Of a stretch of 64,000 nt of DNA, positions 1 to 64,000 are shown in pieces; position 1 is the first letter of the stretch; each line of letters starts with the position of its first letter. The stretch is from positions 3,457 to 67,456 of the forward strand of contig JBGAFW010000002.1 in NCBI GenBank assembly GCA_044227045.1, read 5' to 3'. Source of the stretch: Labilithrix sp. (GTDB lineage: Bacteria > Myxococcota_A > Polyangia > Polyangiales > Polyangiaceae). The notes under the pieces are model-generated. The model saw only the letters and a list, made by a program, of their open reading frames with translations, was not told the DNA's origin and did no database searches. Both the position numbers and the translations under genes were made by a program.

Positions 1-132
1 CCTCCGAGCGCGAAGCACTGACCAAGGCAGTGCGAACGGACGTACCCCTTCAACGAGTGTGTCGATCGATTCCGATGATGCGGGTGGCACGCCGCTCGGT
101 CGGACGGCCACGTCGCGCGCCATGCACGGTCT

Positions 133-1767
133 TCAGCGGGCTGGCGCGAGGCGGTAGGTGCTTACGGCGGGGAAGCCGCTCGCGTCGCCGCTGAACGTGA
201 TGTGCAGGTAGCCGTCGCGCTCGCTCACCGAGAGGCGTGAGGCGGTCGCGGAGTAGGTCGTCCCGCCGCCGAGCCCGGTGAGGCCTTTGACCTCGACGCT
301 GTTCGCGCTGGCGCCCGGCTTCATCGCGACCGCGTGGAGCTCGCGGACCTCGCGGCGCACGGCGTCGATCTCCGCGACGACGAGGTCGGCGGACACCAAC
401 GTGGCGACGCTCGTGCTGCCGCAGCCCGGGCTGCATCCGAAGAGGTCGCAGAGGATGCCCGTGTCGGCGGGCTTGAGCGTGTAGTGACGCTCGCGTGACA
501 CTTGGCGGCGCACGAAGACGATGAGCATCCGGCCATCGGTCGTGCGCGTGAGCGCGAAGTCCGACGGATGCACCTCGGCGTTCGTCTCCGTGCACGTGTT
601 GCTGCATTTCGGCTCGGGCTTGCAGTGCGTCGCCGCGGGGACGATCTCCACCTCGGCGAAGGACGATGCGTTCTTCGGGACGAAGACGCGAAGCGAGCGG
701 TCTTCGTGCTTGGGGACGTCACCGAGCACGAGGACGGGAGGGTAGTCGGCGATCCCCGACGAGAGCGCCAGGACGGTTTGGGCGGCGTCGAGATCGAGGC
801 GGTCCTCTTTCAGCGTCGAACGTCCGCCATTGGCGCGCATGTGCACCGACGTCGAGACTTCGCTCTTCGTGATCAGGATCGGCTTGTCGTCGTCGCCGAG
901 CACGAGGCCATTGCCTGCGTTCAGATACGAGTACGACGCGAGATCCGGCAGGTCGACGACGCGTGCGGCGCCCGCTCGGGTGCGAAGGAGCGCGGCGCGA
1001 TCGGTCAGCGCGAGGAGCGTCGAGCCCACCGCGTTCACGCTCGCCCGCGCGCCGCGAAAGACGCCGAGAGAGTCGCTCGACGCGGCGACCGGGAGAGGCT
1101 CGGCTGGGAGGTCGCCGTCCTGCGCGTAGAGCGTGTTCGGAGGCGTCGCGGTGTTCGATGAGCTCGAGACGATGAACGGCTGGCCGCTCGGGCCGGTCGA
1201 CCCGAAGTGCGCGTTGCTCGTTCCATCGTTCGCGAGGTGATCGAGCACGCGTGACGTCGCCTTGTCGGTGCTCGTCGTCGTGATGACCTGCGCGCGGATG
1301 CCCGCGCCGAGCACGTGCACCTCGCCGCCGGGCGCGGCGATCGCTTCGAGCGTCGTACCCTGACGGCACGCGACGACGCGCACGCGATCGGCGGCCCATC
1401 CCGGTCCTCGCGCGGCCGGCCCGTCGCTGGCGTCTGCGTCTGCGTCGCTCGGCTCGACGCTTGCGTCGGACGAGGCGTCGGGGCTCGCGTCAGCCATCGC
1501 CTCCGAGCTCGCGTCCGCGTCGACACCCGCGTCACGGACGAGCGCGTGATGAACGGCGTCGAGCGCGTGGCCGGGATCGGTCAACGCCTCGCGCGCGGTC
1601 AGCGTGCAGCCGGGATCGTTCGGCATCTCGCGTGGAGGCGGAGGCGCGACGTCCCGTGCGTCGTCGTCGCAGCCGCTCGTGCCGAGGACAACCGCCGCGC
1701 CCGCGAGCGCTGCGACCGACGACATGGCCATGACCCCGGCGCGAACCCACCCGATGTGTCGGCGCAT
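133..1767 (-). CDS. hypothetical secreted lipoprotein (544 aa)
   Basis: The N-terminus is hydrophobic with a lipobox (AAVVLGTSGC). The composition is not Arg-biased, unlike the overlapping shadow ORFs, and no recognisable catalytic motif is present. Confidence 0.45.
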   Translation of the reverse strand: MRRHIGWVRAGVMAMSSVAALAGAAVVLGTSGCDDDARDVAPPPPREMPNDPGCTLTAREALTDPGHALDAVHHALVRDAGVDADASSEAMADASPDASSDASVEPSDADADASDGPAARGPGWAADRVRVVACRQGTTLEAIAAPGGEVHVLGAGIRAQVITTTSTDKATSRVLDHLANDGTSNAHFGSTGPSGQPFIVSSSSNTATPPNTLYAQDGDLPAEPLPVAASSDSLGVFRGARASVNAVGSTLLALTDRAALLRTRAGAARVVDLPDLASYSYLNAGNGLVLGDDDKPILITKSEVSTSVHMRANGGRSTLKEDRLDLDAAQTVLALSSGIADYPPVLVLGDVPKHEDRSLRVFVPKNASSFAEVEIVPAATHCKPEPKCSNTCTETNAEVHPSDFALTRTTDGRMLIVFVRRQVSRERHYTLKPADTGILCDLFGCSPGCGSTSVATLVSADLVVAEIDAVRREVRELHAVAMKPGASANSVEVKGLTGLGGGTTYSATASRLSVSERDGYLHITFSGDASGFPAVSTYRLAPAR

Positions 1768-1854
1768 CCCTTTAAGGATAGCATCGGTCGGGATGATCGC
1801 CAGCCAGAGCTTCGTGGCGCGAAGGACGCACGGCCGCGCGGCTTCGGGCGGGCG

Positions 1855-3897
1855 CTAGGACTCGGCGTCGTCGGGCGGTGGGGTGCTCGAGCGGAAGCTC
1901 GAGAGCGCCTGTGACGTGCCTTCGTCGATGCCGGCGAGGAGGTCGATGAAGCGGGGCGCGAGCTCGCGTACGAGCACCTCTTCGACGGCCTCGGCGCTGT
2001 CGCATTCGAGGGCGAGCTTCGCGATCGCCTCGGCCTCGGGGACGGTGAGGCGACGAATGGCTTCCTTGATCTCGGGGATCGCCGCGGCCTCCATCGAGAG
2101 ATCGCGGAGGCCGAGGCCGACGAGGAGGCAGGCCGCGAGCGGATCGGACGCCATCGCGCCGCAGAGCGAGACGGGACGATGGAACTTGGTCCCCACCATC
2201 GACACGTTCTGGATCATGCGGAGGATCGCCGGATTGAACGGCGAGGCTTGCGCTGCGAGCGACTGGCTCGCTCGATCGATCGCGAGGGCGTACTGCACGA
2301 GATCGTTCGTGCCGATGCTGAAGAACTCCGCTTCGCGGGCGAAGACATCGGCGAGGATCGCGGCCGCGGGGACCTCGATCATCATGCCGAGCGGAATGTG
2401 CTCTTCGAAGGCGTGACCACGCGCCTTCACTTGCTCGGTGGCTTGGGCGAGCAGTCGCTTCACCTCGCGCATCTCGTGCACGCTCGCGACCATCGGGACC
2501 ATGATGCGGACGTCGCCGTGCGCGCTCGCGCGGACCATCGCGCGAAGCTGCGTGAGGAAGACCTCGGGTTGCTTGAGCGCGAGACGAACGGCGCGAAGGC
2601 CGAGCGCGGGGTTCATCTCGGCGGGCATCTGGAACGTGCTCGCGAATTTGTCGCCTCCGATGTCGAACGTGCGGAGCGTCACGGGCTGCGGCGAGACGGC
2701 CTCGACGATCGCGCGGTACACCTCGTACTGCTCGTCTTCGCCCGGCTGCGTCGTGCGGTCGATGTAGAGGAACTCGGTGCGGTAAAGGCCGATGCCTTGC
2801 GCGCCGTGGTCGACCGCGAGGATCGCCTCGGCCGGGAGCTCGACGTTGGCCTTGAGCGCGACGGGGACGCCGTCGGCGGTGAGGCATGGCTTGTGGCGGG
2901 CGGACAGGAGGCGGCGGGCGAAGGCGAGGTGTTGCTCGGATCGCTGGCGCGCGTCGCGGATCGACTGCTCGCTCGGATGCACCGTGACGAGGCCGGTGAG
3001 CCCGTCGACGACGAGCGTGTCGCCGGTGCGGATCTCCGCGATCGCTTCGGCGACGCCGACGACGGCGGGGATCTCGAGCGCGCGCGCCATGATCGACGTG
3101 TGGCTCGTGCGCGTTCCGACGCACGTGACGAAGGCGAGGGCGGGCTCGCGCACCATGCTCGCGGTGTCTGCAGGCGAGAGATCGCGCGCGACGACGATCA
3201 TGGGCTCATCGAGGCGCACCGAGTGGTGAGCCGACTCGCCGACGAGCGCACGAAGGAGGCGGTCGCAGACGAACTCGACGTCGTGACGGCGCTCGAGGAT
3301 GTAGGCGTCCTTCTCGGCGGCGTCGGGCGGCCCGAACAGGCTCACGATCTCTTCGCTCGCCTCCGAGACGGCCCACTCGGCGCATTTTTTGTCGTTTCGA
3401 ACGCGCTTCTCGATGCGCTCGTGCAGCGTCGGGTCAGCGAGCATCAGCTCGTAGGCCTCGAGGATGGGCGACGCGTCGTGCATCGCCTTCGGCATGCGGA
3501 GGCTGACCTCGCGGAGCGTCTGCTTCGCGTCGTGCACCGCCTGCTTCACGCGATCGAGCTCTTGCTGGATCTGCGTGCTCTGCACGTGCCGGCGTACGAA
3601 CGACGCGCGGAGATCGCCGAGGACGAGGGCGGGGCCGACCGCGACGCCGGGCGAGCCTGCGATGCCTTTGAGGATGCGCGGCTCGTGGCGCTCGACCTCG
3701 GTGGAGCTCGGCGGATTCGACGGCAGGCGATTCACCGACGCGGCCTCGAGCCTGGTGACCGAGTCACGGATCGCCGCTCCTGAGCTCTCGGCAGGAGGCG
3801 CGGTGCTGCTCACGCCGCGGAAGGGAAGCGGCGTACCGGATCGGGGCTTGGGCAAGCCCCCATCGGATCGCGGGGGCGGGCTCTTGCGGGTCGCCAT
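1855..3897 (-). CDS. ptsI: phosphoenolpyruvate-protein phosphotransferase (PTS Enzyme I)
   Basis: The sequence carries the PEP-utilizing enzyme signature with a His domain (GTRTSHTSIMARALEIPAVVG) and a C-terminal TIM-barrel PEP-binding domain. The ATG at 3895-3897 overlaps the HPr stop as ATGA. The roughly 100-aa Pro/Ser-rich N-terminal extension makes the start uncertain. Confidence 0.85.
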   Translation of the reverse strand: MATRKSPPPRSDGGLPKPRSGTPLPFRGVSSTAPPAESSGAAIRDSVTRLEAASVNRLPSNPPSSTEVERHEPRILKGIAGSPGVAVGPALVLGDLRASFVRRHVQSTQIQQELDRVKQAVHDAKQTLREVSLRMPKAMHDASPILEAYELMLADPTLHERIEKRVRNDKKCAEWAVSEASEEIVSLFGPPDAAEKDAYILERRHDVEFVCDRLLRALVGESAHHSVRLDEPMIVVARDLSPADTASMVREPALAFVTCVGTRTSHTSIMARALEIPAVVGVAEAIAEIRTGDTLVVDGLTGLVTVHPSEQSIRDARQRSEQHLAFARRLLSARHKPCLTADGVPVALKANVELPAEAILAVDHGAQGIGLYRTEFLYIDRTTQPGEDEQYEVYRAIVEAVSPQPVTLRTFDIGGDKFASTFQMPAEMNPALGLRAVRLALKQPEVFLTQLRAMVRASAHGDVRIMVPMVASVHEMREVKRLLAQATEQVKARGHAFEEHIPLGMMIEVPAAAILADVFAREAEFFSIGTNDLVQYALAIDRASQSLAAQASPFNPAILRMIQNVSMVGTKFHRPVSLCGAMASDPLAACLLVGLGLRDLSMEAAAIPEIKEAIRRLTVPEAEAIAKLALECDSAEAVEEVLVRELAPRFIDLLAGIDEGTSQALSSFRSSTPPPDDAES

Positions 3898-4175
3898 CAG
3901 CTCGGCTCCCCAAAGCGCTCGGCGATGAGCTTGCCGATCGCGTCGACGCATTCCTGCGCGCGATCTCCGGTGGCGGTGACCTCGACGACCGTACCCTTCG
4001 ATCCACACAAGAGGAGGACGCCCATCACGCTCTTGGCGTTCGCGTTCTGGCCTCCGTGCGAGACGATGACCTCACAGGGATACCGCGCGGCGAGCTGAAC
4101 GAGCTTCGTCGCGGCGCGGGCGTGCAGCCCGAGGTCGTTCACGATCTTGAACTGGGAAGTAGCGCGCTCACTCAC
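3897..4175 (-). CDS. ptsH: phosphocarrier protein HPr (NPr-like), 92 aa
   Basis: The HPr fold motif is present (KIVNDLGLHARAATKLVQLAARYPCEVIVSHGG...GTVVEVTATGDRAQE). The GTG start at 4175 overlaps the rapZ stop as GTGA. Confidence 0.75.
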   Translation of the reverse strand: MSERATSQFKIVNDLGLHARAATKLVQLAARYPCEVIVSHGGQNANAKSVMGVLLLCGSKGTVVEVTATGDRAQECVDAIGKLIAERFGEPS

Positions 4176-5241
4176 AGGGCTGTCCCCTTCGATGCTCGAG
4201 CGGACGCCTCGGAGGCGGTCGATGTCGAAGCCGGCGGCTTCGAAGGTGCGGAGGTCGGTGGATGTCGATGCACGTCGCGATGCACGACGGCGATCTCGAT
4301 GCGCGCGCGAGGCACGCCGAGCTCGTTCGTGATCGTCGATGGAGCGAGCGCGGCGTCGAGCGCCGCGGCCACGTGTTCGGCAAGTACCACACTGCGGTGC
4401 ATCCCCCCGGTGCATCCGAAGGCGATGGTAAGGTAGCTTTTGCCTTCGTGCTCGTACTTCGGCACGACGTACTGCAAAAGATCGAGCGTGCGGGTCAAGA
4501 GCTCGTGGGTCTCCGGGAGGCCGAGGACGAAGTCCTTCACCGGCATTTCGGTGCCCGGTATGCGCTTCAACTCAGGCACGAAGTACGGGTTTTTCAGGAA
4601 GCGGACGTCGAAGACCAGGTCGGCGTCGGCAGGCGCGCCGTACTTGAAGCCAAAAGACATCACCCGAACGGTCATTCGTTCGGCGGTGCCCGAGGCGGGG
4701 CCGAAGTGGCTGACGACCGCACGTCGCAATTCGTGCGCGGTGAGGCTCGTCGTGTCGATGACACGCGTGGCGCGGGCGCGAAGCGGCGCAAGGCGTTCGC
4801 GTTCGAGCGTCACGCCATCGAGGACCGACGACGCAGGGCTCAGCGATCCGGAGGTCGCGAGGACATGCGGCCGGCGCGTCTCGCTGAAGCGATGAAGGAT
4901 CGTCTCGTCCGACGCGTCCACGAAGAGCACCGACAAATCACGACGACCGCCATCTTCGAGCTGAGAGAGCACGCGACCGACCTCGCCGAGGAACACGCGA
5001 ACGCGCACGTCCATTCCGAGGGCGACGCGCGTCATTCCACCACGCTCGCAGAGCGCGACAGCGTCTGGCGCGAGGACGGTCGGGAGGTTGTCGATGCAGA
5101 AGAAGCCAAGGTCTTCGAGCGCGTGGAGGGCGGTGGTTCGTCCGGCGCCCGACAAGCCGGTGACGACGACGACCATCGGACGGCGGACCGCCGGCGGCTT
5201 GGGTGACAGAGGTCCGGATTCATTCATAAGCGACCGCTCGC

Positions 5242-5245
<4 letters not shown>
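4172..5245 (-). CDS. rapZ: RNase adapter protein RapZ (YhbJ family P-loop NTPase)
   Basis: It has an N-terminal P-loop (VVVTGLSGAGRTTALHALEDLGFFCIDNLP) and a RapZ C-terminal domain. Its position between hprK and ptsH is conserved. The ATG at 5243-5245 overlaps the hprK stop. Confidence 0.8.
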
Positions 5246-6419
<1,174 letters not shown>

Positions 6420-6423
<4 letters not shown>

Positions 6424-6992
6424 AGGCCCCCCTTCTTCTCCTCTGACCTCGGACCGTGGGAAGAGTGTGAGGCGGGGGGGCTCGTGATGTTCGTGGCGGC
6501 GAGCTCGCTCGGCGAGCTGCTCGGGATCGAGACGCCTTCTTCGCTCTTGATCAGATCGAAGACGCTCTGGGAGTCCGCGGCGTTGATGAGGCGCGAGCGG
6601 AAGTCCTTGTTACGGAGAAGGCGCGAGACGCGGGCGAGCGTCTTGAGATGCTCGCCCGTCGCGCGTTTGGGTGTGATGACGCCGAACAGGATCGTGACGG
6701 CGGCGTCGTCGATCGCCTGAAAGTCCACGCCTTCGGGCACGATGAGCAGCGCCGCGACTTGCTCGCTGAGCTGCGGCAAGGCCCCGTGAGGGATCGCGAC
6801 GCCTTCACCAATGCCCGTGCTCTGGAGCTGCTCGCGATCGAGAAGCGCCTTCTCGATGTCCTGCACGGTGACGCCGTCACGCGTTCCAATCAGGTTCGCG
6901 AGCAGACCAATGGCCTTGGCTTTGTCGAACGGCTCACCGTTGGCGCGCTTGATGCCAACGCGCCCCGGCGAAAGTAAGTCGGTGAGACGCAT
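6420..6992 (-). CDS. ptsN: PTS IIA-Ntr nitrogen-regulatory protein
   Basis: The PTS_EIIA_2 fold is present with the phosphorylatable His region (GIGEGVAIPHG). The gene sits in the standard position between hpf and hprK. Confidence 0.8.
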
Positions 6993-7139
6993 GTTGGGGT
7001 TCGAGGTGATCAGACGAGACCTCTGATCGCGAGAGAGTCTTTGGTAGAAGTAACAGAGAGTTGAGCAGCTTCGAGCGCGCGTGGGGGAAAAACCAACCCG
7101 CCGTTCGATTCGATGGGGGCTTTCCCCGAGCCGCCGCCG

Positions 7140-7469
7140 TCACTCCTCGTCGGGGAGGAGATGATCCGAGGCGCGTTCGGCGCCTTTTTTCTTGTGCGTT
7201 CCGTGGCCGTCGCGGATTTGTCGTTCGAGCTTGTCGATGACCTTGTCGATCGTGGCGTACATGTCCTCGCTCGACTCGTGTGCGTGGTAGTGATGCCCCC
7301 CTGAGTGAAGATCCACCTCGGCCATGTGGATCGTCTTCTGACAACTCAAGGTCACCTGTCCGTGAAGTGGCTGCCTCAGGAACTTCTGTAGCTTCGAAAC
7401 CTTCTCCGTCGCGTAGCCCTTGACCGCATCGGTCGCATCCATCTGTCGGAAGGTGATGGAGATGTTCAT
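7140..7469 (-). CDS. hpf: ribosome hibernation promoting factor (sigma-54 modulation protein family)
   Basis: The motif MNISITFRQMDATDAVKGYATEKVSKLQKF is typical of HPF/RaiA. The gene lies immediately downstream of rpoN as in the canonical rpoN operon. The start was taken at the internal Met of the 151-aa ORF. Confidence 0.8.
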   Translation of the reverse strand: MNISITFRQMDATDAVKGYATEKVSKLQKFLRQPLHGQVTLSCQKTIHMAEVDLHSGGHHYHAHESSEDMYATIDKVIDKLERQIRDGHGTHKKKGAERASDHLLPDEE

Positions 7470-7791
7470 TCGTCGCTCCTTCGCTTTCTTCGCGCTTGGC
7501 CGTGTCTGGTGTGTCCGCGGGTCGTTTCCTTCGTAACCCTCGAGACGGACGATGCTTATGTGTTTCCGCGTCGCTTCGATTTGGATTCCGCACAAGCATC
7601 AAGCGTTCGGATCGATCCTCTTCTCTTTCGCTGATTTGACTTCACGTGGTTGTCTCGAAGTTTATCCCCGAAATGAGAGGAGGGTCGACAAGGTAAGACG
7701 TTTTCGGTGCGGCGCGGGGGAGGCGAGCCTCGCGACCCTCGGGCTCGGTGGTCCGGCCTTTTCGGCGTCGGGTGTTGGCACGAAGGCTCGA

Positions 7792-8418
7792 TCATCGGGT
7801 GGGTTCGCCGCCGATCGGGAAGCTCACGGGCGGTCCGGACGCCAGCGTGGCCTCGTCATCGAACGCTCGCGCTGAGAGGGGCGCCAAAAGGCGCGCCGCC
7901 ATATCGACGAGCGAGCTGTCGTTCCTGCGAACGAGCGCCGCCACTTGCGCGACGTATTCGCGCAGCTGCATGTGCGTCTCGTCGAGCGCCCGCCGAACGA
8001 GCGAGTCAGGCTCAGGCGTGCTCCCGGCGCCCGTGATGTGGAGCGCGTCGCCGTACGCGCGATGGGCGCGCCGGATCTGCGCCAAGAAGGCCGTGCCGCC
8101 GAGCTCGTCGATGAGCAGATCGTAGCCGTGCGTCGTGATCTGATCGATTCGATTCTGCGACTCGGTCCACTCGTCCTTGAAGTCGAGCGTGAGAAACTGC
8201 AGGCCCTTCGGAAAGAGGCTCGAGTAGAGGCGTCTCGTGTCGGCGACGCGCATGTGCGCTCGGTCGGGGAGCCTCGTCCAGCCGAGGAGCCAGCTCTGAA
8301 ACGCGCCCCACGCGTCGTCGAGCACTCGATCGGCGGCGCGCGCCCTCGGATCGGCGGCTGACCCCGATCGCTCGCGCGCTTGGATCGCTTGCTTGAGGCT
8401 CGCGGTCGTCTCGAGCAA
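7792..8418 (-). CDS. hypothetical protein between rpoN and hpf
   Basis: The 208-aa ORF has normal, non-Arg-biased composition. No motif was recognised and the true start may lie upstream. Confidence 0.35.
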   Translation of the reverse strand: MLETTASLKQAIQARERSGSAADPRARAADRVLDDAWGAFQSWLLGWTRLPDRAHMRVADTRRLYSSLFPKGLQFLTLDFKDEWTESQNRIDQITTHGYDLLIDELGGTAFLAQIRRAHRAYGDALHITGAGSTPEPDSLVRRALDETHMQLREYVAQVAALVRRNDSSLVDMAARLLAPLSARAFDDEATLASGPPVSFPIGGEPTR

Positions 8419-8765
8419 ACGGGCGAGGGACGCGGTCGCGCTCGAGCCGAGCTTGCCCGGCGTGCGCTGCGCCGCGGCCTCGAGCTCTTCGACGAGGGTG
8501 AGCGTCCCCGCTTCGCCAAGTGGCGGCAGTTGAATGAAATCCTGCGGGGAAAAGCTCCTCAGTTCACGCCCCCTTCGACGCGTTCCGGTTCTTGTTCGAA
8601 CCGATCATAGCCGACCCCGAAACGCACGGAAACAGCGCTGATTTTACGCCAAATTCGGCGGAAATCCGAGGGAAAGTCGCGCTCCCTCCGACCGGAAGAG
8701 CGCGCGAGTTTCATTTTTGGGGGGCGCGACTTCCTTCGGAAAGATCGCGCGATTTCCCTGTGCTC

Positions 8766-10292
8766 TCAGAAGAGCTTCTTGCGCTTCGACGACGCGAGGA
8801 TGCCCAGCATCTCGCGGTACTTCGCGACGGTGCGGCGGGCGATCTGGATGCCGTCCTGCTTGGCGAGGATCTCGACGATCGCTTGATCGCTGAGGGGGTT
8901 CTGCTTGTCCTCGCCGTCGATGATCTTCTTGATCGCCTGCTTGACGCTCTCGGAGGCGATGTCCTCCTCGGCGACGCGGCGGATCGAGCTGTTGAAGAAG
9001 TACTTCAGCTCGAAGAGGCCTTGCGGGGTGTGGACGTACTTGTTCGTCGTGACGCGCGAGATCGTCGACTCGTGCATGCCGACGGACTCGGCGACGTCGC
9101 GGAGGATCATCGGCTTCAAGAACGCGACGCCCTTCTCGAAGAACTCGCGCTGCTTCTCGACGATGCACTCGGTGACGCGGATGATCGTCTTTCGGCGCTG
9201 CTCGATCGCGCGAATGAGCCACTGCGCGTTGCGGAGCTTCTCGCCGATGAACTCTTTGGCGTTCGGATCCTTGAGGAGCTGCTTCGTCAGCGCCTCGTTG
9301 ATGTAGAGGCGCTGCACGCCGCGGTCGTTGTCGGAGACGATGAACTTGTCCGACTCCTTCACGACGTAGACGTCCGGCGTGATCGCGATCTGCTTCTCGT
9401 CGGTGTCGGTGAAGTTGCGGGCGGGGCGGCTCTCGAGCTTCTGGATCTCTTTGACGGACTCGTAGACGTCTTCGACCGGCACCTTCAGGTCGCGTGCGAT
9501 CGCCTGGTAGTTGTGCTTTTCCAGGTTGTGGAGGTGCTTGTCGAGGATCTGGATGTCGAGATCCTCGTAGCCGAACACCTCGGCCTGGACGAGGAGACAC
9601 TCGCGAAGATCGCGCGCGCACACGCCGACCGGATCGAACTCCTGCATCATCCGGAGGACCTCGGGCGCGTCCTCGGGATCGACCCCCGCTTCGTTGGCGA
9701 GCTCTTCGATCGTGAGGTCGGGCGTGCGCGTCCCGTCCGGACGCTCGACGCCTTTGAGGTCGAGGAAGCCTTGATCGTCGAGGTTACCGAGCACGAGCTC
9801 CGCGAATCGCTTCTCGGAGTCGGTCATGTCGCTCATCTGGATTTGCCAGCGGAGATGATCGACGAGCGACTCGCCCTTCGTGAGGTTCTGCTCGATCGGG
9901 GGCATCTCTTCGAAGCCGCCGCGGTTGGCAGGGAGGGGCTGTTGGAGGGTGCGGTTCTCGAGGAACTGCTCCCAGTCGATCTCGTTGACCTGCTTCGACT
10001 CCGTCTTTTGCGCTTCGCCCGACTCCATGCGCTTGCGATCGTCGAGCATGTCGATGCGACGCTCGCCTTGCTCCATGGTCGTCGTCTGGATGTTCTCGGC
10101 GGCGTTCCCCGTATCGCCAGACCGCGCACGTGGCTCGAAATCCTCGTCTGCGAGCACCGGGTTGGCGTCGCATTCCTTACGGATTTCCTCGATCAGCTCG
10201 AGCCGCGACAGCTGGAGCAGGCGGATGGCCTGCTGGAGCTGCGGGGTCATGACGAGCTGTTGGCTGAGCTTTAGCTGTTGTTTGATTTCCAT
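8766..10292 (-). CDS. rpoN: RNA polymerase sigma-54 factor
   Basis: The RpoN box ARRTVAKYRE is present, along with a Gln/Leu-rich N-terminal activator-interaction region and an HTH. Confidence 0.95.
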   Translation of the reverse strand: MEIKQQLKLSQQLVMTPQLQQAIRLLQLSRLELIEEIRKECDANPVLADEDFEPRARSGDTGNAAENIQTTTMEQGERRIDMLDDRKRMESGEAQKTESKQVNEIDWEQFLENRTLQQPLPANRGGFEEMPPIEQNLTKGESLVDHLRWQIQMSDMTDSEKRFAELVLGNLDDQGFLDLKGVERPDGTRTPDLTIEELANEAGVDPEDAPEVLRMMQEFDPVGVCARDLRECLLVQAEVFGYEDLDIQILDKHLHNLEKHNYQAIARDLKVPVEDVYESVKEIQKLESRPARNFTDTDEKQIAITPDVYVVKESDKFIVSDNDRGVQRLYINEALTKQLLKDPNAKEFIGEKLRNAQWLIRAIEQRRKTIIRVTECIVEKQREFFEKGVAFLKPMILRDVAESVGMHESTISRVTTNKYVHTPQGLFELKYFFNSSIRRVAEEDIASESVKQAIKKIIDGEDKQNPLSDQAIVEILAKQDGIQIARRTVAKYREMLGILASSKRKKLF

Positions 10293-10655
10293 CGGGTTCT
10301 TCCGGCGGTCTGCTCGAAAAACGGCCCGAGCTTGTAGAGCACCGCCAGGAAAAGCTTACACACCGATTGGGGTCACGAAAGCGAAAACAGTGCCAGCGGG
10401 GAAATTAGCCACGATCTTTTCGCGCGATCTCTTCTGCAGTGGGGTCCGAAGACCGATGAGCTTGCCGCGAAACAAAGGATCGATCCCGATCAGATGGAGG
10501 CTCGTTCGCGATCCGTTCCATGGATTCCCTGAATTTCGGGCGGCCCTCACGTGTTCTCGGCGCTTTTCAGTTTCCGAGGAGGCAGGGCAGGAGCGAAGCG
10601 GTCCGAGCGACCCATGTAAGATGCAGACAAAGGATCTGATCAGGTCCAATCGCGC

Positions 10656-11264
10656 TCAGGCCGAGTGCGCCATCTCCTCCAGGTCTTGGCCGTGGTCGAG
10701 GTCGATCTCGCTCTCGGCCTCGCTCGGGTCCTCCTCGCTCATCGCCGCCATCGCGGGCGGGAACTGGCTCTCGTTCGCCGCGATCTGGACGTCGATGTCG
10801 AGCACGTAGCCCCGGCGGCGGCGGACGAGCAGGCCGCGAAGGCCGAGGCGACGGAGCGAGTGCACCGCCGTGTAGACGCGCATCGCGGCGGCCGTCGCGC
10901 TCGCGCGCTCACCCGGCCAGCCCGCTTCGAACGCAGCGGTGACGGGGAGAACGGCGTTCGGCGAGCGCTCTTTCATCTCGGCGAGCGCGAGAAGAAGCCT
11001 GCGAAGAGGCACGCGCGTCTCGAGGATGACGCGTGAGCGTCCCGTGATTTGAAACCACTCCGCGCCTGCGGCCACGACGAGGCGCGGTGCGGCCATCGTG
11101 GGGTTGTGCGGAGCCGAAGACTCCGAAGACTCGCTCGCGTGGTGATGATGAAGCTTGATCGGCAGCATATCCATGACCCATCCCTTCAGCGCGAGGTCTC
11201 TTCCTCGCGTTGTCCAACGAAGGGGTGTGGTGCAGCTGGCGTGCCGAGCAGTGGATGTAGGCAA
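10656..11264 (-). CDS. winged-helix (OmpR/PhoB C-terminal-like, trans_reg_C) DNA-binding protein lacking a receiver domain
   Basis: The stretch RVPLRRLLLALAEMKERSPNAVLPVTAAFEAGWPGE...RVYTAVHSLRRLGLRGLLVRRRRGYVLDI matches the trans_reg_C wHTH pattern. The likely true start is the Met at 11174. Confidence 0.5.
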   Translation of the reverse strand: MPTSTARHASCTTPLRWTTRGRDLALKGWVMDMLPIKLHHHHASESSESSAPHNPTMAAPRLVVAAGAEWFQITGRSRVILETRVPLRRLLLALAEMKERSPNAVLPVTAAFEAGWPGERASATAAAMRVYTAVHSLRRLGLRGLLVRRRRGYVLDIDVQIAANESQFPPAMAAMSEEDPSEAESEIDLDHGQDLEEMAHSA

Positions 11265-11405
11265 ACCGCGATTTTCTGAAACGCCAAGGTTCGATCACCC
11301 CTCGCGCCGGACACACCACGTGAACCAAGATCATCCCCAAGAAGCGCCAAGAAGCGGGCGATTTCAGCGGAATTTCAGTTTTCTGGATTCTTCGGTTCGG
11401 CGTTT

Positions 11406-12227
11406 CTAAGGACGAAGCGACGCGGGTGGAATCGTCCGGGCCCAGCTTCCGAGGTAGCGACCGACGACCGTGGGGTGCTCACGAAACGCCTCGGGCTCCG
11501 CCTCGGCGGCGATCTCACCATCGAGCAGCAAGATGGCGCGCGTGCAGACGCGGAGCGCCTCCTCGACGTGATGGTCGGCCAGCATCACGCAGACCTTCTC
11601 GGTCACGGCGAGGAGACGAAGCATGTCGCCGAGCCGGCTCGCTTGCTGCGGATCAACGCCCGCGAACGGCTCATCGCAGATGAGGACCTTCGGCGGTCGC
11701 GTGAGCGCCCGCGCGAGCTCGAGGCGACGTCGCTCGCCGCCGGACAGCTCGCCCGCGCGCACATCCATCCGATCGTCGAGCGCCACGCGCAGCGCGAGCG
11801 ACGCGATCGCTTCCTCTTCGCGCGCGGCGCTCACGCGCCCGTGCACGACGCGATGGTACGAGGCGAGGTTGTCGCGGACGGAGAGATCCCAGAGCACGCT
11901 CGGCGTCTGCGGCACGTACGAGAGGCCGCGACGTGCGCGCGCCCAGAGCGGGAGCGTCGTGACGTCCTCGCCGAGCAGCTCGATCCGCCCGGAGGTGACG
12001 CTGATCTCGCCGACGAGCGCGCGAAACAGCGTTGATTTCCCCGCGCCCGAAGGGCCGAGAACGCCGAGCACCTCGCCGCGGTACCCCGTCATGTCGAGGC
12101 CGCGGACGATCGTCTTGGTGCCGCGCGCGACGCGAACGCCGACGCCACGGATCGCGATGTCGTCGTCCGTGGGCTTCTCCGTGATCGATACGGAGCTCAC
12201 CGCGTTGTCTTCGTCATCACTCGCCAC
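11406..12227 (-). CDS. lptB: LPS export ABC transporter ATP-binding protein
   Basis: Walker A (GPSGAGKST), the ABC signature (LSGGERRRLELARAL) and Walker B are all present. The gene lies immediately upstream of rpoN. Confidence 0.85.
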   Translation of the reverse strand: MASDDEDNAVSSVSITEKPTDDDIAIRGVGVRVARGTKTIVRGLDMTGYRGEVLGVLGPSGAGKSTLFRALVGEISVTSGRIELLGEDVTTLPLWARARRGLSYVPQTPSVLWDLSVRDNLASYHRVVHGRVSAAREEEAIASLALRVALDDRMDVRAGELSGGERRRLELARALTRPPKVLICDEPFAGVDPQQASRLGDMLRLLAVTEKVCVMLADHHVEEALRVCTRAILLLDGEIAAEAEPEAFREHPTVVGRYLGSWARTIPPASLRP

Positions 12228-12242
12228 GCAAGCTCACCGAGA

Positions 12243-12746
12243 TCAAGGCTTCGGGACGGGGATCGAGCCCTTCACCTGCGTCGCGGTCACGCGGGCCGTC
12301 GCGAGCTCGATCGTCGCCTTCTCGGCTTGGATCCAACCCTGGCCGCGCGAGAGCTTCACGCCGCCGCGCATCTCGAGGATCTGCTTGACCATGTCGAGCT
12401 CCACCTCGGGCGCTTCACCATGCACGCCGCGGACATCCGCGACGACGCCGCCCGAGCCCTTCGCCCACCTGACGTGCGGCGTGGCGTCGAACTTCAGGTC
12501 GAAGCGCGGACAGCGGACGGTCATGTCGCCCTTGCTGAGGACGACCTTGCCGGTGAGCACCGCGGTGCCCGCCGCGACGTCGACCTCGAGCTTGTCGGCT
12601 TGAACACCCACGTCGCCTTTGCCGACGTCGAGCAGCGGGTCGGCGGTCACGCGCGAGACGAACGTGACCGACGGGAGCACGAACAGGGCGAGGCCGAAGG
12701 GCGCGAGGCGCATGGAGGCACGGCGTCGTCGCCTTGTCGTGGTCAT
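12243..12746 (-). CDS. lptA: LptA/OstA-like periplasmic LPS transport protein
   Basis: A signal peptide (MTTTRRRRRASMRLAPFGLALFVL) is followed by OstA-like beta-jellyroll motifs (LTGKVVLSKGDMTV). The gene is upstream of lptB. Confidence 0.6.
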   Translation of the reverse strand: MTTTRRRRRASMRLAPFGLALFVLPSVTFVSRVTADPLLDVGKGDVGVQADKLEVDVAAGTAVLTGKVVLSKGDMTVRCPRFDLKFDATPHVRWAKGSGGVVADVRGVHGEAPEVELDMVKQILEMRGGVKLSRGQGWIQAEKATIELATARVTATQVKGSIPVPKP

Positions 12747-12762
12747 CGTCCTCACGAGCCTA

Positions 12763-15339
12763 TCATTCGGGCGGCCTTTTGAAATCAACGGACGCCTCGA
12801 GGGCACGGCCGAGCGCCTCGAGCTCGAAGGCGCGACCTTCTGCCCGCCCGCGATCGGGCGGCGCCTCGCGGGCCAAGTCGAGCAGGTGCTCGACGAGCGA
12901 CGAGATCGCGCTGCGCGTCAGCGGAAGGAGGGCGTCGGCGCGGCCATTTCCTGCCGCGAACGTGCGGACGACGGCGTGGACGATCGGCATCAGGTCGTCG
13001 ATGCGCGCCCCCGCGACGTCCGCCGTCGCTTGGCCACGCGCGATCGACGCGAGCACACGCGCGAGCGGCTGCGAGAGGCGCGAGACGGCGCGGTCGATCC
13101 GGTAGCGCACGAGCACGGGATCGTTCTCCGTCGACTGGCGATCGCGTCCGGTGACCACGACCTCGAGGTCGCGCTTCCAGTCTGCCGCGACCTGCGAGAG
13201 CGCGCCGGCCACGACCTGGGCCGCCTCGTCTGCCTCGCGCTCGAGGTTGGCCGCGCGGAGCGCGAGCTCTTGAGCACGTGCGCGGGCCGCGTCGATCGCG
13301 GCGCGCTCTTCGTTCGCGTGCTCGCGCGCGCGCTCGAGCATGAGCGCGACCACGCGTGCGGCGCGCCGGCGAAGACCACGCTCCTTGAGCTCGTCGCTTC
13401 GTCCGACGATCTGCTCGTCGAGGAGCTTTTGCACCGCGCTCCATCCCGATTTCTCGAGCGCGGCTTCGTCGCCGAGCTTTCCTTGCAGCGCGAGCCGGGC
13501 CGACAGCGACAGCGGCGCCGCCCAGGATTTGATCCCGGTCTCTTCGAGCGACTCGCCGACCGCGGTCATGACCGTGACGAGGTCCTCGGGCTTCAAGCGA
13601 TCGGCCTTGTTGACGAGGATCTGCACCGGCAGGGACGTCGCCTTCGCCTCCTCGAGGATGCGCCGCTCGGTTTGCTTCAGCGGCTGGCCGGCGTCGAGCA
13701 GCCAGATCGCCGCGTCGGCCTCCTCGAACGCCGAGCGCGCGGCCTCGGTGTGCCGCATGTCGGGCGCGTTGAAGCCTGGCGTGTCGAGGATCTCGACGCG
13801 GGTGAGCGAGGCGATCGGCTGGAGGATCTCGACGCGCTTCACGTGCGCGGCGTCGGCCGCCTTGAGCGCCTGACGAAGCTCGCTCGACGGGACGATGCGC
13901 TCCTTGACGTCGGTGGGCGCGTCGGCGTGGAACTGGATCCGCGCGAACGGATCGGGCGCGTAGCGAAGGTGATGGAGCGTGGCCGTCGTCGGCAGCACGC
14001 CGGTGGGCGCGATGTCCGCGCCGATGAGCGCGTTGATGAACGTGCTCTTGCCGGCGTTGAACTCGCCGACGATCGCGACGCGCACCGGCCGCGACCGCTC
14101 CACCGCGAGCTCGGCCACCTTCGCCGTCGCGTCGAGCGCGTGAAGCGCGCGGGCATGGCGATCGAGGCGCGTGAGCAGCTTCGTCCAGTCGCTCGGCGCG
14201 CCCGACGTGGGGATCCACGTGGCGAGCGCCGCGGCGCGTGACGCGTCGGCCCACCCACGCACCTGCGAGGAGGTGACCGCCATCAGCTCGTCGAGGATCG
14301 CCGACGCCTCTCCGGCGTCGCGAAGCCGCGCAGGCGACGGGAGACGCCGGGCGTCTTGTCCGACCGGATCGGACTCGACGAAGCCGTCGCCGAGCGCCGT
14401 CAGCGCGACGTTCAGGCCGGCGTAGTCTTGATCGTCGAGCGACGAGTCGAGCAGGGGCTTCGCCGCCGACGCGTCGCCGCTCCGAACGGCGCTCATGAGC
14501 GCGGCGCGCGCCTCATCGCGACGTCCTTCGGCGCGCGCGAACGCCGCCTTCCAGCGCGCGAGGTCCGTCTCGCCGCGGCCGTCGACGACGACGCGGATCT
14601 TGTTGCGCATCGTCTCGTCGGTCGGGATCCACGCGAGCGCAGAGGCGAGGGCCTCGCTGGCGCCCGGCGCGTCGAGCACCATCGCGCGCAAAAGGAGAGG
14701 GAAGGCCGCCGCGTCGCTCGCGATCGCGAGCGCGCGGCCGCGGAGGAGCGCGGCGCGCCCGTCGGTCGGATCGGCCTCGAGGCCGTCGAGCACCGCGCGG
14801 ACGCCCGCGATGTCGTTTTGAAGGAGGCGCGCCTCGGCGCGACGAAGCTGCACGTCGGCGTCCTTCGTCATCCCGAGCCGCTCGAGCCAAAGCTCGGCGC
14901 GCGCGCCGTCGCCGTTGGCGAGATCGAGATCGGCGAGCCAGAGGAGGGCCTCTCGTCGCGCTTCGCTCCCGGCCTCCGCCACCGCCAGCGCGCGGAGGAA
15001 CGCGTCGCGCGCCTCGTCGACCGGGCTGCCGACCCGCTCGCGCGCCCGGCCAAGGCGGACCCACACCTCGGCGCGTGACGCGACGCGGCCGGCGAGCTCC
15101 TCGAGCGTGAGCGCGAGCTCGGCGTCGAGCCGCGCGGCCTCGCACGCGTCGGCGAGGAGCGCGAGGCCGAGCGGCGAATGCGGCACGCGCTGGAGCATCG
15201 CCTTCGCGGCCTGGCGCGCGCGCATCGCGTCGCCACGCGCGAGCGCCTCTTCGCCTTCACGGAGGTAGCCCTCGACGCCCGCGAGGACCACCTCGACCCG
15301 CCCGAACCAACCCGCAATCGTCTCGGCGAGGCGCGACAT
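12763..15339 (-). CDS. bacterial dynamin-like GTPase with N-terminal TPR-like region
   Basis: G1 (GEFNAGKSTFINALIG), G3 (DTPGFN) and G4 (NKAD) motifs are present. The N-terminal region of about 400 aa is TPR-like and Ala/Leu-rich helical. Confidence 0.75.
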   Translation of the reverse strand: MSRLAETIAGWFGRVEVVLAGVEGYLREGEEALARGDAMRARQAAKAMLQRVPHSPLGLALLADACEAARLDAELALTLEELAGRVASRAEVWVRLGRARERVGSPVDEARDAFLRALAVAEAGSEARREALLWLADLDLANGDGARAELWLERLGMTKDADVQLRRAEARLLQNDIAGVRAVLDGLEADPTDGRAALLRGRALAIASDAAAFPLLLRAMVLDAPGASEALASALAWIPTDETMRNKIRVVVDGRGETDLARWKAAFARAEGRRDEARAALMSAVRSGDASAAKPLLDSSLDDQDYAGLNVALTALGDGFVESDPVGQDARRLPSPARLRDAGEASAILDELMAVTSSQVRGWADASRAAALATWIPTSGAPSDWTKLLTRLDRHARALHALDATAKVAELAVERSRPVRVAIVGEFNAGKSTFINALIGADIAPTGVLPTTATLHHLRYAPDPFARIQFHADAPTDVKERIVPSSELRQALKAADAAHVKRVEILQPIASLTRVEILDTPGFNAPDMRHTEAARSAFEEADAAIWLLDAGQPLKQTERRILEEAKATSLPVQILVNKADRLKPEDLVTVMTAVGESLEETGIKSWAAPLSLSARLALQGKLGDEAALEKSGWSAVQKLLDEQIVGRSDELKERGLRRRAARVVALMLERAREHANEERAAIDAARARAQELALRAANLEREADEAAQVVAGALSQVAADWKRDLEVVVTGRDRQSTENDPVLVRYRIDRAVSRLSQPLARVLASIARGQATADVAGARIDDLMPIVHAVVRTFAAGNGRADALLPLTRSAISSLVEHLLDLAREAPPDRGRAEGRAFELEALGRALEASVDFKRPPE

Positions 15340-15394
15340 GCTCGTAGCTGCTGTTTACCACAGCTTCATCACGGGCGGTTCTCCGCGACGCGGC

Positions 15395-16810
15395 TCAGAC
15401 GTCTTCGCGCTCGAGCAGCCCGCGCAACGTGTCAGGCTCGACGCGGAGCACGAGCACCTTCTCGCGATCGACCATCACGGCGCCTGCCGCCGAGCCCTTC
15501 GGCTTACGGATGTAGCGGCGCTCCGTGTATTGTACATCCACCACCTTCTCTTCGCGTGCCTCGGAGAAGTGCGCGGCGAGATGCGCGGCGTCGACGAGAT
15601 CCGCGGCGTCGCAGGTGTGCCCTTTGTCGAGGAGGACGATCACGTGCGCGCCGGTGCGATCCTTGGCGTGAAGCCAGAGATCGTGCGGGCGCGCGATCTT
15701 GAGCGTGAGCGCGTCGTTGTCGGCGGCGCCCTTGCCGACGAGGAGCTTGCGGCCGCTCCGCGCGTAGAACGTGCGGTACGGCGTCCGCTCGGCCTTGGCG
15801 TTCTTCTTCTTTTTGACGGCGGCCGTCCCGCCCGTCGGGCTGCCCGGCGCGCCCACGGTCGTCGTCGGCAGGTTGACGTCGCGCGGCGCGGCCTTCTTCG
15901 CGTCACGAAGGACCTCCTCGAGCTCGCCGAGCGACGCGGCCGCCTTCACCGCCACCTCGGCGTTCGCGATCGCGTCGCGCTGGCGCTCGGCTTGCGCCAA
16001 GCGGTCGCCCGCGATCGCCGCGCCGAGCCGAAGGCGCTTCGCGCGCTTGAACATCGCCGCGACCTGGTCCTTCGGGCTCTTCGAAGGATCGAGCGGCACG
16101 TGCATCGTCACCGCTTCGCCCGAGGACCAGTCGGTGACGACGAGCTTCGTCGCGCCGCGAGGCGTACGCGCGGCCTCGGCGACGAGCCACTGCGCCTGCG
16201 CGGCGATCTTGTCGGCCTGACCGATCTTGTCGATGTCGCCGCGAATGGCCTCGCTCCGGCGCGCGATGCGCTCCTTCGCGCGCTCGAGCACCTTCACGAT
16301 CTCGCCGCGACGGGCCTCGACGGCGTCGAGCGAGATCGCCTCGGCGATCGCGCGGCCGCGCTCTTCGAGCTCGCGTCGCTGATCGTCGGTGAGCGCGAGA
16401 AACGGGATGGCGTTCGGGGAGGCCCGCTCGTCGGTGACGACCACGCGGCCGGTCTCCGCGCGAACGACGCGCGGGTCTCCGTGTTGATCGATGAACGCCT
16501 CGTTCTCCCCAATCCCCATCACGCGCGCGCCCACCAGCGCGTCCTCACGCGCCCGCTGGCGCGCCGTCCCGGGCGGAAGGCGCCCGCCCCACATCGCGCG
16601 GCGCTCGTCGTTCGACGCGAAGAGACCCGCGCCGGCCGCGCCCGACCGCGGCGCGCCGACGATGATGAGCGACGTGCGGCCTGGCACGCGCACCTTCAGG
16701 ACGATCACCCGCTCGGTGCACGAGGCCTCCTGCACGAGGGCAGACGCCGACCCGTCCTCCCGCGACTCGGGGAGGTCGTCCTCTTCGGGGGCCGCGTGGT
16801 CCTGATCCAC
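15395..16810 (-). CDS. NFACT-family protein (RqcH/FbpA-like, DUF814/NFACT-R containing)
   Basis: The NFACT-R-like segment is present (RKLLVGKGAADNDALTLKIARPHDLWLHAKDRTGAHVIVL...VQYTERRYIRKPKGSAAGAVM). At 471 aa it is shorter than canonical RqcH. Confidence 0.6.
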   Translation of the reverse strand: MDQDHAAPEEDDLPESREDGSASALVQEASCTERVIVLKVRVPGRTSLIIVGAPRSGAAGAGLFASNDERRAMWGGRLPPGTARQRAREDALVGARVMGIGENEAFIDQHGDPRVVRAETGRVVVTDERASPNAIPFLALTDDQRRELEERGRAIAEAISLDAVEARRGEIVKVLERAKERIARRSEAIRGDIDKIGQADKIAAQAQWLVAEAARTPRGATKLVVTDWSSGEAVTMHVPLDPSKSPKDQVAAMFKRAKRLRLGAAIAGDRLAQAERQRDAIANAEVAVKAAASLGELEEVLRDAKKAAPRDVNLPTTTVGAPGSPTGGTAAVKKKKNAKAERTPYRTFYARSGRKLLVGKGAADNDALTLKIARPHDLWLHAKDRTGAHVIVLLDKGHTCDAADLVDAAHLAAHFSEAREEKVVDVQYTERRYIRKPKGSAAGAVMVDREKVLVLRVEPDTLRGLLEREDV

Positions 16811-16877
16811 GGGCCGATCCTAACCACGTCATCTCATCGCGTCATCACGTCCCGAGCGGACGGCATCCCACGCCCCG

Positions 16878-17891
16878 TCACGGCTCGACCGCGATGCCCG
16901 AGAGCGGAATCGGATGCATGATTTCGCCGCTCAACGTCGCGGCGCCGGTCGTCAAATCGACCATGTAGAGCCCTGTCGCGCTCGATCCGGCGACGCGGAG
17001 CGCCGCGTAGGCCTCGAGGTCGGCGCCTTCGCCGCGGATGTCGAAGCCGACGTGCGCGACGACGTCGACGCCGAGCGGCCCGATCGTCGTGACGGAGCCC
17101 GCGTTCGGTGGGTCGACCTTCGTGAGGAGGTTACGCGTCGAGTCGATCGCGTAGAGCACGGTGCTGGTGGCGCCGGCGACGTTGTTCGTGTACGCGCTGC
17201 CGACGAGGTTCGGGCTCTGCCCGACGTTCACGTCGGTCGGGCCAAAGGCGAGCATGCCGTCTTGTCCGACGACCGCGCCGGTGGACGGGTTGATGCGGAG
17301 GTTCTGGTCGACGTCCGACTGGACCCGCAGCAGATCAACGACGGGGTTGAAGTCGAACCCGTACGCTTGGCCGAGGACACGCGGCGACGTCTCTCCGCCG
17401 ACGGGCGTGACCTTCGCCGTGACCTTGTCGATCGTGTAGAGGCGGCTCGCCGGCATCGTCATCGCGTAGAGCATTCCGTTCGACGGCCGGAAATCGAGGC
17501 CGATCACGTGCTCGGTCGCGGGAAGATCGAGCTGCGCGACGACCGCGACCTGGCTCGGATCGTCCGCGATGATGCGAAGGAGGTGATGCTCGGCGTCGAC
17601 CGACCAGATGCCACGCTGCTGCGGCGTGAGCGGAGGCGGCGGCGTGACGGCGGCGTCGAAGTTGAAGGACGGCACGCCTCCGTCGTCGGCGGAGGAGGGC
17701 TGGCTCGTCGTCGCACCGAAGTCGAACGTCGGCACCGGTCCACCGTCGCGCCCATCCGAAGGATCGTACGCGCCCGCGTCGCCGCTCGCGCTCGCGTTTG
17801 ATTCGTCCGCCGAATCCCTGCACGCCGCTGCAGACAAGGCCGACACGCTCAGCAAGACAGCGGCCACCGTCGTTCGTCGCTCCATCCTCAA
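16878..17891 (-). CDS. DUF4394-like secreted lipoprotein
   Basis: A signal peptide with a lipobox (ALSAAAC) is followed by repeated LYxID...L..vd motifs (LYTIDKVTAKVTPVGG; LYAIDSTRNLLTKVDPP; LYMVDLTTGAATL). Confidence 0.5.
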   Translation of the reverse strand: MRMERRTTVAAVLLSVSALSAAACRDSADESNASASGDAGAYDPSDGRDGGPVPTFDFGATTSQPSSADDGGVPSFNFDAAVTPPPPLTPQQRGIWSVDAEHHLLRIIADDPSQVAVVAQLDLPATEHVIGLDFRPSNGMLYAMTMPASRLYTIDKVTAKVTPVGGETSPRVLGQAYGFDFNPVVDLLRVQSDVDQNLRINPSTGAVVGQDGMLAFGPTDVNVGQSPNLVGSAYTNNVAGATSTVLYAIDSTRNLLTKVDPPNAGSVTTIGPLGVDVVAHVGFDIRGEGADLEAYAALRVAGSSATGLYMVDLTTGAATLSGEIMHPIPLSGIAVEP

Positions 17892-17904
17892 TTAGGCTCC
17901 TCCC

Positions 17905-19899
17905 ATGCATGCCCGCACTCCCGCGGACGTTCCCGAAGGACCCTTACGCCGGAGCCAAGGCAGAGGATCGGCGGCACGGCGCAGAAGCCGAATTCTTCGA
18001 GAAAAGACCCACAATACGCACACACGCACCGGATCAAAGGTGCGCCATGGCGCTCGCTCGAAGGGTCGTCGTACTCTCGAGAGAGGACTCGTGAAGGCGC
18101 GTCATTCATTCCCGGCAGGACAGACGAGCGCGTCGCGCCTGAAGGCGCTGCTCTCGTGTCTCGAGGAGAAGAAAGGCGCGGCGGCCGCCGAGGCGTGGCT
18201 CACCAAGGTGCGGCTGGCGCGCATGGATCTCGACGACGAGACGCGCCTTTTGCCGCTCGTCGCGCTCCACTCGGCGACGAAGGCGTTCCTCGAGCTCCTC
18301 CCCGACGGGCTCGACGATGTCGCAGGCTACCTCGCGACGCGGGACAACCTCGGCGTCTGGGCACGCGTGCTCCGCGGGACGCGCGCGCCCGAAGAGGCGT
18401 TCACGCGCATCGAGTCGGCTGACAGCGAGCATGGGCGAACCACGCGCTGGGAGACGATCGAGTCGGGTCCTGGGTTCTGGCGAGGGCGCGTGCGCATCGG
18501 CCACGATCCGAAGCTCGAGAACGACGGCGAGCTCGCGCGCATGCGTGCGATCGAGCTCTCGGTCATCCCCACGCTCTTCGGCTATCCGCGCGGCAACGTC
18601 GCGATGCGCGACAAGAAGGAAGACGCGCAGGAGTTCGAGGTCAAATGGCCGATCCCATCGCCCGCGCGATCGATCGCCGCGGGCGCCGTGATCGGAGCGC
18701 TCGCAGGCGGAGCCGCGCTCGCGGCGCATCCATCGACGCCGTCGATCCTCGCCGCGCTCTTCACGCCGATCGTCGGCGGCGCCGCAGGGCTCTTCTGGGG
18801 ACGCGATCGCGCGCGAAAGATCGAGACGGCGGCGCAAGCCGTCCGCGTGAGCGCGCTCGAGCGCAGCCTCGCGCTTCGCGAGACGGAGCGGAGCGCGGGC
18901 GCAGGCGATCTCGAAGGGAGCGTCGTCGCCGGTCAATACCGCATCGGCATGCGCATGGGGTCGGGCGCGAGCGGCGTCATCTACGAGGCGACGCGCATCA
19001 CCGACGGTCTGCCTGTCGCGATCAAGCTGCTTCGCGCCGCGACGGCGCACGACGTCACCGCGTCCGATCGCCTCCGTCGTGAGTCCGAGGCGCTCGGTCT
19101 GTCGTGGCACCCGAACGTCGTCGAGGTCATCGATCACGGGCACCTGCCCGACGGCACGTCGTATCTCGTGATGGAGCTCTTGCAAGGCGAGACGCTCGCG
19201 ACGCGCCTCAAGTACCGCATTCGGCTGACGGCGCAGGAGCTCTTGCCGATCGCGAAGCAGGTGACCGACGCGCTCGTCGCGATCCACGCGGCGGGCGTCG
19301 TCCACCGTGATCTCAAGCCATCGAACATCTATCTCGTCCCCGATCCCGAGGCCGAGGGTACCGCCGATCCGAAGGCCGAGATCGTGAAGGTGTTCGACTT
19401 CGGCATCGCCCGCGTGGAATGGGAAGAGATGCGCATCACGAACATGGGCGCGCCGCTCGGGACTCCGGGATACATGTCGCCCGAGCAAGAGAGCGGCGGT
19501 GAGATCGACGCGCGGAGCGACGTCTACGCCGCGGGCGCCGTGTTCTACGAGTGCCTCGTCGGTGAGCCGCCGCCGGTGGCGCCCGACGACATGTGGAAGC
19601 CGGGCACGCGTCCGCCGAGCTCGTTCGCGATGCGGCTCGCGGACGAAGCGATGCGCGCCGACTCCGGGGTTCAACCTGCCTCGCGACGCATGCCGAGCGT
19701 GGCGCCGGCGCAGCTCGAGGCGACGAGCCGCGAGCCAGGTCCGGTCGACGCTCCGCCCGAGTGGCGTGCGCTCATCGAGCGTGCGCTCGCCAAGCGCGCG
19801 ACCGATCGTTACCAGGACGCGCGGTCTCTCCTTCAAGCCATCCGTGCGCTCGATCCGAACGCGCCACCGATGTCGTCGCAATCGCTGGGATCGAAGTGA
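17905..19899 (+). CDS. Ser/Thr protein kinase with N-terminal non-kinase domain and TM segment (kinase domain C-terminal)
   Basis: The kinase motifs VVHRDLKPSNIYLV, DFGIAR and GTPGYMSPE are present in the C-terminal half. An upstream hydrophobic TM segment (AAGAVIGALAGGAALAA...IVGGAAGLFWG) precedes it. The start is uncertain; a GTG at 18091 is an alternative. Confidence 0.75.
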   Translation: MHARTPADVPEGPLRRSQGRGSAARRRSRILREKTHNTHTRTGSKVRHGARSKGRRTLERGLVKARHSFPAGQTSASRLKALLSCLEEKKGAAAAEAWLTKVRLARMDLDDETRLLPLVALHSATKAFLELLPDGLDDVAGYLATRDNLGVWARVLRGTRAPEEAFTRIESADSEHGRTTRWETIESGPGFWRGRVRIGHDPKLENDGELARMRAIELSVIPTLFGYPRGNVAMRDKKEDAQEFEVKWPIPSPARSIAAGAVIGALAGGAALAAHPSTPSILAALFTPIVGGAAGLFWGRDRARKIETAAQAVRVSALERSLALRETERSAGAGDLEGSVVAGQYRIGMRMGSGASGVIYEATRITDGLPVAIKLLRAATAHDVTASDRLRRESEALGLSWHPNVVEVIDHGHLPDGTSYLVMELLQGETLATRLKYRIRLTAQELLPIAKQVTDALVAIHAAGVVHRDLKPSNIYLVPDPEAEGTADPKAEIVKVFDFGIARVEWEEMRITNMGAPLGTPGYMSPEQESGGEIDARSDVYAAGAVFYECLVGEPPPVAPDDMWKPGTRPPSSFAMRLADEAMRADSGVQPASRRMPSVAPAQLEATSREPGPVDAPPEWRALIERALAKRATDRYQDARSLLQAIRALDPNAPPMSSQSLGSK

Positions 19900-19911
19900 T
19901 CGCTTGGCTCA

Positions 19912-19933
19912 GCTCCGGTCTTCGACCGGCGCT
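19912..19933 (+). terminator. stem-loop (CCGGTC-TTC-GACCGG) just after the kinase stop
   Basis: A perfect 6-bp stem with a 3-nt loop lies 13 nt after the stop at 19899. There is no clear U-tract because the genome is GC-rich. Confidence 0.35.
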
Positions 19934-20047
19934 GCTCGTCGTCGGAATCTGACCCGAATTCGGCCGATTTGAAGCGAAGGCGACCTCGTCCCGTCTCATC
20001 TTGTGGACGGCGGAACCTCTCTTTCGATACGAGTACGAGCACACCCC

Positions 20048-21112
20048 ATGCGAGTCGTTGCACGAGCTGTCGCCCTGCTTTTCACTGTCGCCGTTCCTCT
20101 CGGGCTCGGGGCGTGCCGCACATCGACGCAAGCGTCGACGCAGCCGCCGCAGCAGCCGCCGCCGTACTACCAACCGTATCCAGGTCAGCCGTACCCAAAC
20201 CAGCCGTACCCGAACCAGCCGTACCCGAACCAACCCTACCCGAACCAACCGAACGTCCAGCCCCAGCCGCAGCCCCAACCCCAACCGCAGGCGCAGCGTC
20301 CGCTGCTCGCGCCGCTCGTGGGCATGCCGGCGATGCAGCAAGAGACGCGAAACGTCCTCGCCGAGCTCGTGAACGCGCTCCCTGCGCAGAACCAGGCGCT
20401 CGTGCGCGGCATCCCGATGACGTTCGATCCGACGGAGGAGGTGAACGCGTTCGCCGGCTGCGATGACAGCGGCGCGCCGTTCCTCGCCGCGACCGCCGGG
20501 ATCCTCGAGGCGATCGACGCGGTCGCGCAGACGAGGTCGACCGACGAGCTGTTCGGCACGCACACGTACGACGACTATTGCAACGCGGTCATGCCGGCGC
20601 TCGTGAAGAGCAACAACGCGCGCGCCGCGCTTCCTGCCGGGATCATCCCGCAGCAGTACGGCGGTGATCTTCGCCGCTGGTCACGCGCGCACGAGATCTT
20701 CGATGAGGTGATCGCGTTCACCTTCGGCCACGAGCTTGGTCACCATTACCTCGGGCACACCGGCTGCGCGCACGGACAGCCGCTCGGGCCGGGACCGGAC
20801 CCGACGAAGCTCGGACGGCTCCTCTCCGTCGTCCCGCTCTTCAACCAGGCGAACGAGACGGCGGCCGACACCGCGGGCACGATCAACGCGCTCGACGCAG
20901 GACGCGCCCGCCGCCCGCAATACGAGTGGAACGAGTCGGGCGGCGTCCTGTTGTTCGACTACTTCTCACGCCTCGAACGAGCGTCGGGCAACGGCGGGCT
21001 CCTCGGCTTGCTCAACCCGGTGGGCTTTCTCCGGACGCATCCGAACCCGCAGCTTCGATCGCCGTGGGTTCAGACGGTCGCGCGCAACTGGCACGCGCAG
21101 CATCCAGGCTGA
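20048..21112 (+). CDS. HExxH zinc-metallopeptidase-like lipoprotein with (YPNQP)n repeat region
   Basis: A signal peptide with a lipobox (LGLGAC) is followed by a tandem PQ-rich repeat region and an HELGHHYLGH metallopeptidase motif. Confidence 0.55.
   Translation: MRVVARAVALLFTVAVPLGLGACRTSTQASTQPPQQPPPYYQPYPGQPYPNQPYPNQPYPNQPYPNQPNVQPQPQPQPQPQAQRPLLAPLVGMPAMQQETRNVLAELVNALPAQNQALVRGIPMTFDPTEEVNAFAGCDDSGAPFLAATAGILEAIDAVAQTRSTDELFGTHTYDDYCNAVMPALVKSNNARAALPAGIIPQQYGGDLRRWSRAHEIFDEVIAFTFGHELGHHYLGHTGCAHGQPLGPGPDPTKLGRLLSVVPLFNQANETAADTAGTINALDAGRARRPQYEWNESGGVLLFDYFSRLERASGNGGLLGLLNPVGFLRTHPNPQLRSPWVQTVARNWHAQHPG
20170..20250 (+). repeat. 15-bp tandem repeat (cagccgtacccgaac)×~5 encoding (QPYPN)n
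   Basis: The tandem is imperfect but directly visible. It is followed by a (CAGCCC/CAACCC) PQ repeat. Confidence 0.8.
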
Positions 21113-21139
21113 CGCTTCGCCTGGATTCCGCTCAGGGAA

Positions 21140-21808
21140 TCACGAAGAGGCGCTGGCGGTCGTCACCTGGGCCGGCGTGCCCATCTCTGCCACGTAGAGC
21201 GGGTACTCGACCCGGAGCGCCTCCTTGACGGACGGGCGCTCGCGGATGCGATCGACGTAGGCGACGAGCGACGGGTACGCGTCGATCTTGATCCCGCCAT
21301 ACGGCGCGACGAGCAGCGCCCAGAAGAGGTAGGCGTCGGCGACGGTGAAGTCCTTGCCGAGCAAATAAGGCGACGCCGCGTCATCGAGATGACGCGCCAC
21401 GTACGCGAGCGGAGGCGCCGCGGTCGTGGACGCGAAGGCCTTCACCGCGTCGGGTGTCTTCGAGCTGAACACCATGAAGAGGTGCTTTTTGTGGAGCTCG
21501 GTGCTGACGAAGTGGATCCACTCGATCAGTCGATAGCGCTCCGGCGTGCCCCACCGCGGGGCCAGGGACTTCGCAGGCGCGAGGTCGGCGATGTACTGGA
21601 GCACCGCGGCGGTCTCGGTCAGCACGCCGCCGTCGGGCAGGCGGATGGCAGGGACGATCGCTTGAGGAGCGATCGCGCGGTAGTCGCTTCCGTCTTCGAG
21701 GCGCTTCGTCTTGCGATCGACGCGACGGAGCTTGAACGCGACGCCCGCTTCGAGGCACGCGACGTGAACGGCGAAGGAGCAGGAGAGAGGCGAGATGAAG
21801 AGGTCCAT
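21140..21808 (-). CDS. glutathione S-transferase
   Basis: An N-terminal thioredoxin-like GST domain (MDLFISPLSCSFAVHVACLEAGV...) and a C-terminal helical GST domain are present. The gene is divergent from the LysR gene. Confidence 0.75.
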   Translation of the reverse strand: MDLFISPLSCSFAVHVACLEAGVAFKLRRVDRKTKRLEDGSDYRAIAPQAIVPAIRLPDGGVLTETAAVLQYIADLAPAKSLAPRWGTPERYRLIEWIHFVSTELHKKHLFMVFSSKTPDAVKAFASTTAAPPLAYVARHLDDAASPYLLGKDFTVADAYLFWALLVAPYGGIKIDAYPSLVAYVDRIRERPSVKEALRVEYPLYVAEMGTPAQVTTASASS

Positions 21809-21855
21809 GTCGTCACTGTGCCTTGCGCGGTGCTACCAGAACAGCTCATACTTCC

Positions 21856-22936
21856 CATGAGAACCATGCAGAAAGCGCATACACCGCCCACGGGCACGCT
21901 CGCGACCTGCCGGCTCGAGGTGAAGCATCTCCGGCTCGCCCTCGCGATCGTCCTCGAAGGCACGGTGACGCGCGCCGCGGAGCGTCTTCATCTCTCGCAG
22001 TCGGCGGTCAGCCATCAGCTCGTCGACCTCGAGCGCGATCTCGGGACGCGGCTGTTCGATCGGATCGGCAAGCGGATGATCCCGACGGCCGCCGGGACAC
22101 GTGTGCTCGCGACGGCGGAGCGTATGCTGAGCGAGCTCACCTCGCTCGAGCTCGATCTCGAAAACAATGGTCGCCAGGCGCGCATTCCGCTCCGCGTCAC
22201 GACGAGCTGTTACACGTCGTACGAGTGGCTCCCGCGGGCGCTCGTGCACTTCACGAAGGCGCACCCGCGCGTCGACATCACGATCGTGCTCGAGGCCACG
22301 CGGCGCGCGATGGAGGCCCTCCTCGCCGACGAGGTGGACCTCGCGATCTGTCCGCAGGCGCCGAAAGACCCGACGTGGGAGAGCCTCCCGATCGTCACGA
22401 GCGAATTCGTCGCGCTCGCGAGCCCGAAGAACATCGCGATGACGCGCGGCGCGCTCGAGCGCGGCGTGGTGAAGTGGCGTGACCTTCGCGGCGCCACCGT
22501 GCTCGTGCACGACATCTCCGATCCGCTCCTCGTCTCGCTCGAGAACGCCGTGCGCGACTCGTGGGAGCGAAAGAGCGGCGAGCGGCTCTCCCGGCCGATC
22601 GAGCTACGAAAGATCCCGCTCACCGAGGCGCTCGTCGAGCTCGCGCGGTCGAACAGCGGCGTCGTGATCGCCGATCGATGGATGCTCGAGCCGTACGCAC
22701 GCCGCGTCGCCCGCCGCGCCCCCGAGCTCGTGTGCTTTCCGTTCTCCCCGAGCGCCGACCGCTCGTTTCACGTCGTGTGGCGAAAGCAGAACCCGCGCGC
22801 GCTACCGATGCGCGAGCTCGCCATGCTCATTCAAGAGGCCGGGCAGCGGATGGCTCCCCAACCAAGACCAAAGACCGCGAAGACGCGCCCCGCGAAGGCG
22901 GTCAAGAGACGACGGGCAGCACGCGCTTCGTCGTGA
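21856..22936 (+). CDS. LysR-family transcriptional regulator
   Basis: The HTH (LRLALAIVLEGTVTRAAERLHLSQSAVSHQLVDLERDLGTRLFDR) and a LysR substrate-binding domain are present. The gene is divergent from the GST gene. The upstream part of the 515-aa ORF is regarded as a spurious extension. Confidence 0.8.
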
Positions 22937-23798
22937 GCATCTCGTTGTGGCTGCCGGTGCGGTAGCCGCCGAGATCGAGCGTCACGTACGAGAAGCCGAG
23001 GCGCTTTCCGGCGAGGACGATCGCGTCGCGTGCCTCGAACGCCTTCATCATCTCCTCTTTGCCGATCTCGATGCGCGCGATCGTCGCCTCTTTCGCGGCG
23101 ATGGCGAATTCGCTCGACGACGCGTGCCAGCGGACGCGCGCCTGACGGATCCCGAGCTTGTGGATCTCGGCCTCGAGCGATCCGATCTGCTCGAGGCGCT
23201 CGCGCGTGACGCGCGTGCCGTAGGGAAGGCGACTCGAGAGGCACGCCGCGGCGGGCTTGTCCCAAACGCCGAGGCCGATCGCGTGCGACAGCTCGCGGAC
23301 GTCGCGCTTTGTGAGCTTTGCTTCGACGAGCGGGCTCCGCGCGTCGGCGTTCTTCGCCGCCTCGAGGCCGGGACGGTAGTCGCCGAGATCGTCGAGGTTC
23401 GTCCCGTTCGCGACGTGACCGAGCTTCCAGTCGACGACCTTCTTCGCGCTGACGCGGTAGAGCTCGCTCTTGCAATGAAAGCAGCGATCGACGTCGTTCT
23501 TCGCGTACGACTCGTCCTCGATCTCGTTCGACTCGACGAGCTCATGGCGCGCGCCGATCGATCGGGCGACGCGCACGGCGTCCTCGAGCTCGAACGGCGC
23601 GAGGCTCGGGCTCACCGCGGTCATGCCGATGCATTTGTCGGGGCCGAGGACGCGATGCGCGACGGCGAGCACGAACGCGCTGTCGACGCCGCCCGAGTAA
23701 CAGACGAGCACCGAGCCCATCTCCTCGAAGATCCGAACCAGACGGTCGAGCCTCGGATCGGACGGAAGGGAAAGAGAAGGAGTTGGGAGAGTCTGCAC
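22902..23798 (-). CDS. larE: PP-loop ATP pyrophosphatase, LarE-like (TIGR00268 family)
   Basis: The SGGVDS PP-loop is present, with conserved Cys (CFHCK) and the C-terminal region. Confidence 0.7.
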   Translation of the reverse strand: MQTLPTPSLSLPSDPRLDRLVRIFEEMGSVLVCYSGGVDSAFVLAVAHRVLGPDKCIGMTAVSPSLAPFELEDAVRVARSIGARHELVESNEIEDESYAKNDVDRCFHCKSELYRVSAKKVVDWKLGHVANGTNLDDLGDYRPGLEAAKNADARSPLVEAKLTKRDVRELSHAIGLGVWDKPAAACLSSRLPYGTRVTRERLEQIGSLEAEIHKLGIRQARVRWHASSSEFAIAAKEATIARIEIGKEEMMKAFEARDAIVLAGKRLGFSYVTLDLGGYRTGSHNEMLTTKRVLPVVS

Positions 23799-24021
23799 GG
23801 AGCGTTACCTAGGGTCTGCCCAGTACTTAGCGCAATTCTCGCGTCGCGTTAGGAGACCGCGCGGGGAACCCAAAAGCGACATCATGCCGCACAAGACACC
23901 TGAACAAGCCCGTTTTCGTTTGCCTTTGCCGAGAGGGGTCTGGAGCGGCTGGCCAGCGGTCGATTCAAGGGTTAAATAGAGCTGTGCGCCGTCCTGGAGG
24001 GCTTGCGCGAGACCCGAAGCA

Positions 24022-24038
24022 CTGTTAATGTGTTCAGT
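24022..24038 (+). promoter_or_regulatory. LexA box (myxobacterial CTRHAMRYBYGTTCAGS type) abutting imuA start codon
   Basis: CTGTTAATGTGTTCAGT matches 15 of 17 positions of the published Myxococcus LexA consensus. It ends 1 nt before the imuA ATG at 24039. Confidence 0.6.
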
Positions 24039-24851
24039 ATGTCGGCGCTCGCTTCTCTGCCCCTCGATCGGACCGAGCTTGCGCGGTTGGGCGTGCTCGA
24101 AGGCACCGAAGCGCTCCTGCCGGCGCGATCCGTCCTTCGATTGGACTGGCCCGAGCTCGAGCAAGCGTTGCCCGATCACGGATTGCCTCGTGGCGTGATC
24201 GAGATCGCGGCGATGCCGCGCGTCGCGAGCACACGCTCACCGGTCGACGCGCGTCGCAAGCCGTACCCCGAGTCGATGCGTGGTGGCTCCACCTCGATCG
24301 CGATCGCCGCGATGAGCGCCACGCATGCCGCCGACGATCAGGCGTGGTGCGCATGGATCACGCCCGACGCGCCGTCCACGCGCACGCAGACGGGCGCGTC
24401 GATCACGCCGTCTCTTTATGCACCCGCGCTCGCGAAGGCAGGCGTTGATCTCGATCGCCTCCTCGTCCTTCGCCCGCCGGTCCAAGCGCTCGCGCGGACG
24501 GTCGTGAAGGCCGCGGCTTCGGGAGCCTTTGCGTTGATCGTCATCGACGCTCCCGACAATCAGGTGTGGGGGCGAAGCAGCGCGCCCCACCAGCACGTAG
24601 GAGGCAAGAACGTCGACGGAGGCTCCAGAAATGAGGGCGGCGCGCTCGTCGTTCGAAAGCTCGCGCTCGCCGCAGAGGAGTCGGGCACCACCTCGCTCCT
24701 CCTCACGAACGCGCTCTCGCCGCGCGGCGCGCCATGGCCGGTCGCTCTTCGTCTCGAGGTCGAGCGCCGTCCCGACTCGCTCTCGCTTCGTGTCACCAAA
24801 GATCGACGAGGCGCGGGCTCTTCCCAGCACGTCGTTCGGCTCGCGGGTTGA
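24039..24851 (+). CDS. imuA: ImuA (RecA-fold, SulA-like) translesion mutasome protein
   Basis: This is a small RecA-like protein (FALIVIDAP Walker-B-like region) lying first in an imuA-imuB-dnaE2 gene order and preceded by a LexA box. Confidence 0.65.
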   Translation: MSALASLPLDRTELARLGVLEGTEALLPARSVLRLDWPELEQALPDHGLPRGVIEIAAMPRVASTRSPVDARRKPYPESMRGGSTSIAIAAMSATHAADDQAWCAWITPDAPSTRTQTGASITPSLYAPALAKAGVDLDRLLVLRPPVQALARTVVKAAASGAFALIVIDAPDNQVWGRSSAPHQHVGGKNVDGGSRNEGGALVVRKLALAAEESGTTSLLLTNALSPRGAPWPVALRLEVERRPDSLSLRVTKDRRGAGSSQHVVRLAG

Positions 24852-24859
24852 GGAGGCTC

Positions 24860-26916
24860 ACGTGCGTATCTGCGCGATCAGCCTGCCGGAGCTTCGCATC
24901 GAGCTCGTTCGTCACGAGATGGAGCAAGCGCGTCGAAAGAAGCAGAGAGAGGAGCACCTCCCATCGTCGGGCCCATCGTTGAACCAAGAGCAGCAGGCCC
25001 TTCCGCTCGACTTCGACGAAGACGACGACCGCGAAGGCCAAGACGAGGTCGAGCCCCCGCCACCTCCCATCGCCGTCGTGGTGGCGCCGGCGCCGATGAC
25101 GGAGACGAAGCTCCTCGGCAACACACGCCTGTCGGTCGTCTCGCGCGAAGCCCGCGCGCTCGGGGTCCTGCCCGGCCACACCATCGCGCAAGCGCGCGCG
25201 CGCGCGGGAGATCTCGCCGTGCGCGTCGTCCGCCCGGAGGCCGTGCGTGACGTGCTCGCGCGCATCGCCGAGGTGGGCCTCGCGTTTGGCGCCACCGTCT
25301 CCTTCGACATGACGGGCAGCGACGTGCTGCTCGCCGCCGCCACGTCGAAGAAGCGAGGAGGTCGCGCGGCAGGAGCCGGCGCGCTTCCCGAGCCTCAGGC
25401 CGGCGGCTCGGGGCAATACGGCGACGTCGTCTGGATCGACATCACCGGCTGCGCGCACCTTCACGCTCCTGCGCCGGGCGCGCACGAGCCGCGCCCGAGC
25501 CTGTTCGACGGAGAGACGATCTTGGCGTCGCGCCTCGCGGGCGTCATCGCGTCGCTCGGTCACACGTGCTCGGTCGCGATCGCCGACGGGCCCCGCATCG
25601 CGGCGATGCTCGCGCGCGCGTCCGCCGAGACCGCTGCGCGCGCCGCGGTGATGCGTGGAAGCCGAAGCAAGCCCGGCCTGCTCCTCCTCGAGCCCACCGT
25701 CGTCAAGCCCGGGGAAAACGCGGCGGCGATCGCGTCGCTGCCCGTGTCGATGTTGCCCATTCCTTCCGAAGACGTGCGGTGGCTCACGAAGATCGGCGTC
25801 CGCACGATCCAAGAGCTGAGGCAGCTCCCGCGCGAGGGCTTGGGCACGCGCCTCGGAGCACGTGCGCGCGAGGTGATCTCGCTTGCGTACGGCGAAGATC
25901 GCGCGCCGCTCACGTCGTATGTGCCCCCGGAGGTCCCGGTCGAAGAGGCGCAGCTCGAATACGGCATCGAAGGAACGCAGGCGCTCACGTTCGTCGCGAA
26001 GACGCTCACCGATCGCCTCGCGGCGCGCCTTCAAGGGCGCGCGGTGGCCGCGGCGCGCGTCGAGCTCGAGCTCAAGCTCGACGCCGCGATGTTGCGTGAT
26101 CGCGAGCACGATCGCACGCCCGCGCGGCGAAGGGACGTCGAAGGTCCGCCCAGCGCGCCCATGCGCTCTGTCACGATGGGAACCAGTGCCAGGTTCCCAA
26201 ACCCTCCCGCTGCCACGATGGGAACCAGTGCCAGGTTCCCAAACCCTCCCGCTGTCACGATGGGAACCAGTGCCAGGTCTGCGACCGTCCTCGTCGCGCT
26301 CGATCTGCCGGTGCCGCTCTCGCTCGCAAGCGATCTCCTGGCGGCGCTTCGTCCGAAGATCGAGCGCCTCGTCCTCGAGGCGCCCGTGCTCAGCGCGAGC
26401 CTTCGCGCGCCCGTGCTCGTTCAAAAACGCGCGGCGGCGCTCTCGCTCTTCGAGCCGCAGCCCAAAGCCGAGCGCGCGCTTCCGCGTCTCGTCGCCGAGC
26501 TCGTCTCGGACTTGGGCTCCCATGCCGTGTCGAAGCTCGTGCTCGGGGATAGCTGGGTGCCGGAGGAGCGTTCGAGGCTCGTCCCGTTTCACCACCCCGA
26601 CGTGCGCGCGCGTGCGTCGGCTTCGGAGATCACGCAGAGAGAGAAGAAGCAAACGCGCTTCTTGCTCTCGAGCGTGCCCGAGCCCACGCGCCTGCTCGTC
26701 GAGCCGCGCCCTGTCACGCGCGAGAACGTTCGTGTCACGCGCCACCTCACGCGCGTCGAAGCGCTCGAGTGGTGGAAGTCGATCCCCTCGGCGGAGGAGC
26801 CCTCGGCGCGGAGGCGCCCTGTCGATTATGTCGAGGCGTGGATTGACGACGGCGCGGCTTGGGTAGAGATCGATCGCGCGACCGGCGCGATGCGCGTGCT
26901 CGGTCTGTTCGATTGA
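24860..26916 (+). CDS. imuB: ImuB (inactive Y-family polymerase-like) mutasome protein
   Basis: GGAGG precedes a GTG start. The N-terminus resembles ImuB (ICAISLPELRIELV), a Y-family palm/fingers-like region follows, and the gene sits between imuA and dnaE2. It contains an in-frame 42-bp tandem palindromic insert. Confidence 0.7.
26172..26290 (+). repeat. 42-bp tandem repeat (2.6 copies) containing palindrome GGGAACCAGTGCCAGGTTCCC, in-frame inside imuB
   Basis: The period is exactly 42 bp: cacgatgggaaccagtgccaggttcccaaaccctcccgctgc. It encodes MGTSARFPNPPAAT ×2 plus a truncated third copy. Confidence 0.85.
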
Positions 26917-27032
26917 GATCGAGACCGAGGACGAGCGATAGAGACCTTGCCCGATAGAGACCTTGCCCGATCGCGGTTCGTTCTGCCTGTTGCAAAGCTG
27001 TTCGTAGCGTATTTCACGATGAGGCCCCCACG

Positions 27033-30536
<3,504 letters not shown>

Positions 30537-30722
30537 GGGCCATGTGTCCCTGCAGGGATAGCGCCCCCCTTAATGCAGCGCAAACACAAGCCAGCCGTGC
30601 GTCGTCGTCCCTTCGGATGACGCGTGGGATTTGAATCCGTCGACTCTAGAAACGAGACAGGACTTTCCCTACGTTCGCCATGCTGGGGGAAGAGACCGAT
30701 GACGATGAGAGAGGAGGGGCGC

Positions 30723-33278
30723 ATGACCGAACGAGAGCGCACACGGGAACGCGATCTGGTGCTCGCACCGAACGAGTACGCATTCATCTCCGACGAGACG
30801 AAGGGCAACATCAACGCCTACGTCGGCCCGCACAAGACGAGCTTGGCGAACACCGATCAGCCCGTCGTCTTCAACCCGAGCTCGAAGCGCTTCGAGCGCG
30901 TGACGCTCGAGGAGGCGATCCATAGCTTCGCGGTCGCGCCGGTCGGTTGGTACATCCTGCTGAAGAACCCGGCGAAGGACGGCACGCATCCGAAGACGGG
31001 CGCGATCAACAACCTCGCCGAGCTCGAGGTCGGCCGAAAGCGAAACCTCGCCGGGCCGGTGTCGTTCGCGCTCTGGCCGGGGCAGATGGTGCGCATCATC
31101 CAGGGCCACCACCTCCGCTCGAATCAGTACTTGATCGTCCGCGTCTACGACGAGGACTCCGCCAAGGCGAACTGGAACAACGCCGTCATCAAGCCGCAGG
31201 TCGGCGGCGGGGCGACCGAAGGTGAGCCCGCGACGAGCGAGCCGAGCGGCGGCGGTGCCGGCGCTGGCGGCGGAGCGGGCGCAGGCCCGACGCTCGAGCG
31301 GCCGGACCTCACGATGGGCAAGCTGCTCATCATCAAGGGCACGGACGTGTCGTTCTACATTCCGCCCACCGGCATCGAGGTCGTGCCCGACGTCTCGGGC
31401 GTGTACGTGCGCGAGGCCGTCACGCTCGAGCGGCTCGAGTACTGCATCTTGCTCGACGAGGACGGCGAGAAGACGTTCCTCCGCGGGCCGGCCGTCGTCT
31501 TTCCGCGTCCCACGCAGACGTTCGTCGAGCGCGACAGCGCGCGGAAATTCCGCGCGATCGAGCTGAACGAGAACAGCGGCATCTACTTGAAGGTGATCGC
31601 GCCGTACGTCGAAGACGACGGCACGCAGCGCAAGGTCGGTGACGAGCTCTTCATCACCGGCAAAGAGCAGATGATCTACTTCCCGCGGCCCGAGCACGCG
31701 GCGATCAAGTACGGCAACCAGGCGATCCACTACGCGGTGGCGATCCCGGCAGGCGAGGCGCGCTACGTCCTCGACCGTCACTCCGGGACGATCCGGCTCG
31801 AGCGCGGCCCGCGCATCTTCTTGCCGGATCCGCGGCGTGAGGTGATCGTCCGGCGCGTCCTCGACCGCCGTCAGGTCGAGCAGTGGTTCCCCGGCAACGC
31901 CGACGCGATCAAGCACAACGAGCGCCTCGCGCAGATGCGTGAGACCGAAGGGCGCGACTACGTCCCGGAGCGCGACGCGCGCGCGGTGGCCCCTGCGGCC
32001 GCGTCGCCCGAGCAGGCCGTGTCGCGGACGGGGACGGGCGCGTTCGCCGGCGACGACTTCAACCGCAAGCAGAACTTCACCCAGCCGCGGTCGATCACGA
32101 TCGACACGCGCTACGACGGCGCGGTCTCGATCGCGCCGCACACGGGCTACGCCGTGCAGGTGGTGAGCAAGACGGGAGACCGCAAGGTCGTCGTCGGCCC
32201 CGCCACCTACCTCCTCGAGTACGACGAGACGCTCCAGGCGATGGACCTGTCGTCCGGCACGCCGAAGACCGACGACAAGCTCCAGCGTACCGTCTACTTG
32301 CGTGTACTCTACAACAAGGTCTCGGACATCGTCGAAGCCGAGACGGCCGACCTCGTCACGATCCGCATCCGGCTCTCGTACCGCGTGAACTTCGAGGGGG
32401 ATCCGAACCTGTGGTTCAACGTCGAGAACTACGTGAAGTTCCTCACCGAGCATCTGCGGTCGCTCATCCGCGCCGCGGTGAAGACGTACCGCGTGCAGGA
32501 TCTCCATCCGCGCGCCGTCCCGGTCGTGCGCGACGTCGTGCTCGGCCAGTCGGTCGAGGGGAGCAAGCGGCCCGGTCGCCTCTTCGCCGAGAACGGCATG
32601 CGCGTCTACGACGTCGAGGTGCTCGACGTCGAGATCGGCGACGCCGACATCGCGAAGCTCCTCGTCCAAGCGCAGCACGCCGCGGTCGAGCAGACGCTCA
32701 CGCTCGGCGCGGAGCGACGCCGGCTCGAGCTCGTTCGCGAGAAGGAGACGATCGAGCTCGAGGTGCAGCAGATCCTCGCGACCACGGGGCGGAAGCGCGC
32801 CGAGGTCGAGATGGCGGGGATCCAGGACAAACGCGAGGTCGAGCTCTCGCGCATCGCCGCCACGGCGGCGGCGACGAAGGAGAAGCTCGCGGCGCAGTGC
32901 GCGGAGCAAGAGGCGCTCGACACCGTCAACAACGCCGAGATCGGACGAAGGCGCGCGATGAAGAGCGCCGAGACCGACGCGGCGGAGAAGGACCTCGCGC
33001 TCCGTCTCCGCGCCCTCGAGGCCGACGTCCACGCCGTCAGCGAGAAGGCGAAGGCCGTGTCGCCTGACCTCATCGCGGCGCTCCAGGCGTTCGGTGACCG
33101 CGCGCTCGCCGAGAAGATGGCCGAGACGATGGCCCCGCTCGCGATCCTCGGCGGCGACAGCGTGAGCGACGTGCTCGCGCGCCTCCTCAAGGGGACGAAG
33201 CTCGCGAAGGTCCTCGCCGAGGTCACCCCGAGCGAGAACGGCCACACCCCGCCACGCACCCTCCCGCCCGCGGAGTGA
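30723..33278 (+). CDS. major vault protein (MVP) homolog, full length (~850 aa)
   Basis: Colinear similarity to eukaryotic MVP was recognised by eye. The N-terminal vault-repeat pattern is present ([36 protein letters not shown] versus human [37 protein letters not shown]). The shoulder domain matches ([21 protein letters not shown] versus [41 protein letters not shown] versus [20 protein letters not shown]). A long C-terminal coiled-coil cap-helix is present. An RBS-like GAGGAGG precedes the ATG at 30723. Confidence 0.8.
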   Translation: [851 protein letters not shown]

Positions 33279-33442
33279 CGAGCGTGTGACATGCGAACGA
33301 GCCAGATGACGCGGGCGAAGGAAGAGCCTTCGCGAGGCGCTGACAGGCGTATCGTGAAATAAAAGCTCCTCCAGATGCATGGCGTTTGAGGCGGCCCCGG
33401 GCATCTCGCGCTACGATAGAGGTAGCGAATTTGGGCGCGAGC

Positions 33443-34465
33443 ATGCCGGCAACACCGCTCCGTGATGCGCAGAGGACCCTCGAGATCCTCCTGCAGCTCA
33501 CGGCGCAGCTCACCGACGACCGCCCGCTCGAAGACTTCTTGAAGGCGGTCACCGACGCGTCGCTCGAGATGCTCACCGCCGAGCACGCGAGCATTCGTCT
33601 GCTCGATACGTCGCGATCGATGTTGCTGTCGGGATCGCGCTCGGGCGTCGGTGAGACCGGACGCCCGATGGACTTTCGGCGGGGGGAGGGCGTGCTCGGG
33701 TGGGTGGTCGAGCACGGCCAGCCGGTCCGCATCGACGATGTCGAGAAGGACCACCGCTGGGTGCCTGGCAAGACGCAGGGGTTCGAGGTGCGTTCGATCA
33801 TGGCCGAGCCGCTGTGGTCGAGCGGGGAGGTGATCGGCGTGCTCGCGATCACCTCGGCGAGCGATCACGCGTTCACCGAGGACGATCAGCTCATGCTGCG
33901 GCTGCTCGCGAACTGTTCGGCGCCGCCGATCGAGCGTGCACGACTCCGCCGGCTCGCGATGTTCGACGACATCACGATGGCCTTCAACCATCGATACCTC
34001 ACGCCTCGCATGGTCGAGGAGATGGAGCGCGCGAGCCGCGCCGGCGGAGACGTCAGCATCCTTTACATGGACCTCGATCACTTCAAATCGGTGAACGACA
34101 AGTTCGGTCACGCCGTCGGCGACAGCGTGCTCCGCATGTTCGCCGATCGCGTGCGCAAGGCGGTGCGGCGGGTCGACGTCCTCATCCGGCGAGGCGGCGA
34201 AGAGTTCGTCCTCGTCATGCCGCAGACCGGCGCGACGCAGGCGCACGCCACCGCGATGCGCATCCAACACACGCTCGCAGGCGAGGAGATGGAGCTCGAA
34301 GGCGGCCTCCGCATTCGGCAGACGGTGTCGATCGGCGTCGCGACGTGGGACCAGCGCGAGTCGCCCGAGCAGCTCGAGCGGCGCGCCGACGACGCGATGT
34401 ACGAAGCGAAGCGGCTCGGTCGAAACCGCGTCGTCGTCGCCACGCCGCGTGAGGTCAAAGGCTGA
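33443..34465 (+). CDS. GAF-GGDEF diguanylate cyclase (GGEEF motif)
   Basis: A GAF domain (GVLGWVVEHGQPVRIDDVEKDHRW) is followed by GGDEF hallmarks (YMDLDHFKSVNDKFGH, RRGGEEFVL, YEAKRLGRNRV). Confidence 0.8.
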   Translation: MPATPLRDAQRTLEILLQLTAQLTDDRPLEDFLKAVTDASLEMLTAEHASIRLLDTSRSMLLSGSRSGVGETGRPMDFRRGEGVLGWVVEHGQPVRIDDVEKDHRWVPGKTQGFEVRSIMAEPLWSSGEVIGVLAITSASDHAFTEDDQLMLRLLANCSAPPIERARLRRLAMFDDITMAFNHRYLTPRMVEEMERASRAGGDVSILYMDLDHFKSVNDKFGHAVGDSVLRMFADRVRKAVRRVDVLIRRGGEEFVLVMPQTGATQAHATAMRIQHTLAGEEMELEGGLRIRQTVSIGVATWDQRESPEQLERRADDAMYEAKRLGRNRVVVATPREVKG

Positions 34466-34793
34466 GCTGGTCGCGCTCGCCGTGGGTCGACCCGCGCCGC
34501 GTCCGTGTAGGTTGCACCTATCGGCACGCGCGAAGAGTAGGAGGACAAATCAGGGTTCACCCCATGAACGGCCGTTCGTTCTGCGGCCCTTCGCTCACGG
34601 GGGCTGTGCTCACGGCCGTTCACAGCGTCTCGGCTTCGCCGTGCTCGCGTGCGTCGCGACGCCTTCCCCGGGCCTGGTTTCGGGGCTACTAACCAAATCG
34701 AGATAGGCGACCTCCGAGTCCTTGCACCGCTGCGTGGAGGGGTGCGAACCTTGCTTCGTCTCTCTTGCGGGCGAGCCCGCGAACCCAAACCCG

Positions 34794-36470
<1,677 letters not shown>

Positions 36471-36514
36471 CCCGCGCCCGCATCTCTGTGTAGGCTGAGA
36501 CGAGAGCTGTCGCC

Positions 36515-39373
36515 ATGCCCATGCTGCTGCGTGTCCCTTTCTCTCGCTTTGCCGTGTCGCGAGCGCGCGTCCCCGTCCTCATCGCGCTCGCGACGGCCTT
36601 CTTCGACTGCGCCTCGCTCGAGCCCATCGCGCAAGGCACGTGTGGAAATGGCGTCGTCGACTCACAGGCGGAGGACTGCGACTCCTTCCCGAGCACGTGC
36701 GGCAAGGCAACGGACGGCCTCAAGGCATGCCGGCTCACTTGCGATCGCAAGCAGGCGAGCTCATGCCCCGTCGGCTGGGGATGCAGCGTGGACGGCTTCT
36801 GCCGCGAGGCGACCGGCAACATCCAGAACGCAGGCGCGCCGCTCTCGGCGGGCGCTGCGGCGCTCATCACCGGTGACTTCGACGGCGACGGACGCGTCGA
36901 CATCATCGGCGCTCCACCGTACTCGAGCGGCGGCGGCTCTCGCGTCCACTACTTCGACAACGACGCGAACCTCGCGACCTCGTCCGCGCTGTCGGTCCCG
37001 ATCCGCATCCCCGTCATCAAAGACTTCACCCGTGACGGGATCGACGACGTCGGCTTCTCGGCGAACATCGTCAACGTCGGAGGCTTCGCCGCGATGGCGG
37101 GCCGCGGTGACCGCACGTTCTCGCCGATCCTGTTCCCCGCGATCACGCTCGAGAAGGTGGCCGCCGTGCCCACCACGCTGAGCGCCATCACGGACCGCAC
37201 GTTCTTGCCCGGGTTCAACCGCTCGTGCGTCGTCGCGGTGATCCAGACGGAGAAGGGCAGCCGCCTCCACAGCTATTGCGGCGACGAGCTCACCGGTACG
37301 GAAGACCTCGACCTCGCGTCGAGCGCGAACCCCGCGACCATCGTCGGGACGCCGAAGACCGCGATCGTGTTCGATCAGTTCCCGATCAACGTCGCCACCT
37401 CCGTCTGCGGTGAGGTCATCACCGCTCACAACGAAGGCAACCAGGGCAAGCTCACGATCGTGTCGCCTTGCGAGGTCGTCAACGACTCCGGGTCGCTGAC
37501 GGTGCGCTGGATCAAGGACATCGGGTCGGCGAAGAAGACGGTCGAGGTGACGACGCCGGGCAAGCTCGTCGAGGCGCCCTTCGCTGGCGACCTCACCGAC
37601 GACGGCTACGCCGACATCGTGATTCACACGGAGAGCGGCTACTACCTCGCGAAGAGCACGCACACGGGCCTGACGAGCTGGGAGACGTTCACGTACTACA
37701 AGGTCCCGTTCCAGGAGGTCCCGCTCGCCGCGGCGGATCTGAACAAGGACGGCGCGGCGGACATCGTGTTCCCCTCGGGCGTCCTCTTCACGAAGCTCTC
37801 GGTCAGCACCGACGGCGGTCCCGTCACGGTCGACGGCGTCGACACGTCGCTCAGCTTGCCCTCGCGTGACGGCCAGCGTTGGGCCGACGCGCGCATCGGC
37901 AATTTCAACGGCGACGACATCCCGGACGTGCTCGTCTTCTACGAGGGATCCCTCGACGCGGAGCTCCTCACGAGCTCGGGCAGGGGGCTCTTCACCACCT
38001 TCGTCGTTCGATCCGATCAAGCCGTGCGCGCGATCGTCGACGGTGACTTCGACGGCGACCTCATCCAAGACATCGCGTTCTTGCAGTCGCCGCGCGCGCT
38101 CGACGATCCGAACGGCGCGGGCGAGATCGAGCTCGCGCTCGCGTATGGAAGGACATCCGGTGGGCCCGAGACACCGAAGGTCGTCGGGCGCTTTACGAAT
38201 GCACGCGCGGTCACCGCGCTTCACGATCCGCAGTCGTCGGTCGACAGCATCGCCGTGATGGAGACGATCAAGAGCGCGCAAGCGGCGACGCTGCCGACGA
38301 CGGCGATCACGGTCTTGTTCGGATCGGGCGGGCGCCAAGTGATCGCGCCGCTCTTCATGCGCGATGACGACGCCAAGCCGCCGTACGATCAGAAAGGCGT
38401 CAATCGTCGCGGAAAGACGCGCGTGTGGGCTCCGGCCGTGCTCGCCGCCGGCGCGATCCAAGCGCCGAACACGATCGATCTGATGTCGATCGCGACCGGC
38501 ATCACGATCGACTACTCGACCCAGCCGGTGAAGCTCTTGCCGCCGTTTCCGACCGGCGTCTGGGTCGCTCCGCACAACGACACGGCCGCGGGAGGGATCG
38601 GCAGCTTCTCGGAGGTGCAGCGCATCACCGACCTCTTCGGTGCGGTCGGCGCCCGAGACAGCCAGCCCGACACGCTCGAGTCGGTCATCGTCGCGACGAT
38701 CGGCGACATCGACGTGCCCAAGAACGGCCTCGACGAGGTGATCACCATCGCGCGCTTGCCGGCGGACGCGACGTCGTCGGGCGTGTACATCGTGCGACCC
38801 GGGGCTGGCGGCGAGCAAGCCGCGAAGCTGACCACGACGCTGGCCGGCGTGCGGATCAGAGGCGGCGATCCCGTCGACCTCGTCGACGTGAACGGTGACG
38901 GCGCGCCCGATCTCGTCGCGCTCACCACCGTGGCGAACAAGCGGAGCGTCATCGTCCTCTTGAACGACGGGAAGGGGAGCTTCAGCGCGTCGCCCGCGAC
39001 CGTCGAGCTGCCGCCGCCGGCGTCGAGCTCGCCGACCTCTTCGGACGATCCGCTCGGCGTCGCGCACATCATCACTGGCGCGACGCCTGGCAGCGACTTT
39101 CCACAGCGCCAGCTCGTCATCGTCACGGATAAGCGCCTCTTCCTGGCGCAGATCAAGGCCGATGGCGCGTCGTTCGACGTGCGCGAAGAGACCGCACGCT
39201 TGGTCACCGACGCGAAGGTCGCCGGCGCGCAGCCGGGCCAGGCATCGGCCACAGGGACCATTCGAATGACCGCGGTGGCGGGAGGCGACTTCGACGGCGA
39301 CGGCGTGCAGGACATCGCCGTCGCCGACTCGGGATCAATCCGCATCCTTCGCCAGGCGCCGAGGCTCAAATGA
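36515..39373 (+). CDS. secreted FG-GAP (integrin-alpha-like) repeat protein with N-terminal Cys-rich module, 952 aa
   Basis: A signal peptide and a Cys-rich EGF-like N-terminus are followed by at least six FG-GAP or Ca-binding-like repeats (GDFDGDGRVDIIG, ADLNKDGAADIVF, GNFNGDDIPDVLV, GDFDGDLIQDIAF, VDVNGDGAPDLVAL, GGDFDGDGVQDIAVAD). Confidence 0.8.
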   Translation: MPMLLRVPFSRFAVSRARVPVLIALATAFFDCASLEPIAQGTCGNGVVDSQAEDCDSFPSTCGKATDGLKACRLTCDRKQASSCPVGWGCSVDGFCREATGNIQNAGAPLSAGAAALITGDFDGDGRVDIIGAPPYSSGGGSRVHYFDNDANLATSSALSVPIRIPVIKDFTRDGIDDVGFSANIVNVGGFAAMAGRGDRTFSPILFPAITLEKVAAVPTTLSAITDRTFLPGFNRSCVVAVIQTEKGSRLHSYCGDELTGTEDLDLASSANPATIVGTPKTAIVFDQFPINVATSVCGEVITAHNEGNQGKLTIVSPCEVVNDSGSLTVRWIKDIGSAKKTVEVTTPGKLVEAPFAGDLTDDGYADIVIHTESGYYLAKSTHTGLTSWETFTYYKVPFQEVPLAAADLNKDGAADIVFPSGVLFTKLSVSTDGGPVTVDGVDTSLSLPSRDGQRWADARIGNFNGDDIPDVLVFYEGSLDAELLTSSGRGLFTTFVVRSDQAVRAIVDGDFDGDLIQDIAFLQSPRALDDPNGAGEIELALAYGRTSGGPETPKVVGRFTNARAVTALHDPQSSVDSIAVMETIKSAQAATLPTTAITVLFGSGGRQVIAPLFMRDDDAKPPYDQKGVNRRGKTRVWAPAVLAAGAIQAPNTIDLMSIATGITIDYSTQPVKLLPPFPTGVWVAPHNDTAAGGIGSFSEVQRITDLFGAVGARDSQPDTLESVIVATIGDIDVPKNGLDEVITIARLPADATSSGVYIVRPGAGGEQAAKLTTTLAGVRIRGGDPVDLVDVNGDGAPDLVALTTVANKRSVIVLLNDGKGSFSASPATVELPPPASSSPTSSDDPLGVAHIITGATPGSDFPQRQLVIVTDKRLFLAQIKADGASFDVREETARLVTDAKVAGAQPGQASATGTIRMTAVAGGDFDGDGVQDIAVADSGSIRILRQAPRLK

Positions 39374-40692
39374 CGACGATGATCTCCGAGGGGCTACGCC
39401 GTCTCGTTCGAACCCGTGCGTGGTACGCAAACGCTCGCGCGCTCGGCGTCGCGCTCGTCCTCGTGAGCGCGGGCGCTGCCGCGGACGCGCAGGCGGCGGC
39501 CCCGAACGCCACACCGAGCGCCGAAGACGTCGAGCGTGCGCGCACGTTCTTCAACGCTGGCGCACAAGCTTACGGCGCGGCGAAGTACGCCGACGCGGTG
39601 CGCTCGTTCGAGCAAGCGTACGAGCTGTCGCCGCGACCTCCGGTGCTCTTCTCGCTCGCGCAAGCGGAGCGAAAGGAATACTTCGACCACGGTGATGCTC
39701 GCGTCTTGAAGCGCGCGATCCAGCACTACAAGGACTACCTCGATCAGGTCACAACCGGCGGCCGGCGCGCCGAGGCGCTCGACGCGAAGATCGAGCTCGA
39801 GCAGCGCCTCTCGAGGCTCGATCCGTCGCAGGCGAACGTCTCGTCGGCGCCGAGCGAGAAGCGCAAGCCACGCGTGACGGTGTTCTCGCCGACGCAAGGC
39901 GCGCAGGCGTCGCTCGATGGTGGTCCGCCGCAGGACCTGCCGTACTTCGCCGACCTCGGACCCGGCAAGCATCGCGTTCGGGTCTTTGGCGAAGGCTACA
40001 TCGACGCGGAGCAAGAGATCTCCGGTGACAAGGGCATCGACGTGCCGGTGAACCTCCCGTTGAAGGAGAAGCCTGCGCTCGTGACCGTCGCGCTCGACTC
40101 TTCGGCGGACGTGTTCGTCGACGGACGGCTCGTCGCTACGACGCCGTCGAGTCAGCCGATCGAGGTGCCGCCAGGTCCTCACGTCATCGCGATCGCGAAG
40201 AACGGCAAGCAGTCGTGGTCGCAAGAGGTCTCGCTGACGCGTGGAAAGCCGTTTCGCGTCGAGCCAAGGCTCACGACGAGCGGCCAGCGCTACCTCGCAT
40301 ACACGATGCTCGGCGCTGGCGTGGTGTCGCTCGCGCTCGGCGGCGGCTTTGCGATCGGAGCGGCGGCGAACGAGAGCCGCGCGAAAGATCTCGAGACCAA
40401 ACGAGAGACGCAGAACCTCACCCCGAAGGAGCTCGACGACCACAACCGCTCGATCGAGCGGCGCGACGACCAACGCACCGCCTCGATCGTGCTCGCGTCG
40501 GCGGGCGCGGTGATCACCGCGGGCGGCGTCCTCTTCTACTTCTTCGATAAGCCGCCGGTCGCGCTCGTGCCTCCGCGGTCGGTCGAGCCAGGACCGAAGC
40601 CGCAGACGCCCGTCGACGTCACGGCGACGCTCCGGCCGTTCCCGGTGGTCGGGCCTGGCCTCTACGGCGCGGGCGTCGCCGCTCGGTTCTAA
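39370..40692 (+). CDS. TPR-like / tandem PEGA domain membrane protein
   Basis: The gene overlaps the upstream stop as ATGA. A signal or TM region precedes a TPR-like helical region, two PEGA-like segments (KHRVRVFGEGYIDAEQEI; PHVIAIAKNGKQSWSQEVSL) and a C-terminal TM segment. Confidence 0.7.
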   Translation: MTTMISEGLRRLVRTRAWYANARALGVALVLVSAGAAADAQAAAPNATPSAEDVERARTFFNAGAQAYGAAKYADAVRSFEQAYELSPRPPVLFSLAQAERKEYFDHGDARVLKRAIQHYKDYLDQVTTGGRRAEALDAKIELEQRLSRLDPSQANVSSAPSEKRKPRVTVFSPTQGAQASLDGGPPQDLPYFADLGPGKHRVRVFGEGYIDAEQEISGDKGIDVPVNLPLKEKPALVTVALDSSADVFVDGRLVATTPSSQPIEVPPGPHVIAIAKNGKQSWSQEVSLTRGKPFRVEPRLTTSGQRYLAYTMLGAGVVSLALGGGFAIGAAANESRAKDLETKRETQNLTPKELDDHNRSIERRDDQRTASIVLASAGAVITAGGVLFYFFDKPPVALVPPRSVEPGPKPQTPVDVTATLRPFPVVGPGLYGAGVAARF

Positions 40693-40699
40693 CCGCCGC

Positions 40700-41737
40700 T
40701 CAGAAGTCTCCGCTCAGCGAGAGACCGCCGCCTTCGCCGAGCTGCACCGGCGCATAGCCGACCCAGACGCGGCGCTGCTTCGGATCGGTCGTTCGGTGGA
40801 GGTGCGAGACCACGACGCCGACGCCGGCCCCCGCGAGCGCGCCCGCGATGACATCGGTCGGGAAGTGCGCGCCTGCGCGCACGCGCTCGTAGGCGACGAA
40901 CGTCGTCAGGCCCACGGCAGCGCCGAGCGTGATCCACGGGCGAACGCTGCCCTTCGGCGCACGCGCGAACGCGAGGTAGGTGGCGGTGCCGCCGATCGTC
41001 GCGGTGATGGCCGAGTGCCCGGAGAAGAAGGAGAGCGAGCTGTCGGTGTCCGTATTCGAGTAGGTCGGATCCGACTTGTGCGCCTCCGCCTCGATGTACG
41101 CCTTCGGTCGCGGGCGGCGGATCGAGATCTTCGTGAGGTTCGTCAGCGCGAGCGTGATCGACAGCGCCTCGGCGTACATGAACGCGTCGACGATGCCGGT
41201 CTGCACATCCTTCTCGCGTAGCCCGCTGAGGATCGGGTCGGCCGCGGCGAACACGGCGGCGACCGCGAGCCCGATGTTCGAGCCGGTGCCTGCGTTCTTG
41301 CTGATCGTTTGCGTCACCGCTGGGCGATCGATCGCGAGGAGCTGCGACGTACTGAAGGTTGGCGAGATCTGCTGCGGGCGAATCTCGCCCGTCGAGTTGA
41401 TCAGCTCCGTCGTGCCGGCGAAGCCGAGCGCGACGGCGACGATCGTCCCGTCCACGATCGGATCGACCTCGAGCGTCGTCCGTCCAGGAGGCGCGGCCTC
41501 CGTCGGCTGCGGCTCGATCGACGTCTTGCGCTCGGGGTCGTGCGGAGAGACGACCTCGGGTCCGCCGTTCGCAGGCGGCGAAGACGGCGCCGTCGAGGGC
41601 GCCTGCGTCGAGGGAGGCGTCGTTGAGGGATCGCTCGCGTCCGGGCCCGGGGCTGGCTCGTCGGCGGAGGCCGACGGCGCAGCGGTGACGAACGCGCAGA
41701 GGAGGGTGAGGGAGAACGCGACGGAGTGGACGGAGCG
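40700..41737 (-). CDS. PAP2-family phosphatase with Pro/Ser-rich N-terminal region
   Basis: A signal peptide is followed by PAP2 motifs KISIRRPRP, SFFSGHS and YERVRAGAHFPTDVIAG. The upstream 200 aa of the 549-aa ORF are regarded as spurious. Confidence 0.7.
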   Translation of the reverse strand, partial: RSVHSVAFSLTLLCAFVTAAPSASADEPAPGPDASDPSTTPPSTQAPSTAPSSPPANGGPEVVSPHDPERKTSIEPQPTEAAPPGRTTLEVDPIVDGTIVAVALGFAGTTELINSTGEIRPQQISPTFSTSQLLAIDRPAVTQTISKNAGTGSNIGLAVAAVFAAADPILSGLREKDVQTGIVDAFMYAEALSITLALTNLTKISIRRPRPKAYIEAEAHKSDPTYSNTDTDSSLSFFSGHSAITATIGGTATYLAFARAPKGSVRPWITLGAAVGLTTFVAYERVRAGAHFPTDVIAGALAGAGVGVVVSHLHRTTDPKQRRVWVGYAPVQLGEGGGLSLSGDF

Positions 41738-41903
41738 CATGCGTGACCCTCTCGTAGACCGAGGTTTTGGGTGGTCGTCAACGGCTTCGTGACGGACAAG
41801 AGGCAGTTTGATGTCGCAGCGCCGAGGGCGGAGCGCGGCCTCGTCGAGCACGTGGTGTGATGCGCCGCAGAGACGTGCTAATCCGGGCCACCGAGAAGAC
41901 ACC

Positions 41904-43307
41904 ATGCAGCCCCTTTTCGACAAAATCCTCGTGTGCAACCGCGGCGAGATCGCACGTCGCGTGATCCGAACCTGCAAGCGTCTCGGGATCGCGACCGTCG
42001 CGATCCATTCGGAGGCCGATGCCGGCGCGCCGCACGTCGCGGACGCTGACGAAGCGGTGCTCGTCGGACCCGCGCCCGCGAAAGACTCGTACCTCAACGT
42101 CGACGCCATCCTCGCGGCGATCAAGAAGACCGGCGCGAAGGCCGTGCATCCTGGATACGGCTTCTTGAGCGAAAAGTCTGCGTTCGCGCGCGCGGTCGCG
42201 GAGGCGGGCGTCGTCTTCATCGGTCCTCCGCCGGACGTCCTCGACGCTTTCGGCGACAAGATGAAGGCTCGGCACGTCGCGCTCTCCGCCGGCACGAGCC
42301 CCGTGCCCGGCACCGACGAGCCCATCGCGATCGACACGCCCGAGGGCATCGCGCACGCGAAGGAGATCGCAGCGCGCGTCGGCTATCCGATCGTCGCGAA
42401 GGCCGTCGGCGGCGGCGGCGGCATCGGCATGCAGGTCGTGAACGACGAGACCGGGATCGAGCGCGCCCTCAAATCGTGCTCGGATCGCGGCAAGGCGAGC
42501 TTTGCCGACGCGCGTGTCTACCTCGAACGCTACGTCTCGCAGCCGCGCCACATCGAGGTGCAGGTGTTCTGCGACACCCACGGCCAAGCGTTCGCGCTCG
42601 GCGAGCGTGAGTGCAGCGTCCAGCGGCGGCACCAGAAGATCATCGAGGAGTCGCCTTCACCTGCGGCGTTCTTCGCCGGTGAAGAGGGCGAGAAGCGCCG
42701 CCGCGGTCTGCTCGAAGCCGCGCTCCGCGTCGTCAAGAAGGTCGGGTACGTCGGCGCCGGCACGTGCGAGTTCATCGCCGACGACAAGGGCAACCTCTTC
42801 TTCCTCGAGGTCAACGCGCGCCTTCAGGTCGAGCATCCCGTCACCGAGATGGTCACCGGGCTCGATCTCGTCGAGCTGCAGATCCGCGTCGCGAAGGGCG
42901 AGAAGCTCCCCGATCTGTCCACCCTCGCGCGCAGAGGCCACGCGATCGAGGCGCGGGTCTACGCCGAAGATCCGAGCAAGGGCTTCATCCCGAAGCCCGG
43001 ACCGATCGACGAGCTCGTGTGGTGCCGAGGCGAGGGCGAGGTCCAGTCGAAGACGGTGCGGATCGAGTCCGGCGTGAAGGCCGGGAGCAAGATCACGCCC
43101 TACTACGATCCCATGATCGCCAAGGTCGTCGCGTGGGGCGAGACGCGCGAGGCGGCGATCGCCGAGCTCGATCGCACGCTCGAAGGGACGACGATCACGC
43201 CGCTCACGTCGAACCTGAGCTTCCTCCGCAAGGTGCTCGCCAGCGACGAGTTCCGCGCTGGGAGCTACGACACGAAGTTCGCCGAGATCCTCGCGAAGCG
43301 TCCCTGA
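41904..43307 (+). CDS. accC: biotin carboxylase (acetyl-CoA carboxylase subunit)
   Basis: The N-terminus is canonical (MQPLFDKILVCNRGEIARRVIRTCKRLGI). An ATP-grasp domain and a biotin carboxylase C domain are present, with no BCCP domain. Confidence 0.9.
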   Translation: MQPLFDKILVCNRGEIARRVIRTCKRLGIATVAIHSEADAGAPHVADADEAVLVGPAPAKDSYLNVDAILAAIKKTGAKAVHPGYGFLSEKSAFARAVAEAGVVFIGPPPDVLDAFGDKMKARHVALSAGTSPVPGTDEPIAIDTPEGIAHAKEIAARVGYPIVAKAVGGGGGIGMQVVNDETGIERALKSCSDRGKASFADARVYLERYVSQPRHIEVQVFCDTHGQAFALGERECSVQRRHQKIIEESPSPAAFFAGEEGEKRRRGLLEAALRVVKKVGYVGAGTCEFIADDKGNLFFLEVNARLQVEHPVTEMVTGLDLVELQIRVAKGEKLPDLSTLARRGHAIEARVYAEDPSKGFIPKPGPIDELVWCRGEGEVQSKTVRIESGVKAGSKITPYYDPMIAKVVAWGETREAAIAELDRTLEGTTITPLTSNLSFLRKVLASDEFRAGSYDTKFAEILAKRP

Positions 43308-43323
43308 GGCTCATGGACATCAC

Positions 43324-43788
43324 GTGCGTCCGGTGTCGTTCGAAGGGGCGACACCGAGCGCGGTTGCCCACCCGCTGCGGCAGGGCTATCACGAGTACAT
43401 CATCGTGACGGACTGGTTCCTCTTCAATCAAGACGGCGCACCCCAAGGGCCATGGCCCACCGAGGTGCTCGCGAATCGGATCGTGGCGGGAGAGGTCGCG
43501 CGCGACGCGCTCGTCGCGATGGATGCGTGGTTCGAGAACCCTGGCACGAGCGGCTGGAAGCGCGCCGACGAGATCGAAGAGATCGCGCAGGCTGTGGTTT
43601 CACTCGCGCAGCACAAAGTGCGCGCCGCGATGAAGCCGGTCGACAAGACGCCGAAGCCGCCCGTCCTTCGCGTGGTCGACGGCGCCCATCGCTACGACCA
43701 TCGCGGCACGCCCGACTTCGCCGCGACGATCATGATGGTCGGCGGCGCGAAGCCGTCGAGCGACGATCACGGTCAGAACGGATCGTAG
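43324..43788 (+). CDS. hypothetical protein with GYF_2/DUF4339-like motif
   Basis: YIIVTDWFLFNQDGAPQGPWPTEVL resembles the GYF_2 pattern. The confidence is low. Confidence 0.35.
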   Translation: MRPVSFEGATPSAVAHPLRQGYHEYIIVTDWFLFNQDGAPQGPWPTEVLANRIVAGEVARDALVAMDAWFENPGTSGWKRADEIEEIAQAVVSLAQHKVRAAMKPVDKTPKPPVLRVVDGAHRYDHRGTPDFAATIMMVGGAKPSSDDHGQNGS

Positions 43789-44183
43789 CAGTCGTAGTTG
43801 CGCATCTTCTTGATGCGCCCGTCGTCGCCGATCTCGAGGAAGAACGCGAACTGTCCCGTGAGCGCGTCGCCCGGCGAGAGCTTCCCGAGCGGCACCGCCA
43901 GGACGCCTCGCCACTTCATCTCGATCGCGACGTGCTCGCCCGAGGCGACGACGTTGAGCACGTCGTAGGTCTGCGAGCGGAGCACCTTCTGGCCCTTCTC
44001 GGCGCTCTCGAGCAGCGTCTTGTGGTCGCGACGAACGCCGTCGGGGAAGAGTCGGTTCGGCAGCTCGTGTTGCTCGACGTCGTCGGTGACGAGCGCGGAG
44101 AGCGCTTCACCCGTAACGCCCCTCTCGACGGCCGCGATGAACGCTCGCGCGATGGCCTCACGGTCCAATGTGTCGTGGCTCAT
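43773..44183 (-). CDS. SnoaL-like/NTF2-like small protein (ester cyclase family)
   Basis: The 136-aa protein carries the NTF2-fold pattern (HVAIEMKWRGVLAVPLG...GQFAFFLEIGDDGRI). Confidence 0.5.
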   Translation of the reverse strand: MSHDTLDREAIARAFIAAVERGVTGEALSALVTDDVEQHELPNRLFPDGVRRDHKTLLESAEKGQKVLRSQTYDVLNVVASGEHVAIEMKWRGVLAVPLGKLSPGDALTGQFAFFLEIGDDGRIKKMRNYDCYDPF

Positions 44184-44201
44184 GGTGAGGACGTCGTAGG
44201 G

Positions 44202-45176
44202 TCAGCTGCGGAGATTGCAAGGCGTGAGCGGAGGCTCGCCTTGCAAGACGCGGATCACGTTGGCGGCCGCGGTGCTCGCCATCGCCTCGCGGGTGGGCCG
44301 ATCGGCGCTGCCGATGTGGGGGGCGAGCACCACGTTCTCCCGCGCGAGCAGGCTCGGATGGACGCGCGGCTCGTCTTCGAAGACGTCGAGGCCGGCGGCC
44401 GCGAGCGGGCCGTGCTCGAGCACATGCGCGAGCGCGGCTTCGTCGATGAGCGGACCGCGCGAGGTGTTGATCAAGATCGACCCGCCTCGCATCGTCTCGA
44501 GCCGCTGCCGCGAGAAGAGGTGACGTGTCTCTTCCGTGAGCGGCGCGTGGATCGTGACCGCGTCGGACGTGCGGCATAGCTCGTCGAGCGACGGCACGTA
44601 CGTGGCGCCGAGCGCACGTTCGATGCCTTCGGGCGCGCGATGGCGTTGTGTGTAGCCTACATGCATGCCGAAGCCGCGTGCTCGGCGAGCGACCGCCTTG
44701 CCGATCCGGCCAAAGCCGACGATGCCGAGCTTCATCCCGAAGACGCGCGTGCCGAGGAGAAACGTGGGCGTCCAGCCGGTGAAGCCGCCCGACCGCACGA
44801 GACGGTCGCCCTCGGTGATCCGCCGCGCGGCGTCGATCAAGAGGCCAAACGTCAGGTCGGCGGTGGCCTCGGTGAGGACGTCGGGCGTGTTGGTGACGAG
44901 CACGTTCCGCGCGGAGCACGCCGCGAGGTCGACGTTGTCGATCCCGACCGCGACGTTCGCGACGATGGCGAGCTTGGGCGTCCGGTCGAGCAGCGACACG
45001 TCGATGCGATCGGTCAGGAGCGCGACGATGCCGCGGACGCGCGCGGCGCAGGCGGCGAAGGCCTCCGAGCGAACGCCGCCTTCGTCTTGAACGACGTGAA
45101 AGGACTCCGAGAGGACGCTCACGGCGTCGCCGGGGAGCGTTCCACTCACGAAGACGACGTCACGTTCTTCCGTCAT
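44202..45176 (-). CDS. D-isomer-specific 2-hydroxyacid dehydrogenase (glyoxylate/hydroxypyruvate reductase-like)
   Basis: The NAD-binding motif GIVGFGRIGKAVARRA and the catalytic HIGSAD region are present. The start was taken at the internal MTEERDV Met. Confidence 0.8.
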   Translation of the reverse strand: MTEERDVVFVSGTLPGDAVSVLSESFHVVQDEGGVRSEAFAACAARVRGIVALLTDRIDVSLLDRTPKLAIVANVAVGIDNVDLAACSARNVLVTNTPDVLTEATADLTFGLLIDAARRITEGDRLVRSGGFTGWTPTFLLGTRVFGMKLGIVGFGRIGKAVARRARGFGMHVGYTQRHRAPEGIERALGATYVPSLDELCRTSDAVTIHAPLTEETRHLFSRQRLETMRGGSILINTSRGPLIDEAALAHVLEHGPLAAAGLDVFEDEPRVHPSLLARENVVLAPHIGSADRPTREAMASTAAANVIRVLQGEPPLTPCNLRS

Positions 45177-45210
45177 GAATCGATCCCGCGGAGCGTGCGT
45201 GGCGGGCGCG

Positions 45211-46533
45211 CTAGTCCGCGTCGAAGGGGACGACGGTGGTGGAGGCGAGGTCCGGGATCTTCGCCTTGACGCCCTCGAGCGTATCGGACGCGGTGCCGAC
45301 GACGATGATGACGACGTCCTTCGACGTGAGGCGCGTGTTCGCCGCCGCGTTCGCGCGCTCGAGCGTGACCTCGCGGATGTGATCGATGTAGCGCGAATGG
45401 TAGTCAGCGGGCAGCTCGAGGAGCTCCGTCTCGATCGCCTGACCGAGCCGCTTCGGCGCGGTGTCGACCTCGAACGCGTACGATCGCACGAGGTAGTTCT
45501 TGATGAAGCCGAGCTCCTTTTGCTGGATGCCCTTGTCGACGAAGTCTCGGAGGAGCTCGAGCTCGAGCTCGACACACGGCGCGCAGTCGCCCGAGGCGGG
45601 CGCGGCGGACATCGTGAAGGCGTGACGCTTTCGCTCGATCGAGAGCCGAGCGCTCGTGCCGTACGACCAGCCGCGCTTGCTCCGGATCTCGCGCATCATT
45701 CGCGACGTGAACGTGCCGCCGAGCACGGCGGTGGCGGTGACGAGCGGGAAGTGGTCCTCGTCGTGTGGCCAGGTGCCGAGGCTTCCGATCAACGTCTGCG
45801 TCTGCGTGCGCTCCGGTTTGTCGACGAAGACGAGGTGGCGCCCCTCCTTCTTCACCGGATCGGGCGGTGACATCGGCACCTTCGGGCCCTCGGGGAGCGA
45901 GAGCGCGAGCTTCGAGCCGAACCGCTTGGCCTCGTCTTCGCTGATCGCTCCCGCGAAGCCGATCACCATGTCGGCGCGGACGAAGTGTTTCTTGTACGCG
46001 GCGACGACGTCGTCGCGCTCGATCCCGTTGACGGTCGAGAGCCTTCCCGCCGCCGAGCGCGAGTACGGATGTCCGGTGAAGAGGGCCCGGCGGAACGCGA
46101 GGTTCGCGAGCGCGCGGTCGCTGTCGCGAGACTCGACGAGCTCGGCGGCGGTCTCACGGCGGAGGCGTGCGATCTCCTGCGCGTCGAAGGCCGGGGCCTT
46201 GAGCAGGCGCGTGATCAGATCGATGAACGGCTCGACGTTGCGGCGGATGACCTGCCCGTGAAGGCTCATCGTCGAAGGGCCCACGTCGAGCGCGAGCTCG
46301 GCCCCGAGCCGGTCGATCGTCGCCTCGATCTCCTGCGCCGACATCCCGTCTGCGCCGCGACGAAGCATGCGCGCGGCGAAGCGGCAGACGCCGTCTTTGC
46401 CCTCGGGATCGGCGATCGCGCCGCTACGAATCGCGACGACGATCGAGACGAGAGGGACAACGGGCGAGCTCTCTACGAATCCAACTGCGCCACCTTCGAG
46501 ATCGAATCGCGTCGTCATCGTCGTCGTGCTCAC
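45211..46533 (-). CDS. M16-family peptidase, non-catalytic (no HxxEH) subunit
   Basis: The insulinase-like fold is present without the zinc motif. It overlaps the upstream partner by ATGA. Confidence 0.7.
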   Translation of the reverse strand: MSTTTMTTRFDLEGGAVGFVESSPVVPLVSIVVAIRSGAIADPEGKDGVCRFAARMLRRGADGMSAQEIEATIDRLGAELALDVGPSTMSLHGQVIRRNVEPFIDLITRLLKAPAFDAQEIARLRRETAAELVESRDSDRALANLAFRRALFTGHPYSRSAAGRLSTVNGIERDDVVAAYKKHFVRADMVIGFAGAISEDEAKRFGSKLALSLPEGPKVPMSPPDPVKKEGRHLVFVDKPERTQTQTLIGSLGTWPHDEDHFPLVTATAVLGGTFTSRMMREIRSKRGWSYGTSARLSIERKRHAFTMSAAPASGDCAPCVELELELLRDFVDKGIQQKELGFIKNYLVRSYAFEVDTAPKRLGQAIETELLELPADYHSRYIDHIREVTLERANAAANTRLTSKDVVIIVVGTASDTLEGVKAKIPDLASTTVVPFDAD

Positions 46534-47978
46534 TCTTCTGCCGCTCCAGCCTCGGCCTCGTCGGCGCCGAGATCGTCTTCCGCGTCATCGCTTGGCTCTT
46601 TGTCGGGCTCCGGGAGGACGCGGATGATCGTGCGTGCGGTGTCGACGAAGTAGCGCCGCGCCGCCGTGCGAAGCTCGCCTGCGGTCACCCGGCGGTAGCG
46701 CTCGAGGCGACGAAACGCCGCGGACGGATCGCCGAGCACGGTGTCGTAGAAGCCGATCTGCTCGGCCTTGCCGCTCGTGGTCTCGAGCGACTGCAGAAGC
46801 CCGAGCTCGAGGCGGGCCTTCGCGCGATCGAGCTCCTCGGGCTCGACGAGCTCATGCCGAACGCGATCGATCTGCGCGTCGAGCGCGAGGAGGACGTCGT
46901 CGGACGAGATGCCAGGTCGCGCGGTGAAATAGAGCTCGTAGAGACCGGGATCGCGGAACGTCGAGACCCAGCCACGCACCTCGGTGCATGCCTCGCGCGT
47001 CGTCACGAGCTCGCGATAGAGGCGCGACGCACGGCCGCCGAACAGGATCTCGTTCAGCACGACGAGCGTGGCGTGATCGGCGTCGCCGAGTGCGGGTCCG
47101 CGGTAACCGATGAGGAGCTTCTCACTCGGGGTCGGCTTCTTGAACGTGAGCTGGCGCGTCTCGCGCTGCGGCGGCTCCGGCTGCGTGTCCTCTTCGGGGA
47201 TCTCCGAGGCGGGGATCGTGCCGTAGGCATCGCGGATGCGCGTCAGCACGTCCTTCTCCACCACGTCGCCGACGACGACCACCGTCGCGTTGTTGGGCGC
47301 GTAGTACGTCTTGTAGAACGAGACGCAGTCGTCGGGCGTGAAGGCCTCGATGTCCGTCATCCAACCGATCGTCGGCCAGTGATACGGATGGCACGTGAAC
47401 GCCGTCTTGTAGAGGATCTCGTTCGCGGTCCCCTCGACGTCGTCGTCCACGCGCATGCGGCGCTCGTTCGCAACGACCTCCTTCTCGCTCGCGACCTGCG
47501 GATCACGAAGGACGAGGCGCGCCATGCGCTCGCTCTCGAGCTTCACCGCGAGCTGGAAGCGATCCTTCGGGAGCGACTCGTAGTAGTAGGTCCAGTCGAG
47601 CCACGTCGCGGCGTTCGACTCCGCGCCGTTCTCTTCGAGCTTGCGATCGAACTCGCCTGCCTTGAGCCGCTCGGTCTCGTTGAACATGAGGTGCTCGAAG
47701 AGGTGCGCGAGGCCTGTCTTTCCAGGCTTTTCGTGGCGCGAGCCGACGCGGAACCACGTGAAGTAGCTGAGGACGGGCGCGCTCTTGTCGACGAGGACGA
47801 GGAGACGAAGGCCATTGCCGAGGCGAAAGTGGAGGACGCGCGGGATGGCCGTTCCGAGGCTCGCGGCACCCGCCGCGTCCCCAAACACCACGCTACCGTC
47901 GAAGGTCCATTTCGCATCCGCGGAGGGTGCGTTCTCGTTGATGCGCTCCACCAGCGCGGCGATCTTCGCGTCCGACAT
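46530..47978 (-). CDS. M16-family zinc peptidase, catalytic subunit
   Basis: The HLFEHLMF...E inverted zincin motif (HxxEH) is present, with signal-less periplasmic-type architecture. Confidence 0.8.
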   Translation of the reverse strand: MSDAKIAALVERINENAPSADAKWTFDGSVVFGDAAGAASLGTAIPRVLHFRLGNGLRLLVLVDKSAPVLSYFTWFRVGSRHEKPGKTGLAHLFEHLMFNETERLKAGEFDRKLEENGAESNAATWLDWTYYYESLPKDRFQLAVKLESERMARLVLRDPQVASEKEVVANERRMRVDDDVEGTANEILYKTAFTCHPYHWPTIGWMTDIEAFTPDDCVSFYKTYYAPNNATVVVVGDVVEKDVLTRIRDAYGTIPASEIPEEDTQPEPPQRETRQLTFKKPTPSEKLLIGYRGPALGDADHATLVVLNEILFGGRASRLYRELVTTREACTEVRGWVSTFRDPGLYELYFTARPGISSDDVLLALDAQIDRVRHELVEPEELDRAKARLELGLLQSLETTSGKAEQIGFYDTVLGDPSAAFRRLERYRRVTAGELRTAARRYFVDTARTIIRVLPEPDKEPSDDAEDDLGADEAEAGAAEE

Positions 47979-47995
47979 CGAAATTGCTTATCGCA

Positions 47996-49825
47996 TCACC
48001 ACTCGTGCATGTCGATGACGTTGAACGTGCCGTTTCGCCAGATCCAGGCGTTCGGTCCGCTCACCGCGACAATCGCCGATTCGCGGTGCGTGTCTTCGCT
48101 CGAGGCGGTCCCGCGGCCGCCGACGCGGACGAGCCGGACGGGGTCGCGCCCGTTTGGGATCGCGTGAAACAAGGGCTCTCCCGGCCCCACCGCGAGCACT
48201 CCGCCGTTGCTCGAGAGGAGGATGCCGCCATCGTATGCGCGGATGCCGGTGAGCGGTCGCGGTGTCCCGGCCTCGGTGAGGTAGGCCTGGTGGTAGGTCA
48301 AGAGCGCGACGGGCCGCGGCGGGCTCGCGCCATCGACCTTCCATACGCCGCCGTCGCGGTCGAGCACGTACGCGGTGTTGCGCCACACATCGAGGTCCGC
48401 GAGCGTCGCGTCGATGACCTGGTTCTCCGTGATGGGCTGCCACTGCACGGAGTCGAAGCGGGCGACCGCGCCGACGCGATCCCCGCAGACGAGCATCCAC
48501 ATCCGAAGCGCATGCGACGTGAGCGCGATGACGGACTCGGTGTCGTCGAGCATCGCGTCGGGTTGAAACGGAACGAACGCACGTCCGTCGAACTCGAGGA
48601 GCGCGCCGGTGCCCCACACGAGCACGCGGTCGTCCGAGCTCGACGCCTTGCGCGCGCCGCCGCCGATGCCGTACCACCACGGGCGCCCGCGCGTGGGACG
48701 TTGAAGTGGATAGCTCTGCGCGGTGCGGCCACCAGTGATGCGGACGGCGTGCGTCGTCGTGAGCCCCCACATCGTGCCGTCGCGGGCGACGAAGAGATCG
48801 TTCAAGGGCTCGTCGACGTTGTGCGAGGTCGTGACGGCGCCATCGACGATGTGGAGGATGATGCTCGGCGCGCGATCGCTCGTCGAGGCGGTTCGGCCGA
48901 GGAGGTAGAAGTCGGCCGCGTCCGATCCGCTCGCCGCGCGCAGCGAGATCTTCGTCGCGGGGAGGATCGCGACGTTGAGCACGCCGCGTTGGATGAGCGG
49001 AGGCTCCCGCGGCGCGCGACGGAGATCGCGCACGTTGTCGGGGTGATTCGGCACCGTGACGACGTCGCTGAAGAAGTTCTCGTCGCGGAACGTTCGGAGC
49101 CAACGGAAGACGTCCTCGGCTTCGAACACGTAGATGCCCGTACGGAGGGATGCCGCGAGGGTGAACTCGTCGACGTTCAACGTGAGCGAAGCCTTGCCGC
49201 TCGAGTCGAACAAGCGGTCGACGTCCGCGCGGATGGTGCGGGCGAGCTCCTTGCCGATGAGCAGGGCGATCGCGTCGGCGTCGCCTGTCTCGAGGCGTCC
49301 GACGACTGGGTACTCGAAGCGGAAGCCGAGCTCGTAGAGGAGACGCTTGAGACGCGGCGGCATCTTCGCCGCGGTCTCGACCGACTCTTCGCGCGCGTCG
49401 GCGATCGAGTCGAGCCACTCCCCGAAGTGCGCCGCGACGGGGCTCGCCGTTCCGTCCCGCCACTCGACGATCGGGAGCTCGCCTTGGTGGCGGATCGAGG
49501 AGACGAGGCGCTTGCCGCCGCCCTTGTCGAAGCAGATGAGATGCTCGAAGCCCTTACAGAAGGGCGCGTACCGCTTGGCCTCCTCACCGCCGAACGTGAC
49601 GATGCGGTCGCCCTCGTTCTCCATCTCGTGGGCGAGGAGGAACGTCTCGGGCTCGCCGATCTTGCTCGCGACGCGCATCGCCGCGACGTAGCTGGGCGGC
49701 AGCTCCGTGCCGAGCCACTGCGCCTGCGCCGCGAGCTCCTTCATCGACAGCGGCTCGCCGAGGCGGTCTTTGTGACCGGATTTGACGAGCACCGTCTTGA
49801 TGCGCTCGAGCGCAGCTAGGGCCAC
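47996..49825 (-). CDS. hypothetical protein with SMI1/KNR4 (SUKH)-like N-domain and C-terminal beta-rich region
   Basis: The composition is not Arg-biased. A SUKH-like segment is present (LSMKELAAQAQWLGTELPPSYVAAMRV...FLLAHEMENEGDRIVTF). The full ORF, ending at 50098, would overlap the divergent gene start, so a GTG at 49825 is proposed as the start. Confidence 0.4.
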   Translation of the reverse strand: MALAALERIKTVLVKSGHKDRLGEPLSMKELAAQAQWLGTELPPSYVAAMRVASKIGEPETFLLAHEMENEGDRIVTFGGEEAKRYAPFCKGFEHLICFDKGGGKRLVSSIRHQGELPIVEWRDGTASPVAAHFGEWLDSIADAREESVETAAKMPPRLKRLLYELGFRFEYPVVGRLETGDADAIALLIGKELARTIRADVDRLFDSSGKASLTLNVDEFTLAASLRTGIYVFEAEDVFRWLRTFRDENFFSDVVTVPNHPDNVRDLRRAPREPPLIQRGVLNVAILPATKISLRAASGSDAADFYLLGRTASTSDRAPSIILHIVDGAVTTSHNVDEPLNDLFVARDGTMWGLTTTHAVRITGGRTAQSYPLQRPTRGRPWWYGIGGGARKASSSDDRVLVWGTGALLEFDGRAFVPFQPDAMLDDTESVIALTSHALRMWMLVCGDRVGAVARFDSVQWQPITENQVIDATLADLDVWRNTAYVLDRDGGVWKVDGASPPRPVALLTYHQAYLTEAGTPRPLTGIRAYDGGILLSSNGGVLAVGPGEPLFHAIPNGRDPVRLVRVGGRGTASSEDTHRESAIVAVSGPNAWIWRNGTFNVIDMHEW

Positions 49826-50083
49826 GCGCGTTGGGTCGACGTTGCTACGCGGCCGAAGGCTGCGCGTGACGCGCTTCTTTGTCAGAGGCGTCTTCCTCAC
49901 GGGATCGCTCGACCCGTGAGGGTACCTGAAGTCGGGGTCCTCGTGCTGAACATCCTGGGATTGACTCGAAATTGTGGCCGTTTTTCGGGTCTCGCCGCCA
50001 CCCGAAACGAAGCCGCGGTCTTTTTCCCGGTCGTCGAAAGAAAAGACGCAACGGGTTCCGGCCCGAGCCGAAGAGGGGGCACC

Positions 50084-51681
50084 ATGCACGACAACCACGC
50101 GTCGAATCGCTCAGCATTCTCCTCTTCTTCTTCTCACGCGCCGGCATCGCGGCGACCTCGCGTCCTCCTCGCCGTCCTCGTCCTCGCGGCAGCGGCAACG
50201 GCATGCGGGGCGTCGGAGACCGAGACCGGCTCGCCGCCGCCGCCGGCCACGCCCGCTCCCGGGAGGCCGAACGATCCGGCCGCGACCCCGCCTGCGCCGC
50301 CGCCCGCGCCGCCGCTCGACGGCACGCCGGTCGCGGACGAGATCAACGAGTCGTTCGGCATCTTCGTCGCGACGAGCGGCTCCGCCTCGGGTGACGGCTC
50401 GCGCAAGGCGCCGCTCTCCACGATCAAGGACGGCCTCGCCCGCGCGAAGGCCGCCGGCAAGCGCCTCTACGTCTGCGAAGGCACCTATGCCGAGACGATC
50501 AAGATCGAGAAGGGCATCGGGATGGTCGGCGGCTTCGACTGCTCGACGGACCCGATGCTGTGGAAGAAGACCCCGAAGAGCTCACGCGTCGACGCGCCTT
50601 CGTCGCCGGCGATCACCGCGACCGACATCGACGTGGCCACGCGCTTCGAAGGCTTCGACGTCTACGCGCCCGACGGCACCGCGGCGAGCCCGAGCTCGAT
50701 CGGCCTCCTCGCGAAGCACGCGCCGTCGCTCACGATCGCCGCGTGCAAGATCACCTCGGGTCGCGGCGCGGACGGCCCCTCTGGCTCCGAAGGCCTTCAG
50801 CTCTCGAGCGGTCCTTCGCTGAACGGCAGCACGGGCCTTGGAGAGGCGACAACCGCGCTCGGTCAATTCAGCCCGCGTTCGGGCGCAGTCGGAGGAGCGG
50901 GGCAATGCCTCGGCGTGGTGGGCTTCGACGGCGGCAACGGAGGCACGGGTGGAAGCGGCGGCGTCTTCTACTGCCACGAGGCGAACTATCCGACGACGAT
51001 CTATCCATACTGGACCAATTTGATGACCGTTCCCACCCCGGGCGTGGTCGCAGGAGGCGGCGCGGCCGGCGCTGCAGGCAAGGACGGCGTGAGCGCAGGC
51101 GCCGGGACCCTCACGGCGGACGGCTTCACGGCTGGCGATGGAGTCGGCGGAACCAACGGAGCGCCGGGTGCCGGTGGCGACGGCGGCGGCGGAGGCACGA
51201 CGATGGGCACGCTGCGTTCGGCGCGACGGGCTCGGGCGGCGGCGCGGGTGGATGTCCCGGCCTCGCGGGCTCGGCAGGCAAGGGCGGAGGCGCGAGCATC
51301 GCGGCGCTCGTCTCGAACAGCGACGGGTTGGTGTTCGCGTCCACGAACCTGAACGCTGGCGTCGGTGGAGCCGGCGGTCGCGGCGCGCTCGGATCGATGC
51401 CTACGGCGGGCGGTCAGCCGGGCACGAAGATCGGCGGCAGCGGCGCGGCGCAACCTGGCGGCGCAGGTGGACGCGCAGGCGTCAGCGGCAGCGGCGCGGG
51501 CGGACCGAGCTACGGCATCGCGTTCAAGGACGCCGCGCCGAAGCTCACCGACGGATCGGTCGCGAAGGCGGGCAAGGGTGGTCCGGGCGTCGCCGCCGAG
51601 TCGGTGACCGATCCGCTCGGCAACACCAAGACGCGCGCCGCTTCGGCGGACGGCGCGACCCAAGACATGCACGACTTCTAA
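50084..51681 (+). pseudogene. Gly-rich secreted lipoprotein (β-helix-like N-domain + GGxGG repeats) with apparent +1/-1 frameshift near 51207
   Basis: A signal peptide with a lipobox (AAATAC) is present. Frame 2 carries a coherent Gly-rich protein up to about 51210 and then degenerates into Arg-rich junk. Frame 1 continues the Gly-rich protein (HAAFGATGSGGGAGG...) to 51681. Confidence 0.55.
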
Positions 51682-52014
51682 CAAATTGACGAGCGGGAGA
51701 AGTCGTGTGGAAGGGGCAGGGCGCATGGTGCGTCTTGCCTCTTCGCTATTTCGTCTCCGCGGCGTGGATCGCGATCGAACCGCTGGCGGGGCGGGCAAGA
51801 GAGGTGCGGGGTCGATGTCGCAAACCCAGGTTCAGCGATAGCGGATCAGGCTGTTTTTACGAGGTGACGTGACGTTTCGAGCGATGGCGTGCGCCTTGCG
51901 AAACGTCCCATCACGCGAGGGCCGGTGAGGACGAAGCAGTCCCGCGGCGCGCGATTCCACAGTCGTCCTCGCCGCCTCGCGCGGCGAGTCATCCACCACG
52001 GAGCTCGTAAAATC

Positions 52015-52548
52015 ATGATGTCCCTCTTCTCCACCCTCTCGTTCTCGTCTTCGACCCGCACGTTCTCGCTCGCGCTCCTCGCCGCGGCGAGCGCTGCGCT
52101 CATCGCATGCAGCGGTGCGCCTTCGCCTGCTCCGTCCGGCGACGAGACCTCGTCGCAAGTCCGCGGCGGCAACAACGGCGGCAACGGCGACGGCAAGGCG
52201 GAGGACAACCTGACCGCCGACGCAGGATCGACCGGTAAGGGATCGAGCAACAGCGGCAGCACCGGCAGCACCGGCAAAGGCGACGCCGACGGCGGCAAGG
52301 CAGGCGGCGGCAAGGGCGATCCTGGACCGGTCGACGCGGACCCGGCCTGCGTCGCGAGCTGCAACACTGGGCTGAAGGCGAAGTGCGACGGCGACGAAAC
52401 GTTCTGCGAGGACGTCTGCGCGTCGATGCCCATCGCGCAGGTGAGCTGCTTGGTCGCGGCCGCGAGCTGCGAGAAGAGCGAATGGATGCGCTGCGCGCAA
52501 GAGAACCCGGGACCCGATCCGGATCCGGGGACGAAGGGCGGAAAGTGA
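52015..52548 (+). CDS. small Cys-rich, Gly/Asp-rich secreted lipoprotein
   Basis: A signal peptide with a lipobox (ALIACSG) is followed by a Gly/Ser/Asp low-complexity region and a C-terminal Cys-rich module (CVASCNTGLKAKCDGDETFCEDVC). Confidence 0.5.
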   Translation: MMSLFSTLSFSSSTRTFSLALLAAASAALIACSGAPSPAPSGDETSSQVRGGNNGGNGDGKAEDNLTADAGSTGKGSSNSGSTGSTGKGDADGGKAGGGKGDPGPVDADPACVASCNTGLKAKCDGDETFCEDVCASMPIAQVSCLVAAASCEKSEWMRCAQENPGPDPDPGTKGGK

Positions 52549-52594
52549 GGCGTCGCTCGAAACCATCCACCCACCACCGACGAAGATCGAACCC

Positions 52595-53908
52595 ATGAGA
52601 ACGCACCTCGCATCCTGCGGATGGCTCCTGCGCGCGAGCGCGATCGCCGCGATCACGGCGAGCGCGCTCGCGTCCACCGGATGCAGCGCCGAGGCCGCGA
52701 CGACAGGCTCGCCGACAGGAGCCCCTGCATCCTCCGATGGACCTTCGAGCAAGACCGGCTCGCCGGGCGCGAAGGCGGGGGAGAGCTCACAGGCGACGGT
52801 CGACCTTGGCCAGGTGACGCCCGGCCAAGAGCTCACGTTCGATGTCCCCGCGGACGCGCTCGGATTCAACGTCACCGTCACCGGGAGCGCCGAGTGGCAC
52901 GTCGGGATCGACGCCCTGACGAGCCCGTCGGGCGCAGAGGTCGTGCGCGGCTACTTCCCCCACGATGGACCGAGCGCGCTGGCGCTCGGGAGCCGAGGGC
53001 TCGGGTCGATCTCCGTGCCGCAGTCGGACGACACGGCGACGAAGCCGCTCGAAACAGGCACGTGGAGGCTCGTCGCCGGCGGCGTCATCGTCGACCCGAC
53101 GCAGCCGGTCGACAAAGGCGCGAAGAGCGTCCCGCCGGGGACCGCGGTGACCGGCGCGCTTCACGTCGTGATCTCGATCCAGCGATCCGGCGACGGTCAG
53201 TTTCACGGCGGCGCGCTCGACATGCACGTGTACGTCCCGAGGGGTCTCCGCGTTCACGATCCGGATCCGGTTCACGCGATCGACGCCGAGCAGGCGAAGA
53301 CGGACGCGTCGCTCGAGAAGCGCATCGGCGTCTTCTACGCCGAGCTCGAGCGCCTCTTCGGGATCGAGCGCGGCCAGGTCTCCTTTCATCCGATCGACGC
53401 GAGCTTCCTCGTCGCGGAGACCGGCGACACGCGCGCGGCGTTGATGGCGCAAGCCAACGTCGCCGCTCCGCAGGCCCTGCACGTCGTGCTCACGAATCGC
53501 CTCGCGTACAGCGACGGCGACGGGCTGCTCGGCTACAGCGTCGGACTGCCCGGCGCGCCGAACACTGTGTCGACGGTTCGGTCGTCGATCGCCGTCGCGC
53601 TCTACGACGAAGAGCCCGCGTCGAACGACGCGGTCACGTTCCTCCACGAGATGGGCCACTTCGTCGGCCTCATGCACACGACCGAAGAAGACGGCACGAC
53701 CGATCTCCTCGCCGACACGCCCGCCTGCTCGCTCTACACCGGCGCTTCGGGGGGCGGCAAAGGCTCGGGCGGAAAAGGAAAGCCGAGCACGTGCGAGGAC
53801 GTCGACAACCTCATGACGCCCGCCGGCCCGCTTCATCGAACGCTCGTGAGCCCTTCGCAGGTTCGTGTCGTCCGCGGCTCACCGATTTACCGCGCCCGTC
53901 GCCCATGA
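52595..53908 (+). CDS. metzincin-type zinc metalloprotease lipoprotein
   Basis: A lipobox (ASTGCS) and the HEMGHFVGLMH (HExxHxxGxxH) motif are present. Confidence 0.7.
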   Translation: MRTHLASCGWLLRASAIAAITASALASTGCSAEAATTGSPTGAPASSDGPSSKTGSPGAKAGESSQATVDLGQVTPGQELTFDVPADALGFNVTVTGSAEWHVGIDALTSPSGAEVVRGYFPHDGPSALALGSRGLGSISVPQSDDTATKPLETGTWRLVAGGVIVDPTQPVDKGAKSVPPGTAVTGALHVVISIQRSGDGQFHGGALDMHVYVPRGLRVHDPDPVHAIDAEQAKTDASLEKRIGVFYAELERLFGIERGQVSFHPIDASFLVAETGDTRAALMAQANVAAPQALHVVLTNRLAYSDGDGLLGYSVGLPGAPNTVSTVRSSIAVALYDEEPASNDAVTFLHEMGHFVGLMHTTEEDGTTDLLADTPACSLYTGASGGGKGSGGKGKPSTCEDVDNLMTPAGPLHRTLVSPSQVRVVRGSPIYRARRP

Positions 53909-53956
53909 AAGCGCCTCGCGCAGCCTCGTTATTCGTCAACTGAAGGAGTCCTAGCC

Positions 53957-54313
53957 ATGAACATCGCCCTCATTCACCGTTCGCTCATCGCTGTCGTGCT
54001 CACCGTCGCTGCAAACGTCACGCTCGTCGCATGCGCGGCCGACGCGACCCCCGAAGAACAAGGAGAGACGTCGTCGGAGCAGAAGAAGGCCGACTCGAAG
54101 TCCTCCTCCTCGAAGGAGTCGACGAAGGACGGCGCGAAAGATCCAAAGAAGAAGGGAGGCGACAAGGCCGGTGACAAGAAGGGCGACGACAAGGCCGGCG
54201 ACAAGAACGGCGGCGACAAGGCCGGCGACAAGAAGGGCGACGACGGCACCTGCGACGACGACGACAAGGACACGAACGACGACCCGAAGGGAAAGGAGAA
54301 GGGGACGAAATGA
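53957..54313 (+). CDS. Lys/Asp-rich repeat lipoprotein (KAGDKKGDD)n
   Basis: A signal peptide with a lipobox (TLVACA) precedes tandem KAGDK(K/N)GDD repeats. Confidence 0.5.
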   Translation: MNIALIHRSLIAVVLTVAANVTLVACAADATPEEQGETSSEQKKADSKSSSSKESTKDGAKDPKKKGGDKAGDKKGDDKAGDKNGGDKAGDKKGDDGTCDDDDKDTNDDPKGKEKGTK

Positions 54314-54350
54314 ACCATCCCCACGCGGCTCGAGTATCATCGACGGGGTG

Positions 54351-54929
54351 ATGTCGTCGCGGCCACGGAAGACCCGTAACGTCATCGTGGCCGCGATCGC
54401 GTTGGGAACCAGCGCCTGGTTCCCAAACCCTCCCACGATCGCGAGCGCGCTCGCCGTCGCCGCTTGTTACGACTGGACCGTCGTCCCGAAGGCAGGCGTC
54501 AAAGAGAAATGCAGGAGCACGGCGGAGTGCGAGACCGGGCTCTTCTGTAGCTTCGCCGACCATCTCTGCGGGAAGAAGTCGGATGGGATCTGCCTCACGC
54601 CGCTCACCGACTGCAAGGTGGCCGAGACGGTGTGCACCTGCAGCGGTACGGTGGCGAAGACGCGCTGCGAGGCCGAGTCGCGCGGCGACGACGTCTCGAT
54701 CGAAGCCTCGTGTGAGCTCGCGAAGACGTACCGATGCGGCTACGAGATGTGCCCGCTCTCCACCTACTGCGTCGAGACCGCGAAAGGCAGCGACGCTGAC
54801 TACCGCTGTGAGGCGCTGTCGTGCGCGACTCCTTCCTGCAAAGAGTGCACGACCGAGTACGGAGCGTTCTGCGCGAAGCCCCAGTGCGAGGCGGTCACCT
54901 CGGGCGGCGTCATCGTTCATTGCCAGTGA
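54351..54929 (+). CDS. Cys-rich secreted protein (22 Cys) carrying in-frame palindromic insert in signal region
   Basis: The N-terminus is hydrophobic, followed by a Cys-rich mature domain. The N-region contains a copy of the 34-bp palindromic element that encodes GTSAWFPNPP. Confidence 0.5.
   Translation: MSSRPRKTRNVIVAAIALGTSAWFPNPPTIASALAVAACYDWTVVPKAGVKEKCRSTAECETGLFCSFADHLCGKKSDGICLTPLTDCKVAETVCTCSGTVAKTRCEAESRGDDVSIEASCELAKTYRCGYEMCPLSTYCVETAKGSDADYRCEALSCATPSCKECTTEYGAFCAKPQCEAVTSGGVIVHCQ
54402..54435 (+). mobile_element. 34-bp palindromic MITE/RPE-like element flanked by 8-bp direct repeat CGATCGCG
   Basis: ttGGGAACCAGCGCCTGGTTCCCaaaccctccca has a 9-bp stem and a 3-nt loop. CGATCGCG lies at 54394-54401 and 54436-54443. 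The core is 30 of 32 identical to the imuB repeats. Confidence 0.55.
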
Positions 54930-54954
54930 GGTATCTTTCGGGACGGAACGCAAC

Positions 54955-56286
54955 ATGACGACGACGAAGCCGCAGAAGGGACGCGCGACGGCCACGCTGA
55001 TGCGGAGCCGCATTTCGACGAAGCCCATCGCGGCGATCGTCAAGGTGACGCGCGCGAAGGCAAAGCCGCCGCTCTTTGCGCTTCGCGAAGGATCGTGCGT
55101 CGTCGGGTCATCGCCGAGCGCCGACATCGTGATCGCGGAGTCCACCGTCTCGCGAAAGCATGTCTCGCTCGAGATTTGCCCGCAGGGAGTGATCGTCACC
55201 GACCTCGGCAGTCGAAACGGGACCTTCTACCTCGGGCATCGGGTGGAGAAGATGACGCTCGCGCTCGGATCCAGCATCCAGATCGGCGGCGCCACGCTCA
55301 CGTTCACCGCCGACACGGACGCGCTCGCTGGGATGGTCCTCGCGGAGGAGTCGTTCCGCGGGATGTGGGGGACGTCGTTCGCGATGCGTCGCGTCTTCGC
55401 GATGCTCGCGCGGCTCGAGGGATCGCTCGTCCCCGTGATGGTGCTCGGCGAGTCGGGCGTGGGCAAGGAGCTCATCGCGCGCGCGATTCACGAAGGGACG
55501 CACGGCTCGAATCCGCAGAAGGAGCTCGTCGCGGTGAACTGCGCGGCCATCCCGCGAGAGCTGATCGCGAGTGAGCTCTTTGGTCACAAGAAAGGCGCGT
55601 TCACCGGCGCGACAGAGTCGCGGCCTGGCGCGTTCGAAGTGGCGCACAACGGGACGCTCTTCCTCGACGAGATCGGCGAGCTCCCGCTCGCGATGCAGCC
55701 GGTGCTCTTGCGGGCGCTCGAGACCGGTGAGATCAAGCCGGTCGGCGAAGACCGCGCGCGCCGTGTGAACGTTCGCCTCGTGTGCGCGACGAACCGTGAT
55801 CTCGGCGCCGAGGTCGCCGCGGGACGCTTCCGCGAAGACCTGTATTTCCGGCTCGCCGTCGTGAAGATCGAGGTGCCGCCGCTCCGCGAGCGCCAAGAAG
55901 ACATCGAGGTCCTCGCGAACGCCTTCGCGCGTCGCGCGGGCGCGGTGGACCTCCCGCCGGAGGTGATCGACGCGCTCCGAGGGCACGATTGGCCGGGCAA
56001 CGTGCGCGAGCTGCAGAACGCCGTGCTCGCGTATCTGGCGATGGGTGAGCTGCCGGAGACGACACCCAACCGATCGCTGCTCGACAGCGCGCTCGCGGAC
56101 CTCGTCGATCTGAAGCGGCCTTACGCGGATCAGAAGGAGGAGATCGCCGAGCGCTTCACCAAGGTGTACCTCCAGACGCTGCTCCTCGAGACCGGGTTCA
56201 ACCAGAGCGCCGCTGCGCGGGTGGCTGGCTTGGATCGAACGCATCTCGGCCGGATGCTCGCGAAACACGGGCTCACGCGCGCGTGA
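54955..56286 (+). CDS. FHA-domain sigma-54-dependent transcriptional activator (bEBP)
   Basis: The architecture is an N-terminal FHA domain ([24 protein letters not shown]...GSRNGTFY), an AAA+ sigma54-activation domain ([26 protein letters not shown]) and a C-terminal HTH. Confidence 0.9.
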
Positions 56287-56411
56287 GCGGACAGGCCACC
56301 GGATGCCCCGCGGTGCCCCGCGGTTTGATCGTCACGAAGCCGAGTTGAGCTACCATTCCATCCAGTCGAGATCGAATGCCTGCACATGGGTCGCGGCCCT
56401 CGCGCTTAGGG

Positions 56412-57404
56412 ATGGTGCATGTTCGATGGCGTCGCGTCGCGCTGTCGTCGGGCGCGCTTCTCGCGATCGTCGCGACCTCGTCGATCGCGCTGGCGGCCGA
56501 CGGCAAAGAGGAGGCCGCCGCCGCCTACGATCGCGGCGCGAGCGCCTATGATCGCGGCGACTTCAAGACGGCCGCGACCGAGCTTGCGCGCGCCGACGAG
56601 CTGGCAGAGAGCGCGGTGACGCTGGAGCTCGCGATCAACGCGGCGATTCGCGCCGACGACGCCGCGCTCGGGATGACGCTCGCCGATCGCGCGACGCGAC
56701 GCAAAGGGACGAGCACCGGCTCGGCGAAGGCCGACTACGCCGCGGAGAACGCACGAAAGAAGCTCGGCGCGAAGGTCGGCAGGCTCAGCGTCGTGTGCCC
56801 CTCGTCTGGCGCGCCGGCGTCTGGCTCGTCACGTTGCACCGCGGCCCTCGATGGCGCGTCGTTCGAGATCGGCAGCGCGAGGTACGTGACCGTCGGGAAG
56901 CATCGGCTCAGCGTCACGCGCGCGAGCAGCGCCGCGCCGGAGCTCTTCGACGTGACGATCGAGCCAGGAAAGACGGTCGAGCTCATCCCGGCCGCCTCGC
57001 CGCCCATCGACGCCAACTCCAAGGGCGCCGCCTCCGCTCCGGTCGCGCCCCGTGACGAACGTCGCGGGCTCTCGCCGGTCTGGTTCTGGGTCGCCGCGGG
57101 CGTGACCGCCGCCGGCGCAGGCGTCTCGGTCGTGTCGGGGCTCGACACGAAGTCGAAGCACGACGCGTTCGTCGCCGATCGGTCGAGCACACAGGCGTCG
57201 AACGACGGCAAGGCGTCGGAGCAGCGCACAATCCTCCTCCTCGCCGGCACCGGCGTCCTCGCGGTGGCGACCGCCGCGCTCGGCCTCTTCGCGGTCGATT
57301 GGCGCGCGTCTTCGAGCGTGGCGTCTTCGGCGCGGCCGAAGCTCGACGTCGCGATCGATCCGAGCCTTCAAGGCGGGCACCTCATGCTCGGCGGCGCGCT
57401 CTGA
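56412..57404 (+). CDS. TPR-like/PEGA-like single-pass membrane protein
   Basis: A signal peptide, a helical region, a PEGA-like segment (GKHRLSVTRASSAAPELFDVTIEPGKTVEL) and a TM segment (VWFWVAAGVTAAGAGVSVV) are present. It ends 3 nt before the kinase start. Confidence 0.55.
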   Translation: MVHVRWRRVALSSGALLAIVATSSIALAADGKEEAAAAYDRGASAYDRGDFKTAATELARADELAESAVTLELAINAAIRADDAALGMTLADRATRRKGTSTGSAKADYAAENARKKLGAKVGRLSVVCPSSGAPASGSSRCTAALDGASFEIGSARYVTVGKHRLSVTRASSAAPELFDVTIEPGKTVELIPAASPPIDANSKGAASAPVAPRDERRGLSPVWFWVAAGVTAAGAGVSVVSGLDTKSKHDAFVADRSSTQASNDGKASEQRTILLLAGTGVLAVATAALGLFAVDWRASSSVASSARPKLDVAIDPSLQGGHLMLGGAL

Positions 57405-57406
57405 TC

Positions 57407-59062
57407 ATGCGAGGCGCCGCCGCTGCGCTCCCGCCGACCTCGCGCTACGAGCTGCTCGCGAAGATCGCGTCCGGCGGGATGGCGACGGTGTACGTCGGGC
57501 GCTCGCGGAGCCGAGGCGGCATCACGCGCCTGTTCGCGGTCAAGCGCGCGCATCCGCATTTGCTCGACGACGCGGTGTTTCGAAAGATGTTTGCGGCGGA
57601 GGCGCGTCTCGCGTCGCGTATCCATCATCCGAACGTCGTCGCCGTGCAAGACATCGAGGAGCTCGACGAAGAGCTGTTGCTCGTCATGGACTACGTCGAA
57701 GGTCTCGCGTTCAGCGATCTTCGCCACGCGTTACGCGGGGTCGATGAGCGCACGCGGATCCGGATCACGAACCGCGTCGTGCTCGACGCATGCGCGGGGC
57801 TCGAGGCGGCCCACGAGCTACGCAATGAAGAGGGCGTGCGCCTCGACATCGTTCATCGCGACGTGTCTCCGCACAACGTCCTCGTCGGCGTCGACGGCGT
57901 GGCGCGCCTCACCGACTTCGGCATCGCGAAGAGCTCGTTTCACACCGGCGGGATGACCGCGACGGGCGGCCTCAAAGGCAAGATCGGGTACATGGCGCCC
58001 GAGTACGTCGAGTCGAGCAAGGCCGAGCAGCGCGCGGACATCTTCGGGCTCGGCGCGGTGCTGTGGGAAGGGCTCACCGGCGAGCGCCTCTTTCAGGCGG
58101 CGACCGAGATCGAGCTGATGAAGATCGTCCTCGCGTGCCGGGTCGACGCGCCGAGCACCCGCACGCGCGCGATCCCCGCTTCGCTCGACGCGGTCGTCCT
58201 TCGCGCGCTCGCGAAATCTCCGCACGCTCGCTTCGCCACCGCGCACGATTTCGCGGAGGCGCTCGAGCACGCGGCGCGAGCGGAGGACCTCCTCGCGTCC
58301 CATCGGGAGGTCGGGCAGTGGGTGGGCGAGGTCGCGCACGACGCGCTCGAGGCGAGGCGCGCGATCCTTCGTCAGAGCCTGAGCGGCGACTCCGCGCCTC
58401 GCGACGAAGACATGCTCGCGGGCTACGAAGGACACGAGCGCACCGCCACGCTCGATCCCGGCGTGGGCTTGGACGCTACCGCGATCGACGAAGCCACGAC
58501 CGTCGCGCTCAAGGGAAGTCGAAGCCAGCCGCTCCCAGAGCCAGCGTCGTTCGTGCTCGAGCCGCACGTCACCGCGTCGGCGTCGATGTCACCGCCGCAG
58601 GCGTACTTCACCGCGACGAGCCTGACCGGCGCGCCATCGCAGGCGCCGCCAGCGACGCGAAGGACCGCCTCGTCCTCCTCGACGTGGATGATACTCGCGA
58701 TCGCCGCGATCACGGTCGTGCTCGTTTGGTTTGGCGCGCGACGCTTCCTAACCCCGTCCGTCACGACGACGTCGTCGGCTACGTCATGGCAGACGCAAGC
58801 TCCTCAGCCGCCGCCGACGCCGTCGATCACGTCCCAGATCGCCACGTCGCAGGTGCCGCCGTCGATCCCCGAGGCGACGCCGGCCAACAAGCCGCAACCG
58901 CCTACGCCCGCGGCGTCTGCCGGCGCGCGATCGCCGAGCGGCGGTCACCGCACGAGCGCGCCATCGAAGCGGCCGCCGAGCTCGCCGGCCACGACGACGT
59001 CACCGAACCCCGACGATCCGCCGTCGCACGCGCCGCCGAATCCTTACAAGGACGCCGGGTAG
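57407..59062 (+). CDS. Ser/Thr protein kinase with C-terminal TM and Pro-rich tail
   Basis: Kinase motifs are present (GGMATVYVG, HRDVSPHNVLV, DFGIAK, GKIGYMAPE), followed by a TM segment (WMILAIAAITVVLVWF) and a Pro/Ser/Thr-rich C-terminus. Confidence 0.85.
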   Translation: MRGAAAALPPTSRYELLAKIASGGMATVYVGRSRSRGGITRLFAVKRAHPHLLDDAVFRKMFAAEARLASRIHHPNVVAVQDIEELDEELLLVMDYVEGLAFSDLRHALRGVDERTRIRITNRVVLDACAGLEAAHELRNEEGVRLDIVHRDVSPHNVLVGVDGVARLTDFGIAKSSFHTGGMTATGGLKGKIGYMAPEYVESSKAEQRADIFGLGAVLWEGLTGERLFQAATEIELMKIVLACRVDAPSTRTRAIPASLDAVVLRALAKSPHARFATAHDFAEALEHAARAEDLLASHREVGQWVGEVAHDALEARRAILRQSLSGDSAPRDEDMLAGYEGHERTATLDPGVGLDATAIDEATTVALKGSRSQPLPEPASFVLEPHVTASASMSPPQAYFTATSLTGAPSQAPPATRRTASSSSTWMILAIAAITVVLVWFGARRFLTPSVTTTSSATSWQTQAPQPPPTPSITSQIATSQVPPSIPEATPANKPQPPTPAASAGARSPSGGHRTSAPSKRPPSSPATTTSPNPDDPPSHAPPNPYKDAG

Positions 59063-59065
59063 CGC

Positions 59066-59716
59066 TTACTTCTTGAAGTCCCACGCGCAGCAGACGATGC
59101 CGCCCGTGAGAGGGATGCGGAGATGCAAGCCGCCGCCGAGCATGAAGAGGCCGGCGTCGGACGGCAGGTGTTGGTAGCCCGCCTCGGCCCACGCCCCGAG
59201 CGCGAGCGCGCCGAACGCGACGCCGAAGTAGAAGCCTTTGTGATCCGCGGTCGCGACGGGCTCACCGTCCGCCGTCCCGAACACCTCGACCGACGCGCGT
59301 ACGAGGCCGGCGTACGCGAGGTTCGGACCTTGCGGAGCGAAGTAGTACTCGGCGCGCGGCCCGACGAACGTGCGCCAGTTCTTCCCGCCCGCGACGCGCG
59401 GCCCGCCTTCGAGGTAGAGGCCGTGCACCGGGATGTGATGGTCGTGCGCTTCGCTCCCGGTCTGCACGTAGCCCGCGCCGACGTCGAGCGGGAAGTCGGG
59501 GTTCGGGATCAAGCTCGCGACGTGCGTGCCGACGTCGAACGTGTACCCCGCGTTGCTTCCTGGCCGAACCTCACCGCCGCCGCTGATCTTCATCGGCGGC
59601 GTGATGAGCGGAAAGCACCCCGACGTGAACGCCGCGCTGGCGAGCAGGGTGAGGAGAGAAAACGGAGGACGAGGCGGCGAAGACGAAGAAGGGGGAGGAG
59701 TGGTCGCCGGCCTCAC
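59066..59716 (-). CDS. putative small lipoprotein (β-rich), GTG start overlapping lepA stop
   Basis: A hydrophobic segment with a lipobox-like FTSGC is followed by a non-Arg-biased roughly 190-aa domain. The start codon is uncertain. Confidence 0.35.
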
Positions 59717-61533
59717 TGGTCGACTTTGAGAATAGCGAGGAACGCCTTCTGCGGGATCTCCACGTTGCCGACCTGTTTCATGCGCTTTTTGCCCTCTTTT
59801 TGCTTCTCGAGGAGCTTGCGCTTTCGTGAGATGTCGCCGCCGTAGCACTTGGCGGTGACGTCTTTGCGGAGGGCGCGGACGGTCTCGCGCGCGATGATCT
59901 TGCCGCCGATCGCCGCCTGGATGGCGACCTCGTACTGCTGCTGCGGGACGAACTCCTTCAGCTTCTCGGCGAGCGCGCGGCCTCGGTTGTAGGCGCGATC
60001 CTTGTGGACGATGATCGACAGCGCGTCGAGCGGGTCGCCGTTGACGAGCATGTCGACCTTCACGAGCTGGCCGACGCGGTAGTCGATGAACTCGTAGTCC
60101 ATCGAGGCGTATCCGCGCGACACGCTCTTCAGCTTGTCGTGGAAGTCGAAGAGCACCTCGGCGAACGGCACCTCGTAGACGATGATGTAACGGTCCGCGC
60201 TCGGGCACGTCATGTTGACCTGCGTGCCGCGCTTGTCCTGGCAGAGCGTGATGACCGCGCCGACGTACTCCTGCGGCACGTGGACGGTGAGCTTCACGTA
60301 CGGCTCTTCCATCCGATCGATGTACTGCGGGCTCGGGAGCTTCGTCGGATTGTCGACGGTGATCATCTCGCCGTCGGTCTTGAACACGTGATAGACGACG
60401 CTCGGCGCGCTCGTGATGAGGTCGAGGTTGAACTCACGGTCGAGGCGCTCCTGGATGATCTCCATGTGGAGGAGACCGAGGAAGCCGCAGCGGTACCCGA
60501 AGCCGAGCGCCTCGGAGGAGTCGGGCTCGAACGAGAACGCGGCGTCGTTCAGATGGAGCTTCTCGAGCGCGTCGCGCAGCGCCGGGTAGTCGGACGCGTC
60601 CGTCGGGAAGACGCCGGCGAAGACCATCGGCTTCACCTCTTTGAAGCCGGGCAGCGACTCGGTAGCCTCGCGCTTCGTCTGGCTCGCGAGATGCGTGATC
60701 GTGTCGCCGACCTTCGTGTCGTGAACGCTCTTGATGTTCGCGGCGAGGAACCCGACCTCGCCGGGCCCGATTTCTTCGAGCGCGGTCGAGAACGGCGTGA
60801 ACGTGCCGAGCTCGGTGACCTCGTATTGGCCCTTCGTGGCCATGAACTTCACGACGTCGCCCTTCTTCAAGGTGCCGTCGACGACGCGGAACATGACCAT
60901 CGCGCCGCGGTACGTGTCGTACCAGGAGTCGAAGATGAGCGCGCGGAGCGGGGCGTCCTCTTTGCCGTGGGGCGCGGGGATCTTCTTGACGATCTGCTCG
61001 AGGATGTCGGGGACGCCGACGCCCGTCTTGCCGCTGCACGGAACGGAGTCGGAGGTGTCGAGCCCGATGATCTGCTCGATCTCTTGCTTCGTCTTGTCGA
61101 GGTCGGAGGAGGGGAGGTCGACCTTGTTGAGGACGGGAATGACCTCGAGGCCTTGATCGATCGCGAGGTACACGTTCGCGAGCGTCTGCGCTTCGACGCC
61201 CTGTGTGGAGTCGACGACGAGGATGGCGCCTTCGCACGCCGAGAGGCTTCGTGAGACCTCGTAGTTGAAGTCGACGTGCCCTGGGGTGTCGATCAGGTTG
61301 AGCTGATAGACCTCACCATCCTTCGCCGTATACTTCAGGCGGACGTTCTGCGCCTTGATCGTGATCCCGCGCTCACGCTCGATGTCCATCTTGTCGAGGA
61401 ACTGCTCGCGGCTCTCACGCTGCGTGAGCGCGCCGGTGACCTCGAGGATACGGTCGGCAAGCGTCGACTTTCCGTGGTCGATGTGCGCGATGATCGAGAA
61501 GTTGCGGATTTTGGACTGGGGGATCGTGGGCAT
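59713..61533 (-). CDS. lepA: elongation factor 4 (LepA)
   Basis: The N-terminus ([31 protein letters not shown]) is followed by G-domain motifs and a LepA C-terminal domain. The protein is 606 aa. Confidence 0.95.
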
Positions 61534-61672
61534 CGGGATGTCGGCGCGAGCGCCTGACCGTGGAGAGCTGACCGTGAGGCTCGTTCTGGCCGACGTGAGG
61601 AGGAGCGTCTACTCCATAGTCGACCGTGCGCTTGGCCAAAAGGTCTCCGCACGGCAGCGGAGGAACGGTTGA

Positions 61673-61927
61673 CTACTTTTTGCCGCCTGCAGCCACAGAA
61701 GGAGGAGGCGGCTCCGACGCGGTGATGACCTCGGGTGGGCGAGGCGACTCCGTTTGCTCCACCAACGCGAGCTGACCAGGAAGCAGATGCGAGTAGTGAC
61801 GCAGCACCAAGTCGATCCCCTCGCGGATGTACACGGCGACCGGAACCTTCGTGCGCTCGTGAAGGAGCTTAAGCTTGTCGGCTTGCTCCGGCGTCACGTA
61901 GATGGTCGTCGAGATCTTCTTCCGCAT
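61673..61927 (-). CDS. ribbon-helix-helix (CopG-like) small DNA-binding protein
   Basis: The protein is 84 aa. TTIYVTPEQADKLKLLHERTKVPVAVYIREGIDLVL fits the RHH β-α-α pattern. Confidence 0.5.
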   Translation of the reverse strand: MRKKISTTIYVTPEQADKLKLLHERTKVPVAVYIREGIDLVLRHYSHLLPGQLALVEQTESPRPPEVITASEPPPPSVAAGGKK

Positions 61928-62289
61928 GGTCGTGAGTCTTGGGCTCGTTCGTTCTCTACCTGGGTTAACTCGCTTGGTTTCGCGTATTTGAAGACTCGGA
62001 CCCGGGTCTTCTCCTCACGCTTCGTCGTGCACGCTAGTCAGAGATGGCACGGGTCACCAGCCCGTTTGGAGGCTTCTTGCGAAGTCCAATTTTCTGACCT
62101 CATGGATATACACTACGTGAACATACGTGACGGTCAAGGGCGACTGGGACCCATTTCCATGCGCTCCTTTTACCACCTTGTAAGCCGAGTAACCTCGCAG
62201 GTTTGGCCGCTGGTAAGACAACTGCCTACACCTGCGGCGCCGTGGTGGCTTGCTCTCGAGGTAACGGGGCGTTTATCGTGTCAGTCGCG

Positions 62290-63081
62290 ATGACCCGGGA
62301 CCGAATGTTGAAGGCGGCGATGTCGACGCGAGTCGCTGCCGTGGCAGTAACCAGTCTGGGGCTCGCGTTCGCGATCACCATGGGATGTGGTGGCGGCGAG
62401 GGAGGCACGGCGAAGGCGAAGCTCCCGGAAGGGGTTCGGTCCCAAGCGATCGAGCACGAGTCGTGTAGCGAATCAGGACACAAGGTCGAGAGCGTCGACG
62501 TCAACAACGACGGCAAGCCCGATATCCGCCGCGTCTACGACGGCACGCGCGAGATCTGCCGCATCAGTGATCTCAATCACGACGGCAAGCCCGACATGTT
62601 CGAGTACTACGACACGAACGGCCAGCTCCGTCGCCGCGAGGCGGACTACGACGACAACGGCATCGTCAACTCGATCGAGATCTACGAGAACGGCAAGCTC
62701 GTTCGCGCCGAGCTCGACACGACGAACCAAGGCCGGATCGACACGTGGGATACCTTCGATCCCGGCTCGGGCAAGCGCATCAAGCGTGAGCGCGACTCGA
62801 CGGGTGATGGCCGCGTCGACCAATGGTGGACCTACGACGGCGACAAGGTCACGATCGCGATGGACAAGAACGGCGACGGCCTCCCCGACCCCGACTCGCA
62901 AGTGACGATGGGCGGCTCGTCGGGTGGACCTTCCACACCCACCGCGACGGATGCAGGTGCGGCGCCCGCGCCCGCTCCTCCGCCGGAGCCGGCCGCGACC
63001 ACGGCGAGCAAGGACCTCGCGCCCACCACCTCCGATGCAGGAGCACCGAGCGCGCCGAAGCGCGGTGGTGCAAAGCGATGA
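62290..63081 (+). CDS. secreted lipoprotein with D-x-[ND]-x-DGK-x-D…W/Y repeat units
   Basis: A lipobox (ITMGCGG) is followed by five or more about 20-aa repeats (DVNNDGKPDIRRVYD, DLNHDGKPDMFEYYD, DDNGIVNSIEIYENGKL, NQGRIDTWDTFD, DGRVDQWWTYDG). Confidence 0.6.
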   Translation: MTRDRMLKAAMSTRVAAVAVTSLGLAFAITMGCGGGEGGTAKAKLPEGVRSQAIEHESCSESGHKVESVDVNNDGKPDIRRVYDGTREICRISDLNHDGKPDMFEYYDTNGQLRRREADYDDNGIVNSIEIYENGKLVRAELDTTNQGRIDTWDTFDPGSGKRIKRERDSTGDGRVDQWWTYDGDKVTIAMDKNGDGLPDPDSQVTMGGSSGGPSTPTATDAGAAPAPAPPPEPAATTASKDLAPTTSDAGAPSAPKRGGAKR

Positions 63082-63971
63082 ACGCGAACGCAGCGCGAGC
63101 TCGAAGCGAGTCCAAGATGAAGCCCTTCAAGCGTTTGGGGATCCTCGGCGCGACCGCGCTCGCTGCGGCCATGGTCGTGATCGCCTGCGGCGGCGGCGGG
63201 CCCAAAGAAGCCGCGGTGAAGACGCCCACCGCGCCGGGCGGCTCGAAGGATCCGTCGAAGTGGCCCGCCGACGACAAGTCGATGTGCGACTGGCGTAACA
63301 AGCCCGAGCTCGAGGTCTCCGAGACCACCGGACCGGGCGCGCTCAAGCCCAACGTCCGCCGCGTCTACAAGACATTCGGCGAAGGCGAGAACCGCCACAA
63401 GACGCTCGCATGCCGGGAGATCGACACGAACCTCGACGGCATCAAGGACGTCGTCCGCACCTTCAACCAGAAGGGCGAAGCGCTTCATGAAGAGGCCGAC
63501 CGCGACTACGACGGCAAGGTCGACGTGTGGCTCAACTTCGTCGATGGTCGCCTCGCGGAAGAAGACGCCGACACGAACAAAGACGGCAAGCCGGACATCT
63601 GGAAGTTCTACGTGAACGGACAGCTCCAGCGCATTCGGCGCGATCGTAACGGCGACGGCAAGCCGGACGTCTGGGAGATTTACTCGAAGGGTCGCCTCGA
63701 GCGCGTCGGCATGGACGAGACCTACGACGGCCACGTCGATCGCTGGGACCGCGACGAGCAGCTCAAGTACGAAGCGGACACCGCCGAGCGCAAGGCGCGC
63801 GAGCAGATGGACGCGCAACAAGACGGCGGCGCCTCGTCGAGCGCGCCGTCCTCCTTCACCGACAGCAGCAGCAGCAGCAGCAAGGACGCCGGCGCGCCAA
63901 AGAAGGGCGCGACGCCAGCGGGCTCCGCCAAGCCGGCCAAGCCTGCGGCCTCGGCGGCTCCGAAGAAGTAA
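63078..63971 (+). CDS. paralogous repeat lipoprotein (same DxDGKxD-aromatic repeats), Lys/Ala-rich tail
   Basis: It overlaps the upstream stop as ATGA. A signal peptide with a lipobox (VIACGG) is followed by repeats (DTNLDGIKDVVRTF, DRDYDGKVDVWLNFVDGRL, DTNKDGKPDIWKFYVNGQL, DRNGDGKPDVWEIYSKGRL). Confidence 0.6.
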   Translation: MNANAARARSESKMKPFKRLGILGATALAAAMVVIACGGGGPKEAAVKTPTAPGGSKDPSKWPADDKSMCDWRNKPELEVSETTGPGALKPNVRRVYKTFGEGENRHKTLACREIDTNLDGIKDVVRTFNQKGEALHEEADRDYDGKVDVWLNFVDGRLAEEDADTNKDGKPDIWKFYVNGQLQRIRRDRNGDGKPDVWEIYSKGRLERVGMDETYDGHVDRWDRDEQLKYEADTAERKAREQMDAQQDGGASSSAPSSFTDSSSSSSKDAGAPKKGATPAGSAKPAKPAASAAPKK

Positions 63972-64000
63972 GCGCGCGTCAGCGCTTCTTCGCCTTCGCT

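Follow-up and report, generated by a model that had tools for sequence, protein, structure and literature searches.

Rickettsia palindromic elements (RPEs) have been described with in-frame copies inside genes, and occasional intragenic in-frame copies have been reported for ERIC and BOX (PMC10969869). The window analysed here, a 64-kb stretch of DNA from Labilithrix sp., carries a 42-bp unit repeated in frame in imuB and a second copy in an unrelated gene. The original prediction read this unit as an RPE-like MITE that inserts into ORFs as multiples of three and creates target-site duplications. We consider it quite probable that the unit is module 1 of a repeat dispersed in Polyangia, that this module entered two genes and was amplified in ImuB, and that its frame was kept by selection.

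In-frame repeat array in imuB

The translated imuB product (684 aa) was identical to P0001, and 385 homologs were found, many of them labelled ImuB by their sources. The order of an imuA-like ORF, imuB and dnaE2 was also seen in the relatives L126-L129. The features of this region are listed below.

24003-24851, imuA-like ORF, flanking imuB
24862..26916, + strand, imuB, encoding a Y-family polymerase-like ImuB of 684 aa with a Pfam IMS match; carries the repeat array
26168..26278, + strand, tandem array of 2.6 units of 42 bp (14 codons), in frame in imuB, from Tandem Repeats Finder (TRF)
26178..26198, + strand, hairpin H1, first copy, GGGAACC-AGTGCCA-GGTTCCC
26220..26240, + strand, hairpin H1, second copy of the imuB array
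26252..26278, + strand, third array unit, truncated, CTGTCACGATGGGAACCAGTGCCAGGT, breaking off within the 3′ arm of H1
27033-30536, dnaE2, flanking imuB

The unit and its 2.6 copies were recovered by TRF as predicted, with a period of 42, 97% matches and no indels. The array had been placed at 26172-26290, which slightly overshoots its 3′ end. Its units (26168-26209, 26210-26251 and the partial 26252-26278) are composed of CTGYCACGAT, the H1 hairpin and AAACCCTCCCG, and the peptide encoded by a unit in the imuB frame is MGTSARFPNPPA(A/V)T. The 31-nt core GGGAACCAGTGCCAGGTTCCCAAACCCTCCC occurs exactly twice, both times in this array, with zero matches expected from 100 shuffles. Its H1 hairpin is real but modest, with a 7-bp stem and −5.9 kcal/mol for the 21-mer (z −3.1). 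Against models of the family described below, the array scored E values of 2e-6 to 3e-6 (HMM, nhmmer) and 36.5 bits, E 2e-8 (covariance model R1). The 60 nt upstream of the array were considered as a decayed second hairpin (H2) of a preceding unit, at 26108-26177. This candidate was rejected; the fold was no better than in shuffles (z 0.34) and the covariance model did not extend there.

The repeat peptide was missing from 15 ImuB orthologs (58-73% identity), which have unrelated linkers of 0-45 aa at that position, and among the aligned orthologs it was common only to the 96%-identical P0002. The prediction that orthologs would lack the peptide was thus borne out, and the insert sits within a hypervariable linker. 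The nearest orthologs lacking the peptide are ~70% identical and their linker is not alignable. Because no empty site for the ImuB insert was recovered at the nucleotide level among the orthologs, we infer the insertion rather than see it. The linker is probably disordered at the array: the repeat residues (about 438-473) were modelled as coil with pLDDT 31-33, in an AlphaFold model that is weak overall (mean pLDDT 59).

The length of the array differs between close relatives. In-frame indels of 78 nt and of 12 nt within the array distinguish the 96%-identical relative L117 from the window, corresponding to about 1.5 units in L117 against 2.6 in the window, a comparison of two alleles. The array therefore has the properties of a coding minisatellite, with head-to-tail units of a multiple of three (42 bp x 2.6) and a copy number that varies among relatives.

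Second copy in a lipoprotein signal peptide

The second copy lies in the following region.

54351..54929, + strand, gene of a Cys-rich predicted lipoprotein of 192 aa, with the second copy in its signal peptide
54394..54401, + strand, left CGATCGCG, claimed as a target-site duplication
54402..54439, + strand, second module 1 copy, TT + H1 GGGAACCAG-CGC-CTGGTTCCC + AAACCCTCCCACGAT, in frame, encoding LGTSAWFPNPPTI
54436..54443, + strand, right CGATCGCG; its first four bases agree with the tail of the family consensus, ...CTCCCGCGAT

This copy had been given as a core of 30 of 32 identical positions at 54402-54435. It is real, and we measured its core as 29 of 31 (2 mismatches) against the ImuB core, at 54404-54434. 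It uses the same element frame as in imuB and makes up residues 18-31 of the 192-aa protein. The gene is Cys-rich, as had been stated, and the copy is placed within the hydrophobic core of a lipoprotein-type signal peptide, MSSRPRKTRNVIVAAIA[LGTSAWFPNPPTIA]SALAVAAC. Its H1 has a 9-bp stem with −8.5 kcal/mol (z −5.1), better than that of the ImuB H1. The copy matched the family HMM with E 4e-6 (nhmmer) and covariance model R1 with 38.4 bits, E 7e-9.

The peptide was missing from 12 of 12 aligned distant homologs, which have short signal peptides with an ..AAC end followed by a conserved DWTVVP; this accords with the original prediction. Three sister-lineage contigs (L130-L132) have the second copy at the same site. 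Retention of H2 by this copy (GCGAGCGCGCTCGC past the tail) was unsupported, as the model gained only ~2 bits and palindromes like GCGAGCGCGCTCGC are common in the window.

A two-hairpin repeat family in Polyangia

The element limits were set by information content and an alignment of 69 copies. The 42-bp unit is module 1 of a mosaic, two-hairpin repeat of ~75 bp with the layout AT-H1-AAACCCTCCCGCG-H2-CACGCG. Module 1 consists of the H1 hairpin and the tail AAACCCTCCCGCGAT (also written AAACCCTCCCGC); in addition, the repeat has H2 and a C-rich third module. The consensus of the family reads (TG)AT-GGGAACCCT-NNN-AGGGTTCCC-AAACCCTCCCGCG-[H2, variable sequence, AAA or GAA loop]-CCCCACGCG, and the window copies match it exactly over 10 and 19 nt (GATGGGAACC, GGTTCCCAAACCCTCCCGC).

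A purely local origin, in which a native stretch of imuB was tandemly duplicated and the other resemblances are coincidence or convergence, would fit the frequency of tandem duplications in variable linkers and the occurrence of the exact window variant nowhere else. We give it almost no credence in view of these 10- and 19-nt consensus matches, of HMM and covariance-model E values of about 2e-6 and 1e-8 in 64 kb, of zero matches in shuffled sequence, of orthologs that lack the sequence, and of the occurrence of the same core 28 kb away in an unrelated gene. A local origin is thereby already contradicted.

Both hairpins are conserved, in different ways. H1, with a 9-10-bp stem and a 3-nt loop, is kept in sequence together with its flanks, the AT at −2/−1 (1.8-1.9 bits) and the tail AAACCCTCCCGCG, whereas H2 is kept in structure only. 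All six H2 pairs (6/6) covary, with a score of 0.229 against 0.069 in shuffles (0/500 reach 0.229) and at most 0.063 with slid partners. The search pattern fixed the outer 7 bp of H1, so their invariance across the 69 aligned copies is a product of that pattern; compensatory H1 variants were seen among copies that it had not selected. The window H1 is itself such a variant, with stem pairs 8-14 and 9-13 changed on both sides. The H2 loops are GCAAAGC or GCGAAGC, and d(GCGAAGC) is a very stable DNA mini-hairpin.

In an exact-pattern scan with one genome per species, the family was found in >116 stretches, all titled as Polyangia, Myxococcales, or delta- or unclassified proteobacterial MAGs, and none as another phylum. 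The predicted dispersed, hairpin-bearing family thus exists in Polyangia genome assemblies, where other Polyangia have several to many copies per assembly. Within 864 kb of sampled family loci there were 191 HMM matches. At least 95% of family copies are intergenic: 128 of 135 failed a lenient in-ORF test, and 185 of 191 were outside ORFs in a stricter one. Many copies form head-to-tail arrays of up to 6 units, and 14 of 72 solitary copies end in a partial start of a next unit. Copies occur in all types of intergenic region with a moderate orientation bias (37 co-directional, 16 anti-directional). The short imperfect palindrome, the conserved flanking bases and the mostly extragenic location are those of a REP-type element.

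Rfam gave no match on the repeats in the window at gathering thresholds, and for 7 family loci, searched up to an E value of 1, it matched tRNAs only. In a database of 5.8 billion proteins the repeat peptides scored against nothing, the source protein included, probably owing to composition filters. A literature search for the motif, or for REP or MITE elements in myxobacteria, returned nothing relevant. A scan of viral contigs gave one unrelated match of 55% GC, leaving a phage link unsupported.

At 4 true orthologous pairs of sites, identity was 0.84-0.96 in the element and 0.58-0.92 in the flanks. The low values (0.58 and 0.66, for L023/L100 and L019/L087) came solely from the downstream flank, the other flanks being at 0.81-0.92. 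We do not claim that the element is far better conserved than its flanks at orthologous sites, the difference being too small.

With the family HMM and covariance model, copies in the window were found at the imuB and lipoprotein sites only, so that two of two are inside genes, against about 3% elsewhere. The ~14 kb of contigs from L125 (the same organism, ~7 kb) and from L117 had no further copy, and neither had 84 kb of syntenic sequence in four Labilithrix-like relatives; same-organism sequence beyond the window was a 9-kb Logan contig. This lineage may have almost no copies of the family. When metagenome contigs were scanned for exact matches to the window H1 variant (loop region AGYGCCW), 7 were found and none had the AAACC tail, a result consistent with chance.

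Family copies in frame inside genes of other genomes

About 3% of the sampled family copies are in frame inside real genes. In other genomes, these are sucD, carB, an iorA-like gene, and genes for a histidine kinase and a RING-finger protein, and Pfam domains lie on both sides of the copy in each of the five products. The family thus has in-frame copies in unrelated intact genes (imuB, the lipoprotein gene, sucD, carB and others), the behaviour of RPEs that the original prediction had ascribed to it. The likeness is one of behaviour by analogy and would not make the family a member of the RPEs, the hosts being Polyangia.

Other genes carry the family in different frames and orientations, for example as WEPSEGSQTLPR, as GTLGGFP, or on the reverse strand. 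Given this range of frames and strands, the encoded peptide would be incidental. An adaptive explanation might be proposed, in which selection maintains the in-frame hairpin array as a contingency locus, adjusting the length of the ImuB linker or the expression of imuB-dnaE2 in the SOS mutasome, or in which the FPNPP peptide is a functional motif. Copy number does vary between close relatives with the frame kept, and the array is in a mutagenesis operon. However, the range of frames and orientations implies that no common peptide was selected, the site is a linker of hypervariable length in orthologs, and two alleles are all that was seen; we regard an adaptive origin as very improbable.

Target duplications, termini and frame

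The 8-bp direct repeat claimed as a target-site duplication would fit a classical MITE, a reduced DDE-type transposon that has terminal inverted repeats, inserts into ORFs with 8-bp target duplications and has a length fixed at a multiple of three. The repeat is present and perfect around the second copy, 34 + 8 equals 42, and 8-bp direct repeats at a given spacing are rare in the window (about 1.5e-4 per position); the element is also small and belongs to a dispersed family. The significance of CGATCGCG is nevertheless weak. With 41 occurrences it ranks 9th in frequency among the 8-mers of the window, and its CGAT overlaps CTCCCGCGAT, the consensus tail of the element itself. The sister lineage has CGATTGCG as the left copy, which matches at only 7 of 8 positions.

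The family as a whole does not support duplication of targets. At 72 solitary copies, direct repeats in the flanks were no more frequent than in shuffled pairings for lengths of 3-6 and 8 nt. For 7-mers there were 2 matches against 0.17 expected (3/300 shuffles), which we attribute to the partial starts of a next unit mentioned above. No convincing duplication was found at the sucD junctions. The termini do not fit either: in 69 copies, the 5′ end ATGGGAACCC and the 3′ end CCCCACGCG(AT) are not reverse complements, and the palindromes are internal. With neither terminal inverted repeats nor target duplications, the family does not look like a MITE mobilised by a DDE transposase, and in a limited screen no transposase-like ORF recurred near the copies. 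We consider this class very improbable.

A length in multiples of three, predicted as a property of the element, is not one. Intergenic arrays have periods of 77, 78, 80, 81 and 87 bp, and 77 and 80 are not multiples of three. Because the intergenic periods are not all multiples of three, preservation of the frame is better explained by selection; the in-frame lengths are best explained by selection together with slippage.

Possible routes of spread

The family could alternatively be REP/RAYT-like, moved or copied as single-stranded DNA by a protein, such as an HUH-type enzyme, that recognises H1 and its conserved flanks. Such movement would leave no target duplication, and the window copies would be by-products at tolerant coding sites. 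The sequence conservation of H1 and its flanks beside the structural conservation of H2, the GCAAAGC/GCGAAGC loops of H2, the lack of both terminal inverted repeats and target duplication, and the spread of copies over all intergenic region types with a moderate bias (37 vs 16) are in line with this. However, the arrays are direct and head-to-tail, whereas REPINs and BIMEs typically occur as inverted pairs. Moreover, the 529 ORFs flanking copies in 864 kb included no transposase-, RAYT- or IS200-like gene in a limited screen, based on clustering of recurrent ORFs and not on a profile search; kinase, TPR and ABC-F paralogs were the only recurrent ones. We regard this mechanism as rather unlikely. 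It concerns the spread of the family and is compatible with the entry of module 1 into two genes. The family may have spread by a hairpin-recognising (REP/RAYT-like, single-strand) or a recombinational route.

A wider reading would be that this is an undescribed, structurally constrained Polyangia family with its own hairpin-directed spread, which has come to lie repeatedly in frame in essential genes (sucD, carB). We propose it tentatively, at somewhat below even chances.

Proposed history of the window copies

The window copies belong to the family, are specific to their lineage and have changed in copy number, and intragenic in-frame copies exist elsewhere. How they arose may be reconstructed as follows. 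In an ancestor of the window organism and its close relatives, two coding regions would have acquired an H1 sub-variant copy, probably by insertion, at a hypervariable, probably disordered ImuB linker and at the hydrophobic region of a lipoprotein signal peptide. The ImuB unit would then have been amplified and contracted head-to-tail, as in the intergenic arrays of the family, with slipped-strand mispairing or unequal recombination as the likely driver, slippage seeming the probable force behind the array. The outcome would be a coding minisatellite whose length varies between close relatives. In a gene still under selection only multiples of three would survive, so the element need not dictate the frame, and both proteins are presumably still functional.

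Implications

New protein segments can arise from repeats whose insertion leaves the gene intact. RPEs, the best-known case, come from reduced intracellular genomes, and the Polyangia family acts alike in free-living, GC-rich soil Myxococcota. If the wider reading given above is true, 'selfish DNA inside proteins' is not peculiar to reduced genomes, and the imuB array is a rare module turned into a length-variable coding minisatellite in the SOS mutasome. The array marks an ImuB linker able to vary from 0 to about 60 residues with the reading frame kept.

SucD, carB, imuB and the signal peptide provide natural test cases for sites that tolerate about 14-26 extra residues. The strictly conserved H1 hairpin points to a putative protein partner. 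In practical work on Polyangia genome assemblies, the repeat will cause errors in gene calling and in the alignment of orthologs, and the family arrays are potential strain-typing markers.

Comparison with known repeat systems

Like the Polyangia family, RPEs are short dispersed hairpin repeats, a fraction of which lie in frame in unrelated genes, housekeeping genes included, and add a peptide at tolerant sites (PMC10969869). The two differ in several respects. The Polyangia family occurs in free-living, GC-rich Myxococcota with large genomes, and RPEs in Rickettsia with reduced genomes. It is about 75 bp long (42 bp in the window) and has two separate hairpins, whereas RPEs are roughly 100-150 bp and form one long palindrome. 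Its intragenic share is ~3%, against nearly half in some RPE families, and it forms head-to-tail arrays, unlike RPEs.

REP/BIME elements (REPINs) of Proteobacteria share with the family a 20-40-nt imperfect palindrome with conserved flanking bases, many copies, a mainly extragenic location, mosaic combinations of modules, and the lack of terminal inverted repeats and target duplication. In contrast to their inverted pairs, the Polyangia units are direct tandem repeats with a covarying second hairpin, and, unlike in REPIN-RAYT systems, no RAYT gene was found near the copies in our limited screen. Pneumococcal BOX and ERIC resemble the family in their modular structure, variable number of internal modules and occasional intragenic in-frame copies, but they have terminal inverted repeats or defined boxA/boxC ends, and the Polyangia family, from another phylum, has no sequence relation to them.

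For the imuB array itself, the closest parallels are MIRU-type VNTRs and coding minisatellites, with head-to-tail units of 40-100 bp whose number varies between close strains. MIRUs are located between genes of operons, whereas the imuB array is intragenic and its unit probably derives from a dispersed hairpin family.

The hairpin repeat in imuB and its second copy

The 42-bp hairpin repeat in imuB and the related core in a second gene, as given in the original prediction, were confirmed by Tandem Repeats Finder, a core scan and folding. The features are:

24862-26916, + strand: imuB coding sequence with a Pfam IMS domain; product 100% identical to database protein P0001 (684 aa)
26168-26278: array in imuB of 2.6 copies of the 42-bp unit (97% matches, no indels; Tandem Repeats Finder)
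54351-54929, + strand: gene of a Cys-rich predicted lipoprotein, with the second copy (core at 54404-54434)

An imuA-like ORF lies on one side of imuB and dnaE2 on the other, an order kept in relatives; imuA-imuB-dnaE2 is the usual cassette. Units 1 and 2 of the array each read CTGTCACGAT-GGGAACCAGTGCCAGGTTCCC-AAACCCTCCCG with a single C/T difference between them, and the third breaks off at ...GCCAGGT, within the second hairpin arm. The 31-nt core had two exact copies in the window and one with two mismatches, in the lipoprotein gene, and no match in shuffled sequence. The ImuB copies have a 7-bp stem; that of the second copy is 9 bp, perfect, and closes a 3-nt loop.

Other features were seen around imuB. 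A 791-aa ORF on the minus strand (24793-27168), spanning all of imuB and reading the repeat as GRVWEPGTGSHR units, was rejected as a gene, being the usual antisense artefact of high-GC DNA. The 116-bp imuB-dnaE2 spacer contains a perfect 16-bp tandem repeat, CGATAGAGACCTTGCC, in 2.2 copies (26936-26971), which may serve in regulation or as a site of slippage. At 20186-20251, a 15-bp repeat, CAGCCGTACCCGAAC (4.4 copies, 92% matches), adjoins 12-bp and 6-bp CAGCC repeats at 20257-20297, and probably codes in frame for a Pro/Gln-rich repeat.

A repeat family in Polyangia

When one genome per bacterial species was scanned with the pattern GGGAACC-N7-GGTTCCCAAACC, at least 116 stretches matched; by our own estimate, about one match was expected by chance. 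Record titles among the matches listed were all of Polyangia, Myxococcales, delta-proteobacterial or unclassified proteobacterial metagenome-assembled genomes, with no other phylum among them. Side-by-side comparison of copies gave a unit of about 75 bp, (TG)AT-GGGAACCCT-NNN-AGGGTTCCC-AAACCCTCCCGCG-[second hairpin]-CCCCACGCG. Its limits, set where information content drops to the background level, lie 3-8 nt before GGGAACC and about 73 nt after it. The modal AT-to-CACGCG length was 75 nt among 72 solitary copies. The 42-bp unit of the window corresponds to the first hairpin (H1) and its tail.

Head-to-tail arrays were frequent (six units at 78 bp, six at 80 bp and four at 87 bp), and pairs were found with periods of 77 and 81 bp. 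The start bases of a next unit trail 14 of the 72 solitary copies, and the ImuB array ends in a similar way. A family HMM gave 191 hits in 864 kb of sampled loci. In the window, this HMM (E 2e-6 to 4e-6) and a covariance model (36.5 and 38.4 bits) matched the two known sites only. Rfam had no match to the repeats, either in seven family loci (E up to 1) or in the window (gathering thresholds), and a full-text literature search for the motif found no paper; as far as the literature could be searched, no description of the family seems to exist.

At five loci (L008, L014, L035, L066 and L089), H1 is followed by a third module, which is rich in C (about CGGC-CCCCACCCGCCACC-N-CCACCCC...) and is reversed at three others (L036, L070 and L096). 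The family thus has a mosaic structure, with three or more modules.

Constraint on the two hairpins

In an alignment of 69 copies, all six pairs of the second hairpin (H2) change on both sides, in 1 to 27 sequences per pair, and 95.9% of the cells are paired. The covariation score of H2 was 0.229, compared with 0.069 in shuffles, none of 500 of which attained the observed value; with slid partners the score was at most 0.063. The outer 7 bp of H1 are invariant in this alignment because the search pattern fixed them, and are thus uninformative. Copies found by the HMM only carry compensatory H1 variants, such as GGGGACCC...GGGTCCCC and GGAAACCC...GGGTTTCC. Judged from these sequence patterns, both H1 and H2 are constrained. 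The window H1 is itself a compensatory variant of the consensus, with pair 8-14 changed from C-G to A-T and pair 9-13 from T-A to G-C. The ImuB copies have one later mismatch, A opposite A, which changes Trp to Arg in the peptide.

The loops of H2 are nearly always GC-AAA-GC or GC-GAA-GC (family alignment A3, columns 56-62). As DNA, d(GCGAAGC) forms a mini-hairpin of unusual stability, and such loops would fit a single-stranded-DNA stage. A GGG loop in H1 permits an alternative 9-bp hairpin with the tail, GGGAGGGTT/AACCCTCCC (consensus positions about 10-35), which excludes H1. It is probably not functional, since neither copies with other loops nor those of the window have it.

Genomic settings of the copies

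The lenient in-ORF criterion of a codon-position GC test was failed by 128 of 135 copies, and a stricter test placed 6 of the 191 HMM hits inside ORFs. Neighboring genes were co-directional in 37 cases, anti-directional in 16, convergent in 17 and divergent in 13; stop codons and tRNA 3' ends precede copies. Copies repeatedly lie within about 10-15 nt of tRNA genes: they follow tRNA 3' ends in L001, L030, L042, L065 and L116 (tRNAs confirmed in L001 and L042) and adjoin a tRNA on the opposite strand in L019 and L087. Of these last two loci, which are orthologous, L019 has two units and L087 a single unit and a stub.

The genes with intragenic copies are genuine, with Pfam domains to either side of the element:

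SucD (succinyl-CoA synthetase alpha): 75-nt copy, in two genome assemblies
CarB (carbamoyl-phosphate synthase large chain): copy between the oligomerisation and second pre-ATP-grasp domains
Indolepyruvate-oxidoreductase-like (IorA-like) protein: intragenic copy
GAF-PAS histidine kinase: intragenic copy
RING-finger protein: element in reverse orientation

The element is read as WEPSEGSQTLPR in sucD, the iorA-like gene and the kinase, and in the GTLGGFP frame in carB and the window. As the frames differ among host genes, no common peptide is under selection. Both known window copies are intragenic, compared with about 3% in other genomes. The window H1 variant was not found elsewhere, a metagenome scan giving only chance-like matches. 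No further family copies were present in the window organism's contig L125 and the contig L117 of a 96% identical relative (about 14 kb together), nor in four syntenic loci (84 kb) of Labilithrix-like relatives, so copies may be very few in the source lineage.

The ImuB linker

In an alignment of 17 ImuB sequences, including 15 orthologs at 58-73% identity, conserved motifs border the array, ...LDAAMLRE ahead and ...VALDLPAPLS behind. The linker between them ranges from 0 to about 45 residues in the 15 orthologs, with unrelated sequences. Among the 17, GTSARFPNPP was present only in the window ImuB and in P0002, a 96% identical protein from an independent sequencing run. Compared with the window array, that in the contig encoding P0002 is shorter by 78 nt on its left and by 12 nt on its right, leaving about 1.5 units; both differences preserve the frame. 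The AlphaFold model of ImuB is weak overall (mean pLDDT 59), and its repeat residues (about 438-473) are coil with the lowest pLDDT of the chain (31-33), consistent with a disordered linker. In the simplest reading, a family module would have entered this tolerant linker in a recent ancestor and then expanded and contracted via slippage, while selection on imuB let only in-frame lengths persist.

ImuB has a second lineage-specific insert (24919-25065, residues about 20-68), charged, Pro-rich and of low complexity (EQARRKKQREEHLPSSGPSLNQEQQALPLDFDEDDDREGQDEVEPPPPP), with pLDDT 43-44. Only the 96% identical relative shares it; other orthologs lack it or have a much shorter one.

The lipoprotein gene and the proposed target duplication

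For the second gene, the ATG at 54351 is the best start and gives a typical basic N-terminus (MSSRPRKTRN), and no in-frame ATG, GTG or TTG start lies between the element and the lipobox cysteine. The sole match in a word-indexed search of a 5.8-billion-protein database was the window protein itself; an exhaustive HMMER search of cluster representatives gave about 125 distant homologs with up to 44% identity. The 12 aligned all have short signal peptides ending in ..AAC ahead of a conserved DWTVVP, and the 14 extra residues are missing from all of them. A sister lineage (>90% identity, three metagenomes) has the same insert at the same place. Directly upstream, the gene of a small Lys/Asp/Gly-rich predicted lipoprotein (53957-54313) contains a 27/54-bp tandem repeat (54149-54256, 89% matches) with KKGDDKAGD-type units.

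The 8-bp repeat CGATCGCG, proposed as a target-site duplication around this copy, did not hold up as one. It is the ninth most frequent 8-mer of the window (41 occurrences), and its first four bases match the tail of the family consensus, CTCCCGCGAT. On the right side, the sister lineage has the exact family consensus CTCCCGCGATCGCG; on the left it differs (CGATTGCG). Direct repeats of 3-6 or 8 nt were not commoner at the flanks of the 72 solitary copies than in shuffled pairings. There were 2 matches for 7-mers where 0.17 were expected (3 of 300 shuffles); we attribute them to partial next-unit starts. No duplication was seen at the sucD junctions, and the element ends are not inverted repeats in the 69-copy alignment. 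With neither inverted ends nor a convincing target duplication, the element is not, contrary to the suggestion, a MITE in the defined sense. Nor is insertion in multiples of three a property of the family: a frame-compatible length is not built in, since periods of 77, 80 and 87 bp occur in intergenic arrays.

Spread of the family and comparison with known elements

Several features favor a REP-like spread, with a protein recognising the H1 hairpin: the sequence of H1 and its flanks is conserved, H2 is kept in structure only, and inverted ends and a target duplication are absent. The direct tandem layout is, however, unlike that of REP pairs, and the clustered flanking ORFs included no RAYT-like gene. 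These were 529 coding-like ORFs in DNA flanking copies, clustered for recurrence; the recurrent ones belonged only to large paralog families (histidine kinases, Ser/Thr kinases, TPR proteins and ABC-F proteins), with no recurrent transposase-like gene. The single match in a viral scan was unrelated, so there is no phage link.

Of the proposed likeness to Rickettsia palindromic elements, membership of that family was not upheld, but the behavior was, with copies inside real genes between flanking Pfam domains. A 2024 review (PMC10969869) describes copies within genes for Rickettsia palindromic elements and, less often, for ERIC and BOX elements, and the intragenic pattern of the Polyangia family agrees with these.

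Follow-up and report, generated by a model that had tools for sequence, protein, structure and literature searches.

A predicted full-length major vault protein homolog from Labilithrix, a further member of a large bacterial family

Described vault proteins and the Labilithrix gene

The major vault protein, or MVP, is known best from eukaryotes, and what vaults do has stayed an open question since 1986. Rat and human MVP (PDB 4V60, 4HL8, 9BW5, 9R86) are built in a common order: beta-repeats, repeat R9, an SPFH shoulder, a cap-helix and a cap-ring. The eukaryotic ribonucleoprotein also contains vault RNA, vPARP and TEP1, and the 'keyhole loop' of human MVP binds NAD+/ADP-ribose (pocket residues as given in PMC12280208). 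SPFH cages (HflK/C, flotillin, prohibitin, stomatin, erlin) have the SPFH fold followed by a long dome-closing helix, but they are membrane-anchored and have no beta-repeat wall.

In silico descriptions of a bacterial MVP-like clade go back to 2013 (Daly et al., 2013, PMC3762200; Sokolskyi, 2019, 10.1101/872010). The proteins of Plesiocystis pacifica (A6FXM1/A6FXE2) and Enhygromyxa salina (A0A0C2D5V5, 'Shoulder domain protein') were already covered in both studies, and docking of related bacterial proteins was predicted, in silico only, in the first. These proteins are of similar length to the one analysed here (~800-850 aa) and share its Pfam signature of Vault_3 and MVP_shoulder, sometimes with Band_7. 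MVPs of gut phages (Caudoviricetes) were reported in a 2023 preprint (10.1101/2023.11.10.566534). The novelty implied by the initial annotation of the Labilithrix gene is therefore lost, since the clade was already described in these three sources. Its statement that bacterial MVPs are experimentally uncharacterised stands within the literature searched: no experimental characterisation was found there.

The gene was analysed within a window of 64,000 nucleotides of a Labilithrix sp. contig (the whole stretch of DNA under study). It occupies positions 30723..33278 of the plus strand, stop codon included, and was delimited by the open reading frame, the Pfam matches, the start and length of homologs and the GC content of third codon positions (GC3). 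Translation gives 851 aa with zero internal stops. The mechanical open reading frame opens upstream, at a GTG at 30624; the start backed by homologs is the ATG at 30723, as M1 and a 12-residue motif are kept in 30 relatives. Start and length are in line with 30 and 117 homologs, respectively. The good ribosome-binding site that had been noted initially was read from the sequence as GGAGG at 30713..30717 (plus strand), 5 nt before the ATG. Scans for sigma-70 and sigma-54 promoters and for terminators around the gene gave nothing usable, the spacer 3' of the gene folded no better than shuffled sequences, and no second MVP copy was found in the 64-kb window (tblastn).

GC3 in the MVP frame is 93% (86-88% in the adjoining genes), and the overall GC content and composition of the gene match those of the flanking core genes. 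The minus strand does hold a long open frame of 911 aa (30669..33404); that this antisense frame is the true gene and the plus-strand frame fortuitous can be given practically no weight. Its first-position GC of 92% mirrors the GC3 of the plus strand, as expected of non-coding antisense sequence in high-GC DNA, and all the homology evidence lies in the plus frame. The 911-aa frame was discarded as a high-GC artefact, from GC content by codon position.

Architecture and relationship to eukaryotic MVP

Sequence profiles and the predicted fold agree in identifying the 851-aa product as a full-length MVP-family homolog, whose colinearity with MVP begins at the first repeat and reaches the cap region, as the initial annotation had proposed. 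The protein is only 17-28% identical to eukaryotic MVP. A single-sequence phmmer search against the PDB gave no match and did not reach MVP; this was a limit of sensitivity, since family profiles then matched rat and human MVP (E=5e-23, later E=1.8e-40) in three stretches arranged in the order of rat MVP. The HMMER stretch pairs query profile positions 466-791 with rat 457-815. Profile-profile comparison with eukaryotic MVP gave a probability of 99.94% (E=2.9e-37, 511 columns, aa 220-822). This comparison spans R6 to the cap ring, because the eukaryotic sequences returned with rat MVP 459-808 as search seed were only fragments of ≤613 aa; R1-R5 lie outside it and rest on structural matches. 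Two blocks that had been quoted as resembling eukaryotic MVP were located at aa 539-559 and 621-640, and they align with the rat MVP blocks as stated.

The structure was modelled by AF2 with 117 diverse sequences, replacing an AF2 model made with 30 close homologs (pLDDT 51; N-terminus <50). The modelled fold agrees with solved vault chains, beginning at the first repeats and including the cap-helix; the cap-ring segment is matched at the profile level.

The N-terminus carries an array of vault-type beta-repeats (30750..31862, plus strand, aa ~10-380), with an estimated six to seven modules. Counting the R9-like repeat the total would be seven or eight, an approximate figure, versus the nine of rat MVP, whose repeat boundaries are reportedly those of Tanaka et al. 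in 2009. Residue 233 pairs with rat residue ~275, and of the residues that come before it 35 are disordered, a register which suggests about one repeat fewer than in rat MVP. The array is interrupted by a Gly/Ala-rich disordered insert (31203..31298, plus strand, aa 161-192; pLDDT <50) that is lineage-specific, with a column conservation of 8% across 80 related loci. From the described bacterial MVP-like proteins the protein differs only in details such as this insert. A helical insertion (aa 382-422) and a variable disordered linker (aa 423-470) follow at 31866..32132 (plus strand; DSSP and pLDDT of the model). This region is the positional counterpart of the long R8 region of rat MVP in the hhalign register, and the linker is 40% conserved across the 80 loci. 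Compared with the nine repeats of eukaryotic MVP, the bacterial protein thus probably has fewer, and it has two disordered inserts (161-192 and 423-470).

The R9-like vault repeat (32133..32309, plus strand, aa 471-529) matches Pfam Vault_3 with E=3.3e-7 (30.8 bits, cut-off 28.8) and pairs with rat 457-519. It is followed by the SPFH-like MVP shoulder domain (PF11978; 32310..32642, plus strand, aa 530-640), matched with E=1.9e-26 (92.9 bits, cut-off 25) and modelled with a pLDDT of ~97. Both Pfam families were matched in 30/30 relatives. The cap-helix (32643..33152, plus strand; about 135-170 residues) is modelled as a single long helix, aa 641-776, with further helices at 782-810 (DSSP), and with moderate confidence (pLDDT 60-78). 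It pairs with the rat cap-helix 647-815, and its conservation of only 36% is expected, because it is a coiled coil. The C-terminal segment (33063..33221, plus strand, aa 781-833) is 70% conserved across the 80 loci and pairs with the eukaryotic cap-ring region; hhalign reaches aa 822, opposite the eukaryotic block GPEMQVKLLQ.LGLKS.LITDG.

SPFH structures are secondary fold matches of the shoulder domain. The protein could be an SPFH/flotillin/HflK-type scaffold whose N-terminus is unrelated, forming a membrane-attached ring and not a vault-type shell, but this is very unlikely. Beta-repeats and linker take up about 520 residues ahead of the SPFH domain, and the N-terminal 380 residues of the model match the crystal structure of MVP R1-R7. 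In whole-chain Foldseek searches full-length MVP chains were the top structural match, with E-values over 25 orders of magnitude better than those of SPFH proteins, and the MVP_shoulder score is far above that of Band_7. Unlike the SPFH cages, the protein has a repeat wall and no membrane segment; no transmembrane or hairpin anchor was found beside the SPFH domain (maximum Kyte-Doolittle value 1.15 over 19-residue windows). The Pfam and structural checks that had been proposed for the gene thus came out in favour of an MVP homolog that is not merely SPFH/flotillin, with MVP_shoulder and Vault_3 above cut-off, the repeat array present and MVP chains as the best fold match.

The bacterial protein and eukaryotic MVP have conserved blocks in common in R9 and in the shoulder, among them the S-x-G-x-P-K core of the keyhole loop. 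Its 10-residue counterpart was placed at 32247..32276 (plus strand, aa 509-518) by alignment to rat S501/G503/P505/K506. The 117-sequence alignment shows no variation at S510 and K515, and G512 and P514 are kept in at least 90% of it. The other basic residues of the human pocket (R504, R507, R511 and K573) have no conserved equivalent, nor do H509 and W545; compared with the human NAD+ pocket, the bacterial protein has the loop core only and differs at most pocket residues. Binding of a small nucleotide is possible, because the loop keeps this core.

Distribution, origin and genomic context

The initial annotation had regarded bacterial MVP genes as very rare, which does not agree with the searches. 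The protein search returned 6543 clusters at 90% identity (E<=1e-3), and a representative search of 50%-identity clusters returned 764 at E<=1e-30 and 1641 at E<=1e-3. At least 288 species genomes from many phyla carry a relative of 55-70% identity, and bacterial relatives overall, again from many phyla, are 55-80% identical. The exact 851-aa sequence was not in the searched protein collection, where the closest match is ~80% identical; metagenomic proteins named 'major vault protein' by JGI reach 78-80%. Similarity extends over the full length to proteins of Plesiocystis, Enhygromyxa, Corallococcus and Cytophagales. Identity over aa 5-851 is 64-67% for the loci of Plesiocystis pacifica SIR-1 and Enhygromyxa salina, and the Cytophagales relatives are 55-56% identical. 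The Labilithrix gene is an ordinary further member of this large known family.

The best-known occurrence of MVP is in eukaryotes. Eukaryote-to-bacterium transfer has been raised for some bacterial homologs (Daly et al., 2013, PMC3762200), but that the Labilithrix gene was recently acquired from a eukaryote, or that the assembly is contaminated with eukaryotic DNA, is extremely unlikely. The low identity to eukaryotic MVP contrasts with that to bacterial relatives, the bacterial clade comprises hundreds of 50%-identity clusters, and in the tree it is distinct from the sampled eukaryotic clade and branches more deeply. The agreement of GC3 and overall GC with the flanking core genes also argues against a eukaryotic source. 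The identities across phyla and the GC3 point to a bacterial gene that is under selection. Bacterial genes lie on both sides, and the window is core chromosome, with rpoN, HPr kinase and LepA (lepA).

The neighbours of this chromosomal bacterial gene are an ImuB-like gene (24631-26916) and DnaE2 (27033-30536) on one side, and a GAF-GGDEF gene (33386-34465) and a Ser/Thr kinase gene (34722-36470) on the other. The initial annotation had pointed to the position between an SOS mutasome and a c-di-GMP/kinase cluster; the position holds, and its significance does not, neither ImuB/DnaE2 nor GGDEF/kinase recurring beside MVP across 80 related loci. A search of these loci for conserved neighbours, by tblastn with the genes next to MVP in the window and by clustering the flanking ORFs all against all, turned up nothing beyond generic kinases, histidine kinases and synteny local to a lineage. 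The flanking genes are unrelated, incidental neighbours. An Rfam scan of the 64-kb window gave no family and no vault RNA, and no analogue of vPARP (PARP4) or TEP1 was detected in the local context of the gene, which in this respect differs from the eukaryotic ribonucleoprotein.

Homologs of 42-48% identity are also encoded by the huge-phage genomes LR756500 to LR756503, and MVPs are reported from gut phages. The patchy spread over phyla together with high identity suggests horizontal transfer, and the eukaryotic vault is now tied to immunity via an NADase, a link that would favour a role in conflict. The gene could accordingly derive from a phage or mobile element and serve phage-host conflict, forming a shell for defence or counter-defence rather than a housekeeping compartment; we consider this unlikely. 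The phage homologs belong to the same family and are of similar length, but they are carried on phage genomes, whereas the Labilithrix gene lies on the core chromosome, with a composition like that of its flanks and no phage, integrase or defence gene beside it. The 851-aa protein had no match in PADLOC or PHROGs, and the PD-T4-6 matches of the flanking kinase reflect generic kinase-domain similarity.

Proposed role and meaning

The best explanation is that the gene probably encodes a soluble, cytoplasmic, stand-alone member of the bacterial MVP clade that would pack into a hollow dome or cage. Solubility is proposed because the protein has no hydrophobic segment. By homology with MVP and other SPFH-family proteins, many copies would pack laterally through repeats and shoulder, and the long helices would come together as a closed cap; the product would be a large hollow dome or a two-halved cytoplasmic cage. 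Any such shell would be made from the 851-aa protein alone, because no conserved partner gene, vault RNA or vPARP/TEP1 analogue lies nearby. Cage assembly is plausible; with apparently fewer repeats and two disordered inserts, the protein might form a particle of another size and symmetry, or might not assemble. More tentatively, the protein and its whole clade may build true hollow vault-like particles in the cytoplasm with a protein-only shell, perhaps sequestering a nucleotide via the S-x-G-x-P-K loop.

The Labilithrix copy is a usable extra example with an uninformative gene context, and not a discovery. A myxobacterium has an intact, strongly conserved MVP homolog, one of thousands of comparable homologs already catalogued. 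What changes is the picture of the family: it is widespread over phyla and in huge phages, the bacterial MVP gene stands alone among its neighbours in the 80 loci, and the loop core is the only part of the NAD+-binding loop common with human MVP. Bacterial relatives offer a simple, genetically tractable way into vault function. If the clade does build vault-like particles, vaults would have been invented by bacteria, and eukaryotes would have inherited or acquired them later.

Gene call and membership of the MVP family

The major vault protein (MVP) homolog is encoded on the + strand at 30723-33278, an open frame that translates to 851 aa without stops. The mechanical ORF starts at a GTG (30624). 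A ribosome-binding GGAGG (30713-30717, + strand) lies just before the ATG at 30723, and because relatives keep the N-terminal sequence that follows (M..[12 protein letters not shown]), 30723 was taken as the true start. Codon-position GC in this frame is 68/43/93%. An antisense ORF of 911 aa (30669-33404, - strand) overlaps the whole gene, and was rejected as a real gene since its codon-position GC (92/44/68%) mirrors that of the MVP frame (GC1 92%, GC3 68%), marking an artefact of reading high-GC coding DNA in the mirror frame.

Pfam searches returned MVP_shoulder (E=1.9e-26, aa 530-640), Vault_3 (E=3.3e-7, aa 477-521, exceeding the cut-off), Vault (E=1.8e-5, aa 281-322, slightly under the cut-off) and a weak match to Band_7; MVP_shoulder and Vault_3 were found in 30/30 close relatives. 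Single-sequence phmmer against the PDB gave no match for the protein. A profile built from the 30 relatives reached rat and human MVP with E=5e-23, and one from 117 diverse relatives with E=1.8e-40, in three stretches colinear with rat MVP: q13-51 with rat 10-47 (weak), q235-357 with rat 294-409 (i-E 0.02) and q466-791 with rat 457-815 (1e-32). In a profile-profile test against aligned eukaryotic MVP fragments, the match (probability 99.94%, E=2.9e-37) covered aa 220-822 (511 aligned columns, 23% identity) and reached through the cap-ring region. Both sequence blocks quoted in the initial annotation were located (aa 539-559 and 621-640), and their pairing with rat MVP was reproduced in the profile alignments.

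Built from the 30 close homologs, the AlphaFold model had confident predictions only in the shoulder and helix (pLDDT 51), and its best Foldseek matches were still MVP chains. With the 117-sequence alignment, mean pLDDT was 83.2 and pTM 0.63, with the repeat region above 90. In Foldseek searches of the PDB, full-length rabbit, human and rat MVP chains took the first 12 places (E=6.6e-34 to 2e-26), with alignments of 875-955 columns and TM reaching 0.48-0.55; crystal structures of murine MVP R1-R7 (repeats 1 to 7) matched at E~2e-15 (TMt 0.51-0.53), and SPFH cages (HflK/C, flotillin and others) reached about E=1e-6 at best. Because MVP chains, including R1-R7, far outscore the SPFH cages, a mere SPFH/flotillin protein lacking the repeat barrel is very unlikely. 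The proposal of a full-length MVP homolog was upheld by the Pfam, profile and Foldseek results, and independent lines of evidence, from sequence and from predicted fold, give strong support to membership of the MVP family.

Domain architecture and the keyhole loop

In the model, beta-repeat modules occupy aa ~10-380 and contain a disordered Gly/Ala-rich low-complexity insert ([28 protein letters not shown]; aa 161-192, window 31203-31298, + strand), which is lineage-specific (column conservation 8% among relatives). At the sequence level, aa 198-270 recurs as aa 305-377, an internal repeat whose offset of 107 aa supports a module length of about 53 aa. Three modelled helices (aa 382-422) and a variable disordered linker (aa 423-470) together lie at the position of rat R8, followed by an R9-like repeat (aa 471-529), the SPFH-like shoulder (aa 530-640), a long single modelled helix (aa 641-776) with further helices to 810, and a tail defined by conservation (aa 781-833). 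Since aa 233 pairs with rat aa ~275, and some 35 of the residues before it are disordered, the protein is probably about one repeat short of the nine found in rat MVP. The architecture from repeats to cap region is that of MVP, and the absence of any detected hydrophobic segment predicts a soluble protein. By analogy with MVP and other SPFH-family proteins, copies would pack laterally and the long helices would bundle, closing a dome or cage.

In human MVP, NAD+/ADP-ribose is bound behind a 'keyhole loop' (R504, K506, R507, P508, H509, R511 and others; PMC12280208). The loop core LS-x-G-x-PK is kept across the bacterial family, with S510 and K515 invariant (27 invariant columns in the whole 117-sequence alignment), but the other basic residues of the human loop are not retained, so that nucleotide binding by the bacterial family is possible.

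Genomic surroundings

The neighbours named in the initial annotation (SOS mutasome, c-di-GMP/kinase cluster) are all present as described. A mutasome-type cassette (24003-30536, + strand) comprises ImuB-like (24631-26916, +; weak IMS match, E=5.7e-6) and DnaE2 (27033-30536, +; Pol III alpha domains) genes; a 282-aa ORF directly upstream of ImuB-like (24003-24851, +), without a Pfam match, could be an ImuA-like component. Downstream of MVP lie GAF-GGDEF (33386-34465), Ser/Thr kinase (34722-36470, +), FG-GAP (36515-39373) and PEGA (39370-40692) genes. The window was assigned to the core chromosome because rpoN (8766-10292), HPr kinase, an 858-aa dynamin-family GTPase domain protein (bacterial dynamin-like protein; 12763-15339, -) and lepA (59713-61533) are also present. 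GC is 0.63-0.65 at 6001-10000 and 60001-64000 versus about 0.68 in the remainder, with a strongly negative AT skew in the first stretch (6-10 kb) and, in the second (60-64 kb), a swing from -0.12 to +0.21; as the core genes rpoN and lepA lie there, the GC dips probably reflect gene content, not foreign DNA.

Across 80 related loci, none of ImuB, DnaE2, GGDEF, FG-GAP and PEGA adjoins MVP, and the ImuB-like/DnaE2 cassette is linked to it in 0/80. Generic Ser/Thr kinases were the only neighbour type to recur (18/80 loci by tblastn, 17/80 by clustering); in de novo clustering of flanking ORFs, the largest family occurred in 17/80 loci, and families represented kinases, hybrid histidine kinases or lineage-local synteny. 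The downstream kinase matched PADLOC PD-T4-6 kinase models (E~1e-83), most likely a generic resemblance between kinase domains, in a myxobacterial genome rich in kinases, rather than the sign of a defence system. No promoter or terminator signals were recognisable around the MVP gene. With no conserved neighbour in the 80 loci, no Rfam family in the window (hence no vault RNA or Y RNA) and no PADLOC or PHROGs match for the protein, the MVP gene is stand-alone; its mutasome/signalling placement, pointed out in the initial annotation, is incidental and carries no functional information.

Origin and distribution of bacterial MVPs

Over the R9 and shoulder region, identity to the window protein is 24-28% for eukaryotic MVPs and 36-86% for bacterial representatives. 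A neighbour-joining tree (metazoan-biased eukaryotic sample) split bacterial from eukaryotic MVPs cleanly, the bacterial clade being the deeper, and gene composition agrees with the flanks. Both results make a recent transfer from a eukaryote to a bacterium, or contamination, very unlikely.

The supposed rarity of bacterial MVPs did not hold. Protein searches (E<=1e-3) gave 6543 clusters at 90% identity, of which the best 120 show 60-78% identity and lengths of about 820 aa; most of these come from Myxococcota, and JGI names many of them 'major vault protein'. An exhaustive search of 50%-identity cluster representatives gave 1641 at E<=1e-3, 1245 at E<=1e-10 and 764 at E<=1e-30. A restrictive two-peptide scan (one genome per species) found a relative in at least 288 genomes; in the best 80, relatives are 55-70% identical and belong to Myxococcota, Chloroflexota, Sericytochromatia, Riflebacteria, Desulfobacterales, Cytophagales, Vulcanimicrobiota and others. 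Lineages that are filamentous, gliding or multicellular (Nannocystis, Polyangia, Desulfonema, Anaerolineae, Cytophagales, Moduliflexus, Sericytochromatia) seem over-represented among these 80 carriers, echoing a gliding-motility correlation noted previously (Sokolskyi 2019; 10.1101/872010). As huge-phage genomes LR756500 to LR756503 encode homologs that share 42-48% identity with the window protein (LR756500.1, 20952-23390; LR756501.1; LR756503.1, 17692-19599), the family is carried by very large phages besides bacteria; the MVP-carrying genomes (462 kb and 735 kb) are metagenomic and without annotation.

Nor is the clade new: proteins of Plesiocystis, Corallococcus, Microscilla, Saprospira, Flexibacter and Herpetosiphon, with about 25% identity to eukaryotic MVP, were described by Daly et al. 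2013 (PMC3762200), Enhygromyxa salina and others were analysed by Sokolskyi 2019, and phage MVPs were reported in a 2023 preprint (10.1101/2023.11.10.566534). The window protein shares 64-67% identity with the Plesiocystis and Enhygromyxa MVP-like loci. No experimental study of any bacterial vault was found in the literature searched, in agreement with the initial annotation. The gene adds one member to a known, widespread, experimentally uncharacterised bacterial family, and is of modest interest as another candidate for asking whether bacteria build vaults.
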